Shown here one piece after another: positions 1 to 64,000 of a stretch of DNA of 64,000 bases. Positions within the stretch are counted from its first letter, which is position 1; every line of letters begins with the position of its first letter. The stretch is from an uncultured Pseudobdellovibrionaceae bacterium (lineage in GTDB: Bacteria > Pseudomonadota > Alphaproteobacteria > Micavibrionales > Micavibrionaceae). The stretch spans positions 150,115 to 214,114 of the forward strand of contig CAZFPB010000002.1 in assembly GCA_964520985.1 (NCBI GenBank), written 5' to 3'. A program made the translations under genes and the position numbers. The notes under the pieces are model-generated. The model did not search any database and was not told the DNA's origin. It saw nothing but the letters and a program-made list of their open reading frames with translations.

Positions 1-674
1 GAGATGATGGTATTATTGATGTTGATGGTTCAATTAACCACACGCTAGTGGAACGTTTATGGACACGTTTTCCGGTTAAATTTGGTACTGTGACTGGAAA
101 TTTTGATTGCAGGAGCACCATGTTAAAAACCTTACATGGTGCTCCTGATGTAGTTAAAGGTTCTTTCAATTGTACTGATAATGAGTTATCATCATTATTG
201 TGGTGTCCGCGAGAAGTTGGTGGATCATTTCTGTGTTCTAATAATTGGTTGACCTCTCTCCAACATGGTCCTAGTGAGGTTGGAGACATGTATACATGTT
301 CTTATAATAAACTAACTAATTTGATCGGCGCGCCTAATCAAGTTAGAGATTTTAATTGTCATATGAATCCTTTAACGTCATTGAAGGGAATGCCCAAAAA
401 AATATTAGATACGTTGATATGTTATATTGAACGAGGAACCGAAAAAGAAGCAAACCTCGATTATCGATTAATTCGTAATTATTTTGATCACTCACCCTCT
501 ACCGTGATCTGTAGTTTGAGTACTACCGTGTTAAATTGGTTGACTAACAATGGTATTCATACATTTCAAATTGTAGGAGAACCCGATGTTGGAAAACTAT
601 TTTGCACTACCGATATATTAACTGCTCAAGAGCAGATGATTGATCTTGGCTATAGTGAATTTGCAAAAATATAA
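1..674 (+). CDS. paralogous repeat-family protein (family A), 5' end off-window
   Basis: Reading frame stays open back to nt 3 (DDGIIDVDGSINHTLVERLW...), so the true start is upstream of the window. Has ~20-aa Cys-containing internal repeats (GxFxCxxNxLTSLxGAP) and the C-terminal ILTAQEQMIDLGYSEFAKI motif shared with 13 other ORFs here. Confidence 0.6.
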   Translation, partial: DDGIIDVDGSINHTLVERLWTRFPVKFGTVTGNFDCRSTMLKTLHGAPDVVKGSFNCTDNELSSLLWCPREVGGSFLCSNNWLTSLQHGPSEVGDMYTCSYNKLTNLIGAPNQVRDFNCHMNPLTSLKGMPKKILDTLICYIERGTEKEANLDYRLIRNYFDHSPSTVICSLSTTVLNWLTNNGIHTFQIVGEPDVGKLFCTTDILTAQEQMIDLGYSEFAKI

Positions 675-724
675 ATTATTTGTTGACGACAAATATTTTT
701 TTGGAAGACTATTACTCTGGCTGA

Positions 725-732
725 TATAAATA
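725..732 (+). promoter_or_regulatory. T4-type late promoter TATAAATA upstream of NAMPT
   Basis: Exact TATAAATA about 58 nt before the ATG at 790, with RBS GGAG at 778-781. Confidence 0.5.
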
Positions 733-789
733 ACTGTATCACGCTGATAGACGGTGTGGTAATTTCACAATAATAGAAAGGAGTTTTCT

Positions 790-2217
790 ATGACCTACGA
801 AAGCATTATTGACAATCCTCTTGTCCACAGTGATTCATACAAATATTCGCAATACCTGCAACTCCCTCCAAACAGTGAAGACAGCAGCACGTATGTTGAG
901 TCTCGTGGCGGTCGATATCCACAAACTGTAGTGTTTGGTAACCAAGCATTGGTCAAAAGTCGGTTTATGAAACCGATTACTCGTCAACATGTGGAAGAAG
1001 CACATGAGCTGCTTACAGAACATGGTGAACCTTTTAATTACGATGGATTCATGAAAATCGTACGCAAGTACGGTGGTTATATGCCGCTTCGAATTGAGGC
1101 GGTTGCAGAAGGATCTGTTGTTCCGACGGGCAATACGTTGCTTCGTGTTCGTCCGACTGACAGTGAGTTCGTGTGGCTTCCTGGTTTCTGGGAAACTGAA
1201 ATTCTACGTGGTACTTGGTATCCAACTACTGTTGCTACGTACAGCTGGCATATCAAAAAAATCATTAAACGGTATTTGGAAAAGACTGGTACACCAGAAC
1301 TGATTGATTTCAAACTGCACGATTTTGGTGCACGTGGAGTAAGTTCACGCGAATCTGCAGGTCTTGGTGGTCTTGCTCACTTGGTTAACTTCAAAGGAAC
1401 TGACACTGTTTCTGCACTTGCATATGGTCGTGCATTTTATAACTGTCGGATGGCTGGATATTCGATTCCTGCTTCTGAACACAGCACGATGACGAGCTGG
1501 GGTGGGCGCGAAGGTGAAGTTGCAGCAATGAATAACATGTTGCAACAATTTACAAAGCCAGGTCAATTGGTAGCATGTGTAAGTGACAGTTATGATATTA
1601 TGAATGCTTGCCTCAATATTTGGGGTGGTGTTCTGAAAGAAAAAGTACTGCAACTGCATGCCATCGGCGGTAAACTGGTTGTTCGTCCAGATAGTGGTGA
1701 TCCTGTTGAGATTACGCTTCAAGTAGTTGAGGCGCTGGCGAGCCGATTTGGTTTTACCACTAACAGCAAAGGATATAAAGTACTGCACCCAGCAGTTGGT
1801 ATTATCCAAGGGGATGGTATTGACGAAGCAATGGTTGAGAAAATTCTTGCAAATTATGAAAAACATGGTTGGTCGGCAGACAACATTACTTTTGGTTCTG
1901 GTGGTAAACTGCTGCAAGCCCACACTCGTGACGACCAAAAATTTGCAATGAAAATGTCGGCGATTAAAGTGGATAACGAATGGCGTGATGTGTTCAAAGA
2001 TCCGATCACTGATCCTGGCAAGAAATCGAAACGTGGTATTCTGACGTTGGAACGGAACATTCATTCTGGTAACTATCGTACGGTAAGTGATAGCCAGGAA
2101 ATCAAAGGTAGCGATGGTTGGTATAACGCAATGCTTCCTATCTATGATACTGGAGAGATGTTTAACGAAGTTGCATTTGACCAAGTACGTGCAAACGCGG
2201 AAGCAGGGGGCATATAA
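790..2217 (+). CDS. nadV: nicotinamide phosphoribosyltransferase (NAMPT)
   Basis: 475 aa. N-terminal HSDSYKYSQY resembles the NAMPT DSYK motif. DFGARGVSS and VRPDSGDP match the conserved NAMPT catalytic region. Good RBS. Confidence 0.85.
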   Translation: MTYESIIDNPLVHSDSYKYSQYLQLPPNSEDSSTYVESRGGRYPQTVVFGNQALVKSRFMKPITRQHVEEAHELLTEHGEPFNYDGFMKIVRKYGGYMPLRIEAVAEGSVVPTGNTLLRVRPTDSEFVWLPGFWETEILRGTWYPTTVATYSWHIKKIIKRYLEKTGTPELIDFKLHDFGARGVSSRESAGLGGLAHLVNFKGTDTVSALAYGRAFYNCRMAGYSIPASEHSTMTSWGGREGEVAAMNNMLQQFTKPGQLVACVSDSYDIMNACLNIWGGVLKEKVLQLHAIGGKLVVRPDSGDPVEITLQVVEALASRFGFTTNSKGYKVLHPAVGIIQGDGIDEAMVEKILANYEKHGWSADNITFGSGGKLLQAHTRDDQKFAMKMSAIKVDNEWRDVFKDPITDPGKKSKRGILTLERNIHSGNYRTVSDSQEIKGSDGWYNAMLPIYDTGEMFNEVAFDQVRANAEAGGI

Positions 2218-2230
2218 GCCCCCTTTTGTT
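2206..2230 (+). terminator. rho-independent terminator after NAMPT
   Basis: GGGGGC-ATATAA-GCCCCC hairpin followed by TTTTGTT; the stop codon lies in the loop. Confidence 0.7.
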
Positions 2231-2250
2231 GTTTATTAGGATAATAAAAA

Positions 2251-3009
2251 ATGGCTACTATTGTTAAATGTCCAAAAGAATTTGAACCACCTATCACTGT
2301 ATTTGTAGCAGGTGGTATTTCCAATACTGCAGATTGGCAAAAGAAATTTACTGATCTATTGTATCTTACGTTATCGGATCGTGTTCATCTTATTAATCCA
2401 CGTCGTGAAAGTTTTGACATTTCAGATCCAACTCAATCCGAGTATCAGATTGACTGGGAACATCGTCATCTAATGCATAGTGATCATGCAATCTTTTGGT
2501 TCTCACATGAAACGCTGTGTCCAATCACGTTGTTTGAATTGGGTAAATGGCTGGCGAGTAGGAAAGATGTTCATATTGGTGTGCATCCAGATTATGCACG
2601 TAGATTGGATGTAATCCATCAAACAGCTCATTTTAATCCTGAGATCAAGATTCATAGTACAATCGAAGATTTGGCTCGATCATTAGTTAATAAGTTGATT
2701 GAACAGTATGGTGAATCGATAACTCCATTCCGTACATATGGCATTATGAGACGGTACTATGAAACACCGCCAGCTAATGTGCCTGATGTGTGGAAAGTAA
2801 CAGTGCAATATCAACATAATAGACAATGGCCTGACACTTCTGCATTGTCACATTCATTGGTACGTTTGGTAGATGTTCTAGTAGATCTCACAACAGGCAA
2901 AGTTATAAAGCAGAGATTTGCTGAAGAAGATGCACCACCTATTAGTTTATTTGACAATTCTCCTTTAATGGATGAAAGGTTTTTAAGTCAACAACGTGAG
3001 CTGTTGTAA
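2251..3009 (+). CDS. nucleoside 2-deoxyribosyltransferase-like protein (SLOG superfamily)
   Basis: VFVAGGISNTADW ... DHAIFWF ... ITLFELGKW resembles the Nuc_deoxyri_tr2-like Rossmann family. Confidence 0.45.
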   Translation: MATIVKCPKEFEPPITVFVAGGISNTADWQKKFTDLLYLTLSDRVHLINPRRESFDISDPTQSEYQIDWEHRHLMHSDHAIFWFSHETLCPITLFELGKWLASRKDVHIGVHPDYARRLDVIHQTAHFNPEIKIHSTIEDLARSLVNKLIEQYGESITPFRTYGIMRRYYETPPANVPDVWKVTVQYQHNRQWPDTSALSHSLVRLVDVLVDLTTGKVIKQRFAEEDAPPISLFDNSPLMDERFLSQQRELL

Positions 3010-3014
3010 TATCT

Positions 3015-3554
3015 GTGTTGCTTAAATGTTATGCAGGAGTGGGATCTCGTTCCACTCCTAAACACATAATCGAACTGTTTGTAGAATTTGCTCATTACGC
3101 TGCTGAAAAACAGTGGACGTTATATTCAGGGGCCGCTGCTGGCGCTGATCAAGCCTTTGAAAAAGGATGCGATCTAGGCAACGGAAGCAAACAAATATTT
3201 TTGCCGTGGCCAAGATTCTGTAATAACCGATCACAACTGATTGAAATTGATCCACGTGCTTTTACTATTGTCCAATCGTTGCATCCTGTGTACAATGATC
3301 TCAGTGTAGGAGCTCGTAAGTTAGTTGCACGTGATGTTCTTCAGGTGTTGGGTTATGATTTATTCACTCCTGTTGACTTCGTATTATGTTATACTGCAGA
3401 TGGTTGCGAATCCGTAGAAGAATACAATAAAGATACGGGCGGAACTGGAATTGCAATATCAGTAGCTTCTAAATTTAGGATTCCTGTGTTTAACGTTGGG
3501 CGTGATATTTCACGAGCTGACGATGCACTTGCTCGTTTAGATATTAAATGGTGA
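3015..3554 (+). CDS. DprA/Smf-like Rossmann-fold protein (SLOG superfamily)
   Basis: AGVGSRSTP ... YSGAAAGADQAFEKG ... IFLPWP matches the DprA-type GSR...SGxAxGxDxxA nucleotide-binding signature. Confidence 0.5.
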   Translation: MLLKCYAGVGSRSTPKHIIELFVEFAHYAAEKQWTLYSGAAAGADQAFEKGCDLGNGSKQIFLPWPRFCNNRSQLIEIDPRAFTIVQSLHPVYNDLSVGARKLVARDVLQVLGYDLFTPVDFVLCYTADGCESVEEYNKDTGGTGIAISVASKFRIPVFNVGRDISRADDALARLDIKW

Positions 3555-3725
3555 TGGTATGGAACAATATAAATTGATTCGTGGTGGATATCAGGATCTT
3601 AGTGAAATTGAAAACACTGTAAACTTTTATATCAGCAAAGGATATAAACCAGTTGGACAACTATTAGTTGTTGAACCAACTGCATCAACACCTTTGTTCT
3701 TTCTTCAACAAATGGAATTGCAATA

Positions 3726-4193
3726 GTGACATTTCAAATAGTAGAACCGATTTTATCTTTTGATGGCCCATATCGTTTCCTGTCTAATTTTTACCCAGCA
3801 CCGATTAAGTGGCGAGGGTTAGAATGGACCACATCAGAGCACGCATATCAAGCATCAAAAACAAGTAATAAACTGCTACAACAGTTTATTTCGACGTTAC
3901 CTACTCCTAATGATGCTAAACAAGTTGGTAAGGCGTTAAGACTGCCATCTAATTGGGATGAAATTAAATTCACTTACATGCGTAGTGTTGTAAAAGCCAA
4001 ATTTACGCAAAATCCTAAATTGTTGGAAGCGTTAATTGAAACGTATCCAGCTCATTTAGAAGAGGGGAATTGGTGGAAGGATACGTGCTGGGGTGTTTGT
4101 CCTGTTGGTTCGGGAAATGGAGAAAACCATCTAGGAAAAATTCTGATGGAATTAAGATTGCATTACTGTACAGAAAATGCATTTGGATATTGA
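3726..4193 (+). CDS. NADAR (YbiA-like, DUF1768) domain protein
   Basis: YRFLSNFYPAPIKWRGLEWTTSEHAYQASK ... NHLGKILMELR closely parallels E. coli YbiA/NADAR motifs. Confidence 0.8.
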   Translation: MTFQIVEPILSFDGPYRFLSNFYPAPIKWRGLEWTTSEHAYQASKTSNKLLQQFISTLPTPNDAKQVGKALRLPSNWDEIKFTYMRSVVKAKFTQNPKLLEALIETYPAHLEEGNWWKDTCWGVCPVGSGNGENHLGKILMELRLHYCTENAFGY

Positions 4194-4200
4194 GGTTAGT

Positions 4201-4908
4201 ATGACCAAGAGTAAAAGATACATTTATTTAAGTGGTGGAATGCAGCACGCTGAGGAGCTGGGTGGTGTTTGGCGCGCTACGTGCAGTGAACGTCTGGACG
4301 AACTCGGATTCATTCCGGTCAATATTACTGCAATGGATATTGCATATAGTAAACAGTATGGAGTAGTTGAACCGTGCTTTGAATATAAAGATAATGAGCG
4401 TCATGTAGAAAAGAAATTGAACATTAGAAATCATTTTGTGTATGCTGATCTTGGTATCATTGAAGATTTCTGTTCAGCTCTTATTGTGTATTATGATGAG
4501 AGCGTACGTAAAGGTGCTGGAACATTATGCGAATGTCAGAAGGCATATGATCATAGAATTCCAGTGTTTCTTGTTAATGGATATGATTCGTTTGACCAAG
4601 TTCCAGGATGGTTGCAGGGGTTAACTACTAAGATGTTTAGTAGTTTTGAGCAGTTGTACCAATATTTGGAGCAGGTAACAGATAATGTAGCAATTCGCAA
4701 AGACATTCGTCAAGACAACATCGATAGCCATTTGTGTTTGGCATGCGGAACTATCGAAAATATTAGCAGCTCAAGATTAGTTGATCCTGAGTTCCTTCCG
4801 GAATATTGCACTAGCTGTAATCAGTTAGATACGCAATTAAACAAGCATACTAAGCAAGATAGATATCGATATTTTTGTAACTATCTGCTTGAATTAAATC
4901 GGCATTAA
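4201..4908 (+). CDS. nucleoside 2-deoxyribosyltransferase-like protein with C-terminal Cys-rich extension
   Basis: Start moved to ATG 4201 (GAGG upstream). YIYLSGGM ... IEDFCSALIVYYDESVRKGAGTLCECQKAYDHRIPVFLV is typical of the PF05014-type fold. C-terminal CLACG...CTSC is a zinc-ribbon-like cluster. Confidence 0.5.
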   Translation: MTKSKRYIYLSGGMQHAEELGGVWRATCSERLDELGFIPVNITAMDIAYSKQYGVVEPCFEYKDNERHVEKKLNIRNHFVYADLGIIEDFCSALIVYYDESVRKGAGTLCECQKAYDHRIPVFLVNGYDSFDQVPGWLQGLTTKMFSSFEQLYQYLEQVTDNVAIRKDIRQDNIDSHLCLACGTIENISSSRLVDPEFLPEYCTSCNQLDTQLNKHTKQDRYRYFCNYLLELNRH

Positions 4909-4924
4909 TAGAGAGGTAACTAAT

Positions 4925-5221
4925 ATGCCATATATCGTTGAAGATAAACGTCGTGTACTACAACAGTCTATTGATTCGTTGGTTAATGATCTGAGACAGC
5001 TGGAGTGTGACGATTCAAATAATTCCATGGCGGGTAATATTAATTATGTATTCACTACTGTATTGGCAAGAGTCTATAGCCCTGTTAACTATGATAACGT
5101 TAACGAAGTCTCTGGAATTCTTAGTTGCGTAGATAAAGAGTTTTATCGTCGCCTTGCAGCACCATACGAAGATCAGAAGTCGTTTGATAACGGTGATGTG
5201 TTTCCGTCTGATATTGGTTAA
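4925..5221 (+). CDS. hypothetical protein
   Basis: 98 aa ORF with RBS GAGAGG; no motif recognised. Confidence 0.4.
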   Translation: MPYIVEDKRRVLQQSIDSLVNDLRQLECDDSNNSMAGNINYVFTTVLARVYSPVNYDNVNEVSGILSCVDKEFYRRLAAPYEDQKSFDNGDVFPSDIG

Positions 5222-5287
5222 TTAGACGCCTTGGATATAATCGCCGTCAAATAATAATAGTAAATACCGGCGATTATATCTTTATAG

Positions 5288-5473
5288 GTGATTATTATGT
5301 TAAACGAATCAGATACATTATACGTTGTTCAAGTTAACGGCGTTAATATGGGACAACCTCAACCATCGTACAGATTAGCTGAAGCTACAATTGTACACCT
5401 TCCTCAAGATATGCAACGCGAAGCTCGCGTAGTTCCTATTTCAAGAACAGGCCAGCAATTGCTATTAGGTTAA
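5288..5473 (+). CDS. hypothetical small protein
   Basis: 61 aa ORF; no motif recognised. Confidence 0.35.
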   Translation: MIIMLNESDTLYVVQVNGVNMGQPQPSYRLAEATIVHLPQDMQREARVVPISRTGQQLLLG

Positions 5474-5486
5474 AAAGTTAGACGTA

Positions 5487-5678
5487 TTGCCCCCTTTTGT
5501 AGTAAATATAACGAATGTGCAAAGAGGGGAAAGTATGAACACGGATACACATGAAAGTTTATTGGAACTGATAGATCAGATCATTGAAGTTTTATCTGAT
5601 TATGAGGACAGATACATAGTTCCATTAGAACTTGCTGTTCAGTTGCGTGAAGTTGTTCAAATTATTCCAGAAGAATAA
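5487..5678 (+). CDS. hypothetical small acidic protein
   Basis: 63 aa ORF with RBS AGAGGGGAAAG upstream. Confidence 0.4.
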   Translation: MPPFVVNITNVQRGESMNTDTHESLLELIDQIIEVLSDYEDRYIVPLELAVQLREVVQIIPEE

Positions 5679-5720
5679 CGAATTAAAACTAAATAATAGA
5701 CTATTTCAAGGATTTTGTGT

Positions 5721-5886
5721 TGTGAAGTTGTCGCATGTTCTTTGTGAAAGCAAAGACAAGAGCCCCAAGAAGAAACGTAAGCGTTATTCTGATAATAATC
5801 ACCCGTTTCATTGGGAGACGCCTCAACAAGCACAAAAGAATTTGATTCAATATCTATGGTTTATGTCTAACGCAGATGCTACTTGA
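5721..5886 (+). CDS. possible small Lys/Arg-rich protein (GTG start)
   Basis: Fills the 5679-5882 gap. KKKRKR basic patch. Ends with an ATGA overlap into the next gene. Weak call. Confidence 0.25.
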
Positions 5887-5894
5887 GATTAATT

Positions 5895-6149
5895 ATGCCA
5901 GCTAAAAGTAAAGCTCAAACTAATTTTTTTAGAATGGTTCGCGCCTATCAAGATGGATCGTTAGATACATCTAAAATGACGGACCAACAAGTTAGTCGTC
6001 TCAGAAAGACAGCTAATTCGATATCAAAAACAGATGCATCTGTTTTTGCGAAAACTAAGGATAAGAAACTTCCAAAGCGTGTAGTTAATGAACAGATAAC
6101 TTTTTCTGATTTTTTATTTGTGGATAGTCTTACGGAAACACAACAATGA
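5895..6149 (+). CDS. hypothetical small basic protein
   Basis: ATG at 5895 preferred over the TTG at 5883; no motif recognised. Confidence 0.4.
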   Translation: MPAKSKAQTNFFRMVRAYQDGSLDTSKMTDQQVSRLRKTANSISKTDASVFAKTKDKKLPKRVVNEQITFSDFLFVDSLTETQQ

Positions 6150-6997
6150 GTATTTTAATTGAATTAATGAATTTGTCGGAAGTTTCGAAAGAAGCTGAGG
6201 CTGCTGTGTATCATGCTAACTACATGAAGACACGTAAGAAACCATATCGTAAGTATAATGCTAAGAAACATCGTCGGTTAAGTGAAAATCTTACAGTGAG
6301 TGATATTGATAAAGCTCATGCAATGTTACCTAAACAAGATAATGACAAAGATGTTCGTGACGATTTGTACTTACTTAAAACAATTGCAGATAAGTTAACA
6401 CCTGATAGCATTTTTGTTGAAAAGAATGACGATAGTGATACTGCTCCACATATCGCTCATTTCAAATATGCTATATCTGATAACCATAAAATGCTGCACA
6501 TTGTGCATACAATGAAAGAATTGTTTGGTAGCCCAGACCATAAAAATGCAAATGATACTGTTACAGTTGCATATTTCATTGATGATCATACTGGAAGAAC
6601 GATTGCGTTAATGCTAAACAAGCAAGAACATATTGCAAAAATTACGTTTGCTTTAAAGACAAAGAAACAAAAGGACGCTGAACCAGAACATGGTGATCAT
6701 CAAGTTTCCATATCTGAACGTGCTGGAGCACCAGCCGATTCGGCCGCCCCAACGGCTAATCACAGCCCCGATGATTCTACGGTCGATAAACTGTTGTACC
6801 TTCGCACGTCCGTGATTAATATGCTCAATAGTCATGACAAGATGAAAGACTACATTTACAATGCTCCGACGTTGTCAGATGCTAAAGAACGGTTAATCAA
6901 TGTAATTGCAGAAATGCCTGACAATCAATCGGTGTTGCCAAGTGATATTATTGAAGTTGCAGAACAAATTACAGCTACATATTGGGGTAAATCATGA
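6146..6997 (+). CDS. hypothetical protein
   Basis: 283 aa; ATGA overlap with the upstream gene; no motif recognised. Confidence 0.5.
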   Translation: MSILIELMNLSEVSKEAEAAVYHANYMKTRKKPYRKYNAKKHRRLSENLTVSDIDKAHAMLPKQDNDKDVRDDLYLLKTIADKLTPDSIFVEKNDDSDTAPHIAHFKYAISDNHKMLHIVHTMKELFGSPDHKNANDTVTVAYFIDDHTGRTIALMLNKQEHIAKITFALKTKKQKDAEPEHGDHQVSISERAGAPADSAAPTANHSPDDSTVDKLLYLRTSVINMLNSHDKMKDYIYNAPTLSDAKERLINVIAEMPDNQSVLPSDIIEVAEQITATYWGKS

Positions 6998-7197
6998 AAA
7001 CGAAAAAGTACAGAAACAAGGACCATGATCCTATTAAAAGTCCTGTCGCGAAAATGATGAATGATTTTAATCAAGCACAAACGCACCGCGACAAAAAGAA
7101 CGATTATAATCGCAAACCTAAACATAAGAAAATGTTAAACGATGATACAACCGAACGTTTAACATTTTCTCAATATCTGCTTGAATCTAGCAACTAA
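6994..7197 (+). CDS. hypothetical small basic protein
   Basis: 67 aa, Lys/His/Arg-rich; ATGA overlap. Confidence 0.4.
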   Translation: MKTKKYRNKDHDPIKSPVAKMMNDFNQAQTHRDKKNDYNRKPKHKKMLNDDTTERLTFSQYLLESSN

Positions 7198-7264
7198 TTT
7201 CCGGTTGACCCCCCATCCTAATTGTGGTACAATTGTTTATTGACAATTAGGAGACCTCTTTACT

Positions 7265-8353
7265 ATGAAAACCTACCTTGTTGGCGGCGCTGTCCGAGAC
7301 ATGCTCATGGGTTTAGAACCCAAAGACCAAGATTATGTTGTAGTAGGTGCAACTCCATCCCAAATGATCGAACTTGGTTATCATAAGGTTGGTTCTTCGT
7401 TCCCTGTTTTTCTGAAAAACAACTGCGAATATGCTCTTGCTCGAACTGAACGTAAGACGGGTGTTGGGTATAATGGGTTTGATGTAGATTACAATCCAAA
7501 CGTAACACTGGAACAAGATCTGCTGCGTCGTGATTTGACGATCAATAGTATTGCCCAAGATCCAGAAACTGGCGAATTGGTTGATCCGTATGGTGGGCTA
7601 CGGGACATCAAAAACAAAATGTTGCGTCACACAAGTGAAGCATTTGCAGAAGATCCAATTCGTGTTCTTCGAGTTGCTCGATTTGCAGCTCGCTATCCTG
7701 ATTTTTCTGTTGATCCACAAACATTAGATTTGATGGCTACGATTCTACCGGAGTTGCAATATGTTCCATATGAACGAATTTGGACGGAATTGGATAAAGG
7801 AATGCAAGAAAAGGCTCCATATCGCATGTTTGAAATATTGAACAATGTAGGTGCTTTTTCGAAACGCAAATCTGTGCTGTGGCCATATGGGGAAGCTACT
7901 ACATGGACGCCTCAACAATGGATTAATATGCAAGAAGCTGATGACCAATTAGCTGCATATGCATGTATTCTTAAAGGATTTGTTGAGAGTGCAGAACGCA
8001 ATTCGTTGTTCCAACAATATTGTGTTCCTGTCCATTATTACAAACCTGCGACTGCGTTGTGGAATAACCACACGCAGATTATGAAGTATTTGGAATTGAC
8101 GATTGATCAAAAACTGACGTTGTTCAATAACATACGTGCATTTACTGATGCAAGCACGTTGAAATGGGCAATCGGAATGTTAGCAAATTTGGATCAATCA
8201 TTCGATTATGTTGGTGTTTGGACGTACGTAACACGTGATCTCAATGCGTTGAGTCAGCTTGACCTTGAAACTGTGGCTACTAAGGCAACCGGTAACAAAG
8301 CGGTTGCTATATATCAAGCACGGTATCAATGTTTAGCGCAACTATATGAGTGA
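7265..8353 (+). CDS. cca: tRNA nucleotidyltransferase (CCA-adding enzyme)
   Basis: YLVGGAVRDMLMG head-domain motif and RRDLTINSIA (RRD motif) of class II CCA-adding enzymes / poly(A) polymerase family; 362 aa; RBS GGAGA. Confidence 0.85.
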   Translation: MKTYLVGGAVRDMLMGLEPKDQDYVVVGATPSQMIELGYHKVGSSFPVFLKNNCEYALARTERKTGVGYNGFDVDYNPNVTLEQDLLRRDLTINSIAQDPETGELVDPYGGLRDIKNKMLRHTSEAFAEDPIRVLRVARFAARYPDFSVDPQTLDLMATILPELQYVPYERIWTELDKGMQEKAPYRMFEILNNVGAFSKRKSVLWPYGEATTWTPQQWINMQEADDQLAAYACILKGFVESAERNSLFQQYCVPVHYYKPATALWNNHTQIMKYLELTIDQKLTLFNNIRAFTDASTLKWAIGMLANLDQSFDYVGVWTYVTRDLNALSQLDLETVATKATGNKAVAIYQARYQCLAQLYE

Positions 8354-9680
8354 TCAGGTTCAACCATTAATAATCAGTAATTCCCGTTTTGAGTTTATCG
8401 CATCGCAATGGTGCGATAAACTCATTTCCGCTTTCGACCATGATCATACTGTTTCCCTTGATAGTTTCAGATTCTTTGATGCAATTCAACATACAAAGAT
8501 TATGACATGTTTGAATCAGGTGGATACTGGTGAAACACCTGCTATTAAATGCAATGCTATTATCAATTTGTTATCGTTAGCTGATCCGACTGCACAATAC
8601 AAATACACACAATGGTTGGTTGCAAAGTATTGCAAAAAGGATTTTTCAATCCAAGATTTGGAACGAATAAAACTTGAACTAGAACGATTTGAGCAACATA
8701 AGAACAAATTAGCCTGTAAAGATATTAACCAATATAAATCGATTCGTGATGTGTATGTTGTAATTCAGCAACTTCTATCAGAACCGCGGTTAGTATCGTT
8801 GACGGAAATAGAACAGCAGTTCATCAATGATAACCAAGCAACAATTTTCTATCACGATGATAAGCTAAAAATCATTATTCCGTTAACCCAAATCGCATCT
8901 TGTTATTTTGGTCGTGGAACGCGTTGGTGCACTGCTGCAACGCAAACTACTAATCATTTTGATACTTATAACAGACAAGGGCCTTTATACGTTGTACAGT
9001 TCAAACATGATAAGTATCAATTTCACTTTGAAACTAATTCGTTCAGAGATGCGCTCGATGCCTCTGTTCCAATATCACGGTTAGTGCATAACATACCACA
9101 GTTGAAAAAAGCATTTGAACAACAAGCAGTTCAATTTGACATATTAGAATTATTGTCAGTTGTTACTTCTGAACATCTGTTTAAATTTTTGATTAACAAA
9201 CATGTTGATAATGATAGACTACAATCAATCTTAGAAATTCATCATAACGCAATAGACGATGATATTGTTGAACTGTTATTAACTAAACACCCACGTTTTA
9301 TAAACTATATTCAGCCTCATCAACAAAATATTTCGATTGCTGTTACTATGGTGGATGTATTAGGAGTTGATGTTGCTCAAAGATTAGTTCGTAAAGATTT
9401 ACAAGCGAATGATAAATTTAAAGAAGCATTGGTAGTTAAAAGACCGATGTTGTTAAAGTCCCCAAAAGTTACAGCTCATCAAACATCATCGATGGTGCAT
9501 AAAGTAATTGCAAAGTCTCCTATGATGTTGAGATATGTGCGTAAAGATTTGATAACACCTGAATTAGCTATGTTGGCAGTATCTGCACATCCTGCAAGTT
9601 TCTTTCAAGTTCCAAGACACATGCGTACAAAACAGTTAATTGATCTGTATACCCAATCCAAGAAATATAATAACCAATAA
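8346..9680 (+). CDS. hypothetical protein
   Basis: 444 aa; contains GRGTRWCTAAT; no confident family assignment. Confidence 0.5.
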   Translation: MSDQVQPLIISNSRFEFIASQWCDKLISAFDHDHTVSLDSFRFFDAIQHTKIMTCLNQVDTGETPAIKCNAIINLLSLADPTAQYKYTQWLVAKYCKKDFSIQDLERIKLELERFEQHKNKLACKDINQYKSIRDVYVVIQQLLSEPRLVSLTEIEQQFINDNQATIFYHDDKLKIIIPLTQIASCYFGRGTRWCTAATQTTNHFDTYNRQGPLYVVQFKHDKYQFHFETNSFRDALDASVPISRLVHNIPQLKKAFEQQAVQFDILELLSVVTSEHLFKFLINKHVDNDRLQSILEIHHNAIDDDIVELLLTKHPRFINYIQPHQQNISIAVTMVDVLGVDVAQRLVRKDLQANDKFKEALVVKRPMLLKSPKVTAHQTSSMVHKVIAKSPMMLRYVRKDLITPELAMLAVSAHPASFFQVPRHMRTKQLIDLYTQSKKYNNQ

Positions 9681-9717
9681 CGATAAATACAAAATACCTT
9701 ATTTGTGGAGCAGTAAG

Positions 9718-9966
9718 ATGCCATCTATTACATATTCATATGTTGTCAATCAATCCGTATGGACTATTGATGCAACGTATGGTGTTCGTTGTGGAATTGT
9801 GAAAACAGTAACATACAATGCTAATGTTGCTAATGTAGATCCAGACGTCGAATATCAGATTCAGTACACCGATTCTATGCATGGAAGCCAAACACTAAAA
9901 GAAGAATTTATCTTTGGTGATATTGATACCGCATTAGCTTCTTATAAAGATTTAATTACTTGCTGA
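9718..9966 (+). CDS. hypothetical small protein
   Basis: Start moved to ATG 9718 to avoid overlapping the upstream gene. Confidence 0.4.
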   Translation: MPSITYSYVVNQSVWTIDATYGVRCGIVKTVTYNANVANVDPDVEYQIQYTDSMHGSQTLKEEFIFGDIDTALASYKDLITC

Positions 9967-9975
9967 GATAAAATA

Positions 9976-10353
9976 ATGAAAACTTTTTTAGAATTTTTAG
10001 ATGAATCTGGTTATATGCCTGATATGGGCAGAGCTTGGACACAAACGTTTGGTGTAGGTTCACCTGAACCTGCTGAAGAACATCCTGACCCTAAATTAAA
10101 TCAAGCATTGAAGCGGCTTCATAGACAATCATATAACATGCGTCGCTCTGACAAAAAAGAAATGGATCGGATTGCTGATATTACTCGGCAACGCGATGAA
10201 GCAGGAATGCATGATTTAACTCCTAACAATTTCATGATCTGGAAAAATGAATACGAAAAACTTTCGAGTGATCCAGAGTTTGATCGTATGTCAGAACAAG
10301 AGAAAGATCAGTATATTCGCCAACGTTTACGTTTGCCGTCAGAGAATTATTAA
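9976..10353 (+). CDS. hypothetical protein
   Basis: 125 aa, charged. Confidence 0.45.
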   Translation: MKTFLEFLDESGYMPDMGRAWTQTFGVGSPEPAEEHPDPKLNQALKRLHRQSYNMRRSDKKEMDRIADITRQRDEAGMHDLTPNNFMIWKNEYEKLSSDPEFDRMSEQEKDQYIRQRLRLPSENY

Positions 10354-10356
10354 TCA

Positions 10357-11286
10357 ATGATTTTGATAAACGCTTCTCCGTACATTCCGCCACTTCCTCC
10401 AGGTCCTAATGGTGATGATTTTGAATCGGTTCATGTGTTCGGCGCCACAATGTTAGTTGGTGTTGGAATGCGAACTAGTGGTTTAAACATGATAGTTGCC
10501 GGAACAATAGGTGGGCAACGTAATTTGCTGTTTTCATCAGATGGTGGTGAGACCTGGAGTATTAATGCATTACCTCTTCCAACTGACGGAGTTAACCGTC
10601 AGCCATCAGCATTGGGGTTATCTGGAACGCGTACTTATATAGGACGAATTTCAACCACGGGAAATAACACCACTGGTAATGCTAACCTACAGTATGCATC
10701 TAACTACAATTCAATTTTTTCAAACGTTACGTACACGATGACGGGTGGAATTATTAGCATTGGGATGTCTGGAACGACAGCTGTGTTTTTGTCAGGGGCA
10801 GGACTGGTTAATGGTACAACTGATTTTAGTAGTTTTACAGGAACAAGTAACCTTTCACCTATTAGCCCAACCTCTATTATGTATGGAAACGGCATTTATT
10901 TAATGCTTGGAAGTAATGGTGTTTGTACTCTTAATGGTACAGCTGCGACTGGTTGGAATACGACTTCAATATCTGGATTAGATTTGACTGTTGCAGAATA
11001 TGCTGATGGAACGTGGTTGGGTGGCGGACTCAGTGGAAAGTTAGCGGTATCTACTACTGGTACTTCTTGGACTACAAAATCGTCACCATTGCCAGATAAC
11101 ATAAACAGTATTGCTTATGGAAATGGGGCGTGGGGTGTAATGACAAGTAACCAAATTGCATTCTCTGTAGATCTTAATTCGTGGCAGGTGTTTGATGTTA
11201 AAGGGTCTTCTGCTTATGGATTATGTTACAGTAATAATAGATTTATGTACGTGGCTAGCAATCAGCTATACGCGTTAAATTGGTAA
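10357..11286 (+). CDS. BNR/Asp-box repeat protein (paralog 1)
   Basis: SSDGGETWS matches the Asp-box SxDxGxTW exactly. Further degenerate copies STTGTSWTT and NLNSWQ. N-terminus MILINASPYIPP is shared with the downstream paralog. Confidence 0.55.
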   Translation: MILINASPYIPPLPPGPNGDDFESVHVFGATMLVGVGMRTSGLNMIVAGTIGGQRNLLFSSDGGETWSINALPLPTDGVNRQPSALGLSGTRTYIGRISTTGNNTTGNANLQYASNYNSIFSNVTYTMTGGIISIGMSGTTAVFLSGAGLVNGTTDFSSFTGTSNLSPISPTSIMYGNGIYLMLGSNGVCTLNGTAATGWNTTSISGLDLTVAEYADGTWLGGGLSGKLAVSTTGTSWTTKSSPLPDNINSIAYGNGAWGVMTSNQIAFSVDLNSWQVFDVKGSSAYGLCYSNNRFMYVASNQLYALNW

Positions 11287-11304
11287 ATTGAGGATTTTTT
11301 AAAA

Positions 11305-12240
11305 ATGATTTTAATTAATGCTACTCCGTATATTCCACCGGGTCCTCAGTTGCCAGATGCTGCTGACTTTGCTTCTCTTTTTGTGTTCCCTATCACTATG
11401 ACGTTACAGAATAATGGGTTATATCATGAACCTGGATCTAATACGTTATCAATCGGCGGCGCCAATTCTGGTCAAGGATCATTTAGTGTATCAACGGACG
11501 CTGGTGCCAGTTGGACAACGTATGGATTACCTGTTCCATCTGGTGGAAGCGCATCTAACGGTGCTACTGCGGTATTAACGAATGGTGCACAAGGGTATGT
11601 TAGTCGTAGTACAGGATCGAGCAGTGATGCTTCTAGAATTCAAACCTCCGCTAATTATACATCAACGTGGACTAACGTATCAACAAGCAATAACCTTGGA
11701 TCTGGTATCCGTTTCGCTGAAAACAGTGCTAACCAAATTGCATTGTTAACAAATAGTGGTCGAGTTAATAGTACAACGTCAAGAACGACGTGGTCGTCGA
11801 ATACTTCAGTTACTGCTATTGCTCCAAATAACTTGGTTGCTGGTAATGGAATATTTTTAGTGGTTGGTTCGGCTGGGGTTTCAACTTCTTCAAATGGTAC
11901 TAGTTGGACAAATACTACAATTGCGAGTTTAAATTTACTTACAGCTCGTTTTGATAATGGAATGTGGGTCGGTGGAGGAACTAATGGTAAGTTGATGACA
12001 AGTGCTACTGGTACTAGTTGGACAAACCAAACAACTCCATTGACCGATGATGTAGTAGGGATTGCATATGGAAATGGTGTTTGGGCTGCTTTGACGTCAA
12101 CGAAAATAGCGTTTTCGTTTGATGGAATTACATGGGTAGCACAAGATCCTCCAACGACTTCAGGTAATCATTCATTAGCGTATGTCAATGGCACATTCGT
12201 ATATATTAATGATAAAACTGTTTACTATTTAACATATTAA
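11305..12240 (+). CDS. BNR/Asp-box repeat protein (paralog 2)
   Basis: STDAGASWTT, SSNGTSWTN and SATGTSWTN are Asp-box-like repeats. Collinear with 10357-11286. Confidence 0.55.
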   Translation: MILINATPYIPPGPQLPDAADFASLFVFPITMTLQNNGLYHEPGSNTLSIGGANSGQGSFSVSTDAGASWTTYGLPVPSGGSASNGATAVLTNGAQGYVSRSTGSSSDASRIQTSANYTSTWTNVSTSNNLGSGIRFAENSANQIALLTNSGRVNSTTSRTTWSSNTSVTAIAPNNLVAGNGIFLVVGSAGVSTSSNGTSWTNTTIASLNLLTARFDNGMWVGGGTNGKLMTSATGTSWTNQTTPLTDDVVGIAYGNGVWAALTSTKIAFSFDGITWVAQDPPTTSGNHSLAYVNGTFVYINDKTVYYLTY

Positions 12241-12286
12241 ATTTATATAGGATAGTGTGTGATATTTCTTAAACAGAGAGTATCAC

Positions 12287-12517
12287 ATGCTGTCTAAATT
12301 TCCGGAAAAAATCGTTCAACCTAATCCCAATAAGAAAAAACCTCCTGTCAAATATGCGTCTTATCGTGAACAGGTATTGTTGCAACTTTTGCAATATATT
12401 ACTGAAGCACAAGCCGATCTGATTCTTGTTGATAATAAGCAGTCGATGTATGATATGCTTAGACTTCGTATGACACCAGAACAAGCAGCTCAATGGTTAT
12501 TAAATAATAAGGAATAA
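12287..12517 (+). CDS. hypothetical small protein
   Basis: 76 aa ORF with RBS; the antisense ORF 12269-12493 was rejected. Confidence 0.4.
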   Translation: MLSKFPEKIVQPNPNKKKPPVKYASYREQVLLQLLQYITEAQADLILVDNKQSMYDMLRLRMTPEQAAQWLLNNKE

Positions 12518-12518
12518 C

Positions 12519-13025
12519 ATGATTCAGATTAAAATATCGCTAGCAGGTAGGTTCAATAATTGTATTCCAACAATAGAATCTCACCAAGATAAGTACATGT
12601 GGAATCCAGAAACAATACGTGAAAATGAATTAAAATCTCATTTTAACCTTAATACGTTTTCCGATGTTTTGTCAAATTCTGGTCCTACCTTTTCACCTAT
12701 AACACTTCTTTCAAAAATGTTTATAAGAAATTCTAGTGACTTAAAAGGACTGGATTACAATACGCTACATATATCATTAGCAGGGTCTTTCGGGTTAGCT
12801 CATCAGTTAGTCGAGTTTGTTGATTATATGAATAACGATGAACAATCAAAGTATCAATATACCACATTTGAGAAATTATTAGACGTTGAAATATCATGCA
12901 CTAAATCATCAAAACGATACAAATTTCTTAATTGTTCATTAAAATCTGTTGAAATTCCAGTAATAACAGGAAACCTAACCAGCCACGTGTTTTTTAGATT
13001 TTTGCGGGTTGAAATTAACCAATAA
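12519..13025 (+). CDS. hypothetical protein
   Basis: 168 aa; TAACATG overlap with the upstream gene. Confidence 0.45.
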   Translation: MIQIKISLAGRFNNCIPTIESHQDKYMWNPETIRENELKSHFNLNTFSDVLSNSGPTFSPITLLSKMFIRNSSDLKGLDYNTLHISLAGSFGLAHQLVEFVDYMNNDEQSKYQYTTFEKLLDVEISCTKSSKRYKFLNCSLKSVEIPVITGNLTSHVFFRFLRVEINQ

Positions 13026-13070
13026 AATCAATGAGTTACAGAAAATAAACAAAAAATATGTAAAAAGTTG

Positions 13071-13099
13071 TTGACAAAGCACTAAATACAAAATAAGAT
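13071..13099 (+). promoter_or_regulatory. sigma70-like promoter (TTGACA-17-TAAGAT)
   Basis: TTGACA at 13071-76, a 17-nt spacer, then TAAGAT at 13094-99. Sits in an AT-rich gap ahead of a small ORF and the tRNA island. Confidence 0.45.
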
Positions 13100-13133
13100 G
13101 TGCAAACTTTTTACACAAACAGAGATTTTTGAA

Positions 13134-13232
13134 ATGAACGCAAACATAGCCATTATTAAGAACGCGAAGGCGGTGGTGAATAATACCACGAAGCGCGGGC
13201 AGGCTATGATTGGTGGTGGATGCAGCAACTAA
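13134..13232 (+). CDS. possible 32-aa peptide (MNANIAIIKNAKAVVNNTTKRGQAMIGGGCSN)
   Basis: Short ORF between the promoter at 13071 and the terminator at 13262. Below the 60-aa ORF-track cutoff, so found by reading. Confidence 0.25.
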   Translation: MNANIAIIKNAKAVVNNTTKRGQAMIGGGCSN

Positions 13233-13261
13233 AGCTGACAGAAACCGAAGAAAATCAAAAA

Positions 13262-13288
13262 CCTGGCCCTAAAAAGCCAGGTTTTTTC
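13262..13288 (+). terminator. rho-independent terminator
   Basis: CCTGGC-CCTAAAAA-GCCAGG hairpin followed by TTTTTTCG. Confidence 0.7.
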
Positions 13289-13541
13289 GTTTCTGGGATA
13301 TAAAAAATGAATAAAACAGAACAAGATCGACTGATAGCAGAAGCTAATATTCTTCTGGATCGAATAGAAGCAAATTTGCGTTTTATTGTTGAATCGATTC
13401 AGGAGCGTAAAAATGGATTTAGATGAAGTAGTTCGTAAAGCGATTGAGAAAATTGATAGCCTTACAGTTGACGAATTGGAACAAGCGTTAAACAAATACG
13501 GTTATTATCCTGAACGGAAGGATAACCAAGAATAAAGATTT

Positions 13542-13617
13542 GGGGCTAGGGACTGCAGGGGGTGGTCGTCTCACTTGCAATGAGAAAATCAGCGGGGTTC
13601 GATTCCCCGTAGCTCCA
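13542..13617 (+). tRNA. tRNA-Ala(TGC)-like
   Basis: Acceptor GGGGCTA/TAGCTCC with G3:U70 (Ala identity). Anticodon arm TCTCA-CTTGCAA-TGAGA. T-arm CGGGG-TTCGATT-CCCCG. D-loop atypical and variable region 7 nt, so moderate confidence. Confidence 0.5.
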
Positions 13618-13668
13618 CAAGTTAACCTTTAATGACGATAGTTGGTTATTAAAGGATAATGCATGTAT

Positions 13669-13757
13669 AGTAGAGTGGTGTAATGGTTGCACGCTAGGCT
13701 TATAACCTAGAAGCCCCAGATTAGGGCGTGGTGACGGGTTCGATTCCCTCCTCTACT
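13669..13757 (+). tRNA. tRNA-like element, degenerate (anticodon-arm-like CTAGG-CTTATAA-CCTAG, long extra arm)
   Basis: Acceptor-like AGTAGAG/CTCTACT, D-arm GTG-TAATGGTT-CAC, extra hairpin GCCC-CAGATTA-GGGC. The T-stem has only 3 clean bp. Possible pseudo-tRNA. Confidence 0.25.
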
Positions 13758-13767
13758 ACAGAACAAT

Positions 13768-13852
13768 AGTATTGTGGCCGAATGGGTAGGCAACAGCCTG
13801 ATAAGCTGTGTCAGTAATGACGAAGCTGGTTCGAGTCCAGTCAATACTACCA
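13768..13852 (+). tRNA. tRNA with Ile anticodon GAT and a long (type-II-like) variable arm; encoded CCA
   Basis: Acceptor AGTATTG/CAATACT + A + CCA. D GCC-GAATGGGTA-GGC. Anticodon arm ACAGC-CTGATAA-GCTGT. A 15-nt variable arm with hairpin GTCA-GTAA-TGAC. T GCTGG-TTCGAGT-CCAGT. 85 nt. Confidence 0.5.
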
Positions 13853-13865
13853 ATTAGATGGTAGA

Positions 13866-14192
13866 TTGTATATGTATGCACTACAGTACGCTGATTTTCG
13901 ACCCCGCCCATATAATGTGCGGGACATTATAGAAATAGTTATTGATTGGCCAGTGAAAGGATTTGGTTGGATAAGTGGCCAGTTAGATACCACATTAATG
14001 GAATTTTCTAGTGTTAGAGAGTTGTTTAACAAAATTGAAGATTTACCAGATCAATTTTGTTTTAACAGTGAACATTGTAGCGGATTTGTTCAAGGAAATA
14101 ATGTTACAATGCGATTAGGATTAAGCGCCAAAATATCTACGTCGAACGCATCATGGAAGGTAATGTTTGATGAAGTGTCACGACAAAAGTGA
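13866..14192 (+). CDS. hypothetical protein
   Basis: 108 aa ORF between tRNAs. Confidence 0.4.
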   Translation: MYMYALQYADFRPRPYNVRDIIEIVIDWPVKGFGWISGQLDTTLMEFSSVRELFNKIEDLPDQFCFNSEHCSGFVQGNNVTMRLGLSAKISTSNASWKVMFDEVSRQK

Positions 14193-14370
14193 TGAAGAAG
14201 TGATTGAGTTATCTCGTAGCTTGCAGTATGGTTGTCAACAGCAACGAGAGATGATAGCAGAAGCGAAGAGACGTGGAATATTTGATGGTGAACAACATTT
14301 GAGATTGAGTCCAATTGGACAGTTGCTTGAACATAATCCAAATATTGTTAATCGTAGAGTGTAGTTAAAT

Positions 14371-14445
14371 GGGGTGCTGGCGTAATGGCAGCGCACGAGA
14401 CTTTTAATCTCGCAGGTCTGGGTTCGAGTCCCAGGCGCCCCACCA
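14371..14445 (+). tRNA. tRNA-Lys(TTT), CCA encoded
   Basis: Acceptor GGGGTGC/GCGCCCC, D GCG-TAATGGCA-GCGC, anticodon arm CGAGA-CTTTTAA-TCTCG, T CTGGG-TTCGAGT-CCCAG, ACCA 3' end. Confidence 0.85.
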
Positions 14446-14462
14446 AATAGCTTGAGGTATGT

Positions 14463-14768
14463 ATGTTTATAGATATCCGTAAAGCTAATAAGATTGTTGT
14501 TACACAACATGCAAAGCAGCGTGCTTATCAACGTGCTAAGTTGTTTATGTTTCAACATGAATTAGCAAATATACATATCTTTTTGCAGAATGATTTTTTA
14601 TCGTCTTCTGTAGATATGAAATTTGTAGTGGTGCCGTTCTACAAGAACAAGTTGGAAACTAAGTACGGTAAAGGAAGTTTTATTAGCCATTCCAAGTTGT
14701 TTAAGTACATGGCAATGTGTGACAATGATAGGATAGTTATCCGTTCAGTTGCATACATAGGAAATTAG
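14463..14768 (+). CDS. hypothetical protein
   Basis: 101 aa ORF with RBS GAGG. Confidence 0.4.
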   Translation: MFIDIRKANKIVVTQHAKQRAYQRAKLFMFQHELANIHIFLQNDFLSSSVDMKFVVVPFYKNKLETKYGKGSFISHSKLFKYMAMCDNDRIVIRSVAYIGN

Positions 14769-14775
14769 TTACAAT

Positions 14776-14852
14776 GCTCGATTGAAGCCGAATGGGAAGG
14801 CACGATCCTTACAAGGTCGGACGCGGTGGTTCGATTCCACCATCGAGCACCA
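14776..14852 (+). tRNA. tRNA-Val(TAC), CCA encoded
   Basis: Acceptor GCTCGAT/ATCGAGC, anticodon arm CGATC-CTTACAA-GGTCG, T GGTGG-TTCGATT-CCACC, ACCA. Confidence 0.85.
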
Positions 14853-14869
14853 AGTTTTGAGATGGTTTC

Positions 14870-15133
14870 ATGACCCTTGATGAATTATTAGATACAGAAA
14901 TACGTGGTGGTAGATACTGGTTTAAGAATTCAGGGAATGGAACAGTTCGCAAGTTTTTAACCTTGCGATCGTTGCTAGACCGAAATGGAACGTACAACAT
15001 ACAATTTGATTGTACTAAGTATACGGGCACTGTTATTTGTAACGATGCTGAAAATGGTCTAGTTGTTGTACAAATGCTTCATAATGAACATATGAGGTAT
15101 GGGTTCAAGTGGCCATTTAATAAAGCTCAGTAA
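14870..15133 (+). CDS. hypothetical protein
   Basis: 87 aa; its stop codon lies inside the 5' end of the next tRNA. Confidence 0.4.
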   Translation: MTLDELLDTEIRGGRYWFKNSGNGTVRKFLTLRSLLDRNGTYNIQFDCTKYTGTVICNDAENGLVVVQMLHNEHMRYGFKWPFNKAQ

Positions 15134-15199
15134 ACTTTGACGGTGAAGCCTTGCCTTGTAAGCAAGCGGAAGACAGTTCGAATCTGTCACTGAGCTCCA
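15125..15199 (+). tRNA. tRNA-Thr(TGT), CCA encoded
   Basis: Acceptor GCTCAGT/ACTGAGC, anticodon arm CTTGC-CTTGTAA-GCAAG, T GACAG-TTCGAAT-CTGTC, TCCA end. Confidence 0.85.
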
Positions 15200-15215
15200 A
15201 ACAAGAGTTGATTGT

Positions 15216-15419
15216 ATGAAAAATATAAATGATGGTGAGTGGTATCCATGTGCATGTATGGGACCGACAGGTGATGATCCTTACTGTCGTTGTGAGATGA
15301 GACGCAGAGGATTAACTCCAACACCACTGTGGACACCTGAAGCAAGAGAAGAATTGAAAAAAGCACTTCAACGAGTGATGGAAATAGAAGATGAAATGTT
15401 AAATCAGTCAAAGGACTGA
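15216..15419 (+). CDS. hypothetical small Cys-containing protein
   Basis: 67 aa with CACMGPTGDDPYCRCE. Confidence 0.4.
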   Translation: MKNINDGEWYPCACMGPTGDDPYCRCEMRRRGLTPTPLWTPEAREELKKALQRVMEIEDEMLNQSKD

Positions 15420-15428
15420 TTTAACAAT

Positions 15429-15499
15429 AGGTCTGTCGTCTAATGGCAAGACACACCCCTGATTAGGGTGGAACTCAGGTTCGAGTCCTGACTGACCTA
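15429..15499 (+). tRNA. tRNA-Ile(GAT)-like variant (U at position 37, one acceptor mismatch)
   Basis: Anticodon arm CACCC-CTGATTA-GGGTG is nearly identical to the canonical Ile tRNA at 18021, except a T at position 37. D GTCT-AATGGCA-AGAC; T TCAGG-TTCGAGT-CCTGA. Confidence 0.5.
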
Positions 15500-15504
15500 C
15501 GAAG

Positions 15505-15580
15505 GTGAGACCATCGTTCAACGGAGAGGATACCGGTCGCGGAGATCGGAGATCTAGGTTCGAATCCTAGTGGAATTACC
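15505..15580 (+). other. tRNA-like fragment with a canonical T-arm and tandem GGAGATC GGAGATC, no acceptor pairing found
   Basis: CTAGG-TTCGAAT-CCTAG T-arm at 15554-15570; no complementary 5' acceptor partner within about 80 nt upstream. Confidence 0.25.
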
Positions 15581-15634
15581 TGTGGATAAATAAACAATTG
15601 TTGTGCTCTCCATAAATACTCTATTTGGAGTATT

Positions 15635-16192
15635 TTGAAGTTGTGGAAGTGCAAACATTGTAATATTGAGTTTAATTTTGATACCAAATCTGAAAAAGCA
15701 AACCATACCAGATGGTGTCATTTAAATCCAAAAAGAAGTCAATTTATAGAAGAGAATAAGCAAAGAGCTGTCGAACGCAACATTCAACGATTTGGGTTGT
15801 TTGTTGATATTGACGTTGAATGTTCTACTTGTGAATGTACATTCACAATAACAGAGCGATCCAAACTCTTTGACAGTAATAAAAAGTATTATTGTAGTAA
15901 AACGTGTTCTAATAGTGTTGGTGGTGCAGCAAACGCAGCTAGATTAGAAGCGAATGGTGAATTTAAAAGTTACACAGTAATATGTTTTAAACATCATAAA
16001 AGATGTTGTATACTGTGTGGCTTTGATAAAATAGTTGAAGTGCATCATTATGATTATAACCATCATAATAATGTACCTGAGAATTTAGTTCCTTTATGTC
16101 CAAATCATCATCAAATGGTGCATTCGAAATATAGGAGCGAGATAATTTCTGACGTCGATGCATATGTTAAGAAATTTAAAGATGGGCTGTAG
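15635..16192 (+). CDS. HNH endonuclease with N-terminal zinc-finger-like region
   Basis: C-terminal CILCGF...VEVHHYD...NLVPLCPNHHQMVH is an HNH motif. N-terminal CKHCN...HTRWCH. Embedded in the tRNA island. Confidence 0.65.
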   Translation: MKLWKCKHCNIEFNFDTKSEKANHTRWCHLNPKRSQFIEENKQRAVERNIQRFGLFVDIDVECSTCECTFTITERSKLFDSNKKYYCSKTCSNSVGGAANAARLEANGEFKSYTVICFKHHKRCCILCGFDKIVEVHHYDYNHHNNVPENLVPLCPNHHQMVHSKYRSEIISDVDAYVKKFKDGL

Positions 16193-16255
16193 GTGTTGAT
16201 GGGGGCACGCGAGCTTTGCACGCTTGAGGGAACGGTTCGATTCCGTTACGGTCCA
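16184..16255 (+). tRNA. tRNA-Ala(TGC)
   Basis: Acceptor GGGCTGT/ACGGTCC with G3:U70. D GTGT-TGATGGGG-GCAC. Anticodon arm CGAGC-TTTGCAC-GCTTG. T AACGG-TTCGATT-CCGTT. Overlaps the HNH stop codon. Confidence 0.65.
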
Positions 16256-16272
16256 CAAATAGAGGATTAAAC

Positions 16273-16509
16273 ATGCTTGTACGTGTGAAAGACCTTAAAA
16301 AGTTTGACGGTTATGTGTTTGGTGCTGATTGCTTCTTAAAGAATTGGCCTGAAATTAAAACAACTGGTATTGAAGTAAAACTGATTGGTGAGTTTTACTA
16401 TGTAATGGTAGATGGAAAACAAGCAGGTCTTTCTGCTTTTTTCAGTGAAGAAGAAATGCAATACCTCGAACAGGTTCCTCCTGATGTGTCGAGTCTAGTA
16501 AAGGATTAA
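16273..16509 (+). CDS. hypothetical small protein
   Basis: 78 aa with RBS GAGGA. Confidence 0.4.
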   Translation: MLVRVKDLKKFDGYVFGADCFLKNWPEIKTTGIEVKLIGEFYYVMVDGKQAGLSAFFSEEEMQYLEQVPPDVSSLVKD

Positions 16510-16511
16510 GT

Positions 16512-16835
16512 GTGAAGATATTGTTTGTGTGCAGACAGGGAAGAATGAGAAGTAGGACAGCTGCCCATGTCTTTAAAAGCTACACAGTTGACACGCAGTA
16601 TTGTGGTACAGATAGTGACAGTCATGTTCCATGTACACAGGATATGATTGATAAATGTGACATAATTGTGTGTATGGAAGATCAAAATTATTGGGAGATA
16701 GTTCAAAATTTTGATCTGAATGGAAGACCAATTAAGACGCTAGGTCTTCCAGACGAATATGATTACATGGATGATGGATTGATTCAGTTGTTAAAGATCG
16801 CTCTATCAAAGAATGGAATTTTAAATTTTTTGTAG
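16512..16835 (+). CDS. hypothetical protein
   Basis: 107 aa, Cys-rich. Confidence 0.4.
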   Translation: MKILFVCRQGRMRSRTAAHVFKSYTVDTQYCGTDSDSHVPCTQDMIDKCDIIVCMEDQNYWEIVQNFDLNGRPIKTLGLPDEYDYMDDGLIQLLKIALSKNGILNFL

Positions 16836-16839
16836 TAAT

Positions 16840-16912
16840 TATTAGTTGGTGTAGTGGGAGCACAATGACCCGCAGAGGGTTAGAGGGAATGGTTCGAATC
16901 CATTACTAATAG
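16840..16912 (+). tRNA. tRNA, anticodon unresolved (non-canonical anticodon loop)
   Basis: Acceptor TATTAGT/ACTAATA, D GTGT-AGTGGGA-GCAC, T AATGG-TTCGAAT-CCATT. Best anticodon stem is TGACC/GGTTA with loop CGCAGAG, which lacks U33. Confidence 0.45.
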
Positions 16913-16998
16913 CGTAAGCGACGTTGCTTAGTAGAATCTGTAATCCTCTCTTTGGACGGGACCAGGCGGGGGCGATCGCAAAGGTTTGGAGTTGTGTT

Positions 16999-17226
16999 AT
17001 GAAAATGTGGTATGTTCTTGTTGAAATGAAAAATTCTACAAGACCGTTGATTGATACTGTTGTGACTGATGATACTGTTGAACAATCACAATTAGAAGAG
17101 TACGTGAATGCGATGTACGCAAAATATAACATGGCTTCGCATTTTTTAAGTGTGAAAAGCGTGCATGATATTGGACCTTGCTATACAATTATGGGTACAG
17201 AAGTTACATTTATGGATGAAAATTAA
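16999..17226 (+). CDS. hypothetical small protein
   Basis: Start moved to ATG 16999 to clear the upstream tRNA. Confidence 0.35.
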   Translation: MKMWYVLVEMKNSTRPLIDTVVTDDTVEQSQLEEYVNAMYAKYNMASHFLSVKSVHDIGPCYTIMGTEVTFMDEN

Positions 17227-17234
17227 GAAATAAT

Positions 17235-17324
17235 TCCGCTCGGGCTGGCTAGGTGAAGGCTTTCGGCTGTTAACCGAATGACTCCTTAAATGGAGGCGAG
17301 GTTCGAATCCTCGGGGCGGAGCCA
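17235..17324 (+). tRNA. tRNA with Asn anticodon GTT and a long (type-II-like) variable arm; CCA encoded
   Basis: Acceptor TCCGCTC/GGGCGGA + G + CCA. Anticodon arm TTCGG-CTGTTAA-CCGAA. An 18-nt variable arm with hairpin CTCC-TTAAAT-GGAG. T CGAGG-TTCGAAT-CCTCG. 90 nt. Confidence 0.5.
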
Positions 17325-17343
17325 AATTAAAGAGAATAGAAGT

Positions 17344-17775
17344 ATGAGAGGTGATAGAACAAAACAGAAGGGAACGCTGGGTGAGCTTTGTGTTATGTTT
17401 GAAGCAGCGAAACGTGGATATAATGTTCTAGTGCCTTGTGGTGATTATTCTCAATACGATTTAGTGGTAGAACGTAACGGAAAGTTTGAACGAGTTCAGG
17501 TTAAATCTGTAACTCCAAAAGATGGAAAGTTGTGTGTTCATACTAAAAGTATGACTTTTGACAAAGAACAAAGTACAAATAATCGAAGTAAACAAGTAAA
17601 ATATTCTGCAGGTGATTTTGATTGGTTAGCTGCGTATGATTTAGAAAATGATGAAGTATATTTCATTCCGGCAAATTTAGTAGTTAATCGAACAAGTTTT
17701 GCATTGCGTTTATCTGATACAAAGAATGGTCAAATAGCAAATGTTCGATTTGCTAAAGACTTTCAAAATTGGTAA
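17344..17775 (+). CDS. PD-(D/E)XK-like nuclease family protein (putative)
   Basis: Start moved to ATG 17344 to clear the tRNA. GDYSQYDLVVERNGKFERVQVKS has a D...(D/E)xK arrangement typical of restriction-endonuclease-fold nucleases. Confidence 0.4.
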   Translation: MRGDRTKQKGTLGELCVMFEAAKRGYNVLVPCGDYSQYDLVVERNGKFERVQVKSVTPKDGKLCVHTKSMTFDKEQSTNNRSKQVKYSAGDFDWLAAYDLENDEVYFIPANLVVNRTSFALRLSDTKNGQIANVRFAKDFQNW

Positions 17776-17785
17776 ACATTAGTAT

Positions 17786-17927
17786 TGGCATGTAGCTCAG
17801 CGGTAGAGCTGGTGACTGTTTTGGTTGTAATTCAACCATTATCGTTTCTATGAGACGATAAGAATTGATGTATAAACATCACAGATTAATCACCCGGTCG
17901 TAGGTTCGATCCCTACCATGCCAGCCA
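17786..17927 (+). tRNA. interrupted tRNA gene: intact 5' and 3' halves separated by a 76-nt three-hairpin insert in the anticodon loop; CCA encoded
   Basis: 5' half is TGGCATG-TA-GCTC-AGCGGTA-GAGC-T-GGTGA. 3' half is TCACC-CGGTC-GTAGG-TTCGATC-CCTAC-CATGCCA-G-CCA. Acceptor pairs 7/7. Anticodon stem GGTGA/TCACC encloses an insert with hairpins TGGTTG/CAACCA, TTATCGT/ACGATAA and GATGT/ACATC. Confidence 0.55.
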
Positions 17928-18020
17928 TTGTGAATATTGGGCTCTTGACCCAATGTGGTAAGGTTGCTGAGATGGGGCAACTAGTGTCTAGCGAATTGGA
18001 AGGGGGCGAAGACACAAACT

Positions 18021-18092
18021 AGCGGATTAGCTCAGTGGTAGAGCACACCCCTGATAAGGGTGGGGCCATGGGATCGTAACCCATATCCGCTA
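18021..18092 (+). tRNA. tRNA-Ile(GAT)
   Basis: Acceptor AGCGGAT/ATCCGCT, D GCTC-AGTGGTA-GAGC, anticodon arm CACCC-CTGATAA-GGGTG, T ATGGG-ATCGTAA-CCCAT (A at position 54). Confidence 0.8.
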
Positions 18093-18094
18093 CA

Positions 18095-18198
18095 GAATCG
18101 TAAGTGGGCAGGACTAGGGTTCGATTCCCTTTAGGTATGGTACTGAACATGAGGCGCTGAAAGCCTCAGCCTTCAAGGTTCGATTTCTTGACGATTCT
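18095..18198 (+). ncRNA. elongated tRNA-like RNA (104 nt): terminal acceptor stem, two T-arm-like hairpins and an anticodon-arm-like hairpin
   Basis: Ends GAATCGT/ACGATTC pair 7/7. 3' proximal T-arm CAAGG-TTCGATT-TCTTG. Internal AGGG-TTCGATT-CCCT. Hairpin TGAGGC-GCTGAAA-GCCTCA. Confidence 0.4.
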
Positions 18199-18221
18199 TC
18201 AACTAACGTAGAATAAAAAAT

Positions 18222-18530
18222 ATGAATCGTCTGCAATGGTTATTATCCAAATTAGCTGAAGAAGCTAGTGAAGTCAGTCAAATCTCCCTTAAAACATCTC
18301 AATTTGGTCCGGATGAAGTCATGCCTGGCCAGCCGTTAACAAACTTTCAACGTACTCATGGTGAGTTGAATGATTTGTTGGCTATTGTTGAAGTGCTTAA
18401 TGATGAGTATAATTTTGATTTTAAATGTGATCTAAATTCATTAGATCGCAACGCTATTGAATTAAAGAAACAGAAGCTTGAAAAATACTATCGTTATTCT
18501 GTGAGCTTAGGATTGGTTAAAGATGAGTGA
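18222..18530 (+). CDS. hypothetical protein
   Basis: 102 aa ORF. Confidence 0.4.
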   Translation: MNRLQWLLSKLAEEASEVSQISLKTSQFGPDEVMPGQPLTNFQRTHGELNDLLAIVEVLNDEYNFDFKCDLNSLDRNAIELKKQKLEKYYRYSVSLGLVKDE

Positions 18531-19080
18531 CATCATTAAACTGTATGGTAAAGATATTGATATTTCCAATCTGAAACTGTCTGATATCACAAATGCATTT
18601 GTTGATAATATTTGGACAGAACAAGAATTAGAAAAAATGTGTCAAACTCATCGTAGCCAACAAAATACTTTTGTATATTTTGAAAGTGATGAATTATATC
18701 ATGCAATGTTCGAAATATTGGAAACGATGAACGTTGATATTCAGCATATTAAAAATAAGCTAATTGCTAAACTAGCGCCTCATATCTATCTTAACGATTG
18801 CGATTATTCGATACAAGATGTAACGGTGCCTGCATATTCGGATGGTGAATCGTGTTTAACAGCTACAATTGTAAGATATGTTGTAAAAGTGGATACGGTA
18901 AATGACGTGCGGGGCCAAATTAAATCGAAGCTCAAACAAGCTATTAAACGACGTGACCAAAAACAACGCGAAATAAAAGAAGACCTTGAAACATTGAATC
19001 GTCTGCAGCAAAAATATGGCGCTCAACTTGATACCCTTTTACAAAAGGAACAGTCAGATGAAGGCTATCCGTATTCATAA
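18523..19080 (+). CDS. hypothetical protein
   Basis: 185 aa; ATGA overlap with the upstream ORF. Confidence 0.45.
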   Translation: MSDIIKLYGKDIDISNLKLSDITNAFVDNIWTEQELEKMCQTHRSQQNTFVYFESDELYHAMFEILETMNVDIQHIKNKLIAKLAPHIYLNDCDYSIQDVTVPAYSDGESCLTATIVRYVVKVDTVNDVRGQIKSKLKQAIKRRDQKQREIKEDLETLNRLQQKYGAQLDTLLQKEQSDEGYPYS

Positions 19081-19085
19081 TATAA

Positions 19086-19161
19086 GCACAGTCGTATCGG
19101 GTGGTCCGAGACAACGAAGGCCAAGTTGGATAAATTGGTTCGATTCCAATACTGTGCGCCA
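19086..19161 (+). tRNA. tRNA, anticodon unresolved; CCA encoded
   Basis: Acceptor GCACAGT/ACTGTGC + G + CCA and T ATTGG-TTCGATT-CCAAT are canonical. The D/anticodon region GTATCGGGTGGTCCGAGACAACGAAGGCCAAG does not give a canonical 7-nt U33 anticodon loop. Confidence 0.5.
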
Positions 19162-19178
19162 ATAATAAAAGGTGTAAA

Positions 19179-19541
19179 ATGCAAGATCAATTCATCCGTG
19201 GATATACATGTGTATCTAAAACGTGGTACGGTTCATATGTTTTAGAAAATATGGGACCTGATATTTGTGAAATGTTTATCGTAGGTATGTACAACGCAAA
19301 CACAATTAAACCTTTAGGTGAATTCTCAATAATTTGGTTTAAGCACCAAGGTAAGGTAATACCAAAAGTAGAAATGATCGACAGCGGTTGGAAAGCATTT
19401 CATACGTCAGGTATATTAAGTGCATTAGTTCAAGCTGAACATGTTGGAAATACATCACCTGATGATATTGAACAGTTGTTATTGAATTTGAATTTCATTA
19501 ATGTGACTCAACAAGAACAATCATCAGACCTAGACTACTGA
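19179..19541 (+). CDS. hypothetical protein
   Basis: 120 aa ORF. Confidence 0.4.
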   Translation: MQDQFIRGYTCVSKTWYGSYVLENMGPDICEMFIVGMYNANTIKPLGEFSIIWFKHQGKVIPKVEMIDSGWKAFHTSGILSALVQAEHVGNTSPDDIEQLLLNLNFINVTQQEQSSDLDY

Positions 19542-19548
19542 GGACGCA

Positions 19549-20001
19549 ATGATGCATTTGGTTTATAAAAAAATTGTCATGAAAGTGGCACAAGCCTTGA
19601 TTAATGATTTTTCAATGGTGTCATTCGAAGATGCTCACAAATATTTGATTCCTGAAGATCAGATAGATGACATGAAATATGTTGTTACTGAAACGCAGAT
19701 TCAAAAATTTGTGGATGCAATAACAGAAACAGTTGTTAATATGTGTGCAACAGAATTGGATGAGATTCAGTGGCACGTGGATAACGGAACACAGAAACCG
19801 TATAAGAATGCAGTTGATCTTGCGCAACAGATACGTCGGAAATTCTTGGTGGATGATTGGATTTCTGTTGATGACCGGTTGCCCTCCGATGGTGATTTTA
19901 TCGAAGGCAAGTCAAAAGATGGTACATGGACTGAAACGTGGGATAGTGATGAACCTCTTGGGTTGATGACTCATTGGCGATTGGTCGAACAGGAACAATA
20001 A
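19549..20001 (+). CDS. hypothetical protein
   Basis: 150 aa. Confidence 0.4.
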   Translation: MMHLVYKKIVMKVAQALINDFSMVSFEDAHKYLIPEDQIDDMKYVVTETQIQKFVDAITETVVNMCATELDEIQWHVDNGTQKPYKNAVDLAQQIRRKFLVDDWISVDDRLPSDGDFIEGKSKDGTWTETWDSDEPLGLMTHWRLVEQEQ

Positions 20002-20372
20002 TGGGCTGTTTTGTCTACAATGTAATTGGCGTTACTGATGATTATGAATGTCGTGATCATGAAATAATTAAATCGTTTTTTAATGAACAGAAAGCAATTG
20101 ATTTTTGTAATGAATTACGAAAAGATTTGCCAATTCTTAGTGCTATTTCTAATGGATTTATAAGCTACATGGCGAATTGGTGGGAAGGTAATCCGTATTC
20201 ATCAGTTGTGAATAATGTAGATGATTTTGATGAAAAGTATCTTAAAACAGTAACCGACTACGCAAACCGATTTACAACTGATCAAGAGATAGTTGATTAT
20301 TTTGTGCAAAACGCCCATCAGGATTTTCACAGAAAATCGTACATAGTCAGATCAATATGGGTGGACGATTAA
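20001..20372 (+). CDS. hypothetical protein
   Basis: Start at the TAATG overlap at 20001. Confidence 0.4.
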   Translation: MGCFVYNVIGVTDDYECRDHEIIKSFFNEQKAIDFCNELRKDLPILSAISNGFISYMANWWEGNPYSSVVNNVDDFDEKYLKTVTDYANRFTTDQEIVDYFVQNAHQDFHRKSYIVRSIWVDD

Positions 20373-20651
20373 ATGATAAAACCAAAACCAGATTATCAAT
20401 ACCTGTACATTACGTGTAAGGGAAAAGGTGGTGTTTATAAACTGATTTGTGCAGCTGATGGTGCTGGAACAAGTCGTGGAACCACTAAAATAGTATATCA
20501 AGACGCATTCGATGACTTGCGCTTTTTCGTTCGTGATTCCGAAGATTTTTATGAGCGAATGGAACTTATTCCTCGAGAGCAAATAGAACAAGCAATTCAA
20601 ACAGAATTTGATAATAGAGAACAAGATGGACAATCGAATATTAAGTATTAA
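20373..20651 (+). CDS. hypothetical protein
   Basis: 92 aa. Confidence 0.4.
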   Translation: MIKPKPDYQYLYITCKGKGGVYKLICAADGAGTSRGTTKIVYQDAFDDLRFFVRDSEDFYERMELIPREQIEQAIQTEFDNREQDGQSNIKY

Positions 20652-21021
20652 CGGGAAAGGTGATCAGTTCCTACAAGAAGTATTGACCTTAGCCTTTAAG
20701 CAACAGGGCTACATTCAAAAATGTGATGGTTGGGCTGAAAATGAAGCAGGCCTAATTCTGCTGTGGAGTGCAGAAGATAAGGAAACTCATAAGTTTCCAG
20801 GTGGCGGACTAACGGCTGAACAAGTAACACCAATTGTTAGTGCTTGGTTGAAAAACAACGACCCCAATAAGTTTGACTTGGGCGATTGGGAACACGATCT
20901 TAGTCATGACGGCCACAACTCTGTTGGTTTTCGAGTGTATTGTGAAGATTGGGGTCATGCTGGTGGATTTCATTGCGCAATTTGTGCAGTGAAACCAGTT
21001 TATCTGTGGCATGGAAAATAA
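20608..21021 (+). CDS. hypothetical protein
   Basis: 137 aa with a C-terminal His/Cys cluster; overlaps the upstream ORF, so the true start may be an internal ATG. Confidence 0.35.
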   Translation: MIIENKMDNRILSINGKGDQFLQEVLTLAFKQQGYIQKCDGWAENEAGLILLWSAEDKETHKFPGGGLTAEQVTPIVSAWLKNNDPNKFDLGDWEHDLSHDGHNSVGFRVYCEDWGHAGGFHCAICAVKPVYLWHGK

Positions 21022-21023
21022 TT

Positions 21024-21344
21024 ATGAGCCAGTTATCTTTGTTGGAAAATCCACACATATCAATTGAAGACAGATTGGAAATTGCAAAAGGTGCTGTAGA
21101 GTACTTTGAACAACTGAGTACGTGTTGGAAGACAGCGTATGATAATTCTAAACAAGAGTTAGAAGACTATCAAACGTTTGTAATCGGCACATTAGCACAA
21201 CTTGGTGCTGTTACTAAAAAAGCTGATGGTTCTCCTCGTTTTCATTTGGATATTTTAATGGATCCGAAAGGACTATTAATGGTTGAACCGGGTGAACAGT
21301 TAATTGCTGCAAAAGATGTTGACGAATCATCAAACGATGAGTAA
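21024..21344 (+). CDS. hypothetical protein
   Basis: Start moved to ATG 21024. Confidence 0.4.
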   Translation: MSQLSLLENPHISIEDRLEIAKGAVEYFEQLSTCWKTAYDNSKQELEDYQTFVIGTLAQLGAVTKKADGSPRFHLDILMDPKGLLMVEPGEQLIAAKDVDESSNDE

Positions 21345-21377
21345 GATTACTAAATAACACTTCGGTGTTATTTAAAA

Positions 21378-21452
21378 GCTCAGTAAACTTTGATGGTGAA
21401 GCCTTGTCTTGTAAGCAAGCGGAAGGCGGTTCGAATCCGCCACTGAGCTCCA
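21378..21452 (+). tRNA. tRNA-Thr(TGT), second copy; CCA encoded
   Basis: Near-identical to 15125-15199 in acceptor, D and anticodon arms (CTTGT-CTTGTAA-GCAAG). T-arm differs (GGCGG-TTCGAAT-CCGCC). Confidence 0.85.
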
Positions 21453-21464
21453 GAGATTTAACCT

Positions 21465-21725
21465 ATGAAAATGCATAAAATAGAATTGTACGTTTTGGAT
21501 TTTGAAGATTATGGGATTGAAGAGTGTACTTCGATATTAGAACACATCGATCCTCACGGAGCTATAGTAAAAGTTAATCCAATTGGTTCTGTTGAGATCG
21601 GTGAATGGCATGATGGCCATGAATTAAATTTCCGTAGTACGGATTATAATAAGTATTTCGCAAAAGCAGATGATGATCGTCGAGTTCAATGGTATCATCG
21701 TTTTTGCAAAAATTCTGAACAATAG
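21465..21725 (+). CDS. hypothetical protein
   Basis: 86 aa. Confidence 0.4.
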   Translation: MKMHKIELYVLDFEDYGIEECTSILEHIDPHGAIVKVNPIGSVEIGEWHDGHELNFRSTDYNKYFAKADDDRRVQWYHRFCKNSEQ

Positions 21726-21726
21726 T

Positions 21727-21856
21727 AAGTGACGATAATCGGATCGTAAAAATAACAGATAGGTTGGTGGTAGGTTCCAATGAGCTTAGTGCTTACGTCC
21801 TCCATATAATGCCTGATGCACTGTTATCGGATAAGGTTCAATTCCTTACGCTTACT
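21727..21856 (+). ncRNA. elongated or interrupted tRNA-like locus (about 130 nt)
   Basis: 5' GTAAGTG pairs with 3' CGCTTAC (one GU) next to a canonical T-arm TAAGG-TTCAATT-CCTTA. D-arm-like CGAT-AATCGG-ATCG. A 6-bp helix TAACAG/CTGTTA encloses about 60 nt. Confidence 0.3.
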
Positions 21857-21993
21857 CGAAGATGTTGCGTAGTGAACGGTTACTTCGACTGTTAATCGAG
21901 AAGAGAAGGTTCGAATCCTTCCATCCCGTAGGGATGTAGTGTAATGGTAGCACTCTAAAATCTCCGTTTGCGTTTTTATCTCATCTTTTTTAT

Positions 21994-22077
21994 AAGTCAG
22001 TAGACTAGCAAGTGTCGCCCTAGTCAGATAGCTCGAAAGAGCTGGAGTTCCAGTAGGTTCGAATCCTACCTGGCTTG
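21994..22077 (+). tRNA. tRNA-like, type-II length (84 nt), anticodon unresolved
   Basis: Acceptor AAGTCAG/CTGGCTT (one GU), T GTAGG-TTCGAAT-CCTAC. Internal 6-bp GACTAG/CTAGTC helix and AGCTC-GAAA-GAGCT hairpin. Confidence 0.3.
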
Positions 22078-22079
22078 CT

Positions 22080-22199
22080 AACGTAATGGTCTAGCGGATA
22101 AGACACTCGTACGAGGGTTGGAAGCTGTTCGATTCAGCTGAATGCACGGTGACCGTAATTCCGCAACGAGAAAGGTACGTTCGAATCGTACTTACGTTT
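22080..22199 (+). ncRNA. elongated tRNA-like RNA (120 nt) with a terminal acceptor stem and two T-arm-like hairpins
   Basis: Ends AACGTAA/TTACGTT pair 7/7. 3' T-arm GTACG-TTCGAAT-CGTAC. Internal AGCTG-TTCGATT-CAGCT. D-loop-like TAGCGGATAA. Confidence 0.35.
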
Positions 22200-22219
22200 C
22201 ATTTATTAAGGATTACATA

Positions 22220-22807
22220 ATGACAGATGTAATTGTTCATAATGCTTATGGCAACATTGACGTATATCCAGCAACTTTAGAACACGCCCTCAAATTAGTT
22301 AATCTGCAAGTGTTTAGTGGTGATTATTCGAATGCTTGTGAATTCTTTGAAAATATAAAAAACAAAATAAACATTAGTGGAGATATGGTATGCAGAGCAA
22401 TACACGACGTGTGTATGTTACCTGTTGATACTCCATCAAAGTATCTAAATGCATTGACAGATGGTAAGTATCGTACCATTACAGCAGATATTAAGAATGA
22501 AACAATAATATATTTGTGGAATCATCAAATTACCATAAAACATCCAACATATAGTGGAATGTTTGGCAGGTTAACTATACTGCAACCTCAACGATCCTTA
22601 ACCTATTTGAAACAGTTTGATCAACAAACAGATTGTTATTTTTATTATCCAGATCAATTAGACCGATATTCGCAATTGCGGTGTATTATTGAAGGAAGAT
22701 GGAAAGAAACAGCTAGTGAAATTAGCAAAATTAAATACATTGTTGAATTTCTGAATGAACATTATTCAAACGATAGTAAATTTTACATTACATCAATACA
22801 GGAATAG
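22220..22807 (+). CDS. hypothetical protein
   Basis: Start moved to ATG 22220 (MTDVIVHNAYG), downstream of the tRNA-like element. Confidence 0.45.
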   Translation: MTDVIVHNAYGNIDVYPATLEHALKLVNLQVFSGDYSNACEFFENIKNKINISGDMVCRAIHDVCMLPVDTPSKYLNALTDGKYRTITADIKNETIIYLWNHQITIKHPTYSGMFGRLTILQPQRSLTYLKQFDQQTDCYFYYPDQLDRYSQLRCIIEGRWKETASEISKIKYIVEFLNEHYSNDSKFYITSIQE

Positions 22808-22809
22808 TT

Positions 22810-23034
22810 ATGTCTTTACAAGATAAATTAAACGAACTTGAACAATTCATTCGTGCTAAAGCTGAAACAGAAACATGGGACGATCAGTTTATTGATAAAG
22901 ATGGTAATTTCACAGATGTTTGTGTATTTGACTTATCGGGTGGTAATGTAGACGATGCATACGAAGGTGGAGCACGTGCAGGCGAATCACGCTTTGCATG
23001 TGAATTACTAGAACGTTTCTTCAAACCAGAGTAA
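22810..23034 (+). CDS. hypothetical small acidic protein
   Basis: 74 aa. Confidence 0.4.
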   Translation: MSLQDKLNELEQFIRAKAETETWDDQFIDKDGNFTDVCVFDLSGGNVDDAYEGGARAGESRFACELLERFFKPE

Positions 23035-23039
23035 CAGTT

Positions 23040-23222
23040 ATGGATATTAGTGTTCAACTAGTAGAAGCACTTGCACAAGAGGCAGGGCTTGACCAATTAT
23101 GTGGTTGGGATGATGATAACAATCCTAAAGATTACTACGAATGTTGGCCGGAAGATCTGCAGAGATTTGCAGTGCTATTGATTGAACATTATAAGCTAAA
23201 AACTGTTGACCTTCCTGCCTAA
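23040..23222 (+). CDS. hypothetical small acidic protein
   Basis: 60 aa. Confidence 0.35.
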   Translation: MDISVQLVEALAQEAGLDQLCGWDDDNNPKDYYECWPEDLQRFAVLLIEHYKLKTVDLPA

Positions 23223-23241
23223 ATAGGTTATAGTGTTATAA

Positions 23242-23496
23242 ATGGTAGTAACTGCAATGGGTTCTAACTGTATGAAAACACTGGATGAGTACAAGCGTCT
23301 TATTGGTTATACGGTTAGAAAGACTTCTCGTAAACCGTTTAAGTCTGGGACCAAGGTAAATACTGTTGCAGGAGTGGTGGTTCATCCGTTTCTGGGTGTA
23401 CCGAGTTTTACGTTTGTTGAGGATGATTCTTATGTCGAATGCCGCCGGTGTCGTTCAGTTGAACAGCAACCAAGAAAAATACTGGATTCCGAGTGA
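23242..23496 (+). CDS. hypothetical protein
   Basis: 84 aa. Confidence 0.35.
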   Translation: MVVTAMGSNCMKTLDEYKRLIGYTVRKTSRKPFKSGTKVNTVAGVVVHPFLGVPSFTFVEDDSYVECRRCRSVEQQPRKILDSE

Positions 23497-23650
23497 CGGT
23501 GATGCACCGCATGCTATTTGCTTTTCTGGATCGGAAGCATTTGGTTTTGGTGCAAATTACATCGACTCGTTTGACGAAAAAGGTAAACGACTGTGTACGT
23601 ACACGCTAAATAGTGATGGTGAGACGTATACCTGTCATCTCATCAACTAA
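23441..23650 (+). CDS. hypothetical protein
   Basis: Start at ATG 23441 with RBS GAGGA; overlaps the upstream ORF by 56 nt in another frame. Confidence 0.35.
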   Translation, partial: AAGVVQLNSNQEKYWIPSDGDAPHAICFSGSEAFGFGANYIDSFDEKGKRLCTYTLNSDGETYTCHLIN

Positions 23651-23656
23651 CTAGTT

Positions 23657-23729
23657 GCCGCACAAACTTTGATTGGTGAAGCCCTTCTTGGTAAGAAGGC
23701 AGAAGACAGTTCGAATCTGTCGTGTGGCA
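23657..23729 (+). tRNA. tRNA-Thr(GGT)
   Basis: Acceptor GCCGCAC/GTGTGGC, D-arm shared with the other Thr genes, anticodon arm CCTTC-TTGGTAA-GAAGG, T GACAG-TTCGAAT-CTGTC. Confidence 0.8.
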
Positions 23730-23734
23730 CAAAT

Positions 23735-23809
23735 GCTCAGTAAACTTTGCTGGTGAAGCCCGCTCTCGTAAAGCGGTTGAAGACAGTTCGAATCTGTCAC
23801 TGAGCTCCA
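23735..23809 (+). tRNA. tRNA-Thr(CGT), CCA encoded
   Basis: Acceptor GCTCAGT/ACTGAGC, anticodon arm CCGCT-CTCGTAA-AGCGG, T GACAG-TTCGAAT-CTGTC, TCCA. Confidence 0.8.
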
Positions 23810-23827
23810 ACTCATCGGAGAAATTGT

Positions 23828-24103
23828 ATGAGTTCCTTTCTTGAGCAATACTTTCAAAATCAAATGCAGGAAGTTCCTATCAATAGCCAAGTATTGAAGG
23901 AAATCAATTTCGTTCGTGAAAAACATGGATATCCAACTTACTCGTCTGATAAAGTTGGTAAACATCTGTTGTACTATTTTGTTGAAGCTAACAACAAACT
24001 TTCCTTGGCCAATGTGTGGGAAGATGATGTTGAATTGCGTTTAAGAAACGCAGAGTATGTGGAGTCACACGCAGACAAACCTGTATTCAAATACAACGAT
24101 TAA
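23828..24103 (+). CDS. hypothetical protein
   Basis: 91 aa. Confidence 0.4.
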   Translation: MSSFLEQYFQNQMQEVPINSQVLKEINFVREKHGYPTYSSDKVGKHLLYYFVEANNKLSLANVWEDDVELRLRNAEYVESHADKPVFKYND

Positions 24104-24113
24104 CGGGATACTT

Positions 24114-24536
24114 ATGAGTATCAACAAAGGTCGAGCAGCGAAACGAAGTTTCGCTAAACGTGCTGAGATAAAATTTCATCAGTACCCTCACATTCCAATG
24201 AAAAAGGAATCCAAGGTATTGAGGAGGTTGATGTCCGAAACAGGATTGACAGAGCAACAATTGCGTGAACATTCAACATACCGAAAACAATTGTCTGATG
24301 CTCAAGTTGTTCCGCATTATCGGTATGGTAACAATGAAAAGATAATTGAACGGTGTCTTCGTTCTGTTGTTAAACAGTTCATGGAGAAGCATGATGTAAC
24401 GTCTCCATGGGATGAACGAGTTCAACAAGATGTAATTGAACATCTTTCAAGACCTAACAGTATATTCAGCATTTATCGGTATCAGGAAGAAATGTTGGCG
24501 TTATTCAAACGAAAATATGTTCGAAAGTCGCATTAA
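24114..24536 (+). CDS. hypothetical protein
   Basis: Start moved to ATG 24114 (MSINKGRAAK). Confidence 0.4.
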   Translation: MSINKGRAAKRSFAKRAEIKFHQYPHIPMKKESKVLRRLMSETGLTEQQLREHSTYRKQLSDAQVVPHYRYGNNEKIIERCLRSVVKQFMEKHDVTSPWDERVQQDVIEHLSRPNSIFSIYRYQEEMLALFKRKYVRKSH

Positions 24537-24566
24537 GATAATTTACAATTATTAAGGAATAATAGC

Positions 24567-24881
24567 ATGCCACTTGAATATGATGACATTCCTGGCAGTT
24601 GGGGAGTTTACTCTAAAGACTGGCCTCATCTGACCTTTACGTCTGAACGAGATCTTGAAAGAGCATACGTTGCTTGCACCTTGGAACGAATTGTTCCATA
24701 TGGTAGTTATGTCAGATGTGATCCTGACTTGCGAGTTGAAACGAAAGAGCAACTTGAAACACTAAAGCAACATTTGAAAACATGCGAACCGTTTCCACCA
24801 GAACAACCTCATAGCAACAAAGAATTGTACGCATTCTATGCAAAGTTGCGCCAGCAAGGAGAGGAACGCGCTCCTCGTTGA
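24567..24881 (+). CDS. hypothetical protein
   Basis: 104 aa. Confidence 0.4.
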   Translation: MPLEYDDIPGSWGVYSKDWPHLTFTSERDLERAYVACTLERIVPYGSYVRCDPDLRVETKEQLETLKQHLKTCEPFPPEQPHSNKELYAFYAKLRQQGEERAPR

Positions 24882-24893
24882 GATTTTGCAGCT

Positions 24894-25451
24894 ATGCTAA
24901 CAAACAAAGAAGATATCCAACATTGGCTTAAAGATCATTATGTGTCTAATTATGTTATTAATGATGATTTAACTGTCGATGTCAAAAGTATAGGTGTCGA
25001 TCTCGATAGTCATCAATTGGAATCACTGCCAGTTCAATTCGGACGAGTTGAAGGATACTTTCTTTGTGGGAATAACAAGTTAAAGACGTTACAAGGTGCA
25101 CCTACGTACTGTTCAGTGATGAGATGTCACAACAATTTTCTGTCGACGTTGGAATACGTTCCTAAAACTATTTTAAGTGTACTTGAATGTAGTGGAAATC
25201 CTATTATTGAATATAGATCAGTGTATAAAAACATATCGTGGGTGCAAACTGTCATACTACCATCGTCACCATGTCCTGGGTTTTTATATTGGTTAACAAT
25301 TCCTGGGTTACAAGAAATTAGTCTTCCTTTAAACATGTTCAATGAATTATTCATAGGAATCGTTCAAACAAATTTGCATGATGGTCGTAATTTGTTGCGA
25401 TGTCAAGAGGAGTTAATTGATGCTGGGTTGTCTAAATGGGCGATATTGTGA
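24894..25451 (+). CDS. paralogous repeat-family protein (family A)
   Basis: N-terminal MLTNKEDIQHWLK...INDDLTVDV, internal GxFxCxxNxL(K/T)TLQGAP repeats, C-terminal LLRCQEELIDAGLSKWAIL. Confidence 0.6.
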   Translation: MLTNKEDIQHWLKDHYVSNYVINDDLTVDVKSIGVDLDSHQLESLPVQFGRVEGYFLCGNNKLKTLQGAPTYCSVMRCHNNFLSTLEYVPKTILSVLECSGNPIIEYRSVYKNISWVQTVILPSSPCPGFLYWLTIPGLQEISLPLNMFNELFIGIVQTNLHDGRNLLRCQEELIDAGLSKWAIL

Positions 25452-25462
25452 CAGAGCATCAA

Positions 25463-26092
25463 ATGTTGACTAATAAAAAAGATATCGCCAAATGGCTCAA
25501 AGCTCACAATGTATATAAATTTGCCATTAATGATGATCTAACAGTAGATACGTTCGAAAGTGTAGTTTTCCCACGGAAAAAAATATCATCGTTGCCTGTA
25601 AAGTTTAATGAAGTACATGGTAATTTTTTCTGTGTTGGTACTCAGTTAACTACATTATTTGGATGCCCAACTAAAGTCAGTAGCATATTTGATTGCAGTT
25701 TTAATTTTATAACTAATTTAGATTATGCTCCTATTTCATGTGATGCATTTGTATGCGACACAAATCCGATTACAGATTTAACACCGTTAAAACATTGTCG
25801 TTTTAATCATTTGCATTGTATAGATCTCTTAGTTAAGTCATATCGTAATATTTTAGATATTGTAAAGTACTGCAAGACAATTTCAGTTACTGGGTCTGTT
25901 CCAGGAATTCCTTGTATTGCAGAAATTCCTGGGATGATACAAATTGGTATTCATGATGGTACTTATAATTCTTCTTATAAACAGGATAGAGTACCTATAA
26001 TTCGTTGGTTTGATGTTTTGCAACACAATGACATTCTATCGTTTCAAGAATTGCTATTTGAAAGTGGATTTCCACAGTGGACTAAAATGTGA
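25463..26092 (+). CDS. paralogous repeat-family protein (family A)
   Basis: Start at ATG 25463 by analogy (MLTNKKDIAKWLK). C-terminal LLFESGFPQWTKM is a divergent copy of the motif. Confidence 0.55.
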   Translation: MLTNKKDIAKWLKAHNVYKFAINDDLTVDTFESVVFPRKKISSLPVKFNEVHGNFFCVGTQLTTLFGCPTKVSSIFDCSFNFITNLDYAPISCDAFVCDTNPITDLTPLKHCRFNHLHCIDLLVKSYRNILDIVKYCKTISVTGSVPGIPCIAEIPGMIQIGIHDGTYNSSYKQDRVPIIRWFDVLQHNDILSFQELLFESGFPQWTKM

Positions 26093-26493
26093 CAAAGCAG
26101 ATATTAACATCTAATTATGCCCGCCATAAACATGATCCAAATGCTTATGGGATAAGTGTTCCAGGGTTACCGAGATGGTACACAGGAAAGCGTCTCAAAT
26201 TCCTTGCTCCAACCTGGGAAATTGTTAAGCAATATAAAATCGACGACCATAATGTAGGTAGACACGAAGCAGAACAGTTATACATCAATCGGTATTTTGA
26301 TTTGTTATTAAACGAACGTGGTTTAACAGCTCAATCCATATACGATCAAATCCCAGATCAGGCAATTCTGTTGTGTTATGAGAAGCCAGAAGATTTTTGT
26401 CATCGTCGTTTACTTGCTGAGTTTTTGGAGTTAGAATTAGGTATTAACGTACCAGAAGTGGCACTAATACCACAGAGCGGATTTGAAGAATGA
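26089..26493 (+). CDS. DUF488-like protein
   Basis: C-terminal EDFCHRRLLAEFLE resembles the DUF488 CHRxxLA signature; 134 aa. Confidence 0.35.
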   Translation: MTKQILTSNYARHKHDPNAYGISVPGLPRWYTGKRLKFLAPTWEIVKQYKIDDHNVGRHEAEQLYINRYFDLLLNERGLTAQSIYDQIPDQAILLCYEKPEDFCHRRLLAEFLELELGINVPEVALIPQSGFEE

Positions 26494-26753
26494 TTCCAAT
26501 ACGATTGCGAAACAAGATAACTATATCATGCTATGCGATGGTTAGTGGATTATTTGCAGACATGCATAATCCAAAATGTCGTGGATCTAAGTTTAGTTGG
26601 GATAACTTTGCAGACATGGCTGGCTGTCATTGCGAAGCTAATATATTTGTCCACATACCAGTTCCTGACAAATACAAAACTGCTGTTCAACAAAACGCAA
26701 AAATTCTTGGTCTTACTATTGCTCAAACCCTTGTACAACGGATGACTGAATAA
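26490..26753 (+). CDS. hypothetical protein
   Basis: 87 aa, Cys/His-containing. Confidence 0.35.
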   Translation: MIPIRLRNKITISCYAMVSGLFADMHNPKCRGSKFSWDNFADMAGCHCEANIFVHIPVPDKYKTAVQQNAKILGLTIAQTLVQRMTE

Positions 26754-27385
26754 TGCACTTTGATCACATGTATGGCCGCCTCGAATATGCAATGCATAAC
26801 ATCACTAACCACAACGTCGGTGAAGTTATTGCTGTTGGTGTTCCAAATTACTTCAACGTATATCAAGTACAACAGCATCCTAAAACCAACGAAATGTATT
26901 TAAGTGATTGCAAAGGAACACATAACAATTGGGAACGTAAGATTTACGTTCCCCGTAACTTTTCTTGTATCAAATACGGTTTCGATCTACATGGTGTATT
27001 GGATACGTTTGATCACTATTGCACCATGGCTACCTTGATGAAACGTGCTGGGCATGAAGTTCATGTGATCACAGGGATGAAACAATCTCCTGAGGTTGAA
27101 CACCAACTGAAAAAATTAGGTGTGGAATATACACACTATTTTTCTATTGTTGATTATCTGGAACCGAGTGGAATCGTCACATGGGATAATGGGATGCCAT
27201 GGACTGATGACACCAAAGCGTGGAATGAAGCGAAAGCCCACTATTGCATTGAACACAAAATTGATGTATTGTTTGATGATTCAGAAATTTATCGTCAAGT
27301 GTTTAATGACCTTAATGTACCAACCACATTTTGTTTGGTAAACAATCCGAACAGAAAAATATATGCAACAAGACAACCAAAATAA
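26753..27385 (+). CDS. HAD-superfamily hydrolase-like (possible 5'-nucleotidase)
   Basis: FDLHGVLDTF resembles HAD motif I; VLFDDSE is a motif-IV-like DD. Confidence 0.35.
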   Translation: MHFDHMYGRLEYAMHNITNHNVGEVIAVGVPNYFNVYQVQQHPKTNEMYLSDCKGTHNNWERKIYVPRNFSCIKYGFDLHGVLDTFDHYCTMATLMKRAGHEVHVITGMKQSPEVEHQLKKLGVEYTHYFSIVDYLEPSGIVTWDNGMPWTDDTKAWNEAKAHYCIEHKIDVLFDDSEIYRQVFNDLNVPTTFCLVNNPNRKIYATRQPK

Positions 27386-27403
27386 CAAAAGGATAAAGAT
27401 GTT

Positions 27404-28465
27404 ATGGCAGGTTTACAGAAAAAAGTAATTCAGCGGTATATCAAAGACCGTACTAACTTTTGGGCGATGTCTATTAAGCGTCCTGATTGTTTGAAAGAGA
27501 TTCTCAAGCTGGATTGGGTTGAATCTGCAGATGAAACCAGCGAAGAAGATGAGAAGAAAATTCGTCAATTCCAACAAGACATTATCGACCATATTGTAGT
27601 AACTGGCGGTTGCCTTGTTTCGATGTTGCTTGGTGAAGAAGTCAATGATGTTGATATCTATTTTACCGACCGTGACATTGCTCGTAAGGTAGCTCAATAC
27701 TATCTTAATGTAATGGCAATGGAAGGTGATATTGCTAAAACTTTCCACGTAAGCGACATTGGTGTTAAAGATAGCGAAACTGGCATTGACATCATGATTC
27801 GCAGTCAAGGCGTTGCTGGTCAAGAAATTACTGAGAAGTCATCTCACGAATACCGTTATTTCGAAATGGAAGCGGATAACGTGGTTGAAGATTTCTTTAA
27901 AGCATATGCAAGACAGCGTTCAAAGAAAGACCTTCCTAAGCATTCTGTTGCCTACATGACGTCCAATGCAATTTCATTGGAAAACGGAATCCAACTGATT
28001 TTCCGTTTTGTTGGTAATGTTGACGAAATTCATAAGAATTTTGATTTTATTCACTGCACCAATTATTGGACAATTGGTACTGGGGTTGTTTATCGGGCGG
28101 AAGCACTGCAAGCAATCCTTGAAAAGCGTTTAGTGTATATTGGTTCTCTGTTTCCAGTATCGGCATTGTTCCGTGTTCGTAAATTTATTGGACGTGGTTA
28201 TCGGATTTCTGCAGGTGAGATTGTTAAAATAGCGTTTGATATTTCCAAACTTGACTTGGAAGACGTTACAACGTTACGCCAGCAATTGATTGGATGTGAT
28301 TCTGCGTACTTTAATGAAGTGATTTCTGTAATTAAAGACGGAGTCGCAGGCGGCCGCGCCCTGGATCGCACATATTTGATTGAAGTGTTGGATCGAGTAT
28401 TCAAAGATGAAATTGTTCAAATTGAAACTGATTCGATGCTGAATGACGAAAAAGATGGCGGTTAA
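27404..28465 (+). CDS. Pol-beta-superfamily nucleotidyltransferase (minimal NTase fold), specificity unknown
   Basis: VVTGGCLVSMLLGEEVNDVDIYF fits hG[GS]x9-13Dh[DE]h. A downstream acidic residue lies in TGIDIMIR. 353 aa. Confidence 0.5.
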   Translation: MAGLQKKVIQRYIKDRTNFWAMSIKRPDCLKEILKLDWVESADETSEEDEKKIRQFQQDIIDHIVVTGGCLVSMLLGEEVNDVDIYFTDRDIARKVAQYYLNVMAMEGDIAKTFHVSDIGVKDSETGIDIMIRSQGVAGQEITEKSSHEYRYFEMEADNVVEDFFKAYARQRSKKDLPKHSVAYMTSNAISLENGIQLIFRFVGNVDEIHKNFDFIHCTNYWTIGTGVVYRAEALQAILEKRLVYIGSLFPVSALFRVRKFIGRGYRISAGEIVKIAFDISKLDLEDVTTLRQQLIGCDSAYFNEVISVIKDGVAGGRALDRTYLIEVLDRVFKDEIVQIETDSMLNDEKDGG

Positions 28466-28467
28466 TC

Positions 28468-28848
28468 ATGGCTAACGGAGAACGTGAATTGTTGTTCTCC
28501 GTTACTGCTGCCGATTGTGATTGGTCTTACACGAAAGGTTCTGGTAACGGAGGGCAGAAGAAAAACAAAACCAGTTCTGCTGTCCACTGCAAACATAGAG
28601 CGAGCGGTGCTCGTGGTTATGCTGAAGATTCGAGAAGTCAACGTGAAAATAAACAGTTGGCTTTTGAACGTATGGTCAATACGCCAGAATTTAAAAAATG
28701 GCACCAACTGGAAGTGATGCGAATAACTGGTCAACAAGCTGCAATTGAAGATGCAGTTAATCGTGAAATGAAAAAAATCAAGGTTGAGGTTATTCAAGAT
28801 GGAAAATGGACCGAAGTCGATAGAGACGCTGTTCTTCCAGACGAGTGA
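28468..28848 (+). CDS. GGQ-motif peptidyl-tRNA hydrolase domain protein (RF-1 domain, ArfB/YaeJ-like)
   Basis: YTKGSGNGGQKKNKTSSAVHCKHRASG parallels the SGPGGQxVNKxxSAV catalytic loop of release factors / ArfB. 126 aa with a basic C-terminus. Confidence 0.6.
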   Translation: MANGERELLFSVTAADCDWSYTKGSGNGGQKKNKTSSAVHCKHRASGARGYAEDSRSQRENKQLAFERMVNTPEFKKWHQLEVMRITGQQAAIEDAVNREMKKIKVEVIQDGKWTEVDRDAVLPDE

Positions 28849-28852
28849 GGAC

Positions 28853-29059
28853 ATGTCGACACGTGCGAAAGTGCGTCGTCATCTTATGTATGACTATTTT
28901 GTTCATAAAGATTCCACCACATCTCAATTCTATCTTGATAAACTGGAACGAATGAGTGACGAAACGCTGGAACAGCTTTACGACAAACTGTTCCAGTTTA
29001 AAGGTTTTCAAGAGTGGGTTAAATTCTTACACCAACAATTGGATCAACAAGATGAGTAA
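28853..29059 (+). CDS. hypothetical small protein
   Basis: Start moved to ATG 28853 (RBS GAGGA). Confidence 0.35.
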   Translation: MSTRAKVRRHLMYDYFVHKDSTTSQFYLDKLERMSDETLEQLYDKLFQFKGFQEWVKFLHQQLDQQDE

Positions 29060-29507
29060 CGTCATTTTTCTGGATGTTGATGGTGTAATGGCACCTACCA
29101 AGATGGTATTTCATCCTTCTCATGTAAAAGGATCTGTCATTAATATTTTTGATCCAGTTGCTGTTGGAATGATTAATCAATTGCCGATGGATGTGGGACC
29201 GTGCAGTATTGTACTGACAAGTGTATGGCGTAAACAAGGATTCGATCGTTGTCAGGCTATGTTCTCAATGAACAAAGTAACAGTTCCGTTTCATGAACAA
29301 TGGTGTACAGATCCTACAATGTCAAATCGGACAAGGTCAATCACAGAATGGATTGATCAATATGGTGCTTCAGGTTATCGATATCTGGTAGTAGATGATG
29401 AAGCGTTGGATTGTACTATAGGTCATTTGTTTCTTCGTACTTGTACTGATAACGGATTTATGTTTTCCGATTATGAAGAAATGAGATTAATTTTGGAGAC
29501 ACAATAA
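29052..29507 (+). CDS. HAD-superfamily phosphatase-like protein
   Basis: N-terminal MSNVIFLDVDGVM is a DxDG(T/V) motif I. Confidence 0.5.
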   Translation: MSNVIFLDVDGVMAPTKMVFHPSHVKGSVINIFDPVAVGMINQLPMDVGPCSIVLTSVWRKQGFDRCQAMFSMNKVTVPFHEQWCTDPTMSNRTRSITEWIDQYGASGYRYLVVDDEALDCTIGHLFLRTCTDNGFMFSDYEEMRLILETQ

Positions 29508-30359
29508 ATGGGTTGTTGGAATGAAACTTGTGCCATCACAAATCTGCCAATTCTGTATGGTGAAGCTGTCTATGGGTTAATGTTATCTCAATGGCCTGCT
29601 GATGCGTATTCCAGTCGCGGGTGTCATGCTGGTGATTTTTGGCAATTGTTGCCTTGCATGGTTCAAGGCAATTATGACGATTATGGTCGTGTTGAAGACA
29701 TTGATGATCTTGATCTTGAATTAATCCGTAAACATCAAAGATTGTGTGATATTGATGGTGATAAACTTGAAGATATCACACAAGAATTATTATTCAAGTT
29801 AGAGAAAGATGGTAAATTATTTCATGCAAACATATACGGTTCCGCCCCCCGACTCGTTCAATTTATTATGATCAAGAAGACAGTAATTGATGATATCAAA
29901 TCAAATTTCAAATTGAAGTATCACTATCCGGTCAGAGAGTATACGTACCAACAAATAGTTGATACGATGATTGAGTATTGCAATAACTATGCTCAATCGT
30001 TAAAAGTAGATGATTATAGCGATACATTGTTGAACTATGACCCAAGTATTGGAAGAAAAGTAGATCCATTTGCAAAATCTATTTTACAAAATTGTAGAAG
30101 TAGTGTGATAGATTGGCATCGTGTTGCTAACCAAGATCAAAAGTCTATTGAACGGAATTGTGAATATATCACTTTGAAAGTGTTGTTGGATAATTTACTG
30201 GACGGTAGTCGTCAATTGTGGAGTCCAACAGCAGGTAAAGGCTCGCAGGATACAGAAACTGACATTCACAGATATATTGCTAATTTGGTGTTGAGCCAAG
30301 CTGATATCGTTGATAAACAATCGTGTTATGACGACGAAATGGACGAAGATGATGAGTGA
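29508..30359 (+). CDS. hypothetical protein with acidic C-terminus
   Basis: 283 aa; TAAATG overlap. Confidence 0.45.
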   Translation: MGCWNETCAITNLPILYGEAVYGLMLSQWPADAYSSRGCHAGDFWQLLPCMVQGNYDDYGRVEDIDDLDLELIRKHQRLCDIDGDKLEDITQELLFKLEKDGKLFHANIYGSAPRLVQFIMIKKTVIDDIKSNFKLKYHYPVREYTYQQIVDTMIEYCNNYAQSLKVDDYSDTLLNYDPSIGRKVDPFAKSILQNCRSSVIDWHRVANQDQKSIERNCEYITLKVLLDNLLDGSRQLWSPTAGKGSQDTETDIHRYIANLVLSQADIVDKQSCYDDEMDEDDE

Positions 30360-30681
30360 CAATGATGATTTTGTACAACAAGTGAATCAAGTAATTCACG
30401 ATTCGACTCAACACCTGCGTGATTTATTGACTAAAGTCAATTATCTAACGGCTGAACAAAACATTGACTATTTAAACAAAGTTGGTAATGTATTAACGAA
30501 TATTTGTACAGTTCAACAATCGCTCATTAATCATTTAAATGAGCGAGTAACCAACAAAGATAGAATATTCGAAGAAATCGTTTCTACACTTCGCGTGATG
30601 GCAGATAAGATGAACGACACGGATGACACAGCATCTCGTGCGTTACACATGATTCAAAAATATACAGGAAAACTACCATGA
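30349..30681 (+). CDS. hypothetical protein
   Basis: Start at ATG 30349 (MMSDNDD). Confidence 0.4.
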   Translation: MMSDNDDFVQQVNQVIHDSTQHLRDLLTKVNYLTAEQNIDYLNKVGNVLTNICTVQQSLINHLNERVTNKDRIFEEIVSTLRVMADKMNDTDDTASRALHMIQKYTGKLP

Positions 30682-31070
30682 ACTATCCAAAACAAATTAT
30701 TGTGATTCGAAAGGATCTCAATATGAGAAAAGGTAAAATGGTTTCTCAAGGTGCACATGCATCTATGGGAGCCGTGTTATCTGTAATGCAAAAAGAATAT
30801 CCGGATATGTGGCATTTGGCCATGGATAAACATCCAGCTCTTCAAGAATGGTTGAATGGACCATTCACTAAAATTACTGTGTCAGTTGACAGTGAACAAG
30901 AACTATTGGATCTGCAGGAAAAAGCAAAAGAAGCAGGTTTTATTAATTGTCTGATTACTGACAATGGCACTACTGAGTTCGGTGGCGTTCCGACTAACAC
31001 TGCACTTGCGATTGGACCTGCATACAGTGATGAACTTGCTCCACTGACTGGACATTTGAAACTGCTATGA
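30678..31070 (+). CDS. peptidyl-tRNA hydrolase, PTH2 family
   Basis: QIIVIRKDLNMRKGKMVSQGAHAS matches the PTH2 signature (vvRxDLxMxxGKxaAQxxHA). 130 aa. Confidence 0.6.
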   Translation: MNYPKQIIVIRKDLNMRKGKMVSQGAHASMGAVLSVMQKEYPDMWHLAMDKHPALQEWLNGPFTKITVSVDSEQELLDLQEKAKEAGFINCLITDNGTTEFGGVPTNTALAIGPAYSDELAPLTGHLKLL

Positions 31071-31279
31071 CAATTCCTTCTGATGTATGGATCGAATTCG
31101 ATCATCTTATTTGGCATAGTGGTGAAGTAATTCCCGTTCGAGCGCAAGTTCTGTTAATTGCGCTCGAACGTCGAACGATGCGGGTACGTATGTTTCGAAA
31201 AGATAATGGTGAATATTTCACGACAGTTGATCGTGATGCGGATGTATTTTTTGAAAACTATAGTATAGTGCCCAAGTAA
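31067..31279 (+). CDS. hypothetical small protein
   Basis: 70 aa. Confidence 0.35.
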   Translation: MTIPSDVWIEFDHLIWHSGEVIPVRAQVLLIALERRTMRVRMFRKDNGEYFTTVDRDADVFFENYSIVPK

Positions 31280-31337
31280 CACAACTATAACAGATGTGTT
31301 TTAACCTTTCTAAAAAATCTTTTGGAGAACAAAAACA

Positions 31338-32663
31338 ATGTTCGTTACCACAGTAACTGTTGCACTCATTGGCTTCTTGGTTTGGATGTTGGTGGCATTT
31401 GCACTTCGTAAAGTCGTACCGACTAATGAAGTTCATATTGTCCAATCTGCTAAACAAACAATTTCTTATGGTAAAGACCATGCTGCAGGAAACACTTATT
31501 ACAAGGTTCCAAGTTGGATTCCTCGTTATGGTGTAACCACAATTATGCTTCCTGTTTCCAACTTCGACCAAGACTTGCCTGCGTACGATGCGTATGACCG
31601 TGGGCGCGTTCCGTTCGTCGTTGATATCAAAGCATTCTTCCGAATCGACAATCCAGAAATGGCTGCGCAGCGGGTGTCGTCTTTCAATGAACTATTGGAA
31701 CAACTGCGTGCAATTCTTCAAGGTGCTATTCGTAGTATTCTGGCATCTAAGGATATTGAAGAAATCCTTCAAGGTCGCAGTGAAATTGGTACAATGTTTA
31801 CTGAGGAAGTTGATGAACAACTGAAACAGTGGGGTGTTAGCACTGTCAAAAACATTGAACTAATGGACATTCGTGACTCAGCGGGTTCGCAAGTTATTGC
31901 GAATATCATGGAGAAGAAAAAGTCTCTGATTGAAAAAGAAAGCCGTATTGAAGTGGCAAATAACAAAAAAGAAGCAAGCATTGCTGAAATTAGTGCAGCT
32001 CGCGACACCGAAATTCAACGACAAGCTGCCGCTCAGCAAATCGGTGAACGTACTGCTCAGAAAGACCAAGCAATTGGTATTGCAAATGAGCAGGCTCAGC
32101 AGAACATTAAAGAGCAGCAGAAAGTAACTACCGAAAAAGAAATTGCAGTTGTTAAAGTTGCTGAAACTGGTCGTGCTCAGGTTCAACGTGAAGTGCAAGT
32201 TATTGCTGCTAATCAACAACGCGAAACCGAAGTTATTAAAGCTGAAGGTCAGAAGCAAACTACCGTTCTGGTTGCTGAAGGTAATCTGCAAAGCACTCGA
32301 CTGGAAGCTGAAGGTATTCAAGCAGAAGGTGTGGCTCGTGCTGATGCTGAGAAAGCAATGCAACTGGCACCTGTTGAAGCGCAGATCGTTCTTGCGAAAG
32401 AAATTGGTGAAAACCAAGGTTACCAGCAATATCTGATTAGCGTCCGCACGATCGAAAAAGATCAAGTTGTTGGTATCGAACAAGCCAAAGCTCTGTCTGA
32501 TGCAGACATCAAAGTTATCGCAAACAGCGGTGATGTTAACAGCGGCATGAACAGCGTGATGGATCTGCTGTCTGCCAAAGGTGGAACTGCTCTGGGTGCT
32601 GCTGTGGAAGCATTCAAACAGACTCCTGCTGGTGAAGCCTTGCTTAACAACATCGGTAAATAA
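31338..32663 (+). CDS. SPFH/band-7 (flotillin/YqiK-like) membrane protein
   Basis: N-terminal TM helix (VTVALIGFLVWMLVAFAL). SPFH-like core (RVPFVVDIKAFFRIDNPEMAAQRV). A long Ala/Gln/Glu coiled-coil and a C-terminal Gly/Ala tail. 441 aa. Confidence 0.55.
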   Translation: MFVTTVTVALIGFLVWMLVAFALRKVVPTNEVHIVQSAKQTISYGKDHAAGNTYYKVPSWIPRYGVTTIMLPVSNFDQDLPAYDAYDRGRVPFVVDIKAFFRIDNPEMAAQRVSSFNELLEQLRAILQGAIRSILASKDIEEILQGRSEIGTMFTEEVDEQLKQWGVSTVKNIELMDIRDSAGSQVIANIMEKKKSLIEKESRIEVANNKKEASIAEISAARDTEIQRQAAAQQIGERTAQKDQAIGIANEQAQQNIKEQQKVTTEKEIAVVKVAETGRAQVQREVQVIAANQQRETEVIKAEGQKQTTVLVAEGNLQSTRLEAEGIQAEGVARADAEKAMQLAPVEAQIVLAKEIGENQGYQQYLISVRTIEKDQVVGIEQAKALSDADIKVIANSGDVNSGMNSVMDLLSAKGGTALGAAVEAFKQTPAGEALLNNIGK

Positions 32664-32693
32664 CTCTCCTGGTTGACCTGTAGTTAAAAAGAA

Positions 32694-32718
32694 GGGACAG
32701 TAAAATGTCCCTTTTTTC
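32694..32718 (+). terminator. rho-independent terminator
   Basis: GGGACA-GTAAAA-TGTCCC followed by TTTTTTCG. Confidence 0.7.
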
Positions 32719-32755
32719 GTTTTAACGACATTATAGTTTCGATAAGGTGCTCTAA

Positions 32756-33142
32756 ATGACAATCACTGTACCTATTTTGCCGGTTGATACTCCTACGATT
32801 AACAATCGGATTTATACAACTGAAGCTGTGGAACAAGCATTACAGAAAGTGAAAGAGCCAGTATTTGGTGGATTTGTTAATGATTATGAAGGCATTGATA
32901 TCGCTATAGAAAATTATGCATTTCGTGCATCAAATCTTAGAATTCACGATGGAAATGTTATTGCTGAAATTGAAATTCTTAACACACCGAAAGGTTTGGT
33001 ATTAGAAGATTTGCTGAATAGTGTTTGTCCAATGAGATTTGCAGCAGCAGGTACATGTAGAATTGAGAATCAACAGATAACCGAATACGAAATCCGTACT
33101 GTACAATTAGTTGCTGAGGGCGTATTTGAAGAAGGAAATTAA
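32756..33142 (+). CDS. hypothetical protein
   Basis: 128 aa. Confidence 0.4.
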   Translation: MTITVPILPVDTPTINNRIYTTEAVEQALQKVKEPVFGGFVNDYEGIDIAIENYAFRASNLRIHDGNVIAEIEILNTPKGLVLEDLLNSVCPMRFAAAGTCRIENQQITEYEIRTVQLVAEGVFEEGN

Positions 33143-33143
33143 T

Positions 33144-34166
33144 ATGGATAAGTTATTAACACGTGATCAGTTTCGAACTCAGGTATTCGAAAGGGATAAA
33201 CATAAGTGCGTGTTTTGTGACAACCCTGCAGTAGATGCGCATCACATTATGGAACGTAGATTATGGCCTGATGGTGGTTATTATCTATCTAATGGTGCAA
33301 GTGTTTGTCAAACACATCACATTATGTGTGAGACGACGGAAATTTCACTAGATGACGTTCGTGAAGCGTGTGGAATTCTTAAACCAATCATTCCGCCACA
33401 TTTGTATGGTGATCAGCCATATGACAAATGGGGCAATCCTATTCTTGCAAATGGGCAACGAGTAATTGGTGAATTGTTCTTTGACGAAAGCGTTCAAAAA
33501 ATTCTCGGTCAAGGTAAAGTTCTTGATCTGTTTACCCATTATGTCAAATATCCAAGAACCCATCATTTGCACTGGTCGGAAAATGTTAATGACGATGATC
33601 GTGTAATTGAATCGTTAAAACATTTTGAAGGAGAACGAGTTATTGTCACCACTAAGATGGATGGTGAAAGTACTACGATGTACACCGACTATATACATGC
33701 TCGCAGTGTTGACGGTCGTTCTCACCCATCACGAGATTATGTCAAACAACTGTGGAGCAGGTTTGCACACGATATTCCTGAACGGTGGCGAATTTGTGGT
33801 GAGAATCTGTATGCTCGTCACTCAATTACATATGATGACCTTCCAAGCTATTTGATGGGTTTTTCTGTATGGAATGAACGAAACGTTGCGTTGTCGTGGG
33901 ATGACACTGTCGAATGGTTTGAGTTACTTGGAATTGAATGTGTTCCTGTATTGTATGATGGTATCTGGAATGAAACTACTATTAAGCAGTTGTGGAATTC
34001 ATCGATGTGGGACAATTGCGAAGGATATGTAGTTCGAGTAGCTGATGAGATTACATACGGGGACTTTCGTCATAAAGTCGGCAAGTTTGTAAGGAAAGAT
34101 CACATTCAAACGATTAAACATTGGATGTATGGACAACCTATTGTTCCTAATAAATTGAGGAAGTAG
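33144..34166 (+). CDS. HNH-nuclease-domain / RNA-ligase (nucleotidyltransferase KxDG) fusion protein
   Basis: Start at ATG 33144 (RBS AAGGAA). N-terminal CVFCDNPAVDAHHIMERRLWPDGGYYLSNGASVCQTHH is an HNH motif. Central VIVTTKMDGEST is the ligase motif I (KxDG). 341 aa. Confidence 0.5.
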   Translation: MDKLLTRDQFRTQVFERDKHKCVFCDNPAVDAHHIMERRLWPDGGYYLSNGASVCQTHHIMCETTEISLDDVREACGILKPIIPPHLYGDQPYDKWGNPILANGQRVIGELFFDESVQKILGQGKVLDLFTHYVKYPRTHHLHWSENVNDDDRVIESLKHFEGERVIVTTKMDGESTTMYTDYIHARSVDGRSHPSRDYVKQLWSRFAHDIPERWRICGENLYARHSITYDDLPSYLMGFSVWNERNVALSWDDTVEWFELLGIECVPVLYDGIWNETTIKQLWNSSMWDNCEGYVVRVADEITYGDFRHKVGKFVRKDHIQTIKHWMYGQPIVPNKLRK

Positions 34167-34168
34167 TA

Positions 34169-34597
34169 ATGCTGTGTATAAACTGTGGCGGAACTCTCTG
34201 TACAACTGTAGACAGTGTTAAACAGACATCACTGTTACTTGGCTGTTTGTTAACTGATCCTGTTGAAGTCGAAAAGTGCATGAACTGTGACAAAATTGTA
34301 TTTCCGTACTATTCAGCAAAACAGGTGGGTGAATTCGTACGACACGCGGAACAAAAAGCAATTGAACAACTGCCAATTGGCGAATTTATTACGATTAAAC
34401 AGGTTAGTGAAATTCTTGAAATTTCTATCGAGAAAATTCGAGATGATAAACGAATTTCACGTGGATTTATCATTCAGCATAAAGTTGGACCAGTAACACT
34501 TTATTTCCGACCATCAGTTGAACGATATAAACAAATTGGTGATGGTAGGATCCTTTTACGGAAGACATCAATCAATGAACGTGGGTATCTACCATAA
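34169..34597 (+). CDS. hypothetical protein with N-terminal Cys4 zinc ribbon
   Basis: CINCGG...CMNCDK; 142 aa. Confidence 0.4.
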   Translation: MLCINCGGTLCTTVDSVKQTSLLLGCLLTDPVEVEKCMNCDKIVFPYYSAKQVGEFVRHAEQKAIEQLPIGEFITIKQVSEILEISIEKIRDDKRISRGFIIQHKVGPVTLYFRPSVERYKQIGDGRILLRKTSINERGYLP

Positions 34598-34784
34598 TAA
34601 TTTAGGATCTGGGGATTGGATCAAGGTTATTGCAACTAAAAACGGCAAACAAACAATTCTGTTTGAAGGCCATCGTTTAATTGCAGGTGATCTACGTTGG
34701 ATCCTCACTTCAGTAATGAGTATGGGTCCAATTGAAACAGTAATGAATTTTCAAATGACTGACGAAGAAATCAATAACATATAA
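34575..34784 (+). CDS. possible small protein (start uncertain)
   Basis: ORF 34518-34784 overlaps the upstream gene; an internal ATG at 34575 reduces the overlap. Confidence 0.25.
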   Translation: MNVGIYHNNLGSGDWIKVIATKNGKQTILFEGHRLIAGDLRWILTSVMSMGPIETVMNFQMTDEEINNI

Positions 34785-34794
34785 GGAAAACAAA

Positions 34795-36312
34795 ATGGCA
34801 AATAAAAAACTCAACCCAAAAGGTAAAGATATTAAAGGTAATATCGTTGCGGTTGCTGCGAAACATGATCGCCAGTTGGCTCGTTCTGGTAATGGAAATC
34901 TTCAGTTTGTAAAAACTGCTCGTTCCGATTTGTATGCTATCATTACGTCTACGCTGTATGGACGTGATACGTATTATAATTCTGGTGACCAAATCGTCGC
35001 TCGACTGAAACAACAGATCGACGCTGTGGTTAATGAAGAAGATGGGCCAGACTTTATTGCAAACTTGATTATTCATGCTCGTACAGAAATGCACATTCGA
35101 ACGATTCCGATCGTTGCAACTGTGCATCTTGCAAAGTCATTGCGTGATCAAGGTAAGACGTTTGAATCAATGCGTCGTCTTGTATGTGATGTTATTACTC
35201 GTGCAGATCAGATTACTGATATGTATGCGTATTCGCTAACCGTATTCGGCGACAAGAAAAAAGTGCCAATGGCAATTAAGCGTGGTGTTGCTGACGCATT
35301 TAACAAATTTGATGAATATCAATTTGCTAAGTACAACCGCAGCAATGAATTGAAAATGCGTGACGTATTACGAATTGTTCACCCTGTTGCTGCAAACGTG
35401 GCACAAGGTGAGATTTTTAGTCGTATTATGTCTGATACGTTAGCTACTCCATATACGTGGGAAACTCAGTTGAGCGAAAATGGTCAGCGTGATCCCAAAG
35501 AACGTAAATCGCTTGACGAATTATGGACAGAGCTGTTCACGTCTGGAAAGATGGGTTATATGGCTCAGTTGCGTAATCTGCGTAACTTGGAACAGAATGT
35601 ATCTCATCAACCGACATTGAAAGCAGTTGCAAGTGTGATTGCAGATCCAGATCGTGTTGAAAAATCGAAACAATTGCCTTTTGATTTTACAGAGGCATAT
35701 AAAGCAGTAAGTAATTCGACCTTGAAGACTGCTGTTTCACGTGCGATCGATCACAGTGTTGGTAATATTCCAGCACTTGGTAAAAACGTATGGATCATCG
35801 TTGATGCGTCTGGATCGATGAGTGGATTTCCACGTGAAATGTCAACGATGTTCGCCGCCGCGATTTACAAGAATGCGACGTTCAATCCTGAAGTTGAGAA
35901 TCATGCGCTAACGGTTTTTGGATCGAAAGCACATATGGTTACTGATTTGGATTGCAACCAATCCATTTTTCATATTGCACAGAAGTTTCAGAAAAACTTG
36001 GGAGCAACAGATTTTGACGAAGCGTTACAATTAAAATCAAAACTTGGTTTTAATCCTGACACAGTAATTGTGTTCACGGACAATGAAATTGATGATATGC
36101 CATATGGCAATCTTGCTTATGCATTTGATGATAAATGTGTCAAAATTGCTGTTAACTTGGAAGCGTCGGTAACGACTCCTTTCATTCGTGAAAATGGATG
36201 GTACGAATTGGCAGGTTGGTCTACTAACATGTTTAAGTTCGTTCGAGCTATTCGTGACAAACGAACAGCAGTTGATGTTCTAAGTGTTCCATACGGAACA
36301 GTGCAATATTAA
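34795..36312 (+). CDS. rsr: Ro60/Rsr ortholog (TROVE domain + von Willebrand factor A domain)
   Basis: C-terminal vWA MIDAS motifs: WIIVDASGSMSG (DxSxS), LGATDFDEAL, VIVFTDNEIDD (FTDNE identical to human Ro60). N-terminal helical region with LYGRDTYY (compare GSEGGTYY) and LRIVHPVAA (compare RIHPFHIL). 505 aa. Confidence 0.75.
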   Translation: MANKKLNPKGKDIKGNIVAVAAKHDRQLARSGNGNLQFVKTARSDLYAIITSTLYGRDTYYNSGDQIVARLKQQIDAVVNEEDGPDFIANLIIHARTEMHIRTIPIVATVHLAKSLRDQGKTFESMRRLVCDVITRADQITDMYAYSLTVFGDKKKVPMAIKRGVADAFNKFDEYQFAKYNRSNELKMRDVLRIVHPVAANVAQGEIFSRIMSDTLATPYTWETQLSENGQRDPKERKSLDELWTELFTSGKMGYMAQLRNLRNLEQNVSHQPTLKAVASVIADPDRVEKSKQLPFDFTEAYKAVSNSTLKTAVSRAIDHSVGNIPALGKNVWIIVDASGSMSGFPREMSTMFAAAIYKNATFNPEVENHALTVFGSKAHMVTDLDCNQSIFHIAQKFQKNLGATDFDEALQLKSKLGFNPDTVIVFTDNEIDDMPYGNLAYAFDDKCVKIAVNLEASVTTPFIRENGWYELAGWSTNMFKFVRAIRDKRTAVDVLSVPYGTVQY

Positions 36313-36337
36313 AAAAGGGGCTTAAGCCCCTTTTTTA
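36311..36337 (+). terminator. rho-independent terminator (bidirectional: A-run / GGGGC-TTAA-GCCCC / T-run)
   Basis: AAAAAAGGGGCTTAAGCCCCTTTTTT sits between convergent genes. Confidence 0.75.
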
Positions 36338-36669
36338 TTGTCTATTGGTTTTGGTGCTGTTACGTCATGAATCCAAATTGCCCATTTATATAATCGCACA
36401 TAAGCAAGCAATTGCATAATTGGATGTGCAATCAAGTTGTGGATAGACCATACGTGTTTCCGCCACATTAATCGTTTGCCTTCTAGGGCTGATGGTTTAA
36501 TAGCCCACAGCAATTCAATGGCAAAGAAACCTGATACTGTGTCAACTCCATGTGTGTGATAAACAGTAAGTTGCAGGTGTTCAATATTTGTGTCATCAAC
36601 ATACTGAATGGTTGATTTTTCTACAACACCATTATCTGTTTTGAAAAATTGGTTCATAATGTAATCCAA
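36322..36669 (-). CDS. hypothetical protein
   Basis: 115 aa on the - strand, abutting the family A tandem array. Confidence 0.4.
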   Translation of the reverse strand: MDYIMNQFFKTDNGVVEKSTIQYVDDTNIEHLQLTVYHTHGVDTVSGFFAIELLWAIKPSALEGKRLMWRKHVWSIHNLIAHPIMQLLAYVRLYKWAIWIHDVTAPKPIDNKKGA

Positions 36670-37322
36670 TTGTCGTTGTAGCCAGCATCAATCATTTCTT
36701 CTTGGCACAAGAGAATATCTTTTGTACTGGAATGCTGATTTAGTATTCGTGAAACTTCTTCGCATGTTACAGTATCAAGTTCAATCCAAAATTCATGGTA
36801 TCCATCAACCAATAACCAATACAAAAGACCTGGAATTAGAGTATTAGACATAACACCGATCGTAGATGGATTATCTACTGACAACATAATAGCAGGTTTG
36901 CCATAATGCTTTCCATATGCACTACCAACATACTTAATATAATGATGGATGTTTTTATAGGTAACAATCGGATTTTGTTTACAATTAAATGAACCACCAA
37001 CAAAACTTGGAGCTCCATATAACGATTTTATTTTGTTGCGACTACAGTCAAATGATCCTTTCACTGATTTAGGAGCGCCTATCAGAGTAACCAATTCACA
37101 CTCATCGCAATAAAAGTTACCATTAACAGTATCAAATGTGATGGGTATTTTGCCGCCTTCTATTGACTCTTTACTTAATACGACATCACAATCTGTTGAA
37201 ACTGAATAATCGTCATTAATTGTATATGCAGAAACGTTCCACCAAGTCAAATAAAGTTGGATCATTTTAAGTTTTTGTTGATGAAGATATTCATCACGTG
37301 CTGTTCTTAGAGCGTAGCCCAT
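36654..37322 (-). CDS. paralogous repeat-family protein (family A)
   Basis: C-terminal LLCQEEMIDAGYNDNWITL; internal GNFYCDECELVTLIGAPKSVKGSFDCSRNKIKSLYGAP repeats. Confidence 0.6.
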   Translation of the reverse strand: MGYALRTARDEYLHQQKLKMIQLYLTWWNVSAYTINDDYSVSTDCDVVLSKESIEGGKIPITFDTVNGNFYCDECELVTLIGAPKSVKGSFDCSRNKIKSLYGAPSFVGGSFNCKQNPIVTYKNIHHYIKYVGSAYGKHYGKPAIMLSVDNPSTIGVMSNTLIPGLLYWLLVDGYHEFWIELDTVTCEEVSRILNQHSSTKDILLCQEEMIDAGYNDNWITL

Positions 37323-37987
37323 TGATGTAATCCGCGATCCATTAATTGTTCTTGAGCACTTAGAATATCATTAGTCAGAGCATTTTGCGTAAGAATATCA
37401 GACATAACAGAGTATTCATTATTCTTAACTAAGATACACCGAAACGTATGAAGTCCCTTTATTAGGGTCCAATACAACAATCCATCGATTGGAATTAATG
37501 ACGATTCACTGACCATTTGATCAATGAATGCGTTTGTGGTTAAAGGAATGTAGATAGGAGTCAGTTTAGAATTGATAGACCCTCCTATTTGGTCACACAT
37601 TTTATGAATATTTTTATATGTAACGATTGGGTTGTCTGTACAACTAAAAGCCCCAACTATCTTTTTAGGCATATGTTCTAACGTCGTCAGATCGTTAGTG
37701 TTACAGTCAAAATATCCATTGACATATTCTGGACCATTTATTAATGATTTAAGTCCTGTATGTGTGCAATCAAAGTTACCATCTATGTGTCTAATCTTAA
37801 ACGGAAAATATTTGAAATGTCCAAGAGTTTTACAAGATTGATGTATATCTACGATGTATTGATATGTGTTTACATTAGTGTGTATTTCGTATTGTGAGAC
37901 GTTCCACCTATTCAAAAAGTATTCTATTTCAGATTTTTGAATATTCTCAGGCGTAACACTATCACCATCTGGAAATTTAAAGTTCAT
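37307..37987 (-). CDS. paralogous repeat-family protein (family A)
   Basis: C-terminal ILSAQEQLMDRGLHQWATL. Confidence 0.6.
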   Translation of the reverse strand: MNFKFPDGDSVTPENIQKSEIEYFLNRWNVSQYEIHTNVNTYQYIVDIHQSCKTLGHFKYFPFKIRHIDGNFDCTHTGLKSLINGPEYVNGYFDCNTNDLTTLEHMPKKIVGAFSCTDNPIVTYKNIHKMCDQIGGSINSKLTPIYIPLTTNAFIDQMVSESSLIPIDGLLYWTLIKGLHTFRCILVKNNEYSVMSDILTQNALTNDILSAQEQLMDRGLHQWATL

Positions 37988-38640
37988 AACTTTGCCCAGT
38001 CACTATATCCAGCGTCAATTAATGCTTCCTGACACCCAAGAAGATCTTGTGATTTTAAGTATTTGTTGAAAATTTGATATATGGGTCCTATATTATCGGT
38101 CAGCGCGGGTAAGTTAATATAATTCATTCCAGGAATTAACATCCAATATAGTATTCCTTTAGCTGGTCCTTCTTCAATAATTACGGAACTACAAAACTTT
38201 AATGATTTTATAATATGTTTGTGTGTTGTAATGCGATTGCCACCAATCATACATGTACTTTCTACATGTTCTGGAAAGTATTTCCAATCTGTTATATGGT
38301 TATTTGCACACATAAAATTATTATTAATAGAACGTGGAGCATATTGTAACGATTTTAACTCATTGTAATTGCAATTAAACGTTCCTTCCACGTGAGTTGG
38401 TGATCCTTTGAGTGATGTTAATTTATTACTCGCAATGTTAAACTCACCATGAACTACACCAAATTGAATCGGAAGGTATGTTAAACCGTTATCCAAAAGA
38501 TTTACTGAGTCGTCAACATCTACAGTAAAATCATCATTGACAGTATACTTTTCAATACCATATCTTCTTAACCAAGATCGTATTTTTTGTTTATCGACGT
38601 ACATGTTATCAGTTTTAGTATATTTGGTCATGGTTGTCAC
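37984..38640 (-). CDS. paralogous repeat-family protein (family A)
   Basis: C-terminal LLGCQEALIDAGYSDWAKL. Confidence 0.6.
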   Translation of the reverse strand: MTTMTKYTKTDNMYVDKQKIRSWLRRYGIEKYTVNDDFTVDVDDSVNLLDNGLTYLPIQFGVVHGEFNIASNKLTSLKGSPTHVEGTFNCNYNELKSLQYAPRSINNNFMCANNHITDWKYFPEHVESTCMIGGNRITTHKHIIKSLKFCSSVIIEEGPAKGILYWMLIPGMNYINLPALTDNIGPIYQIFNKYLKSQDLLGCQEALIDAGYSDWAKL

Positions 38641-39227
38641 ATCATTGCAAAATTAGCATACCCAGCATCAATCAATGCTTCTTGACATTTGAGAATGTCA
38701 CCGTCGAGTTGAGCATAGTGGTTTATGATATCTGATACATGTATCGCTTCATTATCGTCGAATATATCACTACTCAAGTGTATTTTACAGGTTTTATATC
38801 TTAACCAATTTAAAATTCCTGGGACTGGATAAATTGGTATTGCAATTACAGCGTTTAAATGACTTGAACCGACTGAAGTAATATGTTGTCGAAGGTCACA
38901 AAAACTACTAATTTTATTATCAGAACAATCAAAGTGTAAATGTATCCATTTGGGCGCCCCTTGTAAAGAAACCAGTTGGTTTCTACCGCAGAAAAATGAT
39001 CCATATACAACATCCGGACTATTAGTCAACGACGTCAACTGATTATGGGCGCAATCAAAATCTCCATTAATGAAACCGAATTTAAATGGAAGAACACGTT
39101 GTTTAACCCGAAACGAGATATCAACATTCTGAGACACATCAACTACAAGGTTATCATGAATCTTGTAGTTGACGATGTTCCATTCATCTAATTGATGTTC
39201 AATTTGAGTTTTGGTAAAGGTTGTCAC
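38637..39227 (-). CDS. paralogous repeat-family protein (family A)
   Basis: C-terminal ILKCQEALIDAGYANFAMM. Confidence 0.6.
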   Translation of the reverse strand: MTTFTKTQIEHQLDEWNIVNYKIHDNLVVDVSQNVDISFRVKQRVLPFKFGFINGDFDCAHNQLTSLTNSPDVVYGSFFCGRNQLVSLQGAPKWIHLHFDCSDNKISSFCDLRQHITSVGSSHLNAVIAIPIYPVPGILNWLRYKTCKIHLSSDIFDDNEAIHVSDIINHYAQLDGDILKCQEALIDAGYANFAMM

Positions 39228-39230
39228 GAT

Positions 39231-40493
39231 TTACCCAATACGTTGTAGATCAACTCGTCCACCCGTTTTCTGTGACAAATCGAAATAATATTCAATAAAT
39301 CCAATCACTCGTTCAGGATCAATGTTACGATTAAACACAATGTTAGGACCATGATTTTCAAGATATACAGCTTTAATTCCTGGCCATACTTCTTCAAGAC
39401 CTGTACTGGTATTAAGCCCACATTCATGACTACCACATTCAAAATTGCGTTGGGCACGAGTTGGGAAGTTAATAACACCAGCCCGAAGCGGACAGTGGAA
39501 ATGAACAATACAATCAACGTCTTGATGTTGTTCGAAAATAATTCGTTGTGATTGACCGCCCACAGATGGTTTAGCACCAATAGCTACCACGTTATCACTA
39601 TCGTATGCAGTAACGTGAACTAATCCGATACTATTGAGATTATTAAAGTTGGTTTTACGTTTTGACGTCAGAAATGTTTTGTTATCAACCTTGACGGCAA
39701 AGTGTCCTGCAGTAACACCGTTAAATGTTTTATATGCGTCATTGACGATGCAATAATTAACTACCTCACGAAGAGAATTTGGAATCATTTCTGATTTCCA
39801 ATCAATAGAATCGCCAGGAATAACAGTTGAACGAGTGTACGTTAACTCGCAGCGTTTCATGGTCATCTCAACCAAATGATTCAGAACATACGCTCTATCT
39901 GTAGAAACATGATAACGAGCTTCTTCTGGGACAACAATCATGTTAAGCCCAGTTTTAGTATCATTAGCCAATACTAAATTACAGCTATTTTGTTTTAACA
40001 AATTGAGACCAGCGATGTATTGTTCGTCTTCAGTTGCACCACACGTCGTTTTAAATGCAACTAAGAAGATATCTTTACGATGTCGTCGAATTCGTCCAAT
40101 CAATTTATCAGCAACAGTCAAATCAATAGAATATGGACCGTTGCGAGATAGCAGGCGATCAGATATTTTTCCAGATGGAACATCACCAACCTGCCCATCA
40201 AAATCGCACAGTGCTGCATTAAAAATTACAACTTTAGTGTTAAGGTCATTAACTACATTATCAACCCATTGGCTAACGTCTTGGTTTGTAATAATGGGAG
40301 AAACCGAATCAGCCATTTTGGTAAGAGTGGTATTAATGCGGTAACTATGCAATGTGTCATGTTTAAACAAATAATTGAGGAATGCTTTATCGAGATGGAT
40401 TGCAGTGGATCCAAATGCAGGCGCTGCTAATGCTAGATGATTACGAACGTAACTGAATGTACCACCACCAATGATTTGAATTGTCCGAAACAT
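39231..40493 (-). CDS. two-domain protein: CoaB/DFP-like Rossmann domain fused to a class-II-aldolase/adducin-like domain (putative)
   Basis: N-terminal IIGGGTFSYVRNHLALAAPAFGSTA resembles the PPC-synthetase (CoaB) P-loop region. C-terminal NGVTAGHFAVKVD ... CIVHFHCP resembles a class II aldolase metal-binding His cluster. 420 aa. Confidence 0.35.
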   Translation of the reverse strand: MFRTIQIIGGGTFSYVRNHLALAAPAFGSTAIHLDKAFLNYLFKHDTLHSYRINTTLTKMADSVSPIITNQDVSQWVDNVVNDLNTKVVIFNAALCDFDGQVGDVPSGKISDRLLSRNGPYSIDLTVADKLIGRIRRHRKDIFLVAFKTTCGATEDEQYIAGLNLLKQNSCNLVLANDTKTGLNMIVVPEEARYHVSTDRAYVLNHLVEMTMKRCELTYTRSTVIPGDSIDWKSEMIPNSLREVVNYCIVNDAYKTFNGVTAGHFAVKVDNKTFLTSKRKTNFNNLNSIGLVHVTAYDSDNVVAIGAKPSVGGQSQRIIFEQHQDVDCIVHFHCPLRAGVINFPTRAQRNFECGSHECGLNTSTGLEEVWPGIKAVYLENHGPNIVFNRNIDPERVIGFIEYYFDLSQKTGGRVDLQRIG

Positions 40494-40570
40494 TTTGTTT
40501 TACCCTCAAACAGGAAAATTGAATTGAAAATATGTTAGTAGAACATAGTGAATATTTCAACAAAAATAAT

Positions 40571-40597
40571 GTTGACAAAATGATTCGATGTGTATAA
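40571..40597 (+). promoter_or_regulatory. sigma70-like promoter (TTGACA ... TATAAT)
   Basis: TTGACA at 40571-76 and a perfect TATAAT at 40592-97; the 15-nt spacer is short. Confidence 0.4.
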
Positions 40598-40657
40598 TGT
40601 GCAGCCTGTTGATGAGATCAACATCAAAAAATAATAACAATATTCAGGAGAAGAGAA

Positions 40658-40852
40658 ATGACTAAGAATAAAAATTATGTAGGGAAAGAAGTTGTAATTG
40701 ATGCAGGCACCAAAGTACGCACTCAAGGCATTGTTGAAAAACAACAAATGCGCACTGTTGTTCGCGTTCGTTCGCAAGAGCCAACCCGTAGCGGCAAAGT
40801 TCGCATCAGCTGGAAACGTAACGGCTACGCTGCAAGCACCATTATCGGCTAA
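40658..40852 (+). CDS. hypothetical small basic protein (64 aa) with own promoter, strong RBS and terminator
   Basis: RBS CAGGAGAAGAGAAATG; the only + strand gene in a - strand block. Confidence 0.5.
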   Translation: MTKNKNYVGKEVVIDAGTKVRTQGIVEKQQMRTVVRVRSQEPTRSGKVRISWKRNGYAASTIIG

Positions 40853-40878
40853 GAAATAAGCCTATTAGGCCGAAAGTG

Positions 40879-40912
40879 ATAGAGAAGGTCAAGCCTTCTC
40901 TATCTTTTGTTG
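40879..40912 (+). terminator. rho-independent terminator (probably bidirectional)
   Basis: ATAGAGAAGG-TCAAG-CCTTCTCTAT followed by CTTTTGTTGTT. Confidence 0.65.
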
Positions 40913-41524
40913 TTCACTCCAGGTATAGATGTAATCCCCAGCAAAATCTCGTACCAGTAAAAATGACTGTTGTTCTATGTCAAACAATTTAACTTCTGCA
41001 ATATAATCATCTAAGTATTTGTCAAAAACCATTTCTCCATCAATTCTACGTTGACCATTCATTATCGCGTAATGTGCAACTGCATTCATTTCTAACAATT
41101 GATTCGGACCTTGACCTTGCAAGTTGGCCAAGACGGCAATCTGTTCTAATGGAATGTTGGTCAGTGCTGCAAATACTTGACTACCGAGATATCGAATTGA
41201 CTGTTGCATGTATCCTGGCAGATTGCTAATCAAATGCCACTGAGGATTAACGTTGCCACCAGCTAACGGTAATGTCGTTATTACTGCGGGCAACGTTGTG
41301 TGTTGTGGCTGAGTAGGTATGAATCCTTGACCTGCGTAAGCAGGTATTTTTTGATTAAGTTGGTTGAGCAATCTTGTTGCGTGATGTGGTAATTTAATAT
41401 TGGCTACAGATTGGGAGGTCTGTAGTTGATTGACCAGCTGACCAAACGGAATTGAAAAATATTGTGTGCTATCTTGATAAAAATCAATTCGACTGTTGCT
41501 TGGTTTATTTTTTGTTGGTATCAT
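40889..41524 (-). CDS. hypothetical protein
   Basis: 211 aa, - strand. Confidence 0.45.
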   Translation of the reverse strand: MIPTKNKPSNSRIDFYQDSTQYFSIPFGQLVNQLQTSQSVANIKLPHHATRLLNQLNQKIPAYAGQGFIPTQPQHTTLPAVITTLPLAGGNVNPQWHLISNLPGYMQQSIRYLGSQVFAALTNIPLEQIAVLANLQGQGPNQLLEMNAVAHYAIMNGQRRIDGEMVFDKYLDDYIAEVKLFDIEQQSFLLVRDFAGDYIYTWSEQQKIEKA

Positions 41525-41574
41525 GATGTCTATTATATTTGATTAGTTGTGTATTTACTTGACGGAGTTGTGGT

Positions 41575-42396
41575 ATGCCCAAGACGTTTCTGATGTGTGA
41601 GCCCGAATTCTTTGGTGTGGAATACGTAATTAATCCGCACATGAGTGGTAATGTCGGAACTGTGAATCGCCATCTGGCATTTAGCCAATGGGAAAATCTG
41701 GTTGCTGTAATTCAGGATTATGCTGACGTATGTCAAATTGCTCCTGAACCTGACCTTCCCGACATGGTATTCACTGCAAACGCAGGGCTGGTTGATCGGT
41801 ATGAAGGCCGGTTTATTCCAAGTTCATTCAAGTTTGCTCAACGTCAACGTGAATCAAAAATGTTTGAGCAGTGGTTCGCCGATCGTGGTTGGGAAATTCT
41901 TAATCTTTCAAATGAAAGCACGTTGTTTGAAGGGGCTGGCGACTGTTTAGTTGATGCACGTGGTCAATATTGGATGGGACATGGTCATCGTTCTAATGAA
42001 CAAGCTGCAGATGATATCAAAAGCCTATTCGAACTTGAAGGAGAGGTCATTACTCTTAAACTGACCAATCCAAATTATTATCATCTTGATATCGTGTTCT
42101 GTCCGTTGGATACTGGCGCGATTCTGTGGCATAGTGATGCTTTTGATGCGCTTTCTCGACAAACTGTAGAGTTCTATGCACTGATTCATGATATTGAGCT
42201 AATTGATATTTCTGAAGACGATGCCAAACGATTTGCTTGTAATTCAGTATCAATTGGTAATAATCTGATTATGCCTTACTGCAGTATTGATCTTGAAAAG
42301 AAGTTGTCGAAAATTGACGTTAAGCCTATTGTGGTTAACGTTAGTGAGTTTATCAAGGCTGGTGGTGCCGTTAAGTGTTTGACACTACAATTCTAA
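41575..42396 (+). CDS. amidinotransferase-superfamily enzyme (DDAH / arginine-deiminase-like)
   Basis: HLDIVFCPL and C-terminal KAGGAVKCLTLQF (GGG-x-x-C catalytic Cys motif) are typical of dimethylarginine dimethylaminohydrolase / amidinotransferase folds. 273 aa. Confidence 0.55.
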   Translation: MPKTFLMCEPEFFGVEYVINPHMSGNVGTVNRHLAFSQWENLVAVIQDYADVCQIAPEPDLPDMVFTANAGLVDRYEGRFIPSSFKFAQRQRESKMFEQWFADRGWEILNLSNESTLFEGAGDCLVDARGQYWMGHGHRSNEQAADDIKSLFELEGEVITLKLTNPNYYHLDIVFCPLDTGAILWHSDAFDALSRQTVEFYALIHDIELIDISEDDAKRFACNSVSIGNNLIMPYCSIDLEKKLSKIDVKPIVVNVSEFIKAGGAVKCLTLQF

Positions 42397-42408
42397 AATA
42401 GATAGGTT

Positions 42409-42480
42409 GACTGATTAGTATAATGGCATTACACAGGTCTCTAAAGCCGTGAGACGAGGGTTCGAATCCCTCATCAGTCA
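42409..42480 (+). tRNA. tRNA-like, atypical (9-nt anticodon-type loop), identity unresolved
   Basis: Acceptor GACTGAT/ATCAGTC, D GTA-TAATGGCAT-TAC, T GAGGG-TTCGAAT-CCCTC. The only helix available for the anticodon arm is GTCTC/GAGAC around TAAAGCCGT. Confidence 0.35.
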
Positions 42481-42634
42481 CAGTTATAAATAAAACATAA
42501 CTACCCAAAGGAGAAACAAAAATGAAAGTAACATCTTGCTAGATTTTTAATACACGTGCTCCACCCCATAATTATAAAAATATAGGTCAATACAATAAAC
42601 TTAACGATTTTTATATTTTATTAGGAGCAGTACA

Positions 42635-43081
42635 ATGAACCGTTTTAAATCCAAATCTGAATACCTGAACTTTCGCCAAGCGTGGCGTGAATCTTTTAAC
42701 AAAATCAAAACAGGTGATAGTCGTAAATTCACTTGTACTGATATGATATTGTTTAACCTGATGCGTGGCAGTTGTATATCAACAGGTTTTGCTAAAATTA
42801 CGAATTCAAATAAGTTGATGAATGGTCATGCACCATATTTGTCGCTCAGTCAAGCACATTACTGCCTGAAAGGCGTTTGTCTTACAGCAAAATTGTATCT
42901 CGACAAATCTGATAAAGAAGATCGTTGGCGTGAACGTCGTAAAGCACAATTGGATGCTTTTCTGCAACCGTATCATGGCACAATTACGATTGAAATGCTT
43001 GCTGAGTTGCATAATGAGCTGCTTAGCAATGTTCCAAACGTATATCGCGGTGTAGAACCTCAAGTTCAACAAGCCGCATAA
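42635..43081 (+). CDS. hypothetical protein
   Basis: 148 aa. Confidence 0.4.
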   Translation: MNRFKSKSEYLNFRQAWRESFNKIKTGDSRKFTCTDMILFNLMRGSCISTGFAKITNSNKLMNGHAPYLSLSQAHYCLKGVCLTAKLYLDKSDKEDRWRERRKAQLDAFLQPYHGTITIEMLAELHNELLSNVPNVYRGVEPQVQQAA

Positions 43082-43160
43082 CCATCAGTTGATCTAGACA
43101 AGAATGCACAGTATCATTTTTTGATATTGTGCATTTTTTATAACAACAATGGAGTAGTTA

Positions 43161-44348
43161 ATGTCTACGTTCAAAGTTCCTGTTACTCAAATCCTCGACA
43201 TTAAACCGATCGACGGCGCCGATAAAATCGAACTGGCAACAATCAAAGGCTATCAAGTTGTTGTTCAGAAAGGTGCGTTTGTGGTTGGCGATTATGTCGT
43301 GTACATTCCTGAAGATTCAATTGTTCCAGCCAACATTCTTCACACTCTAAATTTGACTGGAAAATTGGCTGGTCCTGATAAGAATCGTGTCAAAGCAATT
43401 AAATTGAAAGGCGTTGTGAGTCAAGGTATTGTTCTTCCGACACAATCCTTAGATAACGAAACGTTAATTGTTACGGTTCACCAAAATGATGAAGTTGGAC
43501 AAATCGCCTTGTGTGATCAATTCAACGATGGAGTTAAGACGTCTTATTGTGTACAACCAGACGAAGATGTCGCAACAATATTGCGAATTACCAAATATGA
43601 TCCGCCTATTCCTGTAGCAATGGCTGGTGAAGTGTATAATGCAGGAAAAGATGTGACTGTTCACTTTGACGTTGAGAACCTTAAATCGTATCCTGATGTC
43701 CTTGTGGAAGGTGAACCTGTTATTTTCACCGAAAAAGGTCACGGTACATTTACTGGTATTGGTATTTTGCCACCCTCGCATCGTGGTGGACAGCACATTG
43801 AAGGTAAATTTGTAATCTTCTCCAAAGGATTAGGAGCAGATGGATTGTGCTTTAAAGATAACGAAGCCAATAAAAATAACGTTTACCTTAAAACATTACG
43901 TGAGGCTGGCGTATTGCAAGCACTTAGTGATTATTGGGAAACGATGGTTAATAATGATGAACCAATGTTTATTCTTGGTGAAACGTATGGTGGTAGTGTT
44001 CAAAAAGGAATGAATTACGGAACGAACGTGCCCCAATTTAGAGCATTTAAAATTGTGGTTGGCTTTAGAGGTAATCAACGGTTCCTTGATTACTCAACAT
44101 ATTGGCAAATTATCGCGAAAATGGGGCTTCAAAAAATGCCGGTTTTGTATAGCGGACCATTTACTCAAGAAGCTGTTAAAATGTTCACGTCTGGACTCGA
44201 AACGCTTAGTGGTACTCAGTCCCACATTCGTGAGGGAATTGTAATTGAGCCAGAAATTCCGCGATATGATAACCAGATTGGTCATGTATTGCTCAAATCT
44301 GTTAGTGATGAATACCTGACTATGAAAGGTGTTTCTGATTATCGATGA
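43161..44348 (+). CDS. RNA ligase, Rnl2/Rnl5-like nucleotidyltransferase with N-terminal OB-like domain
   Basis: Motif I VIFTEKGHGTF (KxHGT), motif III FILGETYGGSVQKG, motif IV IREGIVIEPE, motif V VLLKSVSDEYLTMKG. The N-terminal approx. 90 aa resemble an OB/tRNA-binding-like fold. Confidence 0.6.
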   Translation: MSTFKVPVTQILDIKPIDGADKIELATIKGYQVVVQKGAFVVGDYVVYIPEDSIVPANILHTLNLTGKLAGPDKNRVKAIKLKGVVSQGIVLPTQSLDNETLIVTVHQNDEVGQIALCDQFNDGVKTSYCVQPDEDVATILRITKYDPPIPVAMAGEVYNAGKDVTVHFDVENLKSYPDVLVEGEPVIFTEKGHGTFTGIGILPPSHRGGQHIEGKFVIFSKGLGADGLCFKDNEANKNNVYLKTLREAGVLQALSDYWETMVNNDEPMFILGETYGGSVQKGMNYGTNVPQFRAFKIVVGFRGNQRFLDYSTYWQIIAKMGLQKMPVLYSGPFTQEAVKMFTSGLETLSGTQSHIREGIVIEPEIPRYDNQIGHVLLKSVSDEYLTMKGVSDYR

Positions 44349-44557
44349 AGAAATTAAAAGCAAATCAGCGACATGGATGTTATTACTGTAAACAGCAGGG
44401 GGTAAAAACTCCTGCTGTTTATAGAGGAGATGGAATTACTGGGGCATCGTATACTGCTTGTGAACAACATAAGCCAGATTTAGACAAATACGAACGAAAA
44501 CAATATGAACGCGATCAGCATTTAACAGAAGCTGATTATCAAACGTGGTATAGATAA
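44345..44557 (+). CDS. hypothetical small Cys-containing protein
   Basis: 70 aa; CYYCK...CEQH. Confidence 0.4.
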   Translation: MKKLKANQRHGCYYCKQQGVKTPAVYRGDGITGASYTACEQHKPDLDKYERKQYERDQHLTEADYQTWYR

Positions 44558-44558
44558 T

Positions 44559-44981
44559 ATGTCGTCTAGTCAACCCATTCACAATTTGATTCGTACAATC
44601 ACCAATCCATATTCATTGCTGTTTGGATCAGCAACGGCAACAGTTCTTCGTCATAACAATGTTGAAATGTTTGGGATATATTTCTCTTCTATCATTGTAA
44701 CGTTAATGTGGATTCTTTACATACTGATCATGATCGGCGTGTTCAGTGTATTGAGTATGTCTCCAGAAAACCTAAAAATGGTTAAAAGTGAGATGAAGTT
44801 GGAGAAATCTAATGTATGGAGACGTCATATTGGAATGTTGGCGTTTGCCATTGCTTATATGATGTTGGTATCTGTTGGATATGTCATTTCTGGAGTTGTA
44901 TTTTTCGTGTGTGCATACTTCATATATTCAATTGGGATTAAATGGACTAAAGAAGCCCAACAAAAAACATCAACCAGTTGA
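44559..44981 (+). CDS. hypothetical membrane protein
   Basis: Three to four hydrophobic helices. Confidence 0.45.
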   Translation: MSSSQPIHNLIRTITNPYSLLFGSATATVLRHNNVEMFGIYFSSIIVTLMWILYILIMIGVFSVLSMSPENLKMVKSEMKLEKSNVWRRHIGMLAFAIAYMMLVSVGYVISGVVFFVCAYFIYSIGIKWTKEAQQKTSTS

Positions 44982-45025
44982 CCTGTTGGTCAAAATAGTG
45001 TACCCTATAGTAAACATGTCAGAGG

Positions 45026-45277
45026 ATGTTCGTCATGGGTATTGGTACTGTTCAACTTGTCAAAAAAGTGGACTTTGATCCGCAAAATCCTGAACATATG
45101 GAAGCATTTGAGATGCTTTGCATTGGGACTAAAGACGAAGACGGCATAATTCGTTTTCGTCAACATCCCACACTACGATTCAATGTCAAATGGCCGTATA
45201 CGGATCTGAGAACGTTGATGTTTCATGCCGTAGGACGTGCATATGTGGAAACAAACAAGAAAGTAGCCAATGGGTAA
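45026..45277 (+). CDS. hypothetical protein
   Basis: 83 aa. Confidence 0.4.
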   Translation: MFVMGIGTVQLVKKVDFDPQNPEHMEAFEMLCIGTKDEDGIIRFRQHPTLRFNVKWPYTDLRTLMFHAVGRAYVETNKKVANG

Positions 45278-45566
45278 GTGTCCAATCTGTAAGCGCAAAC
45301 TAGGTGATGTTCTCGTCAATGGACACCATCTAATTCCTAAAGAAATGGGGGGCAAAGAAGTAATTGCCCTCCATAAAATTTGTCATGACAAAATTCATCA
45401 CACGTTTGCTAACCACGAATTGGCAAGCGTGTATAACACTGTTGAAATGATTGTTTCCCATCCGGAAATCATCAAATTCATCAAGTGGATTAAAAACAAA
45501 GAGCCTAGTTTTTACGATAAAAGCAAAGATACTGCTCACCGTCGTAGCAAACGACGAAAACGATAA
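45270..45566 (+). CDS. HNH endonuclease (small)
   Basis: CPICKRK...NGHHLIPKEMGGKE...LHKICHDKIHH is an HNH motif; basic C-terminal tail. Confidence 0.65.
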   Translation: MGKCPICKRKLGDVLVNGHHLIPKEMGGKEVIALHKICHDKIHHTFANHELASVYNTVEMIVSHPEIIKFIKWIKNKEPSFYDKSKDTAHRRSKRRKR

Positions 45567-45746
45567 TAAATAGCTTGATGAACGATAATAAATCTGATAC
45601 CAAAAACGCATCCGACATTAAAAGACTGCAACAGGCTGTTGTAACCTTACAACGGCAAGTTAACCATTTGTCTAAAGAAAACCGTCGCATTAAAGCTGAC
45701 TATGAACGGTTGCAAAACAACATTAACATAATACTAAGAAAATTAA

Positions 45747-46163
45747 ATGGTTAATTTCATTATTCCTATACTTAAATTTGTAAAAGACAACTGGAAAGTA
45801 ACTATAGTTAGTATACTCGCTGTAAGTCTGTTCTTTTACGTAGACGGATTACGTGATGACGTCACACAACTAACTAACGAACTGAAACTAGCCAACCAAC
45901 AAATTGAAATGAATCAATTTCAAATTGAATTGTGTGCTGACGCAAATAAAGTATTGCGAGATCAAATTAGTGGGTTTAATAATGTTATTTCTGATTGGTC
46001 TAAAGTATCACAGCAACACATTGCTAAAATGGAAGGACTAACTGTAATAATTAATAAACAGCATCAATCTGTCACTGCTCAAATATCAAAAATATTAGCA
46101 GGTGAACAACCACAAACGTGTGAAGATGCAATCCAATATCTGATCTACGAGGCTAACAAATGA
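45747..46163 (+). CDS. i-spanin-like protein (N-terminal TM + coiled coil)
   Basis: N-terminal TM helix and a coiled-coil periplasmic part. ATGA overlap with the downstream lipoprotein gene. Confidence 0.5.
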   Translation: MVNFIIPILKFVKDNWKVTIVSILAVSLFFYVDGLRDDVTQLTNELKLANQQIEMNQFQIELCADANKVLRDQISGFNNVISDWSKVSQQHIAKMEGLTVIINKQHQSVTAQISKILAGEQPQTCEDAIQYLIYEANK

Positions 46164-46495
46164 AAAAGTTAGCATTGATTGCAATGTGTGTTGTTTTAGT
46201 GGCATGTCAAAAAACTTTTGTTAAACCTGAAATCGTTTACGTTGATAAACCAGTATTCACTTGTCCAGCTCCTCCTGCCGTTCCACAATATCAACTGTTA
46301 ACTTCCACATTAACGAGAGATGATGCGAAGAATCCTGGAAAAGTTGCACAATATTACAATGCTGATATTGTTCAATTAAAGGGAACGATTGAGATATATG
46401 AAATGATTTTGCAACAATACAAAGCAGGCGCCATTGATACACAACAATTACAGCAACGTGTTGATGCTCTTTATAATGAGTTAAAACAGAAATAA
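46160..46495 (+). CDS. o-spanin-like lipoprotein
   Basis: Signal peptide MKKLALIAMCVVLVAC with lipobox LVAC; 111 aa. Confidence 0.5.
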   Translation: MKKLALIAMCVVLVACQKTFVKPEIVYVDKPVFTCPAPPAVPQYQLLTSTLTRDDAKNPGKVAQYYNADIVQLKGTIEIYEMILQQYKAGAIDTQQLQQRVDALYNELKQK

Positions 46496-46530
46496 TAACA
46501 TAAATATTGCCATCTACCGATGGATAATAT

Positions 46531-46809
46531 ATGAAACTTGATCAAGTGCTTCTCGAAAAGAAATCTCATTTTCAAATTCTAAAGCAGAATGAGATTCCTT
46601 TAACATCACAAGAACGTGAAGAAGCAATTAAGCGGAAAGCTGTGTGGGATTTTAGCCACGTAAAAACACCAACTTCAGCCATTTGGAAAGGTAAGAATTC
46701 CAAAGGTGATATTGAGTACGTCACTAATACACATCGCGCATATAACACTGCACCTACATTAAAAGGTGCTATTCGTCGCTTCCACGATTTTATTAAAGGT
46801 ACTGCATAA
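46531..46809 (+). CDS. hypothetical protein
   Basis: 92 aa. Confidence 0.4.
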   Translation: MKLDQVLLEKKSHFQILKQNEIPLTSQEREEAIKRKAVWDFSHVKTPTSAIWKGKNSKGDIEYVTNTHRAYNTAPTLKGAIRRFHDFIKGTA

Positions 46810-46810
46810 A

Positions 46811-47557
46811 ATGTATCCAGGACAGGAAAACGAATTATCAAAAGTTGCTAAGAAAATGAAAACCCGTAAACAGCTGTCAAAGACAGATTACGGTGGTTCA
46901 AAGAACGTTTCGATTGAAAAGGTAAACCTATGTGCAACTGATGGATCTGGTAAGTGCTACGGATCGCGCGCCATTGCTGTTAAATCAGAAGACCAAGACA
47001 TGTCAGTTCTGCAAATGCTTCACACATTAAATGAAGCAGATGACATTTCTGCATTGCCTGACATGGTGATTAAAGAAATTCAAGGTAAAGTTCGCGAAGG
47101 TGCAAAAGACTTAGATCAGAAATGGGCTAATGCTCTTGAACTTGCTCATAAAGCATATCAAGTTTGCAACGTTCGATTGCCTACTCCAGCACAAACAGGA
47201 GCATGGAAACAATACGAAGACATGATCACATATGCTGTCAAGCAATTAGCAGCAACTCGTGGTTTGGATGGTGATTGGAGAATGACTTCGGCTGTTGTAG
47301 TTGAGAATGAGAACGGTAAGCCACAACATATTGGAACTCGTCGTTTCTTTGTTGAAATCCCTGGTGCTGAAACCAAAGAGGTCGCCGCTAAAGACCTTGA
47401 TGAAATCATTGATAAGATCACAAATAAAGTTCGCTCTAGTAGACACGTTCACAATACAAAAGTAACTGTTGACCATCGTACAGAACATGGTGCCATTTTG
47501 TATGTGTGGGTGGATAATGTTAAGAGGGAGAAGGTTGTAATTAAACAACACGCATAA
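46811..47557 (+). CDS. hypothetical protein
   Basis: Start at ATG 46811. A 9-bp hairpin (47561-47582) follows. Confidence 0.45.
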   Translation: MYPGQENELSKVAKKMKTRKQLSKTDYGGSKNVSIEKVNLCATDGSGKCYGSRAIAVKSEDQDMSVLQMLHTLNEADDISALPDMVIKEIQGKVREGAKDLDQKWANALELAHKAYQVCNVRLPTPAQTGAWKQYEDMITYAVKQLAATRGLDGDWRMTSAVVVENENGKPQHIGTRRFFVEIPGAETKEVAAKDLDEIIDKITNKVRSSRHVHNTKVTVDHRTEHGAILYVWVDNVKREKVVIKQHA

Positions 47558-47583
47558 CCATATTCTCCCAGTCTTGGGAGAAT

Positions 47584-48102
47584 ATGATGCAACAATTGAC
47601 GAGTCGCAATCAAATATTGGATTGGTTGTTTGCTCATGATAAGGCTATACGTAGCAGACGCAAATATTTGATACGGTACGATGACACTGATAATACGTGG
47701 TATGTTTCAGTTAATGGTGATTTATCTCTTGTATATGCAGATATAACTTGTATTCCCTTCCGTCTGGATTTCATCCATGGCAGCTTTAATGCACAGCATA
47801 CAAAAATATCAAATGTGTCAGATCTCCCAGCTCATGTTTTTGGAAGTCTTGGCATTAGTCATACCAAAATAACTTCGTTACATAACATTCATCATTTTGT
47901 ACAATCATGTCACACGTTTGTATCCGGATCTGATCATGTCACTCATCTTCTTGGGTTGTTTTCAATTGAAAGATTGAATCGTGTAATAACAATTGAAAAT
48001 GATACTATGGAAATCATAAACAGACATTTACCCTCACGCAATATGTTAGCTTGTCAGGAAGAACTAATTGATGCTGGTTACGTCGAGTGTGCGAAACTAT
48101 GA
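47584..48102 (+). CDS. paralogous repeat-family protein (family A)
   Basis: C-terminal MLACQEELIDAGYVECAKL. Confidence 0.6.
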   Translation: MMQQLTSRNQILDWLFAHDKAIRSRRKYLIRYDDTDNTWYVSVNGDLSLVYADITCIPFRLDFIHGSFNAQHTKISNVSDLPAHVFGSLGISHTKITSLHNIHHFVQSCHTFVSGSDHVTHLLGLFSIERLNRVITIENDTMEIINRHLPSRNMLACQEELIDAGYVECAKL

Positions 48103-48833
48103 GTAAAAATGCGTGGTCTAAATTTCAAGATATGTTTATTGCTCGTACGTTGCCTCCTGAAGAAATTGAACGAAGGAAGCGAGCACATGAAGAGTACCTA
48201 TTTCAAGAATTAGTTCATAAAAGTATTTACGATTTACGGCTATCGTTTACCGGGTTTCATATTGACCATGCCCGCCGGTGTGTTGATTTCAAAGATCCAG
48301 TGAATGTTCGTGGGTATAACGGCTCAGAGCTACCATTTCAATTTGGAACCGTTCGTAGCATGTGTCAATTTGAATCTTGCGAACTTCGAACGATCAAACA
48401 TCTTCCAACGATGACATCACATGGCTCCCTATATGTCCATCGATGTAAACTAAACACGCTTGACTATGACATCATTAATTACAAGCATGATGTTACATAT
48501 CAATTTTCAGATAATGGAATAACACATTTTACCAATAAGATTGTGTTGCCATATGGAAAACTGACTTTAATGGAACCTGGCATTAAATCGTTAAAGAATA
48601 TTCATCATTTTATTAACGTGAGATCGTTAACATTATCATGTCCAATTGACAGTAATGTTCTCGGATTGTTGTTAATACCTTCTTTAGAGGCTTTATCTTT
48701 TGTTTTTTCGAAAGAGTACGCTCATTTAAATCAAGTAATGGATATTGTGTGTCGACATTTAGACACAAGAAACATTTTAGCCTGCCAAGAAGAGTTAATT
48801 GATGCAGGTTTTGGAGATTATGCGAAGTTATGA
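48099..48833 (+). CDS. paralogous repeat-family protein (family A)
   Basis: C-terminal ILACQEELIDAGFGDYAKL; start at ATG 48099. Confidence 0.55.
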   Translation: MSKNAWSKFQDMFIARTLPPEEIERRKRAHEEYLFQELVHKSIYDLRLSFTGFHIDHARRCVDFKDPVNVRGYNGSELPFQFGTVRSMCQFESCELRTIKHLPTMTSHGSLYVHRCKLNTLDYDIINYKHDVTYQFSDNGITHFTNKIVLPYGKLTLMEPGIKSLKNIHHFINVRSLTLSCPIDSNVLGLLLIPSLEALSFVFSKEYAHLNQVMDIVCRHLDTRNILACQEELIDAGFGDYAKL

Positions 48834-49498
48834 CAGAAGATGATAAACTATCTCAATTTGTTGAAAATGCTACAAAAGGAATTGAAGAACTTAATTTGGG
48901 TGATCATTATTACGTAATGAACGCTAAGATGTTAACCGTTGATTTCAGGCAATCAGTTGAGATTAAAGAGTACCACAAAGAAGAATTACCATTTCAGTTT
49001 GGACCGGTTGAAGGATCTTTTTCTATTGCAAATAGTAATATTAGAAATCTTAAAGGCATTCCTCCACATTGTTATGGGAGTGGAATTAGTATATTGGGTT
49101 GTGAGTTACAATCATTACAACATCACAGTTTTGATCCCAATTTTTCTACAGAAATAGTGATTGAAGGTGGGCATCTTACTAAAATAGATGTTCCGATTAA
49201 CTTACCTAAAGGTTATATTCGCATAACTCACACTGACATAACTAATTTGAAAGATATTCATAAAGTTCTGCGGGTTAGAGCATTAAGAATGTTTTCAAAT
49301 CCAATAAAATCTCATGTGCTTGGACTTCTGTTAATTCCTGAATTAACAAGTTTCACATTAGATGCATATTCTATAAATTTTGATGAAAGTCTTAGAGCAG
49401 CGAGTAAAATTTTACAAAAACATCTCGACACACGAAATATTCTTGCTTGTCAAGAAGATTTAATAGATGCTGGCTTATGCGAATTCGCTAAACTTTAA
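48830..49498 (+). CDS. paralogous repeat-family protein (family A)
   Basis: C-terminal ILACQEDLIDAGLCEFAKL. Confidence 0.6.
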   Translation: MTEDDKLSQFVENATKGIEELNLGDHYYVMNAKMLTVDFRQSVEIKEYHKEELPFQFGPVEGSFSIANSNIRNLKGIPPHCYGSGISILGCELQSLQHHSFDPNFSTEIVIEGGHLTKIDVPINLPKGYIRITHTDITNLKDIHKVLRVRALRMFSNPIKSHVLGLLLIPELTSFTLDAYSINFDESLRAASKILQKHLDTRNILACQEDLIDAGLCEFAKL

Positions 49499-49518
49499 TA
49501 ACAACGGAGAAAAATAAT

Positions 49519-50229
49519 ATGACCGAAGATCAAAACATTTCATGTTCTATGATGGGTGAAGCAAACGTACCAGTTGTACCAGTTGTACACAAGCATATTG
49601 ATTATGGATGTGGAGAAACAAAAGCTGTTAGTGAAACAAGGTTAAATCGATTGCAACAAGCTGAATCTGACTTGGTCTATAGTTTGTGGGAGGTTTATAA
49701 AATAAGTCAACTAACTACATACACTTTATATCCAGTAGAACTGGGTTTAACTTATAAACTTTCTCCCTTAGGTGTGTTCTTTTGGACGATTACTGCTCAC
49801 GGATACGATAATAAATCTGCTAGTGAACATTTTGTGGCTGACATGCAAGATCCAACTAAAACTCTTGAGAGTATTAAAAGAGTTGTAGATTCCGTTACTG
49901 ATCAAGTACAACCAAAAATTACCATTGCAAAAAATAATTGGGATATGATGATCGATTATTCTCATGTAGTAAAAGTACCAAAAGAATATTTAATCCAACC
50001 TATGGAAAGCGTTAGTTTAACGCGCCTTAGAGAACAACTCGGATTACAACAGTCAGGATTAATCACATCTGAAGAACCAGTTCAACTTCAAGTTGATTTT
50101 GAAGCGTTCAATTTGTGGAACTGTGGTGCTGGAATTGGTATTGCAGGCGACGAACCTAACCAAGTAGAACAAGACAAAGAAGTATCAGCTATTAGCGACT
50201 ATGATCGTGCAATGAAGATTGTTCGTTGA
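49519..50229 (+). CDS. hypothetical protein
   Basis: 236 aa. Confidence 0.45.
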   Translation: MTEDQNISCSMMGEANVPVVPVVHKHIDYGCGETKAVSETRLNRLQQAESDLVYSLWEVYKISQLTTYTLYPVELGLTYKLSPLGVFFWTITAHGYDNKSASEHFVADMQDPTKTLESIKRVVDSVTDQVQPKITIAKNNWDMMIDYSHVVKVPKEYLIQPMESVSLTRLREQLGLQQSGLITSEEPVQLQVDFEAFNLWNCGAGIGIAGDEPNQVEQDKEVSAISDYDRAMKIVR

Positions 50230-50288
50230 TATAATCGATTGAATAGTGTAGCATCTCCACAAATAATTATAACAAATGGAGATGCTAC

Positions 50289-51140
50289 ATGCACATCAAA
50301 GGGTATTCACCAAGTTTCTGTTTTATTGCTCCAACCGATTACTTACACTACGTTACTGGAGCCACTAACACCCATCTTGTCCTTGCACATTTAGTAGATA
50401 AAGATCCTGTTTACGCTGAATTTTATAAAAATCGTAGTGAACAAGGTGATCTTGTTATTTGTGATAACGGTGCATATGAACTTGGACACAGCTACGATCC
50501 TAATAAACTAATCGAACTTGGACGTAAATGTGGTGCTGAAGTATTAGTTCTTCCCGATTATCCATTTGAACAAGCCTCTAAAACGATAGCTGCAGCCGTT
50601 GAATACATTCCTTTGTTTAAACAAGCAGGTTTCAAAACGTTCTTTGTTCCTCAATCACAGAGAGGCGACTTAGAAGATTGGATTGCTGGATATACATGGG
50701 CTGCTCGTCATCCTGATATTGATTGCATTGGATATTCTATTCTTGGAATTCCAAATGCTTTGCCTGAAATTGAACCATCTTATGCTCGTGTAGTAATGGC
50801 ACAAATTCTTAACACTCGTAAAATCTATGCATATGATAAACACAGTCATTACTTAGGTCTTAATGCAGGTCCTGGATTAGAGATTCCATCGCTGTTGCGA
50901 ATGGGCGTACTTGATACTGTGGATTCATCTGGTCCAGTTTGGGCTGCAATTCTTGGTCACCAATACAGCGATGATTACGATAGCTTACAAGCTGGTCGTA
51001 AAATCAAAATGCCTGTGCAATTTGATCTCAAGTTAACGAAAGACTTGGATACGATGAAACGTATTCAAAATAATATAGCTAAAACCCTTGCTTTGTTTAA
51101 CGATGATGACAAACAATCTATTTGGTACGCACAAGAATAA
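50289..51140 (+). CDS. tRNA-guanine-transglycosylase-like protein (DpdA-like, putative 7-deazaguanine DNA transglycosylase)
   Basis: HYLGLNAGPGLEIPSLLRMGVLDTVDSSGPVWAAILGH parallels the TGT signature hLfGvGxPxDxxxxVxxGvDmFDcVxPTRxARxG. Confidence 0.5.
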   Translation: MHIKGYSPSFCFIAPTDYLHYVTGATNTHLVLAHLVDKDPVYAEFYKNRSEQGDLVICDNGAYELGHSYDPNKLIELGRKCGAEVLVLPDYPFEQASKTIAAAVEYIPLFKQAGFKTFFVPQSQRGDLEDWIAGYTWAARHPDIDCIGYSILGIPNALPEIEPSYARVVMAQILNTRKIYAYDKHSHYLGLNAGPGLEIPSLLRMGVLDTVDSSGPVWAAILGHQYSDDYDSLQAGRKIKMPVQFDLKLTKDLDTMKRIQNNIAKTLALFNDDDKQSIWYAQE

Positions 51141-51154
51141 TAAGGAAAGATGCC

Positions 51155-51727
51155 ATGGTTATAATGGAACATTTATGGAACCACCCAGCAGGTGGTTCTG
51201 CACACTTTGAGTATTCAAAACTAAAAGAACTTGAGTTGTTAACGTTAGTTGCTGACATGATGAAATGGCCGTCCGCTCGGGGGGATCGGCAAGGATACAA
51301 TCCTGGATACGACGGTTGGATTGGTGAAAAAACGTTCGAAGTTAAATTCCAATCCAGTGCAGAAATGATAATTGAATACGCTCGTTACGATGGAACTCCA
51401 TCTGGAATATCGTTATCGACAGCTGATTACTGGTTATTAGTAAACAGAAGTTCAATTAAAGCTAAACCAGCAGGCAAAGTTCGTTGTTTGCCAACCGCGA
51501 CTCTTCGGGATTATGTTGATCAATCCATTATTATGAATAACGTGCGAGTATATGAGCCATCAGCATCAGGCCCGGGTAGTCGTAATGTTACATTGGATCC
51601 GTGGAAATTAGGTGATGATGGTTGGATGTTCGATGTTCCAGCCATTCTTGAATTTGACAAAGTAATTGGATACAATTTGAATTTACATTCAATTAATCAA
51701 AACTATAAAAGACAACATACACTATAA
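51155..51727 (+). CDS. hypothetical protein
   Basis: Start at ATG 51155 (RBS AAGGAAAGA). Confidence 0.45.
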   Translation: MVIMEHLWNHPAGGSAHFEYSKLKELELLTLVADMMKWPSARGDRQGYNPGYDGWIGEKTFEVKFQSSAEMIIEYARYDGTPSGISLSTADYWLLVNRSSIKAKPAGKVRCLPTATLRDYVDQSIIMNNVRVYEPSASGPGSRNVTLDPWKLGDDGWMFDVPAILEFDKVIGYNLNLHSINQNYKRQHTL

Positions 51728-51737
51728 GGAAAATACC

Positions 51738-51971
51738 ATGTCTAAATATCAAATCAATGACGAAGAACAACAAAATATTAACAACTGGTTTGTGTATCAT
51801 GCACCTAAGAGTGATCAACTTAATCGTTATCAAGAACTGCGTGACGCAGGTAAACAACTTGCAGAAACTATTCTGAAAAACTGCCCGCCAAGTCCTGATC
51901 GTACTGTAGCTATTCGTAAGATTCGTGAAGCGATCATGGTTGCAAATGCTTCTATTGCTTGCTACGAATAA
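51738..51971 (+). CDS. hypothetical small protein
   Basis: 77 aa. Confidence 0.4.
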   Translation: MSKYQINDEEQQNINNWFVYHAPKSDQLNRYQELRDAGKQLAETILKNCPPSPDRTVAIRKIREAIMVANASIACYE

Positions 51972-51977
51972 GGAACT

Positions 51978-52298
51978 GTGATGGCAAATGTATTAACTAT
52001 GGAACGTGTTTTCGAGTTAATCCGTGAAGAGCGTGCTTATCAAGATAGCAAGTATGGTGTTGATAAAGAGCAATCGCTTGCTGGTTTTATTGCTGTTCTT
52101 CGTGCTGAACTTGTTGAAGCGGAAGAAGGATGGATTAAAAACAAAGTGGGGAGAAATTCCCCACTTCACGAGATTTTACAAGTTGCAGCAACTGCTGTTG
52201 CATGTCTTGAAAAATATGGAGCTACAGGTACAACGATTTCAACAGATGATCGTCAACCTTCATGGCCTTACGAAATTCTAAATCAAGATACTCCATGA
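51978..52298 (+). CDS. hypothetical protein
   Basis: 106 aa. Confidence 0.4.
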   Translation: MMANVLTMERVFELIREERAYQDSKYGVDKEQSLAGFIAVLRAELVEAEEGWIKNKVGRNSPLHEILQVAATAVACLEKYGATGTTISTDDRQPSWPYEILNQDTP

Positions 52299-52462
52299 GT
52301 AAATTACACGCTGAGTTGGTTTGGTTGCAAAATTATGAATTTTCGTTACTAACACAAGTTCGAATCGGTACATTATTCAAACAAGTGAAACGTAAATTCG
52401 AACTTGAATTAGACAACTCAGTTAAATTGAAATGGGTAAAAATAGATGGACTCAACGATTGA
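52262..52462 (+). CDS. small paralog (ELxWLxxYE N-terminal motif family), copy 1
   Basis: MSKLHAELVWLQNYEF; one of four tandem 66-82 aa ORFs sharing this N-terminus. Confidence 0.4.
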   Translation: MALRNSKSRYSMSKLHAELVWLQNYEFSLLTQVRIGTLFKQVKRKFELELDNSVKLKWVKIDGLND

Positions 52463-52643
52463 AACTTTGGCTGATGCCTTAACATATCTCAAGCAACATC
52501 ATGAACAACAGATGACGGAAGCAATTGCAACTGCTATTAAAGATGAAATAGATAGAGAACTGTTGAGAACACTAGTTGGAAAAGCCAATGATGCACAAAC
52601 GCGTACAACTGTGAGTCAGATATTGAATGACATCATTGAATGA
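52446..52643 (+). CDS. hypothetical small protein
   Basis: 65 aa. Confidence 0.35.
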   Translation: MDSTIETLADALTYLKQHHEQQMTEAIATAIKDEIDRELLRTLVGKANDAQTRTTVSQILNDIIE

Positions 52644-52842
52644 AGAATTGAGATGGGTACAATCGTACGATCTAAGAAAAACCATGGTAGATTTGTTTGG
52701 CGAAAAGTTTGATCAAATTACGCACGTATCATATGATGAAGATCAAGAGTGGATTAATGTTATGATTAAGCCTATCACGCCCGTCAGTCACATTATAATA
52801 AAAACCATAATATCTGGTGAGTCTAATGACATCAATCTTTAA
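52627..52842 (+). CDS. small paralog (ELxWLxxYE family), copy 2
   Basis: MTSLNEELRWVQSYDL. Confidence 0.4.
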   Translation: MTSLNEELRWVQSYDLRKTMVDLFGEKFDQITHVSYDEDQEWINVMIKPITPVSHIIIKTIISGESNDINL

Positions 52843-53017
52843 TGAGCTTGAATGGTTAGCAATATATGAGACGGGTAATAAGTCTTACCACCAACTAGCA
52901 ACAGAATGTATTGAAACCATTGTTGAAATGCGTGAATTAGTAACTGAACTAGAATCGTTGTTGGAAGAAATTACACCGACCTTAGCTGCCATGGAACAAT
53001 GGAGATTTGATATATGA
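52817..53017 (+). CDS. small paralog (ELxWLxxYE family), copy 3
   Basis: MSLMTSIFNELEWLAIYE. Confidence 0.4.
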   Translation: MSLMTSIFNELEWLAIYETGNKSYHQLATECIETIVEMRELVTELESLLEEITPTLAAMEQWRFDI

Positions 53018-53262
53018 GTACAATGGATGACGAATTAAAATGGTTAAATAACCGTGAATTCGAACAAAATTTAAAAAAGATACTGGAAACTGTACCGAAT
53101 ATAAAAATTGGCACATATAATCCATACCGATCGCAATTCATGTTAGATTACATTGAACCACCAAAAAATCAAAATCAAATGAATACACAATTGATTACAT
53201 ATACACATAAAATAAGAATAAATAAGGAACCATATGTTTATTTCCCCAAAGACTGCAATTGA
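53014..53262 (+). CDS. small paralog (ELxWLxxYE family), copy 4
   Basis: MSTMDDELKWLNNREF. Confidence 0.4.
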   Translation: MSTMDDELKWLNNREFEQNLKKILETVPNIKIGTYNPYRSQFMLDYIEPPKNQNQMNTQLITYTHKIRINKEPYVYFPKDCN

Positions 53263-53788
53263 AAATGGATGGATTACTCATCCAAAATGTAATTCAATCC
53301 AAGACTGGACAGATAATAAGTTTATAAGTCCAAATGCAATCGACTTCACTGCTGATGTATTGCATCGAGTAGTACATACAGATGTTGCTATCCTATCTGA
53401 AAAACGCAAAACGATGCGGTTACATTCCGAAGTTGAAATGATGATTGAAAAACGACCTAATGGAGAAAAATATTGGGTTATCGGTGCAGACACTGTACAC
53501 GATTTCACATCAGACATGTATGTCAAAGTTCCAAATGGCGTTGCTTGTTTGTTGATAGCTCGATCGACGTTGACACGTAACGGTGTGTTCATAACTTCTG
53601 GATTGTATGATCAAGGATTTGAAGGGCACATTGGTGGCACTATATATACGCCAGGTGGATCATTATGGCTTGCGCAGAATACACGAATTGGTCAAATTAT
53701 CTTCGTAGCATCTGAGGATAGTGGTGTGTTGTATGCTGGCGGTTGGAATCATGCTACTGGAACACATTATACCGGTGAAAAACTATAA
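53234..53788 (+). CDS. dCTP deaminase / dUTPase-fold protein
   Basis: LIARSTLTRNGVFITSGLYDQGFEGHIGGTIYTPGG...IGQIIF matches the dCTP-deaminase-family pattern (GxxDxGFxGxIxLExxN...xQ). Confidence 0.5.
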   Translation: MFISPKTAIENGWITHPKCNSIQDWTDNKFISPNAIDFTADVLHRVVHTDVAILSEKRKTMRLHSEVEMMIEKRPNGEKYWVIGADTVHDFTSDMYVKVPNGVACLLIARSTLTRNGVFITSGLYDQGFEGHIGGTIYTPGGSLWLAQNTRIGQIIFVASEDSGVLYAGGWNHATGTHYTGEKL

Positions 53789-53801
53789 TTAGGAGAAAAC
53801 C

Positions 53802-54041
53802 ATGGACAAACAAGTTATGATTAGTGCAAGTTTGTTAGGATTGATGATGGACTTGTTAGTTCGTCATTCTCAATTCAATCCAGCAAAAACAGAAGAAGAA
53901 CAAGATCTGCAACGTGCAACTAGTATTGCAATTTCAAAAGCAGAAGCTTCATTGACACAAGGTGTTGCCAATCCACGTTCATTCTCTGGTAGTGAAATTG
54001 GATCTTCATCTATAGATCCAACTAAAAGTAACTATCTGTGA
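53802..54041 (+). CDS. hypothetical small protein
   Basis: 79 aa. Confidence 0.35.
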   Translation: MDKQVMISASLLGLMMDLLVRHSQFNPAKTEEEQDLQRATSIAISKAEASLTQGVANPRSFSGSEIGSSSIDPTKSNYL

Positions 54042-54045
54042 GGTA

Positions 54046-54672
54046 ATGATGGGCAAGCCTCGCGGATATTCACAATACATGTTGGTTGCGGATTGCGAAA
54101 CGACTGGGATTGCATATGGATGTGATGATCCTAGCTTTGATCCGTCAACCAATCAGTACTATCAATCAGTTTCTTGGGGGTTGATTGTAGCTGAAACAGA
54201 AACCTTTGAACCAATTGATCAGTTGTACGTTGAAATCAAATGGGATGGAAAAAGCGTATGGGATAAAGAAGCTGAACAAGTTCATGGATTAACTAAGAAC
54301 TACCTTGACTTCTATGGTATCAATTCGCAGGAAGCCGTAATTGAAATTGGTAATCTAGTTTACAAATATTGGGGAGCCGATAAACCAATAATGTTGCTTG
54401 GTCATAACGTAGTATCGTTTGACAAACCTTTCTTGCAACGTTTAATGCGTAGTGAAGGGATTGATCTTCGATTTGGCAATCGTCACATTGATACATGTTC
54501 AATCGGTCTGGCAACGTTTGGTACATACAATTCCGACGACCTGTTTGAAGCAGCAGGACTTCCAAAACGTGATCCGTCACACCATAACGCATTGGAAGAT
54601 GCTAATTATTCATTATCGGCTGCGCGAACGGTAAAACAGTTATGGCAAGGATTGGTGGCTCCAGAACTATGA
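54046..54672 (+). CDS. DEDDh 3'-5' exonuclease (DnaQ-like)
   Basis: Exo I MLVADCETTG, Exo II LLGHNVVSFDKPFL, Exo III HHNALEDANYS. Confidence 0.75.
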   Translation: MMGKPRGYSQYMLVADCETTGIAYGCDDPSFDPSTNQYYQSVSWGLIVAETETFEPIDQLYVEIKWDGKSVWDKEAEQVHGLTKNYLDFYGINSQEAVIEIGNLVYKYWGADKPIMLLGHNVVSFDKPFLQRLMRSEGIDLRFGNRHIDTCSIGLATFGTYNSDDLFEAAGLPKRDPSHHNALEDANYSLSAARTVKQLWQGLVAPEL

Positions 54673-55130
54673 ACTACTTTGAACCAACATACAAAGAAAT
54701 TCATCAAGCATGTTTAGACATGGCAAATGAAATCGAACAACGCAATCTTGATTTGGATTATGTTGTTGCATTATGTCGAGGTGGCGCCATTCCTGGCGTT
54801 ATCTTGTCACACATGCTCAATCTTCCATTAATCATGCTTGATTATTCATCCACTGACGGAAAAGGTGATGATAAAAATCATAGCAATGACTTAATTGATA
54901 TTGCAAGTGGTTCGTCGTTTTTGTTAGTTGACGATATTGCTGATTCGGGAAAAACGATCAAAGAAATTACCGAACATTATGGTAATCCAGCTTGGGGTTG
55001 TCAGATTTATACTGCAGTGTTGTATTATAAATCTCCAAGCGAGATTGTTCGTCCCCATTTTGTTTGGCGCAATATAACACCATCTAGTCCATGGGTTGTA
55101 TTTCCTTGGGAGATTACAATTGGGTTATAA
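54669..55130 (+). CDS. phosphoribosyltransferase (type I PRT fold)
   Basis: Start at ATG 54669. FLLVDDIADSGKTIKEI is the PRPP-binding motif. Confidence 0.6.
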   Translation: MNYFEPTYKEIHQACLDMANEIEQRNLDLDYVVALCRGGAIPGVILSHMLNLPLIMLDYSSTDGKGDDKNHSNDLIDIASGSSFLLVDDIADSGKTIKEITEHYGNPAWGCQIYTAVLYYKSPSEIVRPHFVWRNITPSSPWVVFPWEITIGL

Positions 55131-55335
55131 TATCGTTGATGCTGCTAAAGACCTTATCACTACTGGTAAAGTCGAAATAGCGGATGATGAAACAATTCTC
55201 GAACGAATTAACACATGTGGGTCGTGTGAAATCCGTAATGCATTAACTAACATTTGTACTGCATGTGGATGTTTCATTCCAGCGAAAGCTAGATTGAAAA
55301 AATCAGAATGTCCGTTAGACTTGTGGGAAAAATAG
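55096..55335 (+). CDS. hypothetical Cys-rich small protein
   Basis: CGSCE...CTACGC; followed by hairpin GACTGGC-AGT-GCCAGTC (55339-55355). Confidence 0.4.
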   Translation: MYFLGRLQLGYNIVDAAKDLITTGKVEIADDETILERINTCGSCEIRNALTNICTACGCFIPAKARLKKSECPLDLWEK

Positions 55336-55353
55336 ACTGGCAGTGCCAGTCTA

Positions 55354-55980
55354 TTAACTGATATCCTTAATAGGATTGATTTCGCAAGTGAATCCTTTAT
55401 ATTTTCTGAAATCGTTTTCTCCAGAATAATCTACAGAATTGTCACCCAGTTTAAATTTGAATCCGAATTGCAACACCAAAGCGCGATTGCTTTGTCCCCA
55501 ACGATATACTACATAAAAGTGATAGAAACTACGTTTTGGAGTTGTGGCTTTTAATAATTGCCATCCAGTACTATTGAAATCATCACGAACATAATCTTGT
55601 CCATATAACTTTTCTATAGAAGTCGCTGTAGAAATATCACACGTTAGTTTGAACCGTTTGAAATTATTAGCTGGATTGCGAATAGCCGCCCACCACCACA
55701 TCGCTAGATACTTATTCCAGTTTCGCGATTTGTTCGCCCAATATCCACGCGTATCGCCTACTAATCCATCAATAGGATTGTCCCAGAGACTTAACCATGA
55801 CGGTAAACGAACTAACACCCAAGAACCATGTTGTGGGTACTGAGTGAATGGAATAGCTGGACCAGACGTTTTACGAAATGGAATTCCCACTGCTACTGCA
55901 AACAATCCAATAATCATCATTGGTAATTGAATAACTGTGCATATTAGAATTTGAATTGCTGCTTTCAAAATGTTTTTCAT
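55354..55980 (-). CDS. hypothetical membrane protein
   Basis: N-terminal hydrophobic segments; - strand, in the tail-fibre block. Confidence 0.45.
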   Translation of the reverse strand: MKNILKAAIQILICTVIQLPMMIIGLFAVAVGIPFRKTSGPAIPFTQYPQHGSWVLVRLPSWLSLWDNPIDGLVGDTRGYWANKSRNWNKYLAMWWWAAIRNPANNFKRFKLTCDISTATSIEKLYGQDYVRDDFNSTGWQLLKATTPKRSFYHFYVVYRWGQSNRALVLQFGFKFKLGDNSVDYSGENDFRKYKGFTCEINPIKDIS

Positions 55981-55989
55981 GATGTTCCC

Positions 55990-56619
55990 TTATTTTAATA
56001 ACTGTAATTGATGTTGTAGTTCGTCATTAAAGTCAAACGTTTTAAAAATGTTATACCGTTCAAGGTCGGATGTAGCATTTTTCATTTTTCGTTTAATGCT
56101 TGTTCTTACTGCAGCCGCCGCGATTAAATGTTCCTGACTTTTAATCTTAGCATTAAGTACTACTTGAGCAGCTTCAATTAATGTTAATCCATTAATGGCA
56201 ACTTCTGTCGCCGCTAACATTGGAAAATCTGTAATGATCGCTGTATTTGGATTAGCAATAACTCGTAATGCTTCTTCTAATTTTTGTTGGTATTCTAATA
56301 TTTGTCCAGGCGATGATGTGATTTCTTTTTCGCGAAGATGTTCAATTTGACGTTCAATTTGAATATCAATCAATTCAAGTGCTTTAGGGGATAAAGTAGC
56401 AACATATTCATCAAGTACAGCAGTTGGAGATATTCTTCTAAAATGCTGCAAGTAGAAATATTGTTCATCCTCGATTTTATCACGTCGTTGCATATATGGA
56501 ACTGCATTGTTAGGCAATGTTGTTCCGCCACCTGGCTGTACACTTTGTCCATCCCAATATACTAACTGTTGTACTTCATCATTGTCGACGATTGCATATG
56601 TTCCAATATCATGTTTCAT
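55990..56619 (-). CDS. hypothetical protein (possible tail-fibre accessory protein)
   Basis: Immediately downstream of the tail-fibre gene on the - strand; ATGA-type coupling. Confidence 0.35.
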   Translation of the reverse strand: MKHDIGTYAIVDNDEVQQLVYWDGQSVQPGGGTTLPNNAVPYMQRRDKIEDEQYFYLQHFRRISPTAVLDEYVATLSPKALELIDIQIERQIEHLREKEITSSPGQILEYQQKLEEALRVIANPNTAIITDFPMLAATEVAINGLTLIEAAQVVLNAKIKSQEHLIAAAAVRTSIKRKMKNATSDLERYNIFKTFDFNDELQHQLQLLK

Positions 56620-57971
56620 AATACATACCCTATAAGTTCAACTGTTGCCGAATCAAAACTGCCAGTAAAGCTAGAATTACCAACATACAGATCAAACACT
56701 TGTCCAGGAGCCAATTGACACAGTACTTGAGCTGCACTTGAGTTAGCGTCTCTCGATCCCCACGATCCGCCTTGATCCGCTGTATATCGTGGCCAGCCAG
56801 CGCTTCCACGCATCCAAATGTAACAAACTACATCTCCACCATCCGGTTGTGTTACCACATACGTTGTTTGCAATATTGCGTACTTAGCATTTACAGAACC
56901 AATATATGGTGTTATGTTAAATGTTGTCCAGTTAAGACCGTGAGCAAATCCCGGACTGCTCCAAAGCATGACAGGACTAATGAAAATTGGAGCTGATGAT
57001 GATGTTGCAATAGCACTATCAACATATTGTTTCGTTGCAGCATGCAATGGGTTAACAGGGTTTGCAGCTAACGTTAAATATCCGGTCATTGAATCGCCAG
57101 CTCTACTAACTTTATTCGCATTTACTACGTTAATAGTGCTATTAACAGCAGCAATTTGTCCGTCAACGTATGCTTTGTTAGTTAAATGAGCAGGTACAGT
57201 AGGAGCAAGTGGTGACGATACAGTTTGATAAAACGTAGCAGCACCCGTACTTCTTATTATTGTAAATGGTACATCTATAGTAACGCCGGCATCGTTAACA
57301 CGTCCTATTCCAAAATTACTTCCAGTGTTGCCACCTGATTCAACATCAGACATTGCGCCTACAGACCATCGAGATACGTTATTAGTTGTAAACGTTAATG
57401 GTCTATTAGTTCCGTTAGCGCCGTTTACAGTCAATCTAGGAGCAACTAACGGACCAGTCATCGTGTCACCAGCTTTCAATACAAAACGGGCATCTGATTG
57501 AGCTTTAGTGTAATAGTTTGTACCGACTAAAGCAGACGTAGTTAAATCTTGCCATACAGTTCCATCCCAATATGAGAACAGACCAGTAGTTGTGTTATAG
57601 TACATATCACCTACTGCGTCAGCAGGTGCTACTGGAGCACTCGAACCAAAACGTGTAGCAATTAATGATGCCCATCCAGGGTATACAGGATCGCTACTAA
57701 ACTTCTCGTCATATACACGAAGTCTCGACTGACCTTTGTTAAACCATAATTGACCGTTGATCGGTAACGATGGTGGAACGTTTCGACTAAAATTTTCCAA
57801 CATGTTAAGAATGTTTTGGTCCATGAATTGACCATAGTCAATTTTACCAGCACCTGGAAGAAGTATAGAAGTCGAATTGTCGACTTGCCCTGGCTGAATA
57901 ATGATTTGATGACCTGGATTCTCAGCAGCATCCGAAAATAAAACGTGGTAAATTGATGGTGTGATGGCCAT
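56616..57971 (-). CDS. tail fibre protein
   Basis: TNYYTKAQSDARFVLKAGDTMTGPL and NKAYVDGQIAAVN are characteristic tail-fibre motifs. Gly/Ser/Thr-rich C-terminal beta region. 451 aa. Confidence 0.65.
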   Translation of the reverse strand: MAITPSIYHVLFSDAAENPGHQIIIQPGQVDNSTSILLPGAGKIDYGQFMDQNILNMLENFSRNVPPSLPINGQLWFNKGQSRLRVYDEKFSSDPVYPGWASLIATRFGSSAPVAPADAVGDMYYNTTTGLFSYWDGTVWQDLTTSALVGTNYYTKAQSDARFVLKAGDTMTGPLVAPRLTVNGANGTNRPLTFTTNNVSRWSVGAMSDVESGGNTGSNFGIGRVNDAGVTIDVPFTIIRSTGAATFYQTVSSPLAPTVPAHLTNKAYVDGQIAAVNSTINVVNANKVSRAGDSMTGYLTLAANPVNPLHAATKQYVDSAIATSSSAPIFISPVMLWSSPGFAHGLNWTTFNITPYIGSVNAKYAILQTTYVVTQPDGGDVVCYIWMRGSAGWPRYTADQGGSWGSRDANSSAAQVLCQLAPGQVFDLYVGNSSFTGSFDSATVELIGYVL

Positions 57972-58133
57972 AAATATTTTTTCTCCAAATTATTACTTAT
58001 TTATCTAGTAATGCTGCCTCGATTTGATCAAACAGCATCCGGGTCATAATTTGTTATGACCTGCGTTGATTTGGAGTAACTACATGTCGTACTGTTATCT
58101 TTTTACCCAATAAATGTGACACGGGAGATCGCA

Positions 58134-58451
58134 ATGGGTCAAGATTTATCAGCCATCGACTTACAAAACTTACCACCTGAAACAGCGACAAAAAGAACGA
58201 AAGTGACCAAGAAAAGAGGCCGTAAAGGAAATAAAATCGTAACGGCTCTTAATGCCATACCAGAAATTCCTGTCGACTTTGATGATTTTGTTGCTCAACA
58301 TAAAGTGTCAGTTAATGTAATGAAACAACCGACTCGTTGGATCCATAAAATGGATGCCAAGGATGCTGAACGTATTGGTAAAGTTCACATCCAAAAAGAT
58401 AAAACCACTGGCAAAACAATGATCTGGCGTAGTAAGTCTGTAACAGCTTAA
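58134..58451 (+). CDS. hypothetical basic protein
   Basis: Start at ATG 58134 (RBS GGGAGA). Confidence 0.4.
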   Translation: MGQDLSAIDLQNLPPETATKRTKVTKKRGRKGNKIVTALNAIPEIPVDFDDFVAQHKVSVNVMKQPTRWIHKMDAKDAERIGKVHIQKDKTTGKTMIWRSKSVTA

Positions 58452-58488
58452 CTATAATTACATACTAACAATAATAAAGGATAACAAC

Positions 58489-59382
58489 ATGTCTAAATTT
58501 AAATGGGTGGAAACATTTCTTTCTGCTGAAGGTGAGGCCCAATATACTGGAAAAAATACAGTATACGTTCGCTTAACCAACTGCAACTTCAGTTGTAACG
58601 GATTCAACAATAAAGAAAATCTGATTGCAACTGATATTGACGTGTTAGGATTTAATCCTAGCGAATACGAAAACATCTATCACATGCCAGCAATTACTCG
58701 TGGATGTGATTCTGCATATGCATGGGATCCAAAGTTCTCACATATGTGGAAATCTGGCAATGAAGATGAACTTGCTCGTGAATTAGTTGACTTGATTCCT
58801 CACAAAAAATGGATCCATCCATACACTGGAATGGATTATGCGTTAAGTATTACTGGGGGTGAACCAAGCCTTCATGCAAAACAACTACCAGCATTACTTC
58901 ATCATCCGCTGCTTGATGACTGTCTGCATGTCATCTTTGAAACTAACTGTTCAGTTCCATTGACCATTAATTTCATTTCACAAATCAATGCATGGCTGTG
59001 CAAGAATCCACGTCGTCGTTGGACATGGTCTAATAGTCCAAAACTGTCGTCGAGTGGTGAGCCTCGTGATAAAGCGATTCGTCCTGACATCGCATTGCGA
59101 CAAGCAATGACTGCTGGTAAAACAGGTTTGAACCAAGTGGATCAATACTTTAAATTTGTTGTACATGATGAAGCGGACGTTGATGAAGTAGAATCTGTGA
59201 TGCAACAATATTATGCGGCAGGTGTAAATCGACTGGCCCCTGTATGGTTGATGCCTGCAAGTTGCACACACGAACAACAGCAACAAATTGCTCAGAACAT
59301 TGCAACTTTATGCATGGAACGTGGTTACTTGTTCTCATATCGTTTGCAAAATGCGTTATGGGAAAATGCTGTTGGTCGTTAA
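58489..59382 (+). CDS. QueE-like 7-carboxy-7-deazaguanine synthase (putative)
   Basis: N-terminal FLSAEGEAQYTGKNTVYVRLTNCNFSCNGF parallels QueE (F.S.QGEG...G.P..FIRL.GC...C). Confidence 0.45.
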   Translation: MSKFKWVETFLSAEGEAQYTGKNTVYVRLTNCNFSCNGFNNKENLIATDIDVLGFNPSEYENIYHMPAITRGCDSAYAWDPKFSHMWKSGNEDELARELVDLIPHKKWIHPYTGMDYALSITGGEPSLHAKQLPALLHHPLLDDCLHVIFETNCSVPLTINFISQINAWLCKNPRRRWTWSNSPKLSSSGEPRDKAIRPDIALRQAMTAGKTGLNQVDQYFKFVVHDEADVDEVESVMQQYYAAGVNRLAPVWLMPASCTHEQQQQIAQNIATLCMERGYLFSYRLQNALWENAVGR

Positions 59383-59395
59383 TAAATGATATTAA

Positions 59396-59417
59396 AGAGG
59401 GAGAAAAACCTCCCTCT
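59396..59417 (+). other. hairpin AGAGGGAG-AAAAAC-CTCCCTCT (weak terminator)
   Basis: 8-bp stem after the QueE-like gene; no clear T-run. Confidence 0.3.
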
Positions 59418-59442
59418 TGTACTAATAAGGAAAAGAACCAAA

Positions 59443-59876
59443 TGACATACTATAATGATAAACCAATTTATAGAGCTGCCATGGTTCCGTATGTTGTTGA
59501 AGATGGACAAATCTGGATGTTATTTCAGAAACCAAGTGATCCAACTTATGGTGGTGACAGTTATCAGTTAGCAAAAGGTAAAGTTGAAGAAGGTGAAACT
59601 GCTGAGGAAGCAGCAGTACGTGAAGCACAAGAAGAAGTAGGGTTATTTCGTGGAAACGTTGTCAAGGGACCTGAACATGTTGGATTATTTCTTGGGCGTA
59701 CTGATGTATATGTGTGCAAAGTGAAAGATCGTGATCTATTTGGTTTGCCAAGTGACGAAACTGAAAGCACGAAATGGATGACGTTAGAAGATTTTCTCAA
59801 TGAAGGTCGTTTGTTGCACAAACCAGTAGTTCAAGCATGCATACGAGCAATTGAACGGTTAGAAACTCAAGACTGA
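59443..59876 (+). CDS. Nudix hydrolase
   Basis: Start at ATG 59443 (RBS AAGGAAAAG). GKVEEGETAEEAAVREAQEEVG is a Nudix box (GX5EX7REUXEEXGU). Confidence 0.7.
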
Positions 59877-59889
59877 AAGAAGTGATGGA

Positions 59890-60531
59890 ATGACACACAG
59901 ATCAGGGCACCGTCGAAGCAAAATTAATGGTTGGTGTCATTCCATACAATTAAAGGACTTCTGTATTCTGTATAACACACACTTACAAGATTTTGTAATT
60001 AATGTGCATGAGTCTGTGGACTTACCGAAAGAGGTTGATCAACTTCCGTATCGATTTGGTGTAATCAAAGGCGGATTTAATTGTAGTTATTCTAAAATAA
60101 AATCATTCGAAAACTTTCCTACAATAATTTCCGGTAAATTGACTTTAAATCATACGCATATTAATCCAACAACATTAACTCACATGATTCATGCTGATCG
60201 TATTATTTGGCGCGCTGGATTCAATAGAGCAACTGAAACATTTGCATATCCTGACGGTATTGATCATTGTTTTCAGTATTTTGATACACGATATTTCGAA
60301 TGTAATGTTCACCCACATTTGTTAAAAATGATGTTGATCAAAAATCTGGTTAAGGTTTATGTATTAGATATTGCTTCAATCAATATAGACAATACAAAGA
60401 AAGTGTTTGATAACGTATTGTCTGAAAGTACATGTACAAAAATTATTAACGACCATATTGAAACTAAAGATATTCTGGTAGCTCAAGAACAGTTAATTGA
60501 TGCAGGTTTTGTAAAATTTGCAAAGTGGTGA
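59890..60531 (+). CDS. paralogous repeat-family protein (family A)
   Basis: C-terminal ILVAQEQLIDAGFVKFAKW. Confidence 0.55.
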   Translation: MTHRSGHRRSKINGWCHSIQLKDFCILYNTHLQDFVINVHESVDLPKEVDQLPYRFGVIKGGFNCSYSKIKSFENFPTIISGKLTLNHTHINPTTLTHMIHADRIIWRAGFNRATETFAYPDGIDHCFQYFDTRYFECNVHPHLLKMMLIKNLVKVYVLDIASINIDNTKKVFDNVLSESTCTKIINDHIETKDILVAQEQLIDAGFVKFAKW

Positions 60532-60534
60532 TAT

Positions 60535-61089
60535 ATGACATCCAAATTTATAACTGACTATAGCAAAATAAGTCAGTGGTTAATGGACAATAATATTCCT
60601 GGTGATAAATGTATCATCAACATCGACGGAACTGTTGATGTATCAACAGACGTTGACATTAGTGGCCGTAATCTTGAGCGAATTCCTATTAAATTTGGAA
60701 TAGTTTGGGGAAAGTTTTTATGCCATGGAAATAAATTAAAGTCGTTGGCAGGAGCACCAGATAAAGCAACGGTTCTGTTCTGTCAAAATAATGCACTAAC
60801 AACGTTAAATGATATTGTTATTGAGTGTAATTTAATGTTGTGTCATAACAACCCAATTACTTCATATAAAGATGTTATCAAACACATCAAATCAATACAT
60901 GGAGTGATGTTACCAAATAATAATATTCCGATACTGCAATGGTTTTTAATTGATTCGTTAAAAGAAATTGAGGTTGAACATAACACTGTTGTAAATGAAA
61001 TACTTAAAAGACATATTATTTCGAAAGACATATTAGCGTGTCAAGACGAATTAATCGATTCAGGTTTTACAGATTGGGCTAGATTGTGA
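60535..61089 (+). CDS. paralogous repeat-family protein (family A)
   Basis: C-terminal ILACQDELIDSGFTDWARL. Confidence 0.6.
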   Translation: MTSKFITDYSKISQWLMDNNIPGDKCIINIDGTVDVSTDVDISGRNLERIPIKFGIVWGKFLCHGNKLKSLAGAPDKATVLFCQNNALTTLNDIVIECNLMLCHNNPITSYKDVIKHIKSIHGVMLPNNNIPILQWFLIDSLKEIEVEHNTVVNEILKRHIISKDILACQDELIDSGFTDWARL

Positions 61090-61802
61090 GGTACCGGGAT
61101 CATTTTATTGCAAGCAGTTGGGTATACCAACTTATTGACGGTTGGATTACTAAAAATAAATTAAACGATACAATGTATGCAGTTTTAAAAGAACCATTTA
61201 GAGATTTATTATTTCATGATATTCGTATAGATGATTTTGAAATAGTTCTTACGAAACAAGATATTTGGTTAACCAATAATCCTGATGAGCTTTATGGAAT
61301 TCCTTTTAAATTACCTAACGTTCCTGGAGCATTTATAGCTGTAGATTCTCGAATGGAAAGTTTATGCAATTGTCCTGATGAAGTACAAGGTGCATTCGTG
61401 TGCGGATCTTTATACTTACGGTCACTGTTTGGAATCCCTAAAGTTATGCAAAACTGTGAAATTTTAGAGATTAATCGCGAGTTAACATATAGAAATATTC
61501 ATAAACAAGTTAATGTAGCGGATAGTGTAACTCTTCCTCATCATCCACGTCCGGGAATATTAAATTGGTTGCTAATACCATCAATACAAAGCATACATTT
61601 CCATGATTATTCGTTGGAACCAAACCCTGATCCTAAGATATATGGATGGCGCTCAGGTGATAAAGATCCTCGTCAAATATTCACTGATGGTGACCGCCAT
61701 TTAATTGAAAGTATATTGAATCGACACATTCATACAAAAGATATACTAACTGCTCAAGAAGAATTAATTGATGCTGGATTTGCTAGATGGGCTAGATTGT
61801 AA
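61086..61802 (+). CDS. paralogous repeat-family protein (family A)
   Basis: C-terminal ILTAQEELIDAGFARWARL. Confidence 0.6.
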   Translation: MRYRDHFIASSWVYQLIDGWITKNKLNDTMYAVLKEPFRDLLFHDIRIDDFEIVLTKQDIWLTNNPDELYGIPFKLPNVPGAFIAVDSRMESLCNCPDEVQGAFVCGSLYLRSLFGIPKVMQNCEILEINRELTYRNIHKQVNVADSVTLPHHPRPGILNWLLIPSIQSIHFHDYSLEPNPDPKIYGWRSGDKDPRQIFTDGDRHLIESILNRHIHTKDILTAQEELIDAGFARWARL

Positions 61803-62440
61803 TGGGCCGCGATGTTTCTTATCTATTCAGCACACCATTAAATAAATGGCTTCGGGATAATGGATGTAAGGAGCGCGTTGCATGTTGGTTAACTGATGAC
61901 AACACATATCATGTTACAACAGGTCCCGAGGGTATTTGTTTAAACGAGATTGATATTAATTCAATACCATTTATCATTGATGCAGTTCATGGTGATTTTG
62001 TTTGTCTTCATAGTCCCTCATCTACTCTAGTAGGTTGTCCACGAATAGTAAATGGTAACTTTCGTTTTGGGTCTAATGAATTAATTTCGCTAAGAGGATT
62101 GCCTCAAGTTGTTCGTGGAGGAGAATGTGATATTCGTGCAGTTGGCCCAGGAGTATCGTACTTAGACATCCATCATTATATTACAGTTGAAGGTGGGGCT
62201 TCACTTCCTGTTCGAGAGGATACTTCAGGGTTATTATATTGGTTATTGGTGCCTAATATTACTCAATTTTGCTTTTATACCCCACGGTCTCACATAATAT
62301 TAGGAGACCGATTACAAGAATCGTTTGAGATTTGTCTTAAACTTGAAACAATCTTTAATGCCCATGTAAAAACAAAAGATATTCTAGCAGCTCAAGATGA
62401 ATTAATTGATGCTGGACTTGGTGTGTATGCAACAATGTAG
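61802..62440 (+). CDS. paralogous repeat-family protein (family A)
   Basis: C-terminal ILAAQDELIDAGLGVYATM. Confidence 0.6.
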   Translation: MGRDVSYLFSTPLNKWLRDNGCKERVACWLTDDNTYHVTTGPEGICLNEIDINSIPFIIDAVHGDFVCLHSPSSTLVGCPRIVNGNFRFGSNELISLRGLPQVVRGGECDIRAVGPGVSYLDIHHYITVEGGASLPVREDTSGLLYWLLVPNITQFCFYTPRSHIILGDRLQESFEICLKLETIFNAHVKTKDILAAQDELIDAGLGVYATM

Positions 62441-62500
62441 GAAACTGCATTAAATATAATAAAATCATAAATACATCACCAAGTTATGTGGAGAATAATA

Positions 62501-63181
62501 ATGGATCTCAACCGAATCAGAAAATTGGCTGGACTTACCGAATCGTACGATGATGACACAATGACACGTTCTGAACGTGAGCTTGCCGACATGGCAGATC
62601 GTGATCTTAAAAAGAAAGGAATCAATGTTAAGGTTGATCCTGATAAAGACATGGAAAGATTAGCCAAAAAAGTAAAGAAGAAAGAAGAAAAAGAATTGGA
62701 TGACGATGCTGAAGAAGCTAAACCAGAAGAAAAGAAAGACAATGCTGAAGAAGCTAAAGCAAAAAGTGACACTAAACCAGAAGAAAAGAAAGATGATAGT
62801 GGTAAACCAGCTCGTGGTGAACATCGTGCACAAGCTCGTGAATACATGAAAGATCATGCTGGTAAAGGTCGTGCTGCATTTATGGCATTTGCTAAATCAA
62901 TCGGGATGGGTGTTGGCAATGCAACTCATTTCTGGCAACACAATCGCCCAGCGAGCCCTGTTAAAGGCGTATCTGAATGGTTTGTGTTAGTTCATCCATC
63001 ACTACCACACTATCAGCTTGCTGAAAACTGTGAAATGGGAACATATCAATGGGTTGATGCATATAGCAATATTGAACCTTTAGCATTTACTAAGTTAGAA
63101 GAAGCTACCAAATTAGCTGATCACTTACTGCAATGGAAATCTTGTGTTGCTGATATTCAAAAAGTTGTTGATGAAGAGTAA
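62501..63181 (+). CDS. hypothetical protein with Lys/Glu-rich low-complexity segment
   Basis: Start at ATG 62501 (RBS GGAGA). Contains KKKEEKELDDDAEEAKPEEKKD repeats. Confidence 0.45.
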   Translation: MDLNRIRKLAGLTESYDDDTMTRSERELADMADRDLKKKGINVKVDPDKDMERLAKKVKKKEEKELDDDAEEAKPEEKKDNAEEAKAKSDTKPEEKKDDSGKPARGEHRAQAREYMKDHAGKGRAAFMAFAKSIGMGVGNATHFWQHNRPASPVKGVSEWFVLVHPSLPHYQLAENCEMGTYQWVDAYSNIEPLAFTKLEEATKLADHLLQWKSCVADIQKVVDEE

Positions 63182-63220
63182 TACCAAGATTGACAAATAT
63201 GTAAAATGTAATACAATAAA

Positions 63221-63247
63221 GGGAGACGAAAGTCTCCCTTTCTTTTT
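63221..63247 (+). terminator. rho-independent terminator
   Basis: GGGAGAC-GAAA-GTCTCCC followed by TTTCTTTTT. Confidence 0.7.
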
Positions 63248-63263
63248 ATAGGATAATAACAAT

Positions 63264-63830
63264 ATGATTCTTAAATCAACCAAATCATTTCATAAACTAC
63301 CATGTGCTCATGCTCAATTTCAAGATTTCAACGGTCCTTGTAAATCATTCCACGGATACGATCGTTCAGTGACATTTGAATTTTCTGGTGAACCAGATCA
63401 ATATGGATGGATTGTCGGTTTTGGCCATCTTAAACCAGTTCGTGCATTTCTCGAATATTATTTTGATCATACAGCAGTAGCTCCAGCTAACGATCCTCGT
63501 CTTGATTCTATCAAACAAGCTGCAGAATCAGGATTATTTGATTTGCGTGTTCTTCCATATGGTGTGTCAATGGAAATGTCATCCGTATTCATTTGGGAAC
63601 AAGTAAACCCATATATCCATGGTATTTCTGATGGTAGAGCATGGATTTCCAAAGTTGAATGTCGCGAACACGATTCTAACAGTGCGTTTATTGAAGTGCC
63701 ACACCGTACTCTATCAATGTGTGCAAAAGCTGCTCAGGCATGGGATTCAAAACAATATTTGATTCAAAAATCTGAGTGGGATTACGTCCCTGTTCACAAA
63801 CTCGGAATTCAATCTGGCCTCGTCAAATAA
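63264..63830 (+). CDS. 6-pyruvoyl-tetrahydropterin-synthase / QueD-family protein (putative)
   Basis: PCAHAQF, CKSFHGYD (compare CxxLHGHxY), GWIVGFGHLK and FDHTAV (compare LDHxxLN) follow the PTPS/QueD pattern. Confidence 0.5.
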   Translation: MILKSTKSFHKLPCAHAQFQDFNGPCKSFHGYDRSVTFEFSGEPDQYGWIVGFGHLKPVRAFLEYYFDHTAVAPANDPRLDSIKQAAESGLFDLRVLPYGVSMEMSSVFIWEQVNPYIHGISDGRAWISKVECREHDSNSAFIEVPHRTLSMCAKAAQAWDSKQYLIQKSEWDYVPVHKLGIQSGLVK

Positions 63831-63838
63831 TATAAATA
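63831..63838 (+). promoter_or_regulatory. T4-type late promoter TATAAATA
   Basis: Exact TATAAATA about 32 nt upstream of the ATG at 63870. Confidence 0.45.
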
Positions 63839-63869
63839 CTTGATCATAAATCATGGAGAAAATAGTACA

Positions 63870-64000
63870 TGTCGACGTACGAAACACTGGCTGAGGCATT
63901 AATGGCACATCAATTTGGAACACAGTATCCGTTACTGAGACAGGTGCAACTTGGGTTGAAACAAAAATATCAGATCACCACTCGTGTGGATGATATTGCT
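63870..64000 (+). CDS. hypothetical protein, 3' end off-window
   Basis: ORF MSTYETLAEALMAHQFG... runs to the window end; RBS GGAGAAAA. Confidence 0.4.

What the first reader, a model, noticed from the sequence alone, without database searches (positions are those of the whole stretch)
18095..22199. Elongated tRNA-like RNAs (104-130 nt) with a perfect terminal acceptor stem and two T-arm-like hairpins
Three loci (18095-18198, 21727-21856, 22080-22199) have 5' and 3' ends that pair 7/7 right next to a canonical 3' T-arm, as in a tRNA. Each contains 30-60 extra nucleotides that include a second GG-TTCGATT-CC-type hairpin and an anticodon-arm-like hairpin. A 7-mer terminal match at this spacing by chance is unlikely (about 0.02 each). 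They could be tRNAs carrying inserts like 17786-17927, nested or fused tRNA duplications, or tRNA-mimicking regulatory RNAs. Bacterial Y RNAs (YrlA) are known to contain a tRNA-like module with a modified T-arm. Candidates include an RNA ligand for the Ro60/Rsr ortholog encoded at 34795-36312, or decoys for tRNA-targeting anticodon nucleases.
Basis: partly seen in the sequence, partly recalled or inferred. Interest (0 to 1): 0.7.

Follow-up and report, generated by a model that had tools for sequence, protein, structure and literature searches.

The report
Oversized tRNA-shaped RNAs flanking a Y RNA
Three oversized tRNA-shaped RNA genes in a giant phage's tRNA cluster are real and probably do not decode; one belongs to an unannotated RNA family conserved in hundreds of T5-like phages, and the true partner RNA (Y RNA) for the phage's Ro60 protein lies between them, not at them.

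Summary
Loci 1 and 3 close with 7/7 Watson-Crick pairs directly after a canonical T-arm. Locus 2 closes with 6 WC + 1 GU and starts at 21725, not 21727. Chance is about 0.008-0.03 per T-arm. None is a normal tRNA or a YrlA: Rfam tRNA gives no hit at E<10 and phage Y-RNA models give no match.

A genuine YrlA-family Y RNA lies between loci 2 and 3 (21857-21991). A covariance model built only from Ro-adjacent Y RNAs of five other phages scores it 82.3 bits (E 7e-19), with strong covariation.

Locus 3 belongs to a conserved, unannotated, non-Rfam family. Its homologue in T5-like phage rokbiter matches 427 phage records, plus a partial copy in Acinetobacter phage Acj9. In that family 16 of 30 pairs change on both sides. 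T5-like hosts are not among the ten commonest genera with a Ro match, so locus 3 is probably not Ro-dependent. Loci 1 and 2 have no homologues and no usable anticodon loop.

Best reading: tRNA-chassis stable RNAs, like T4 species-1 RNA or Lak-phage "intron" tRNAs. They would be processed by tRNA enzymes, carry structured inserts, and punctuate the Y RNA. Function is unknown. The spliced-tRNA and decayed-pseudogene readings remain open for some loci.

The parts
18095..18198 (+). Locus 1: a 104-nt tRNA-shaped RNA. It has an acceptor stem, a 3' T-arm, a T-loop hairpin (18116-18130) where the D-arm should be, and an anticodon-like hairpin (18151-18167, loop GCUGAAA).
   Evidence: 7/7 WC closure. 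Constrained fold is -30.9 against an MFE of -31.7 kcal/mol. No Rfam tRNA hit at E<10. ARAGORN fits it only as a forced Thr with a 13-nt intron and a long variable arm. No homologue in the phage collection beyond T-loop-level matches.
21725..21856 (+). Locus 2: a 132-nt tRNA-shaped RNA. It has an acceptor stem (6 WC + 1 GU), D-arm CGAT/ATCG, a 7-bp stem ATAACAG/CUGUUAU enclosing a 62-nt structured insert, and a T-arm with loop UUCAAUU.
   Evidence: the MFE is the cloverleaf-like fold, z = -2.2. ARAGORN does not call it even with introns allowed. No 7-nt anticodon loop with U33 and a purine at 37 can be reconstituted (enumerated from the sequence). No blastn hit in the phage collection.
21857..21991 (+). 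YrlA-family Y RNA. It has a terminal stem GAAGAUG/CAUCUUU, a stem GUGAACGG/CCGUUUGC, the GUUACUUC motif, a V hairpin UUCGA-CUGUUAA-UCGAG, a T-arm, a closed acceptor hairpin CAUCCC-GUA-GGGAUG and a D-arm. It is the probable ligand of the phage Rsr.
   Evidence: Rfam YrlA 31.4 bits. A 23-nt identity with the Olaya rsr-adjacent YrlA. Its blastn hits lie 100-450 nt upstream of TROVE genes in three phage groups. Covariation: 10 of 22 pairs change on both sides, 0/500 shuffles reach this. Leave-one-out covariance model: 82.3 bits, E 7e-19.
21994..22077 (+). E4: an 84-nt tRNA-like element. It has acceptor AAGUCAG/CUGGCUU (6 WC + 1 GU), a T-arm and a GAAA-tetraloop hairpin in the variable-arm position. 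Its anticodon arm is abnormal.
   Evidence: z = -2.1; ARAGORN at low threshold: tRNA-?(SeC|Leu).
22080..22199 (+). Locus 3: a 120-nt tRNA-shaped RNA. It has canonical acceptor, D- and T-arms and an anticodon stem CUCGU/ACGAG enclosing a 55-nt insert. The insert holds an inner T-loop hairpin (22123-22139) and a small hairpin ACGG-UGA-CCGU. It belongs to a conserved family found in T5-like phages.
   Evidence: On the family alignment 95.7% of cells are paired, 16 of 30 pairs change on both sides, and 0/500 shuffles reach this.
17786..17927 (+). tI: a tRNA-Asn-like gene with a 65-70-nt insert in the anticodon loop and an encoded CCA. Removing the insert can restore the loop CUGUUAA.
   Evidence: Rfam tRNA 51.1 bits with a 70-nt insertion. 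ARAGORN with introns allowed. MFE z = -4.9.
17290..17775 (+). A free-standing PD-(D/E)XK homing-endonuclease gene (I-Ssp6803I-like), 10 nt upstream of tI.
   Evidence: Pfam PDDEXK_5, E 6e-29. PDB 2OST, E 5.7e-10. A homologue sits inside another phage's tRNA array at L014.
19086..19161 (+). t19: a 76-nt tRNA-like RNA with 7/7 acceptor pairing, a T-arm and an encoded CCA. A single long arm replaces the D and anticodon arms. It carries the only GGUCCGA on the + strand of the window.
   Evidence: The only Rfam hit is tRNA-Sec at 19 bits.
34795..36312 (+). Rsr / Ro60 orthologue (TROVE + VWA), 12.8 kb downstream of the Y RNA on the same strand.
   Evidence: Pfam TROVE 1.3e-23 and VWA_2 5.6e-7. There is no YrlA-like hit within 30-45 kb.

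Best explanation
Loci 1-3 are genes for non-decoding, tRNA-chassis RNAs in the phage's tRNA/ncRNA operon.

Each keeps the part of a tRNA that the tRNA-processing enzymes read: a 7-bp acceptor stem stacked on a T-arm. Loci 2 and 3 also keep a D-arm. The anticodon loop (loci 2, 3) or the D-arm (locus 1) is replaced by a 45-62-nt structured module.

Inferred steps:
- The 475-nt gene-free block 21725-22199 is transcribed as one precursor.
- RNase P cuts at the 5' end of each tRNA-like unit, and tRNA 3'-end enzymes plus the phage CCA-adding enzyme finish the 3' ends.
- This releases stable RNAs and also sets the ends of the YrlA-type Y RNA (21857-21991) that sits between locus 2 and element E4. That Y RNA, not loci 1-3, is the likely Rsr ligand.
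- The inserts (in loci 1 and 3 an extra T-loop hairpin) are the working parts. They most likely bind a tRNA-interacting protein or RNA.

Shown: the anatomy, the non-random closure, Y-RNA family membership of 21857-21991, and conservation with covariation of the locus 3 family across unrelated phages.
Inferred: transcription, processing, stability and the binding function.
For: - Non-random acceptor/T-arm closure.
- MFE folds give tRNA-like cloverleaves for loci 2 and 3.
- The elements abut head to tail with 0-2 nt between them, in a block with no plausible gene.
- No usable anticodon loop. Locus 1 has C33. Locus 2 has no option with U33 plus a purine at 37. Locus 3 allows only UUCCGCA/AUCCGCA, with C37 (and enumeration).
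- Rfam tRNA gives no hit at E<10 even in a 516-nt search.
- Locus 3 is conserved. Its T5-like homologue (rokbiter) matches 427 phage records, always in tRNA arrays in those inspected and unannotated there, with a partial copy in T4-like Acj9.
- On the locus 3 family alignment 95.7% of cells pair. Of 30 pairs, 16 change on both sides. That is 28 double-change cells against 6.6 in shuffles (0/500). Slid controls pair at 28-44%.
- In that family the would-be anticodon is not fixed (CCG, or CCA in NBEco001 and Acj9), and ARAGORN intron calls are inconsistent across members. This argues against decoding.
- Precedents of the same shape exist. T4 species-1 RNA (rnaC) has a T-arm, an imperfect acceptor stem and long hairpins. 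Lak-phage tRNAs have T-arm-bearing inserts.
- In IMG/VR, at least 120 stretches hold two T-loops closer than tandem tRNAs allow. Of 124 sites, 29 have an outer acceptor closure, roughly 19 of them 7/7 WC by my count of the call-59/60 listings, against my estimate of about 4 expected.
- The Y RNA identity of 21857-21991 rests.
Against: - There is no expression or end-mapping data.
- Loci 1 and 2 have no homologues, so selection on them rests only on intact stems in one genome.
- Folding z-scores are weak.
- No partner for the inserts is identified.
- Locus 3's insert ends in a conserved UCCGCA that could be the 3' part of a real anticodon loop.
- A homing endonuclease of a type known from a tRNA intron sits next to tI. 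This keeps a splicing model alive.
Confidence: 0.5

Rival explanations
1. Intron-containing tRNA genes. The inserts would be removed at the RNA level, by an endonuclease plus the phage RNA ligases or by tRNA-processing enzymes, to give decoding tRNAs (locus 3 as tRNA-Arg CCG, tI as tRNA-Asn GUU). The inserts would persist because they break the target site of a tRNA-gene-specific homing endonuclease.
For: - With introns allowed, ARAGORN calls locus 3 as Arg(CCG) with a 48-nt intron and tI as Asn with a 67-nt intron.
- The locus 3 family conserves UCCGCA just 5' of the anticodon-stem 3' strand.
- An I-Ssp6803I-like endonuclease gene lies 10 nt from tI. From my own knowledge, its Synechocystis relative lives in a tRNA-fMet anticodon-loop intron.
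- In tI, a 4-bp anticodon-intron helix CUGU/ACAG is flanked by unpaired stretches, resembling a relaxed bulge-helix-bulge (read from the fold).
- The window also encodes two RNA ligases, a HAD RNA-repair domain protein and a CCA-adding enzyme.
- Lak megaphage tRNAs are described as carrying introns.
Against: - The inserts are far too short for group I introns, and Rfam finds no ribozyme.
- Locus 3 would have C37 and a non-canonical 31/32 insertion site.
- Locus 2 gives no canonical loop, and locus 1's extra module is not in the anticodon loop.
- Family members are not consistently callable as intron tRNAs, and the 'anticodon' varies between CCG and CCA.
- The insert itself is under structural selection, with covariation in its hairpins. 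That is unusual for a passive spacer.
- No splicing endonuclease was identified.
Confidence: 0.2
2. Additional Y RNAs. Loci 1-3 would be non-permuted tRNA-like ligands of the phage Rsr, alongside the YrlA at 21857-21991.
For: - Other phages carry arrays of 3-6 Y RNAs next to rsr.
- In crAss-like phages the TROVE gene is followed by two elongated tRNA-like RNAs, each a tRNA body with an ~80-nt insert. They carry the Y-RNA motif GAGUUACUUCAA and a conserved, covarying insert stem.
- Loci 2, E4 and 3 are physically contiguous with the YrlA.
Against: - No match to Rfam YrlA or to models R1 and R2.
- The GUUACUUC motif occurs only in the YrlA.
- UGGUGGU in locus 2 is not significant: there are 18 copies in the window.
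- The locus 3 family is present in T5-like phages, whose host genera are not among the ten commonest with a TROVE match.
- No TROVE gene lies in the flanks of 120 IMG/VR double-T-loop loci.
- The loci are 12.6-16.7 kb from rsr.
Confidence: 0.1
3. Decaying tRNA pseudogenes or recombination chimeras, applying to loci 1 and 2 in particular. They would be kept at most as RNase P cleavage punctuation for the neighbouring RNAs and mRNAs.
For: - There are no homologues.
- The anticodon loops are non-functional.
- Locus 2 lacks U8 and has a short D-loop.
- z-scores are weak.
- Many other tRNAs in this array score low or have odd shapes.
- T-loop microhomology could drive chimera formation.
Against: - Acceptor and T stems are perfect or near-perfect in all elements, while 45-62 nt were gained.
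- A 475-nt gene-free block is retained in a densely coded phage genome.
- Locus 3, which has the same architecture, is demonstrably conserved with covariation.
- The control tRNA array shows no such relics.
Confidence: 0.15

Closest known systems
YrlA-type bacterial/phage Y RNAs (Rfam RF02553; Chen et al. 2014, PMC4201824)
   Same: They are tRNA-derived and carry a T-arm and D-arm. At least M. smegmatis YrlA is an RNase P and CCA-adding-enzyme substrate. They are encoded with Rsr. The element at 21857-21991 is a true member.
   Different: Loci 1-3 have open, tRNA-like ends instead of a closed acceptor hairpin. They have no Ro-binding stem and no GUUACUUC / GNCGAA motifs, and they do not match the models.
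Unannotated tRNA-like element of T5-like phages (Demerecviridae; e.g. Epseptimavirus rokbiter, between tRNA-Lys and tRNA-Gly) and Acinetobacter phage Acj9
   Same: It is homologous to locus 3. The tRNA body is the same, as are the insert plan (CGAGGG, inner T-loop hairpin, small hairpin, CGUAA.UCCGCA) and the location in a tRNA array.
   Different: Every stem has a different sequence (compensatory changes). The T5-like copies have a 5-bp D-stem and a U-U mismatch in the acceptor stem. Acj9 shows no clear acceptor closure. Loci 1 and 2 are not members.
Phage T4 species 1 RNA (rnaC), the small stable RNA of the T4 tRNA cluster
   Same: It is 139 nt and lies at the end of a tRNA array next to a homing-endonuclease gene (segB). 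It has a canonical T-arm followed by a strand that pairs imperfectly with the 5' end, plus long extra hairpins. The record annotates it only as a small stable RNA, with no function given.
   Different: No sequence homology was detected. Its acceptor stem is imperfect, it has no D-arm and no second T-loop hairpin.
Lak megaphage tRNAs with 'enigmatic introns' (Devoto et al. 2019, PMC6784885)
   Same: They are phage tRNA genes enlarged by 79-114 nt in the anticodon loop. The inserts contain a T-arm-like hairpin and are conserved, with no Rfam hit.
   Different: Lak inserts sit at the canonical 37/38 position and leave a normal anticodon loop. Each contains a nested acceptor-plus-T minihelix. Loci 1-3 have no inner acceptor closure and no canonical loop.
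Elongated tRNA-like RNAs downstream of the TROVE gene in crAss-like phages (crAss001 group; found here, not annotated in the records)
   Same: Each is a tRNA body (acceptor, D, T) with an ~80-nt structured insert in the anticodon-arm position, in an Rsr-encoding phage.
   Different: They carry the Y-RNA motif GAGUUACUUCAA followed by a V-like hairpin, and they lie within 300-700 nt of the TROVE gene. Loci 1-3 have neither feature.

Membership tests
Canonical tRNA (Rfam RF00005) | 7-bp acceptor stem directly followed by a T-arm with a TTCRANY loop and a G53-C61 pair | tested here: met
   Loci 1 and 3 pair 7/7 WC; locus 2 pairs 6 WC + 1 GU. Locus 1 has G53-U61; loci 2 and 3 have G53-C61.
Canonical tRNA (Rfam RF00005) | 5-bp anticodon stem closing a 7-nt loop with U33 and a purine at 37 | tested here: not met
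   Locus 1 loop is GCUGAAA (C33). Loci 2 and 3 have 62- and 55-nt inserts. After any 7-nt reconstitution, locus 3 has C37 and locus 2 has no canonical option (and enumeration).
Canonical tRNA (Rfam RF00005) | Covariance-model score at or above the gathering threshold (29 bits) | tested here: not met
   No tRNA hit at E<10 for loci 1-3. By contrast tI scores 51.1 bits despite its 70-nt insert.
YrlA Y RNA (RF02553; Chen 2014), applied to loci 1-3 | T-arm, then closed acceptor hairpin, then D-arm, enclosed by a long stem formed by the RNA's ends | tested here: not met
   The ends of loci 1-3 form the acceptor stem itself. There is no hit with Rfam YrlA, R1 or R2.
YrlA Y RNA, applied to 21857-21991 | Homology and shared structure with Rsr-adjacent Y RNAs | tested here: met
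   Leave-one-out model R2 gives 82.3 bits, E 7e-19; the next hit is 27.5 bits. 90% of cells pair and 10 of 22 pairs change on both sides. blastn hits lie upstream of TROVE genes.
YrlA Y RNA, applied to 21857-21991 | Rfam gathering score (69 bits) | tested here: not met
   31.4 bits. Accepted phage examples next to rsr also score below the threshold: 50.0, 39.6 and 33.8 bits.
YrlA Y RNA, applied to 21857-21991 | GNCGAAN0-1G motif near the 5' end | tested here: inconclusive
   The sequence is CUCGAAG at 21854-21860, so the first G is missing. In the one Xanthomonas-phage YrlA I read for this motif (Olaya_b, by eye) I found none; the phage relatives share GGUGGYGWAG instead.
YrlA Y RNA, applied to 21857-21991 | Encoded within 4 kb of rsr on the same strand | tested here: not met
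   It is on the same strand but 12.8 kb upstream.
Lak-type tRNA intron with nested tRNA-like element | Insert at position 37/38 that contains its own 7-mer / T-arm / complementary 7-mer minihelix | tested here: not met
   The inner T-arm of locus 3 has no acceptor partner. For locus 1 the inner T-arm was checked by eye only and no partner was found. Insert positions are non-canonical.
Locus 3 / T5-like tRNA-array ncRNA family (defined here) | Alignable insert (CGAGGG, inner T-loop hairpin, small hairpin, CGUAA.UCCGCA) with compensatory changes in all helices | tested here: met
   Met for locus 3 only: A6 gives 95.7% paired cells and 16 of 30 pairs with double changes. Loci 1 and 2 have no hits.
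Group I or other self-cleaving/self-splicing RNA | Match to a known ribozyme or intron model | tested here: not met
   No such Rfam hit at E<10. The inserts are only 45-70 nt long.
T4 species-1-type stable RNA | Accumulates as a stable 120-140-nt RNA processed from the tRNA precursor | not testable with these tools
   Only the shape and location can be compared. Transcript data are needed.

The most novel reading that the evidence does not exclude
Locus 3 and its T5-like/Acj9 relatives, and by analogy loci 1 and 2 and many of the IMG/VR double-T-loop elements, represent an unrecognised, widespread class of phage 'tRNA-scaffolded' RNAs. An internal T-loop module, displayed on a tRNA chassis, would act on tRNA-handling machinery. 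For example it could be a decoy or sponge against tRNA-targeting defence nucleases. Alternatively it could be a new enzyme-spliced tRNA intron type linked to tRNA-gene homing endonucleases.
Probability: 0.25. Interest if true: 0.8.

Novelty: new variant of a known kind. Interest (0 to 1): 0.55.

Why it matters
Phage tRNA clusters are now known to matter in conflicts with tRNA-cleaving host defences, yet the odd RNAs in them are mostly unannotated.

This work makes four points:
- Oversized tRNA-shaped genes are a recurrent feature of phage tRNA arrays, not noise.
- One of them, locus 3, defines a covarying family. Its T5-like member matches hundreds of phage genomes, which offers a genetically tractable E. 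coli / Salmonella system for finding its function.
- Phage Y RNAs can sit in the tRNA array far from rsr. They are often mis-annotated as tRNAs or left unannotated.
- Several phages carry whole arrays of Y RNAs.

If the inserts prove to be decoys or a new intron type, that would add a new mechanism to phage-host RNA conflict.

Tried and rejected
- **Orthologues through flanking genes.** The ORFs at 22220-22807 and 21465-21725 have no usable relatives among 5.8 billion proteins (the first none; the second one weak 44%-identity hit on a 1.2-kb contig). The only contig found is identical to the window.
- **IMG/VR protein scans.** These were empty.
- **Exact or degenerate DNA patterns for the Y RNA and locus 3.** Scans of IMG/VR and JGI metagenomes gave 0 hits.
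- **Paralogy of the inserts within the window.** None was found.
- **YrlA near rsr.** None was found.
- **TROVE genes near 120 IMG/VR double-T-loop loci.** None was found, so a general Rsr link is rejected.
- **The UGGUGGU match between locus 2 and the phage Y-RNA 5' motif.** Rejected as chance: there are 18 copies in the window.
- **A 'mini-Y' covariance model (Ro helix + GUUACUUC; R3).** It failed to find even the window's own Y RNA, so it is uninformative.
- **Folding z-scores.** They do not discriminate.
- **ARAGORN intron models across the locus 3 family.** The calls are inconsistent.
- **TAG recoding.** The amber-suppressor tRNA prompted the check, but open-reading-frame statistics show no sign of it.
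- **Literature on a named T5 RNA.** One full-text search of the held library and one paper check found nothing. I recall that T5 small stable RNAs were described in the 1980s but could not verify this.

Full report
**Setting**

The window comes from a 330-kb phage genome. It has no close relative in the phage collection; the only match is a 38-nt tRNA-Ile stretch. Between 13.5 and 24 kb, all on the + strand, lies an array of tRNA genes interleaved with small ORFs. ARAGORN finds 15 tRNAs there, plus a sixteenth, an amber suppressor, at 42.4 kb; Rfam tRNA finds 12 in the window.

**Observation**

- Locus 1: GAATCGT (18095-18101) pairs 7/7 with ACGATTC (18191-18197), directly after T-arm 18174-18190.
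- Locus 3: AACGTAA (22080-22086) pairs 7/7 with TTACGTT (22192-22198), after T-arm 22175-22191.
- Locus 2: the partner of CGCTTAC (21849-21855) is GTAAGTG at 21725-21731 (6 WC + 1 GU).

In non-tRNA sequence of this window such a closure at 70-135 nt occurs with probability 0.008 (7 WC) or 0.03 (6 WC + GU). Five of seven strict-criterion orphan T-arms in the window close this way, four of them at 83-138 nt; locus 1's G-U-closed T-arm was outside that scan and was checked. A control array of 39 canonical tRNAs from huge phage LR756511 has no elongated closures.

A second T-loop hairpin is present in locus 1 (18116-18130) and locus 3 (22123-22139) but not in locus 2.

**Anatomy**

- Loci 2 and 3 fold without constraints into acceptor + D-arm + T-arm, with a long structured arm in the anticodon position.
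- Locus 3 keeps the standard elbow nucleotides (U8, A14, G18-G19, T-loop UUCGAAU), as read from the sequence.
- Locus 1 has a T-loop hairpin where the D-arm should be and an anticodon-like hairpin with loop GCUGAAA.
- Two more elements of the same kind exist: E4 (21994-22077) and t19 (19086-19161, with an encoded CCA).
- tI (17786-17927) is a tRNA-Asn-like gene with a 65-70-nt anticodon-loop insert.
- The block 21725-22199 has no credible ORF. Its four RNA units abut with 0-2 nt between them.

**What loci 1-3 are not**

- Rfam's tRNA model gives no hit at E<10, even in a 516-nt search. It tolerates the 70-nt insert of tI (51 bits).
- With introns allowed, ARAGORN models locus 3 as Arg(CCG) with a 48-nt intron at 31/32. 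That leaves the loop UUCCGCA with C37. It forces locus 1 into an implausible Thr model and does not call locus 2.
- Enumerating all 7-nt loops that removing an insert could leave gives no canonical loop for locus 2.
- They lack the nested minihelix of Lak megaphage tRNA introns.

**The real Y RNA**

Rfam YrlA hits 21873-21973, between loci 2 and 3, at 31.4 bits. Chen et al. warn that tandem tRNAs can mimic YrlA. I did see such a false positive at 28.7 bits in a Microcystis phage, but it covered only the T-AS-D core of the model.

The evidence for the window element is much stronger.
- It shares the 23-mer GTTACTTCGACTGTTAATCGAGA and CTAAAATCTC with the Rsr-adjacent YrlA of Xanthomonas phage Olaya, while every stem differs.
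- Its blastn hits fall 100-450 nt upstream of TROVE/Ro genes in three phage groups: Xanthomonas phages, Caulobacter phage CcrColossus and Rhodococcus phage Trina. In the latter two groups they are unannotated or labelled tRNA-Thr / tRNA-OTHER.
- On a 7-sequence alignment 90% of cells pair and 10 of 22 pairs change on both sides. There are 24 double-change cells against 6.9 in shuffles (0/500). Slid controls pair at 39-52%.
- Model R2 was built from 13 Rsr-adjacent Y RNAs of five phages, without the window sequence. It scores 21857-21991 at 82.3 bits (E 7e-19). The next best hit is 27.5 bits.

Other phage YrlAs also score below Rfam's threshold, at 34-50 bits. The fold is a terminal stem, a second stem, the GUUACUUC motif, a V hairpin identical to a tRNA-Asn anticodon arm, a T-arm, a closed acceptor hairpin and a D-arm.

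Two features are unusual. It is a single copy, whereas other phages have arrays of 3-6. It also lies 12.8 kb from rsr, and no YrlA lies closer. Loci 1-3 do not match R1 or R2.

**Locus 3 has relatives**

A sensitive blastn search found an 86-nt match in T5-like Salmonella phages. In Epseptimavirus rokbiter the element sits unannotated between tRNA-Lys and tRNA-Gly.

That element recurs in 427 phage records at 80-100% identity, almost all Demerecviridae. In the records sampled it has no annotated RNA feature, and a few have a hypothetical protein called over it. A partial copy follows tRNA-Gly in Acinetobacter T4-like phage Acj9. Rfam has no family for it.

I aligned locus 3 with seven members (A6). 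The model comprised acceptor stem, anticodon stem, closing helix, inner T-loop hairpin, small hairpin and T-arm.
- 95.7% of cells pair.
- 16 of 30 pairs change on both sides.
- There are 28 double-change cells against 6.6 in shuffles (0/500).
- Slid controls pair at 28-44%.

The unpaired motifs CGAGGG, GUUCGAUUC and CGUAA.UCCGCA are conserved. Locus 3 is therefore a conserved structured RNA, not a relic.

Salmonella and Escherichia phages are not among the ten commonest genera with TROVE matches. At most 9 of the 98 TROVE-matching records fall outside those genera. The family's role is therefore probably independent of Rsr.

The would-be anticodon varies (CCG, or CCA in NBEco001 and Acj9), and intron-tRNA calls across the family are inconsistent. 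Loci 1 and 2 have no detectable homologues.

**A wider class**

- T4's species 1 RNA (rnaC, 139 nt) has a canonical T-arm, an imperfect acceptor stem and two long hairpins.
- Lak megaphage tRNAs carry 79-114-nt conserved inserts with T-arm hairpins.
- A scan of IMG/VR for two GGTTCGAWTCC motifs 25-55 nt apart, closer than tandem tRNAs allow, hit its 120-stretch limit. I estimate about 1.4 would be expected by chance.
- Of 124 sites, 29 have an outer acceptor closure enclosing both T-arms, at 91-264 nt. By my count of the listings about 19 are 7/7 WC, against roughly 4 expected by my estimate.
- These include locus-1-like cases with the inner T-arm just after the acceptor strand, locus-3-like cases and Lak-type cases.
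- None of these loci has a TROVE gene in its flanks.

**Rsr-linked elongated tRNA-like RNAs do exist elsewhere**

In crAss001-group phages the TROVE gene is followed by an unannotated ~880-nt region. It holds two elongated tRNA-like RNAs (144 and 139 nt). One scores 45.6 bits as a tRNA with a 78-nt insert.

They carry GAGUUACUUCAA followed by a V-like hairpin and a T-arm. By my reading this is the motif order of a circularly permuted YrlA. The insert stem is maintained with covariation across five sequences (four distinct) from two genera. A relative lacking TROVE at that place ('tikkala') also lacks the first element.

**Context**

- The ORF 10 nt upstream of tI is a PD-(D/E)XK protein related to PDB 2OST. 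From my own knowledge, 2OST is I-Ssp6803I, the homing endonuclease of the Synechocystis tRNA-fMet intron.
- A homologue sits inside another phage's tRNA array.
- The window also encodes a CCA-adding enzyme, two RNA ligases, a HAD 'Swiss-army-knife' RNA-repair domain protein, an SPFH protein and Rsr.

**Interpretation**

The best-supported reading is that loci 1-3 are non-decoding tRNA-chassis RNAs. tRNA-maturation enzymes would process them from a common precursor. They would display structured inserts and, by their position, define the ends of the Y RNA.

A splicing model remains possible, mainly for locus 3 and tI. An Rsr-ligand model is unlikely. A pseudogene model cannot be excluded for loci 1 and 2. 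No step after the sequence-level anatomy has been observed directly.

Noticed in passing
window 21857-21991 (+): A genuine YrlA-family Y RNA sits in the tRNA array, 12.8 kb upstream of rsr. It is the only one in the window. Its V hairpin (UUCGA CUGUUAA UCGAG) is a tRNA-Asn anticodon arm.
   Followed up: yes
window 17290-17927 (+): An I-Ssp6803I-like PD-(D/E)XK homing-endonuclease gene lies 10 nt upstream of a tRNA-Asn-like gene with a 65-70-nt anticodon-loop insert. The insert pairs with the anticodon region in a 4-bp helix (CUGU/ACAG) flanked by unpaired stretches, resembling a relaxed bulge-helix-bulge.
   Followed up: partly
window 19086-19161 (+): A normal-length tRNA-like RNA has 7/7 acceptor pairing, a T-arm and an encoded CCA, but a single long arm. 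It contains the only GGUCCGA on the + strand of the window; that is the Ro-contact motif of metazoan and Deinococcus Y RNAs.
   Followed up: partly
window 21994-22077 (+): A fourth odd tRNA-like element (E4) has a GAAA-tetraloop hairpin in the variable-arm position and an abnormal anticodon arm.
   Followed up: partly
window 13669-13759, 13768-13852, 17235-17324 (+): Three tRNAs have a class-II shape (3-4-bp D-stem and a long variable arm) but anticodons UAU (Ile), GAU (Ile) and GUU (Asn). A long variable arm is unusual for those identities.
   Followed up: no
window 42409-42481 (+): An amber-suppressor tRNA (anticodon CUA) scores 56.9 bits. TAG is a rare stop (5 of 86 long ORFs), but open-reading-frame statistics give no sign of TAG recoding in this window.
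   Followed up: partly
window 7265-8353, 28956-29507, 31338-32663, 33111-34166, 43161-44348: An RNA-repair toolkit lies around Rsr: a CCA-adding enzyme, a HAD_SAK_2 domain protein, an SPFH/Band-7 protein and two RNA ligases. Band-7 genes also neighbour TROVE genes in crAss-like phages and in Rhodococcus phage Trina.
   Followed up: partly
L127:6414-7299 and homologous stretches in L129-L132 (crAss001-group phages): The unannotated region after the TROVE gene holds two elongated tRNA-like RNAs and four copies of the motif (G)AGUUACUUCAA. The first RNA looks like a circularly permuted YrlA, and its insert stem covaries.
   Followed up: partly
L135:2530-3128, L134:2490-3460, L124:4330-4948, L125:4339-4978: Tandem arrays of 3-6 Y RNAs lie upstream of rsr in Xanthomonas, Caulobacter and Brevundimonas phages. 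They share the motifs GGUGGYGWAG, GKUACUUC and UGUUCCCC. Some units are annotated as tRNA-Thr, tRNA-Gln or tRNA-OTHER.
   Followed up: partly
L137:~665-788 (Salmonella phage rokbiter) and 427 phage records: A conserved, unannotated tRNA-like RNA with an internal T-loop hairpin lies in the tRNA region of T5-like phages. It is homologous to locus 3 and absent from Rfam.
   Followed up: yes
IMG/VR loci L003-L122: At least 120 viral stretches have two T-loop motifs closer together than tandem tRNAs allow. About a quarter are elongated tRNAs of 91-264 nt. L068/L101 and L100 are diverged orthologues with compensatory changes in the acceptor and T stems.
   Followed up: partly
one search hits in Felixounavirus genomes (e.g. 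Salmonella phage Mushroom 64589-64643): Unannotated 52-55-nt matches to the T-arm / closed-acceptor / D-arm core of the Y RNA occur in Felix-O1-like phages. They could be tandem-tRNA junctions or YrlA-like elements.
   Followed up: no

What the first reader, a model, noticed from the sequence alone, without database searches (positions are those of the whole stretch)
26753..36312. RNA-repair / ribosome-rescue island culminating in a phage Ro60 (Rsr) ortholog
Within 10 kb on the + strand lie two HAD-type hydrolases (26753, 29052) and a Pol-beta-type nucleotidyltransferase (27404). A GGQ-motif RF-1-domain protein of the ArfB/YaeJ type (28468, a stalled-ribosome peptidyl-tRNA hydrolase) and a PTH2-type peptidyl-tRNA hydrolase (30678) follow. 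Then come a flotillin/SPFH membrane protein (31338), an HNH-RNA-ligase fusion (33144) and a 505-aa TROVE+vWA protein. The last retains the Ro60 MIDAS motifs, including FTDNE (34795). Together with the CCA enzyme, the tRNA island and a second RNA ligase (43161), this reads as a coherent toolkit for surviving host attacks on translation (anticodon nucleases, tRNA or rRNA cleavage, ribosome stalling). Ro60/Rsr normally works with a Y RNA and a 3'-5' exoribonuclease, and here a DEDDh exonuclease is encoded at 54046. The natural prediction is that a Y-RNA-like partner is encoded in this genome, with the elongated tRNA-like RNAs as candidates. ArfB-like and PTH2 genes together in a phage, next to Rsr, is to my knowledge not a described module.
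Basis: partly seen in the sequence, partly recalled or inferred. Interest (0 to 1): 0.8.

Follow-up and report, generated by a model that had tools for sequence, protein, structure and literature searches.

The report
Jumbo-phage Ro60 island and its Y RNA
A ~330-kb phage carries a real cluster of RNA-repair and ribosome-rescue genes that ends in a Ro60/Rsr gene, and the tRNA-like Y RNA that Ro60 should bind lies 12.8 kb upstream among the phage tRNAs; every part belongs to a family already known from phages, so this is a well-stocked example, not a new system.

Summary
Profile searches confirm RF-1/GGQ (28468), HAD_SAK_2 (29052), PTH2 (30678), SPFH (31338), HNH-RNA ligase (33144) and TROVE+vWA Ro60/Rsr (34795). 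Three readings need correction:
- 27404 is a Gad2-family (anti-Gabija) nucleotidyltransferase. Its model looks like class II CCA-adding enzymes.
- 26753 is HAD-like only weakly, at fold level.
- The GGQ protein is not an ArfB orthologue. It lacks the basic tail and is closest to PrfH/RF2 domain 3 and to the mycobacteriophage "RF-1" proteins.

The predicted Y RNA exists at 21858-21988 (+), inside the tRNA island. It scores 31 bits against Rfam YrlA (threshold 69). It scores 98 bits (E 6e-22) against a covariance model I built only from RNAs beside rsr in other phages. That structure has strong covariation support.

The island is not a conserved module. RF-1 and HNH-ligase homologues elsewhere lack Rsr, PTH2 and SPFH neighbours. 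Only two linkages recur: Rsr with Y RNA and tRNA arrays, and Rsr-PTH2-ligase in the nearest relative.

Phage Ro60, phage YrlA, jumbo-phage PTH2 and ligases, and the RF-1 plus Ro60 pairing in Bxz1-like phages are all in the literature or in public phage records. Verdict: new member of known kinds; reader partly supported.

The parts
21858..21988 (+). YrlA-class Y RNA, the predicted Rsr partner. Layout: stem A 21858-21864/21982-21988; 5' motif UUGCGUAG 21865-21872; stem B 21872-21879/21964-21971; UUAC 21880-21883; anticodon-arm-like 'V' hairpin 21884-21900 (loop CUGUUAA); T arm 21905-21921; closed 6-bp acceptor CAUCCC-GUA-GGGAUG 21922-21936; UA; D arm 21939-21953; T-run to 21991.
   Evidence: Rfam YrlA gives 31.4 bits, full length, below the gathering score of 69. 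Leave-out covariance model R2 gives 98.2 bits, E 6e-22, and it is the only such hit in the window. Family structure: 94.5% of cells paired, 22 of 27 pairs with compensatory changes. The re-permuted head is called tRNA-Asn(GUU) by ARAGORN.
13542..23809 (+). tRNA island that contains the Y RNA
   Evidence: ARAGORN tRNAs here and Rfam tRNA gives 12-15 hits. Intron-like and elongated tRNA-like elements lie at 17786-17927 and 22080-22200.
7265..8353 (+). tRNA nucleotidyltransferase (CCA-adding enzyme)
   Evidence: phrog_2244, E 1.6e-98
26753..27385 (+). Protein of uncertain function with a possible HAD-like Rossmannoid C-terminal domain (invariant DxHGVxDT, K161, D175)
   Evidence: No Pfam or NCBIfam hit. 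phrog_13623, function unknown. AlphaFold model pLDDT 74; top Foldseek hits are HAD phosphatases (AphA, YrbI, T4 Pnkp) at E 4e-4 to 2e-3 with TM about 0.35.
27404..28465 (+). Gad2-family Pol-beta-type nucleotidyltransferase with class II CCA-adding-enzyme-like architecture
   Evidence: Precomputed Pfam PF26128 Gad2 for this protein and all 120 listed homologues. tblastn hits the SPbetaL7 gene annotated Gad2, E 5e-4. G68, G69, D82 and D84 are invariant. AlphaFold pLDDT 80.5; the top 27 PDB matches are all CCA-adding enzymes, tRNA nucleotidyltransferases or close bacterial relatives of the same fold. The local Pfam scan did not reproduce the Gad2 hit.
28468..28848 (+). Stand-alone GGQ (RF-1 domain) protein of 126 aa, a putative ribosome-dependent peptidyl-tRNA hydrolase
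   Evidence: PF00472, E 4e-13. phrog_3122, E 1e-25. Best NCBIfam and PDB neighbours are PrfH. 41-47% identical to the 'RF-1 peptide chain release factor' of 206 mycobacteriophage records.
29052..29507 (+). HAD_SAK_2 phosphatase, a candidate RNA 3'-end-healing enzyme
   Evidence: PF18143, E 3.9e-15, covering 134 of 139 profile positions. DVDGV motif.
30678..31070 (+). PTH2 peptidyl-tRNA hydrolase
   Evidence: PF01981, E 1.6e-32. TIGR00283 gives 94.6 bits against a cutoff of 82. 52-59% identical to phage genes annotated as peptidyl-tRNA hydrolase.
31338..32663 (+). SPFH/Band-7 membrane protein with an N-terminal transmembrane helix and a coiled-coil tail; no evidence ties it to RNA repair
   Evidence: PF01145, E 2.2e-18. 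No PHROG or PADLOC hit.
33144..34166 (+). HNH nuclease fused to an ATP-dependent RNA ligase
   Evidence: PF09414, E 3.3e-30. phrog_24030, E 7.9e-142, full length. HNH PHROGs at about 1e-6. 58-64% identical across the full length in jumbo phages RsoM2USA, SCTP-2 and CcrBL9.
34795..36312 (+). Ro60/Rsr orthologue (TROVE ring + vWA with MIDAS residues)
   Evidence: TROVE E 1.3e-23 and VWA_2 E 5.6e-7. phrog_850 covers residues 34-496. Aligns over residues 33-486 with the solved Thermus phage phiLo Ro60, 9KOP/9L5Y, E 6.5e-16.
36310..36337 (.). Bidirectional intrinsic terminator that closes the + strand block just after rsr
   Evidence: 12-bp stem with T-runs on both sides
43161..44348 (+). Second RNA ligase (PHA02142 OB domain + RNA_ligase)
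   Evidence: Pfam E 4.6e-18 and 2.3e-16. phrog_968, E 4.8e-48. Its homologue lies directly downstream of rsr in the nearest relative L001.

Best explanation
This is the accessory, host-takeover region of a roughly 330-kb jumbo phage. Several independently mobile genes of known families have accumulated in one co-directional block that ends in rsr.

**Shown**
- The family identity of each gene.
- A YrlA-class Y RNA in the tRNA island.
- In other phages this RNA family sits next to rsr.

**Inferred**
1. The Y RNA is probably made from the tRNA-island transcript; tRNA-like elements flank it closely.
2. Its 5' GCGUAG motif and the flanking helices bind the Ro60 ring.
3. Its tRNA-shaped head recruits a tRNA-binding or exonuclease partner. 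Host PNPase is the most likely partner, as in Deinococcus, Salmonella and phage phiLo. The complex then degrades damaged structured RNA or restrains its degradation during infection.
4. When host nucleases cut tRNAs or rRNA and ribosomes stall, the GGQ protein and PTH2 release and recycle peptidyl-tRNA.
5. The HAD_SAK phosphatase heals 3' ends, the two ligases reseal RNA, the CCA enzyme restores 3' ends, and the phage tRNAs replace losses.
6. The Gad2-like nucleotidyltransferase is a separate counter-defence protein.

The genes share a theme and probably a transcript. They are not a co-inherited machine.
For: **Gene identities.** Domain calls.

**Rsr.** It aligns end to end with the solved phage phiRo60.

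**Y RNA**
- Full-length YrlA hit below threshold.
- Model R2 was built without the window or its nearest relative. It gives 98.2 bits, E 6e-22, with every modelled pair formed.
- Structure counts on 19 members: 94.5% of cells paired against 35-50% when partners are slid, and 22 of 27 pairs have compensatory changes.
- In a search by RNA motif alone, 11 of the 13 retrieved loci that have this fold also carry a TROVE gene. Where both were measured, the RNA lies 54-703 nt from rsr.
- The same RNA lies beside Ro60 genes in cultured Streptomyces, Brevundimonas, Microcystis and Mycobacterium phages.

**Linkage.** PTH2, Rsr and the PHA02142-type ligase lie within about 6 kb of one another in the nearest relative, which shares 51% Rsr identity.

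**Block structure.** The terminator directly after rsr closes the block.

Against: - No expression, binding or activity data exist for any component.
- The Y RNA is 12.8 kb from rsr, unlike most family members.
- Its motif is CGUA, not CGAA. An A-to-U change at that position weakened phiLo Ro60 binding about four-fold (PMC12135203).
- A 126-aa GGQ domain has no obvious ribosome-recruiting element.
- No polynucleotide kinase, RtcB or PNPase was found among the ORFs I scanned. Not every ORF in the window was scanned.
- SPFH, 26753 and five small ORFs in the island have no assignable role.
- The Gad2 assignment rests on a precomputed Pfam hit that my local scan did not reproduce, plus a weak pairwise match.
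Confidence: 0.7

Rival explanations
1. The island is one co-evolved rescue-and-repair machine. In this view the GGQ protein, PTH2, the HAD phosphatase, the HNH-ligase and the Rsr-Y RNA complex act in sequence on the same stalled, damaged ribosome or tRNA, much like the bacterial PrfH-RtcB pair.
For: - Five RNA- or translation-related genes sit within 8 kb in one co-directional, tightly packed block that ends at a terminator.
- PTH2, Rsr and a ligase also lie together in L001.
- One RF-1 homologue (L143) lies directly next to an RNA ligase. In three or four related loci an RF-1 homologue lies within about 2-4 kb of a P-loop kinase-like ORF and a KxDG ligase-like ORF.
- The GGQ domain is closest to PrfH.
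Against: - 15 RF-1 loci and 9 HNH-ligase loci from other viral contigs show no Rsr, PTH2, SPFH or HAD_SAK_2 within 10 kb.
- In mycobacteriophage Cane17 the RF-1 gene sits between the DNA polymerase and recombinase genes, 12 kb from Ro60.
- The block also holds unrelated genes: Gad2-like, DUF488 and SPFH.
Confidence: 0.15
2. The GGQ protein serves translation termination or stop-codon recoding, working alongside the phage's suppressor tRNA, and does not rescue damaged ribosomes.
For: - The window encodes a tRNA with a CUA anticodon at 42409-42481.
- The relative L001 encodes a UUA-anticodon tRNA.
- From my own knowledge, recoding phages are known to carry release-factor genes.
Against: - The protein has only the GGQ domain. 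It lacks the codon-reading domains 2 and 4 of RF1 and RF2: alignments cover RF2 residues about 233-313 only.
- Every ORF examined in the window reads through under the standard code.
Confidence: 0.08
3. The element at 21858-21988 is only a rearranged or decayed tRNA gene in a messy tRNA island and has no relation to Rsr.
For: - It lies among several aberrant tRNA-like elements.
- It is 12.8 kb from rsr.
- Its Rfam YrlA score is below threshold.
- Its single-sequence folding energy is not unusual (z = -1.26).
Against: - It matches, over its full length and with every modelled pair formed, a model trained only on RNAs that lie beside rsr in other phages.
- The parts that are not tRNA-like also match: the GCGUAG motif, stem B, UUAC, the 3' CG...UUAUCU segment and the terminal stem.
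- The nearest relative keeps three copies.
Confidence: 0.04

Closest known systems
Thermus phage phiLo phiRo60 with Yrl1/Yrl2 (PDB 9KOP, 9L5Y; PMC12135203)
   Same: Both are phage-encoded TROVE+vWA rings of about 500 aa, and phiRo60 is the best solved match over residues 33-486. Both have phage-encoded partner RNAs with a CG(A/U)A motif in a stem-bulge-stem.
   Different: - The two proteins are distant in sequence (phmmer E 6.5e-16 over residues 33-486).
- The phiLo Yrl RNAs lie directly upstream of the gene and are described as simple stem-bulge-stem RNAs.
- Here the RNA is 12.8 kb away and has a full tRNA-shaped head and a CGUA motif.
YrlA, Rfam RF02553 (Chen et al. 2014, PMC4201824; Wang et al. 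2018, bioRxiv 10.1101/312249)
   Same: - Same order of parts: Ro-binding stem, V region, T arm, closed acceptor stem, UA, D arm.
- A 5' motif resembling GNCGAAN0-1G.
- Found near rsr, and already reported in phages (mycobacteriophage ET08).
   Different: - The window copy and the eight other members tested from eight loci score 28-48 bits against RF02553 (gathering score 69), so standard annotation misses them.
- The V region is a 5-bp, 7-nt-loop hairpin followed by an AGGUC-type variable loop. The head is therefore a complete circularly permuted cloverleaf.
- S. Typhimurium YrlA lacks an anticodon loop.
Bixzunavirus (cluster C, Bxz1-like) mycobacteriophages, e.g. Cane17
   Same: The genome combines a short RF-1-domain protein (41-43% identical), a Ro60 orthologue with an upstream YrlA-like RNA, and many tRNAs.
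   Different: - The genes are dispersed: RF-1 lies beside the DNA polymerase, 12 kb from Ro60.
- No PTH2, HNH-ligase or SPFH lies in the 40 kb examined.
Jumbo-phage RNA-repair and ribosome-rescue complement (Iyer et al. 2021, PMC7824862)
   Same: The set matches: tRNA arrays, ATP-grasp RNA ligases, ROT/TROVE with a tRNA-like partner, PTH2 and NAD salvage (NAMPT at 790). The interpretation as a counter to tRNA-cleaving defences is also the same.
   Different: The paper mentions a release factor only once, and I did not read that passage, so I cannot say whether it covers stand-alone GGQ proteins. The tight clustering seen here is a feature of this genome.
PrfH-RtcB rescue-repair pair of bacteria (PDB 9MOR, 7SA4; the biology is from my own knowledge)
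   Same: PrfH has the GGQ domain most similar to this protein, and a GGQ hydrolase is encoded near an RNA ligase.
   Different: - The phage protein lacks the roughly 100-residue N-terminal domain of PrfH: 48.9 bits against the 166.65 cutoff.
- The nearby ligases are ATP-dependent Rnl-type enzymes, not RtcB.
Gad2, Gabija anti-defence protein 2 (Yirmiya et al., bioRxiv 10.1101/2023.05.01.538930)
   Same: 27404 carries Pfam PF26128 (Gad2) in the precomputed annotation and matches the SPbetaL7 Gad2 gene. Both are predicted nucleotidyltransferases.
   Different: - Only 27% identical over 153 residues, E 5e-4.
- Anti-Gabija activity is untested for this clade.
- Some homologues are annotated as tRNA nucleotidyltransferase, and the model resembles CCA-adding enzymes.

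Membership tests
Ro60/Rsr (TROVE + vWA) | TROVE domain profile match above threshold | tested here: met
   PF05731, 84.3 bits against a cutoff of 23, E 1.3e-23
Ro60/Rsr (TROVE + vWA) | C-terminal vWA domain with MIDAS residues (DxSxS, T, D) | tested here: met
   VWA_2, 30.6 bits against a cutoff of 27. DASGS 337, GATDF 403, FTDNE 427.
Ro60/Rsr (TROVE + vWA) | Full-length similarity to a structurally verified Ro60 ring | tested here: met
   Residues 33-486 align with 25-482 of phiLo phiRo60 (9L5Y/9KOP), E 6.5e-16. No structure model was made here.
Ro60/Rsr (TROVE + vWA) | Bacterial Rsr equivalog model (NF041674) | tested here: not met
   24 bits against a cutoff of 900. It belongs to a distant phage clade and is not a bacterial Rsr equivalog.
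Ro60/Rsr (TROVE + vWA) | Binds a Y RNA | not testable with these tools
   A cognate-type RNA is encoded. Binding needs EMSA or RIP.
YrlA (RF02553) | Reaches the Rfam gathering score | tested here: not met
   31.4 bits against 69. Relatives score 28-48 bits.
YrlA (RF02553) | Module order: stem, V, T arm, closed acceptor stem, UA, D arm, stem, supported by covariation | tested here: met
   94.5% of cells paired and 22 of 27 pairs compensatory. Full-length alignment to the YrlA model.
YrlA (RF02553) | 5' GNCGAAN0-1G Ro-binding motif | tested here: inconclusive
   The window has UGCGUAG, which is CGUA in place of CGAA. Relatives have CGUAG, CGAAG, GCAAAG or GGUGAGG.
YrlA (RF02553) | Encoded next to rsr | tested here: not met
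   It lies 12,806 nt upstream in the window. Most family members lie 54-703 nt away, and L001 and L004 are also kilobases away.
ArfB (YaeJ) | GGQ catalytic motif in an RF-1 domain | tested here: met
   PF00472, E 4e-13; GGQ at residues 28-30
ArfB (YaeJ) | ArfB equivalog model and a basic C-terminal tail that probes the empty mRNA channel | tested here: not met
   NF006718 gives 31.7 bits against a cutoff of 100 and aligns only residues 11-43. Residues 70-126 hold 9 K/R against 12 D/E. The ArfB structure 2JY9 is only a marginal hit, E 0.0085.
PrfH | PrfH equivalog model (N-terminal recognition domain + GGQ domain) | tested here: not met
   TIGR03072 gives 48.9 bits against a cutoff of 166.65 and matches only profile positions 106-188. 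It is the best PDB neighbour, 9MOR, E 3.8e-9.
PTH2 | Family profile above the curated cutoff over the full length | tested here: met
   PF01981, 112.6 against 23. TIGR00283, 94.6 against 82. NF003314 falls below its cutoff (101.6 against 126).
HAD_SAK_2 | Profile match and DxDxT/V motif I | tested here: met
   PF18143, 56.9 against 27.5, covering 134 of 139 positions. DVDGV at residue 8.
HAD superfamily (26753) | HAD profile match and a catalytic DxD motif I | tested here: not met
   No Pfam, NCBIfam or PADLOC hit. The motif is an invariant DxH. Only a marginal HAD fold match, E 4e-4 and TM about 0.36.
Gad2 (PF26128) | Pfam family match | tested here: inconclusive
   The precomputed annotation lists PF26128 for this protein and all 120 listed homologues. 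The local Pfam scan returned no such hit. tblastn to SPbetaL7 Gad2 gives E 5e-4 over 153 aa.
Gad2 (PF26128) | Inhibits Gabija defence | not testable with these tools
   Needs infection assays on Gabija-positive hosts.
Pol-beta-type nucleotidyltransferase | hG[GS]x9-13Dx[DE] motif and nucleotidyltransferase fold | tested here: met
   GGCLVSMLLGEEVNDVD at residue 68, with G68, G69, D82 and D84 invariant in 36 homologues. The top 27 Foldseek PDB hits are CCA-adding enzymes, tRNA nucleotidyltransferases or close relatives, at probability 0.9-1.0 but TM only about 0.3.

The most novel reading that the evidence does not exclude
The phage Y RNA head is a complete permuted tRNA with an intact anticodon arm; here the anticodon is GUU (Asn-type). 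It may not only tether Rsr. It could act as a decoy or sensor for anticodon nucleases or other tRNA-directed defences. It could also dock the phage's tRNA enzymes onto the Ro60 ring: the CCA enzyme, the CCA-enzyme-like Gad2 homologue, the ligases and PTH2. That would make the island a single Ro60-centred tRNA triage platform. A corollary is that Gad2-family proteins would act on tRNA-like RNAs.
Probability: 0.1. Interest if true: 0.7.

Novelty: new member of a known kind. Interest (0 to 1): 0.35.

Why it matters
It gives a fully specified Ro60-Y RNA pair in a jumbo phage, ready for RIP-seq, EMSA and deletion tests.

It also exposes an annotation gap. Phage YrlA-type RNAs fall below the Rfam threshold in every member tested. 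They are unannotated, or called as tRNAs, in the cultured-phage records I examined.

The complete cloverleaf head, embedded in tRNA arrays, fits the published idea that YrlA arose from dimeric tRNA transcripts.

The island is a convenient natural set of candidate counter-measures to tRNA- and ribosome-targeting defences, but it is not a new type of system.

Tried and rejected
- **Source phage.** Megablast of the island against 50,697 phage records found nothing. The source phage has no close cultured relative.
- **Rfam at gathering thresholds.** This found only tRNAs in the window and in eight Rsr loci. Metazoan Y_RNA gave no hit even at E <= 10.
- **First DNA pattern.** A pattern spanning T arm to D arm found nothing in viral contigs. 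The pattern CGTAG-N7-TTACTTCGNC worked, but about 110 of 126 loci were chance hits and had to be filtered by fold.
- **Single-sequence folding of the Y RNA.** Not significant (z = -1.26). The support comes from covariation.
- **Flanking ORFs.** Pfam on ten flanking ORFs gave nothing. PADLOC on the island hit only the DUF488 protein.
- **Conserved neighbourhood of RF-1 and HNH-ligase homologues.** No linkage to Rsr, PTH2 or SPFH. Clustering of RF-1 neighbours showed a kinase-like and a ligase-like ORF only in three or four related loci.
- **DEDDh exonuclease as Rsr partner.** Rejected; it looks like a DNA polymerase proofreading subunit.
- **A novel "anticodon arm".** I first took the hairpin to be a new feature. 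Chen 2014 already describes a "V arm" in YrlA, so I lowered the novelty rating.

Full report
**Observation**

- Profile searches confirm six of the eight calls outright: RF-1/GGQ, HAD_SAK_2, PTH2, SPFH/Band_7, RNA ligase with an N-terminal HNH, and TROVE+vWA.
- The expected catalytic or metal-site motifs are present: GGQ 28-30, DVDGV, KMDG 171, and DASGS/GATDF/FTDNE.
- The CCA enzyme at 7265 and the second ligase at 43161 are also real.
- The genes are tightly packed and co-directional. The block ends with rsr and a strong bidirectional terminator at 36310-36337.
- The exact proteins occur on a 330,120-bp NCBI contig and in a Logan assembly. No cultured phage is close at the DNA level.

**Corrections to individual genes**

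27404:
- It has the Pol-beta nucleotidyltransferase motif, with G68, G69, D82 and D84 invariant in 36 homologues.
- The precomputed Pfam annotation places it, and all 120 listed homologues, in PF26128 "Gad2".
- It gives a weak direct match to the gene annotated Gad2 in Bacillus phage SPbetaL7 (E 5e-4). That is the experimentally defined Gabija anti-defence protein, predicted to be a nucleotidyltransferase (bioRxiv 10.1101/2023.05.01.538930).
- My local Pfam scan did not reproduce the hit, so I treat family membership as probable, not proven.
- An AlphaFold model (pLDDT 80.5) matches class II CCA-adding enzymes, tRNA nucleotidyltransferases and close relatives of the same fold in all of its top 27 PDB hits. 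The TM-scores are modest, about 0.3.

26753:
- It has no HMM support.
- Its conserved core (DxHGVxDT, K161, D175) and a marginal fold match to HAD phosphatases, including T4 Pnkp, make "HAD-like" possible. The canonical second Asp is replaced by an invariant His.

28468:
- It is not an ArfB orthologue. The ArfB model aligns only residues 11-43, the C-terminal part is net acidic, and the best neighbours are PrfH and domain 3 of RF2.
- It is the short "RF-1 peptide chain release factor" annotated in 206 Mycobacterium phage records, at 41-47% identity.

54046:
- It is a DnaQ-like exonuclease that PHROGs groups with DNA polymerase exonuclease subunits.
- Nothing links it to Rsr.

**The Y RNA**

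The window has no metazoan-type Y RNA. A permissive Rfam scan gave one full-length YrlA match at 21873-21973 (31.4 bits, gathering score 69).

A scan for the diagnostic order "T arm, closed acceptor hairpin, D arm" found that element and similar ones beside Rsr homologues fetched from viral contigs.

They share this layout:
1. terminal stem A
2. 5' UGGCGUAG
3. 8-bp stem B
4. UUAC
5. a 5-bp hairpin with a 7-nt loop
6. an AGGUC-type variable loop
7. T arm
8. acceptor stem closed by a short loop
9. UA
10. D arm
11. linker
12. stem B 3' strand
13. CG..UGUUCC or UUAUCU
14. stem A 3' strand

Searching viral contigs with the RNA motif alone returned 126 loci:
- 16 had a T loop in the right place.
- After dropping non-family matches, the window and loci fetched earlier through Rsr, 13 motif-retrieved loci showed the fold.
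- 11 of these 13 encode a TROVE protein in the stretch held. Where I measured the gap, the RNA lies 54-703 nt from the gene.

On a 19-member alignment:
- The proposed helices are 94.5% paired, against 35-50% when the partners are slid.
- 22 of 27 pairs show compensatory changes.

A covariance model built without the window or its nearest relative gave these results:
- It scores the window element 98.2 bits, E 6e-22, full length, with every modelled pair formed. It is the only such hit in 64 kb.
- It finds three copies in the nearest relative L001.
- It finds unannotated copies next to the Ro60 genes of Streptomyces phage Alone3, Brevundimonas phage Kabachok (three in tandem), Microcystis phage Mvi-JY20 and Mycobacterium phage Cane17.
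- One Alone3 copy overlaps an annotated "tRNA-Ser".

All tested members score only 28-48 bits against Rfam YrlA, so routine annotation misses them.

**Is the RNA architecture new?**

I first read the hairpin before the T arm as a novel anticodon arm.
- Re-permuting the head in silico makes ARAGORN call a tRNA in 14 of 19 members. The window copy becomes tRNA-Asn(GUU). The head is therefore a complete circularly permuted cloverleaf.
- However, Chen et al. 2014 already describe a "V arm" in YrlA alignments that include a mycobacteriophage.
- Wang et al. 2018 note variable V and AC regions and cite a dimeric-tRNA origin model.

The phage RNAs fit that model well, because some sit inside tRNA arrays with spacers of 2-6 nt. 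This refines the published description and does not add a new class.

The 5' motif is CGUA, not CGAA. In phiLo an A-to-U change at that position lowers affinity about four-fold. The motif may have co-varied with the protein; I did not test this.

The window copy has a 6-bp acceptor stem. [quoted passage not shown] Several relatives have 7-bp stems closed by UUCG, and one has a CCA enzyme gene just upstream.

**Is the island a module?**

- Homologues of the GGQ protein (15 loci, 53-72% identity) and of the HNH-ligase (9 loci, 37-65%) have no Rsr, PTH2, SPFH or HAD_SAK_2 within 10 kb.
- In the nearest relative L001 (Rsr 51% identical), PTH2, a NADAR protein, Rsr and the PHA02142-type ligase lie together. 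The Y RNAs are 8.5-9.4 kb upstream among tRNAs.
- In Cane17 the RF-1 gene lies in the replication cluster, 12 kb from Ro60.
- The HNH-ligase and PTH2 occur at 52-64% identity in the cultured jumbo phages RsoM2USA and SCTP-2. The ligase also occurs in the CcrBL9 group, and PTH2 in Xoo-sp13 and Atu_ph07.

The recurrent linkages are Rsr with Y RNA and tRNA arrays (strong) and Rsr with PTH2 and a ligase (one relative). The rest is a thematic accumulation in an accessory region. That region also holds a Gad2-like gene and a DUF488 gene, and a paralogous family of at least 11 members flanks it.

**Mechanism**

Shown: the identities above, the RNA family and its association with rsr.

Inferred from the named literature:
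- Rsr binds the Y RNA through the 5' motif and helices.
- The tRNA-shaped head recruits a partner, most plausibly host PNPase.
- The complex either specialises PNPase for structured RNA (PMC4201824) or attenuates it (PMC12135203).
- The GGQ protein and PTH2 hydrolyse peptidyl-tRNA from stalled ribosomes.
- HAD_SAK_2 and the ligases heal and seal cut RNA, and the CCA enzyme and phage tRNAs restore the pool. This is the scheme of Iyer et al. 2021 (PMC7824862).
- How a bare 126-aa GGQ domain reaches the ribosome is unknown.

**Verdict**

Its best prediction, the Y RNA, is fulfilled.
- Each component and the overall concept are already in the literature or in public phage records.
- I rate it a new member of known kinds, interest 0.35.
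- Practical value: the Ro60-Y RNA pair is now fully specified for experiments, and the annotation gap for phage YrlA RNAs is documented.

Noticed in passing
window 17786-17927 and 22080-22200; also 21763-21855 and 22003-22080: Elongated tRNA-like elements. With introns allowed, ARAGORN calls tRNA-Asn(AUU) with a 67-nt insert and tRNA-Arg(CCG) with a 48-nt insert in the anticodon loop. The second insert holds its own T-arm-like hairpin. Two further partial tRNA-like elements flank the Y RNA; the upstream one lies only about 2 nt from it.
   Followed up: partly
window 42409-42481; L001 1475-1549: Suppressor-type tRNAs. The window has a CUA (amber) anticodon. The nearest relative has a UUA (ochre) anticodon directly after its Y RNAs. 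I did not check for stop-codon recoding in late genes.
   Followed up: no
L132 3763-3908 (Streptomyces phage Alone3); L005 9544-9617; L011 3426-3497; L030 3198-3277: Parts of Y-like RNAs are annotated, or called by ARAGORN, as ordinary tRNAs. One example is 'tRNA-Ser(gct)' directly upstream of the Ro-like gene in Alone3.
   Followed up: partly
L133 5340-5974 (Brevundimonas phage Kabachok): Three tandem Y-like RNAs fill an unannotated 1-kb gap directly upstream of the Ro60 homologue, which the record calls a hypothetical protein.
   Followed up: partly
window 24894-26092 (+), 36654-39227 (-), 48087-49498, 59890-62440: A paralogous family of at least 11 proteins of about 200-230 aa (22-36% pairwise identity, no Pfam hit) flanks the island on both sides and recurs across the window.
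   Followed up: partly
window 26089-26493: A DUF488-N3a protein lies near the upstream edge of the island (a small ORF, 26490-26753, separates it from 26753). It matches the PADLOC candidate defence component PDC-M45C, E 1e-10.
   Followed up: no
window 790-2217, 41575-42396, 58489-59382: Other auxiliary genes: nicotinamide phosphoribosyltransferase, a DDAH/arginine-deiminase-like amidinotransferase, and a QueE-like radical SAM enzyme.
   Followed up: no
L136-L138, about 1.5-4 kb downstream of the RF-1 homologue; L143 4194-5135: In some relatives the short GGQ protein lies near a P-loop kinase-like ORF and a KxDG ligase-like ORF. In L143 it lies directly next to a PHA02142-type RNA ligase. This echoes the PrfH-RtcB pairing.
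   Followed up: partly
window 31878-32762 (-): A 294-aa antisense ORF lies inside the SPFH gene. It is probably an artefact of the low-complexity coiled-coil region.
   Followed up: no
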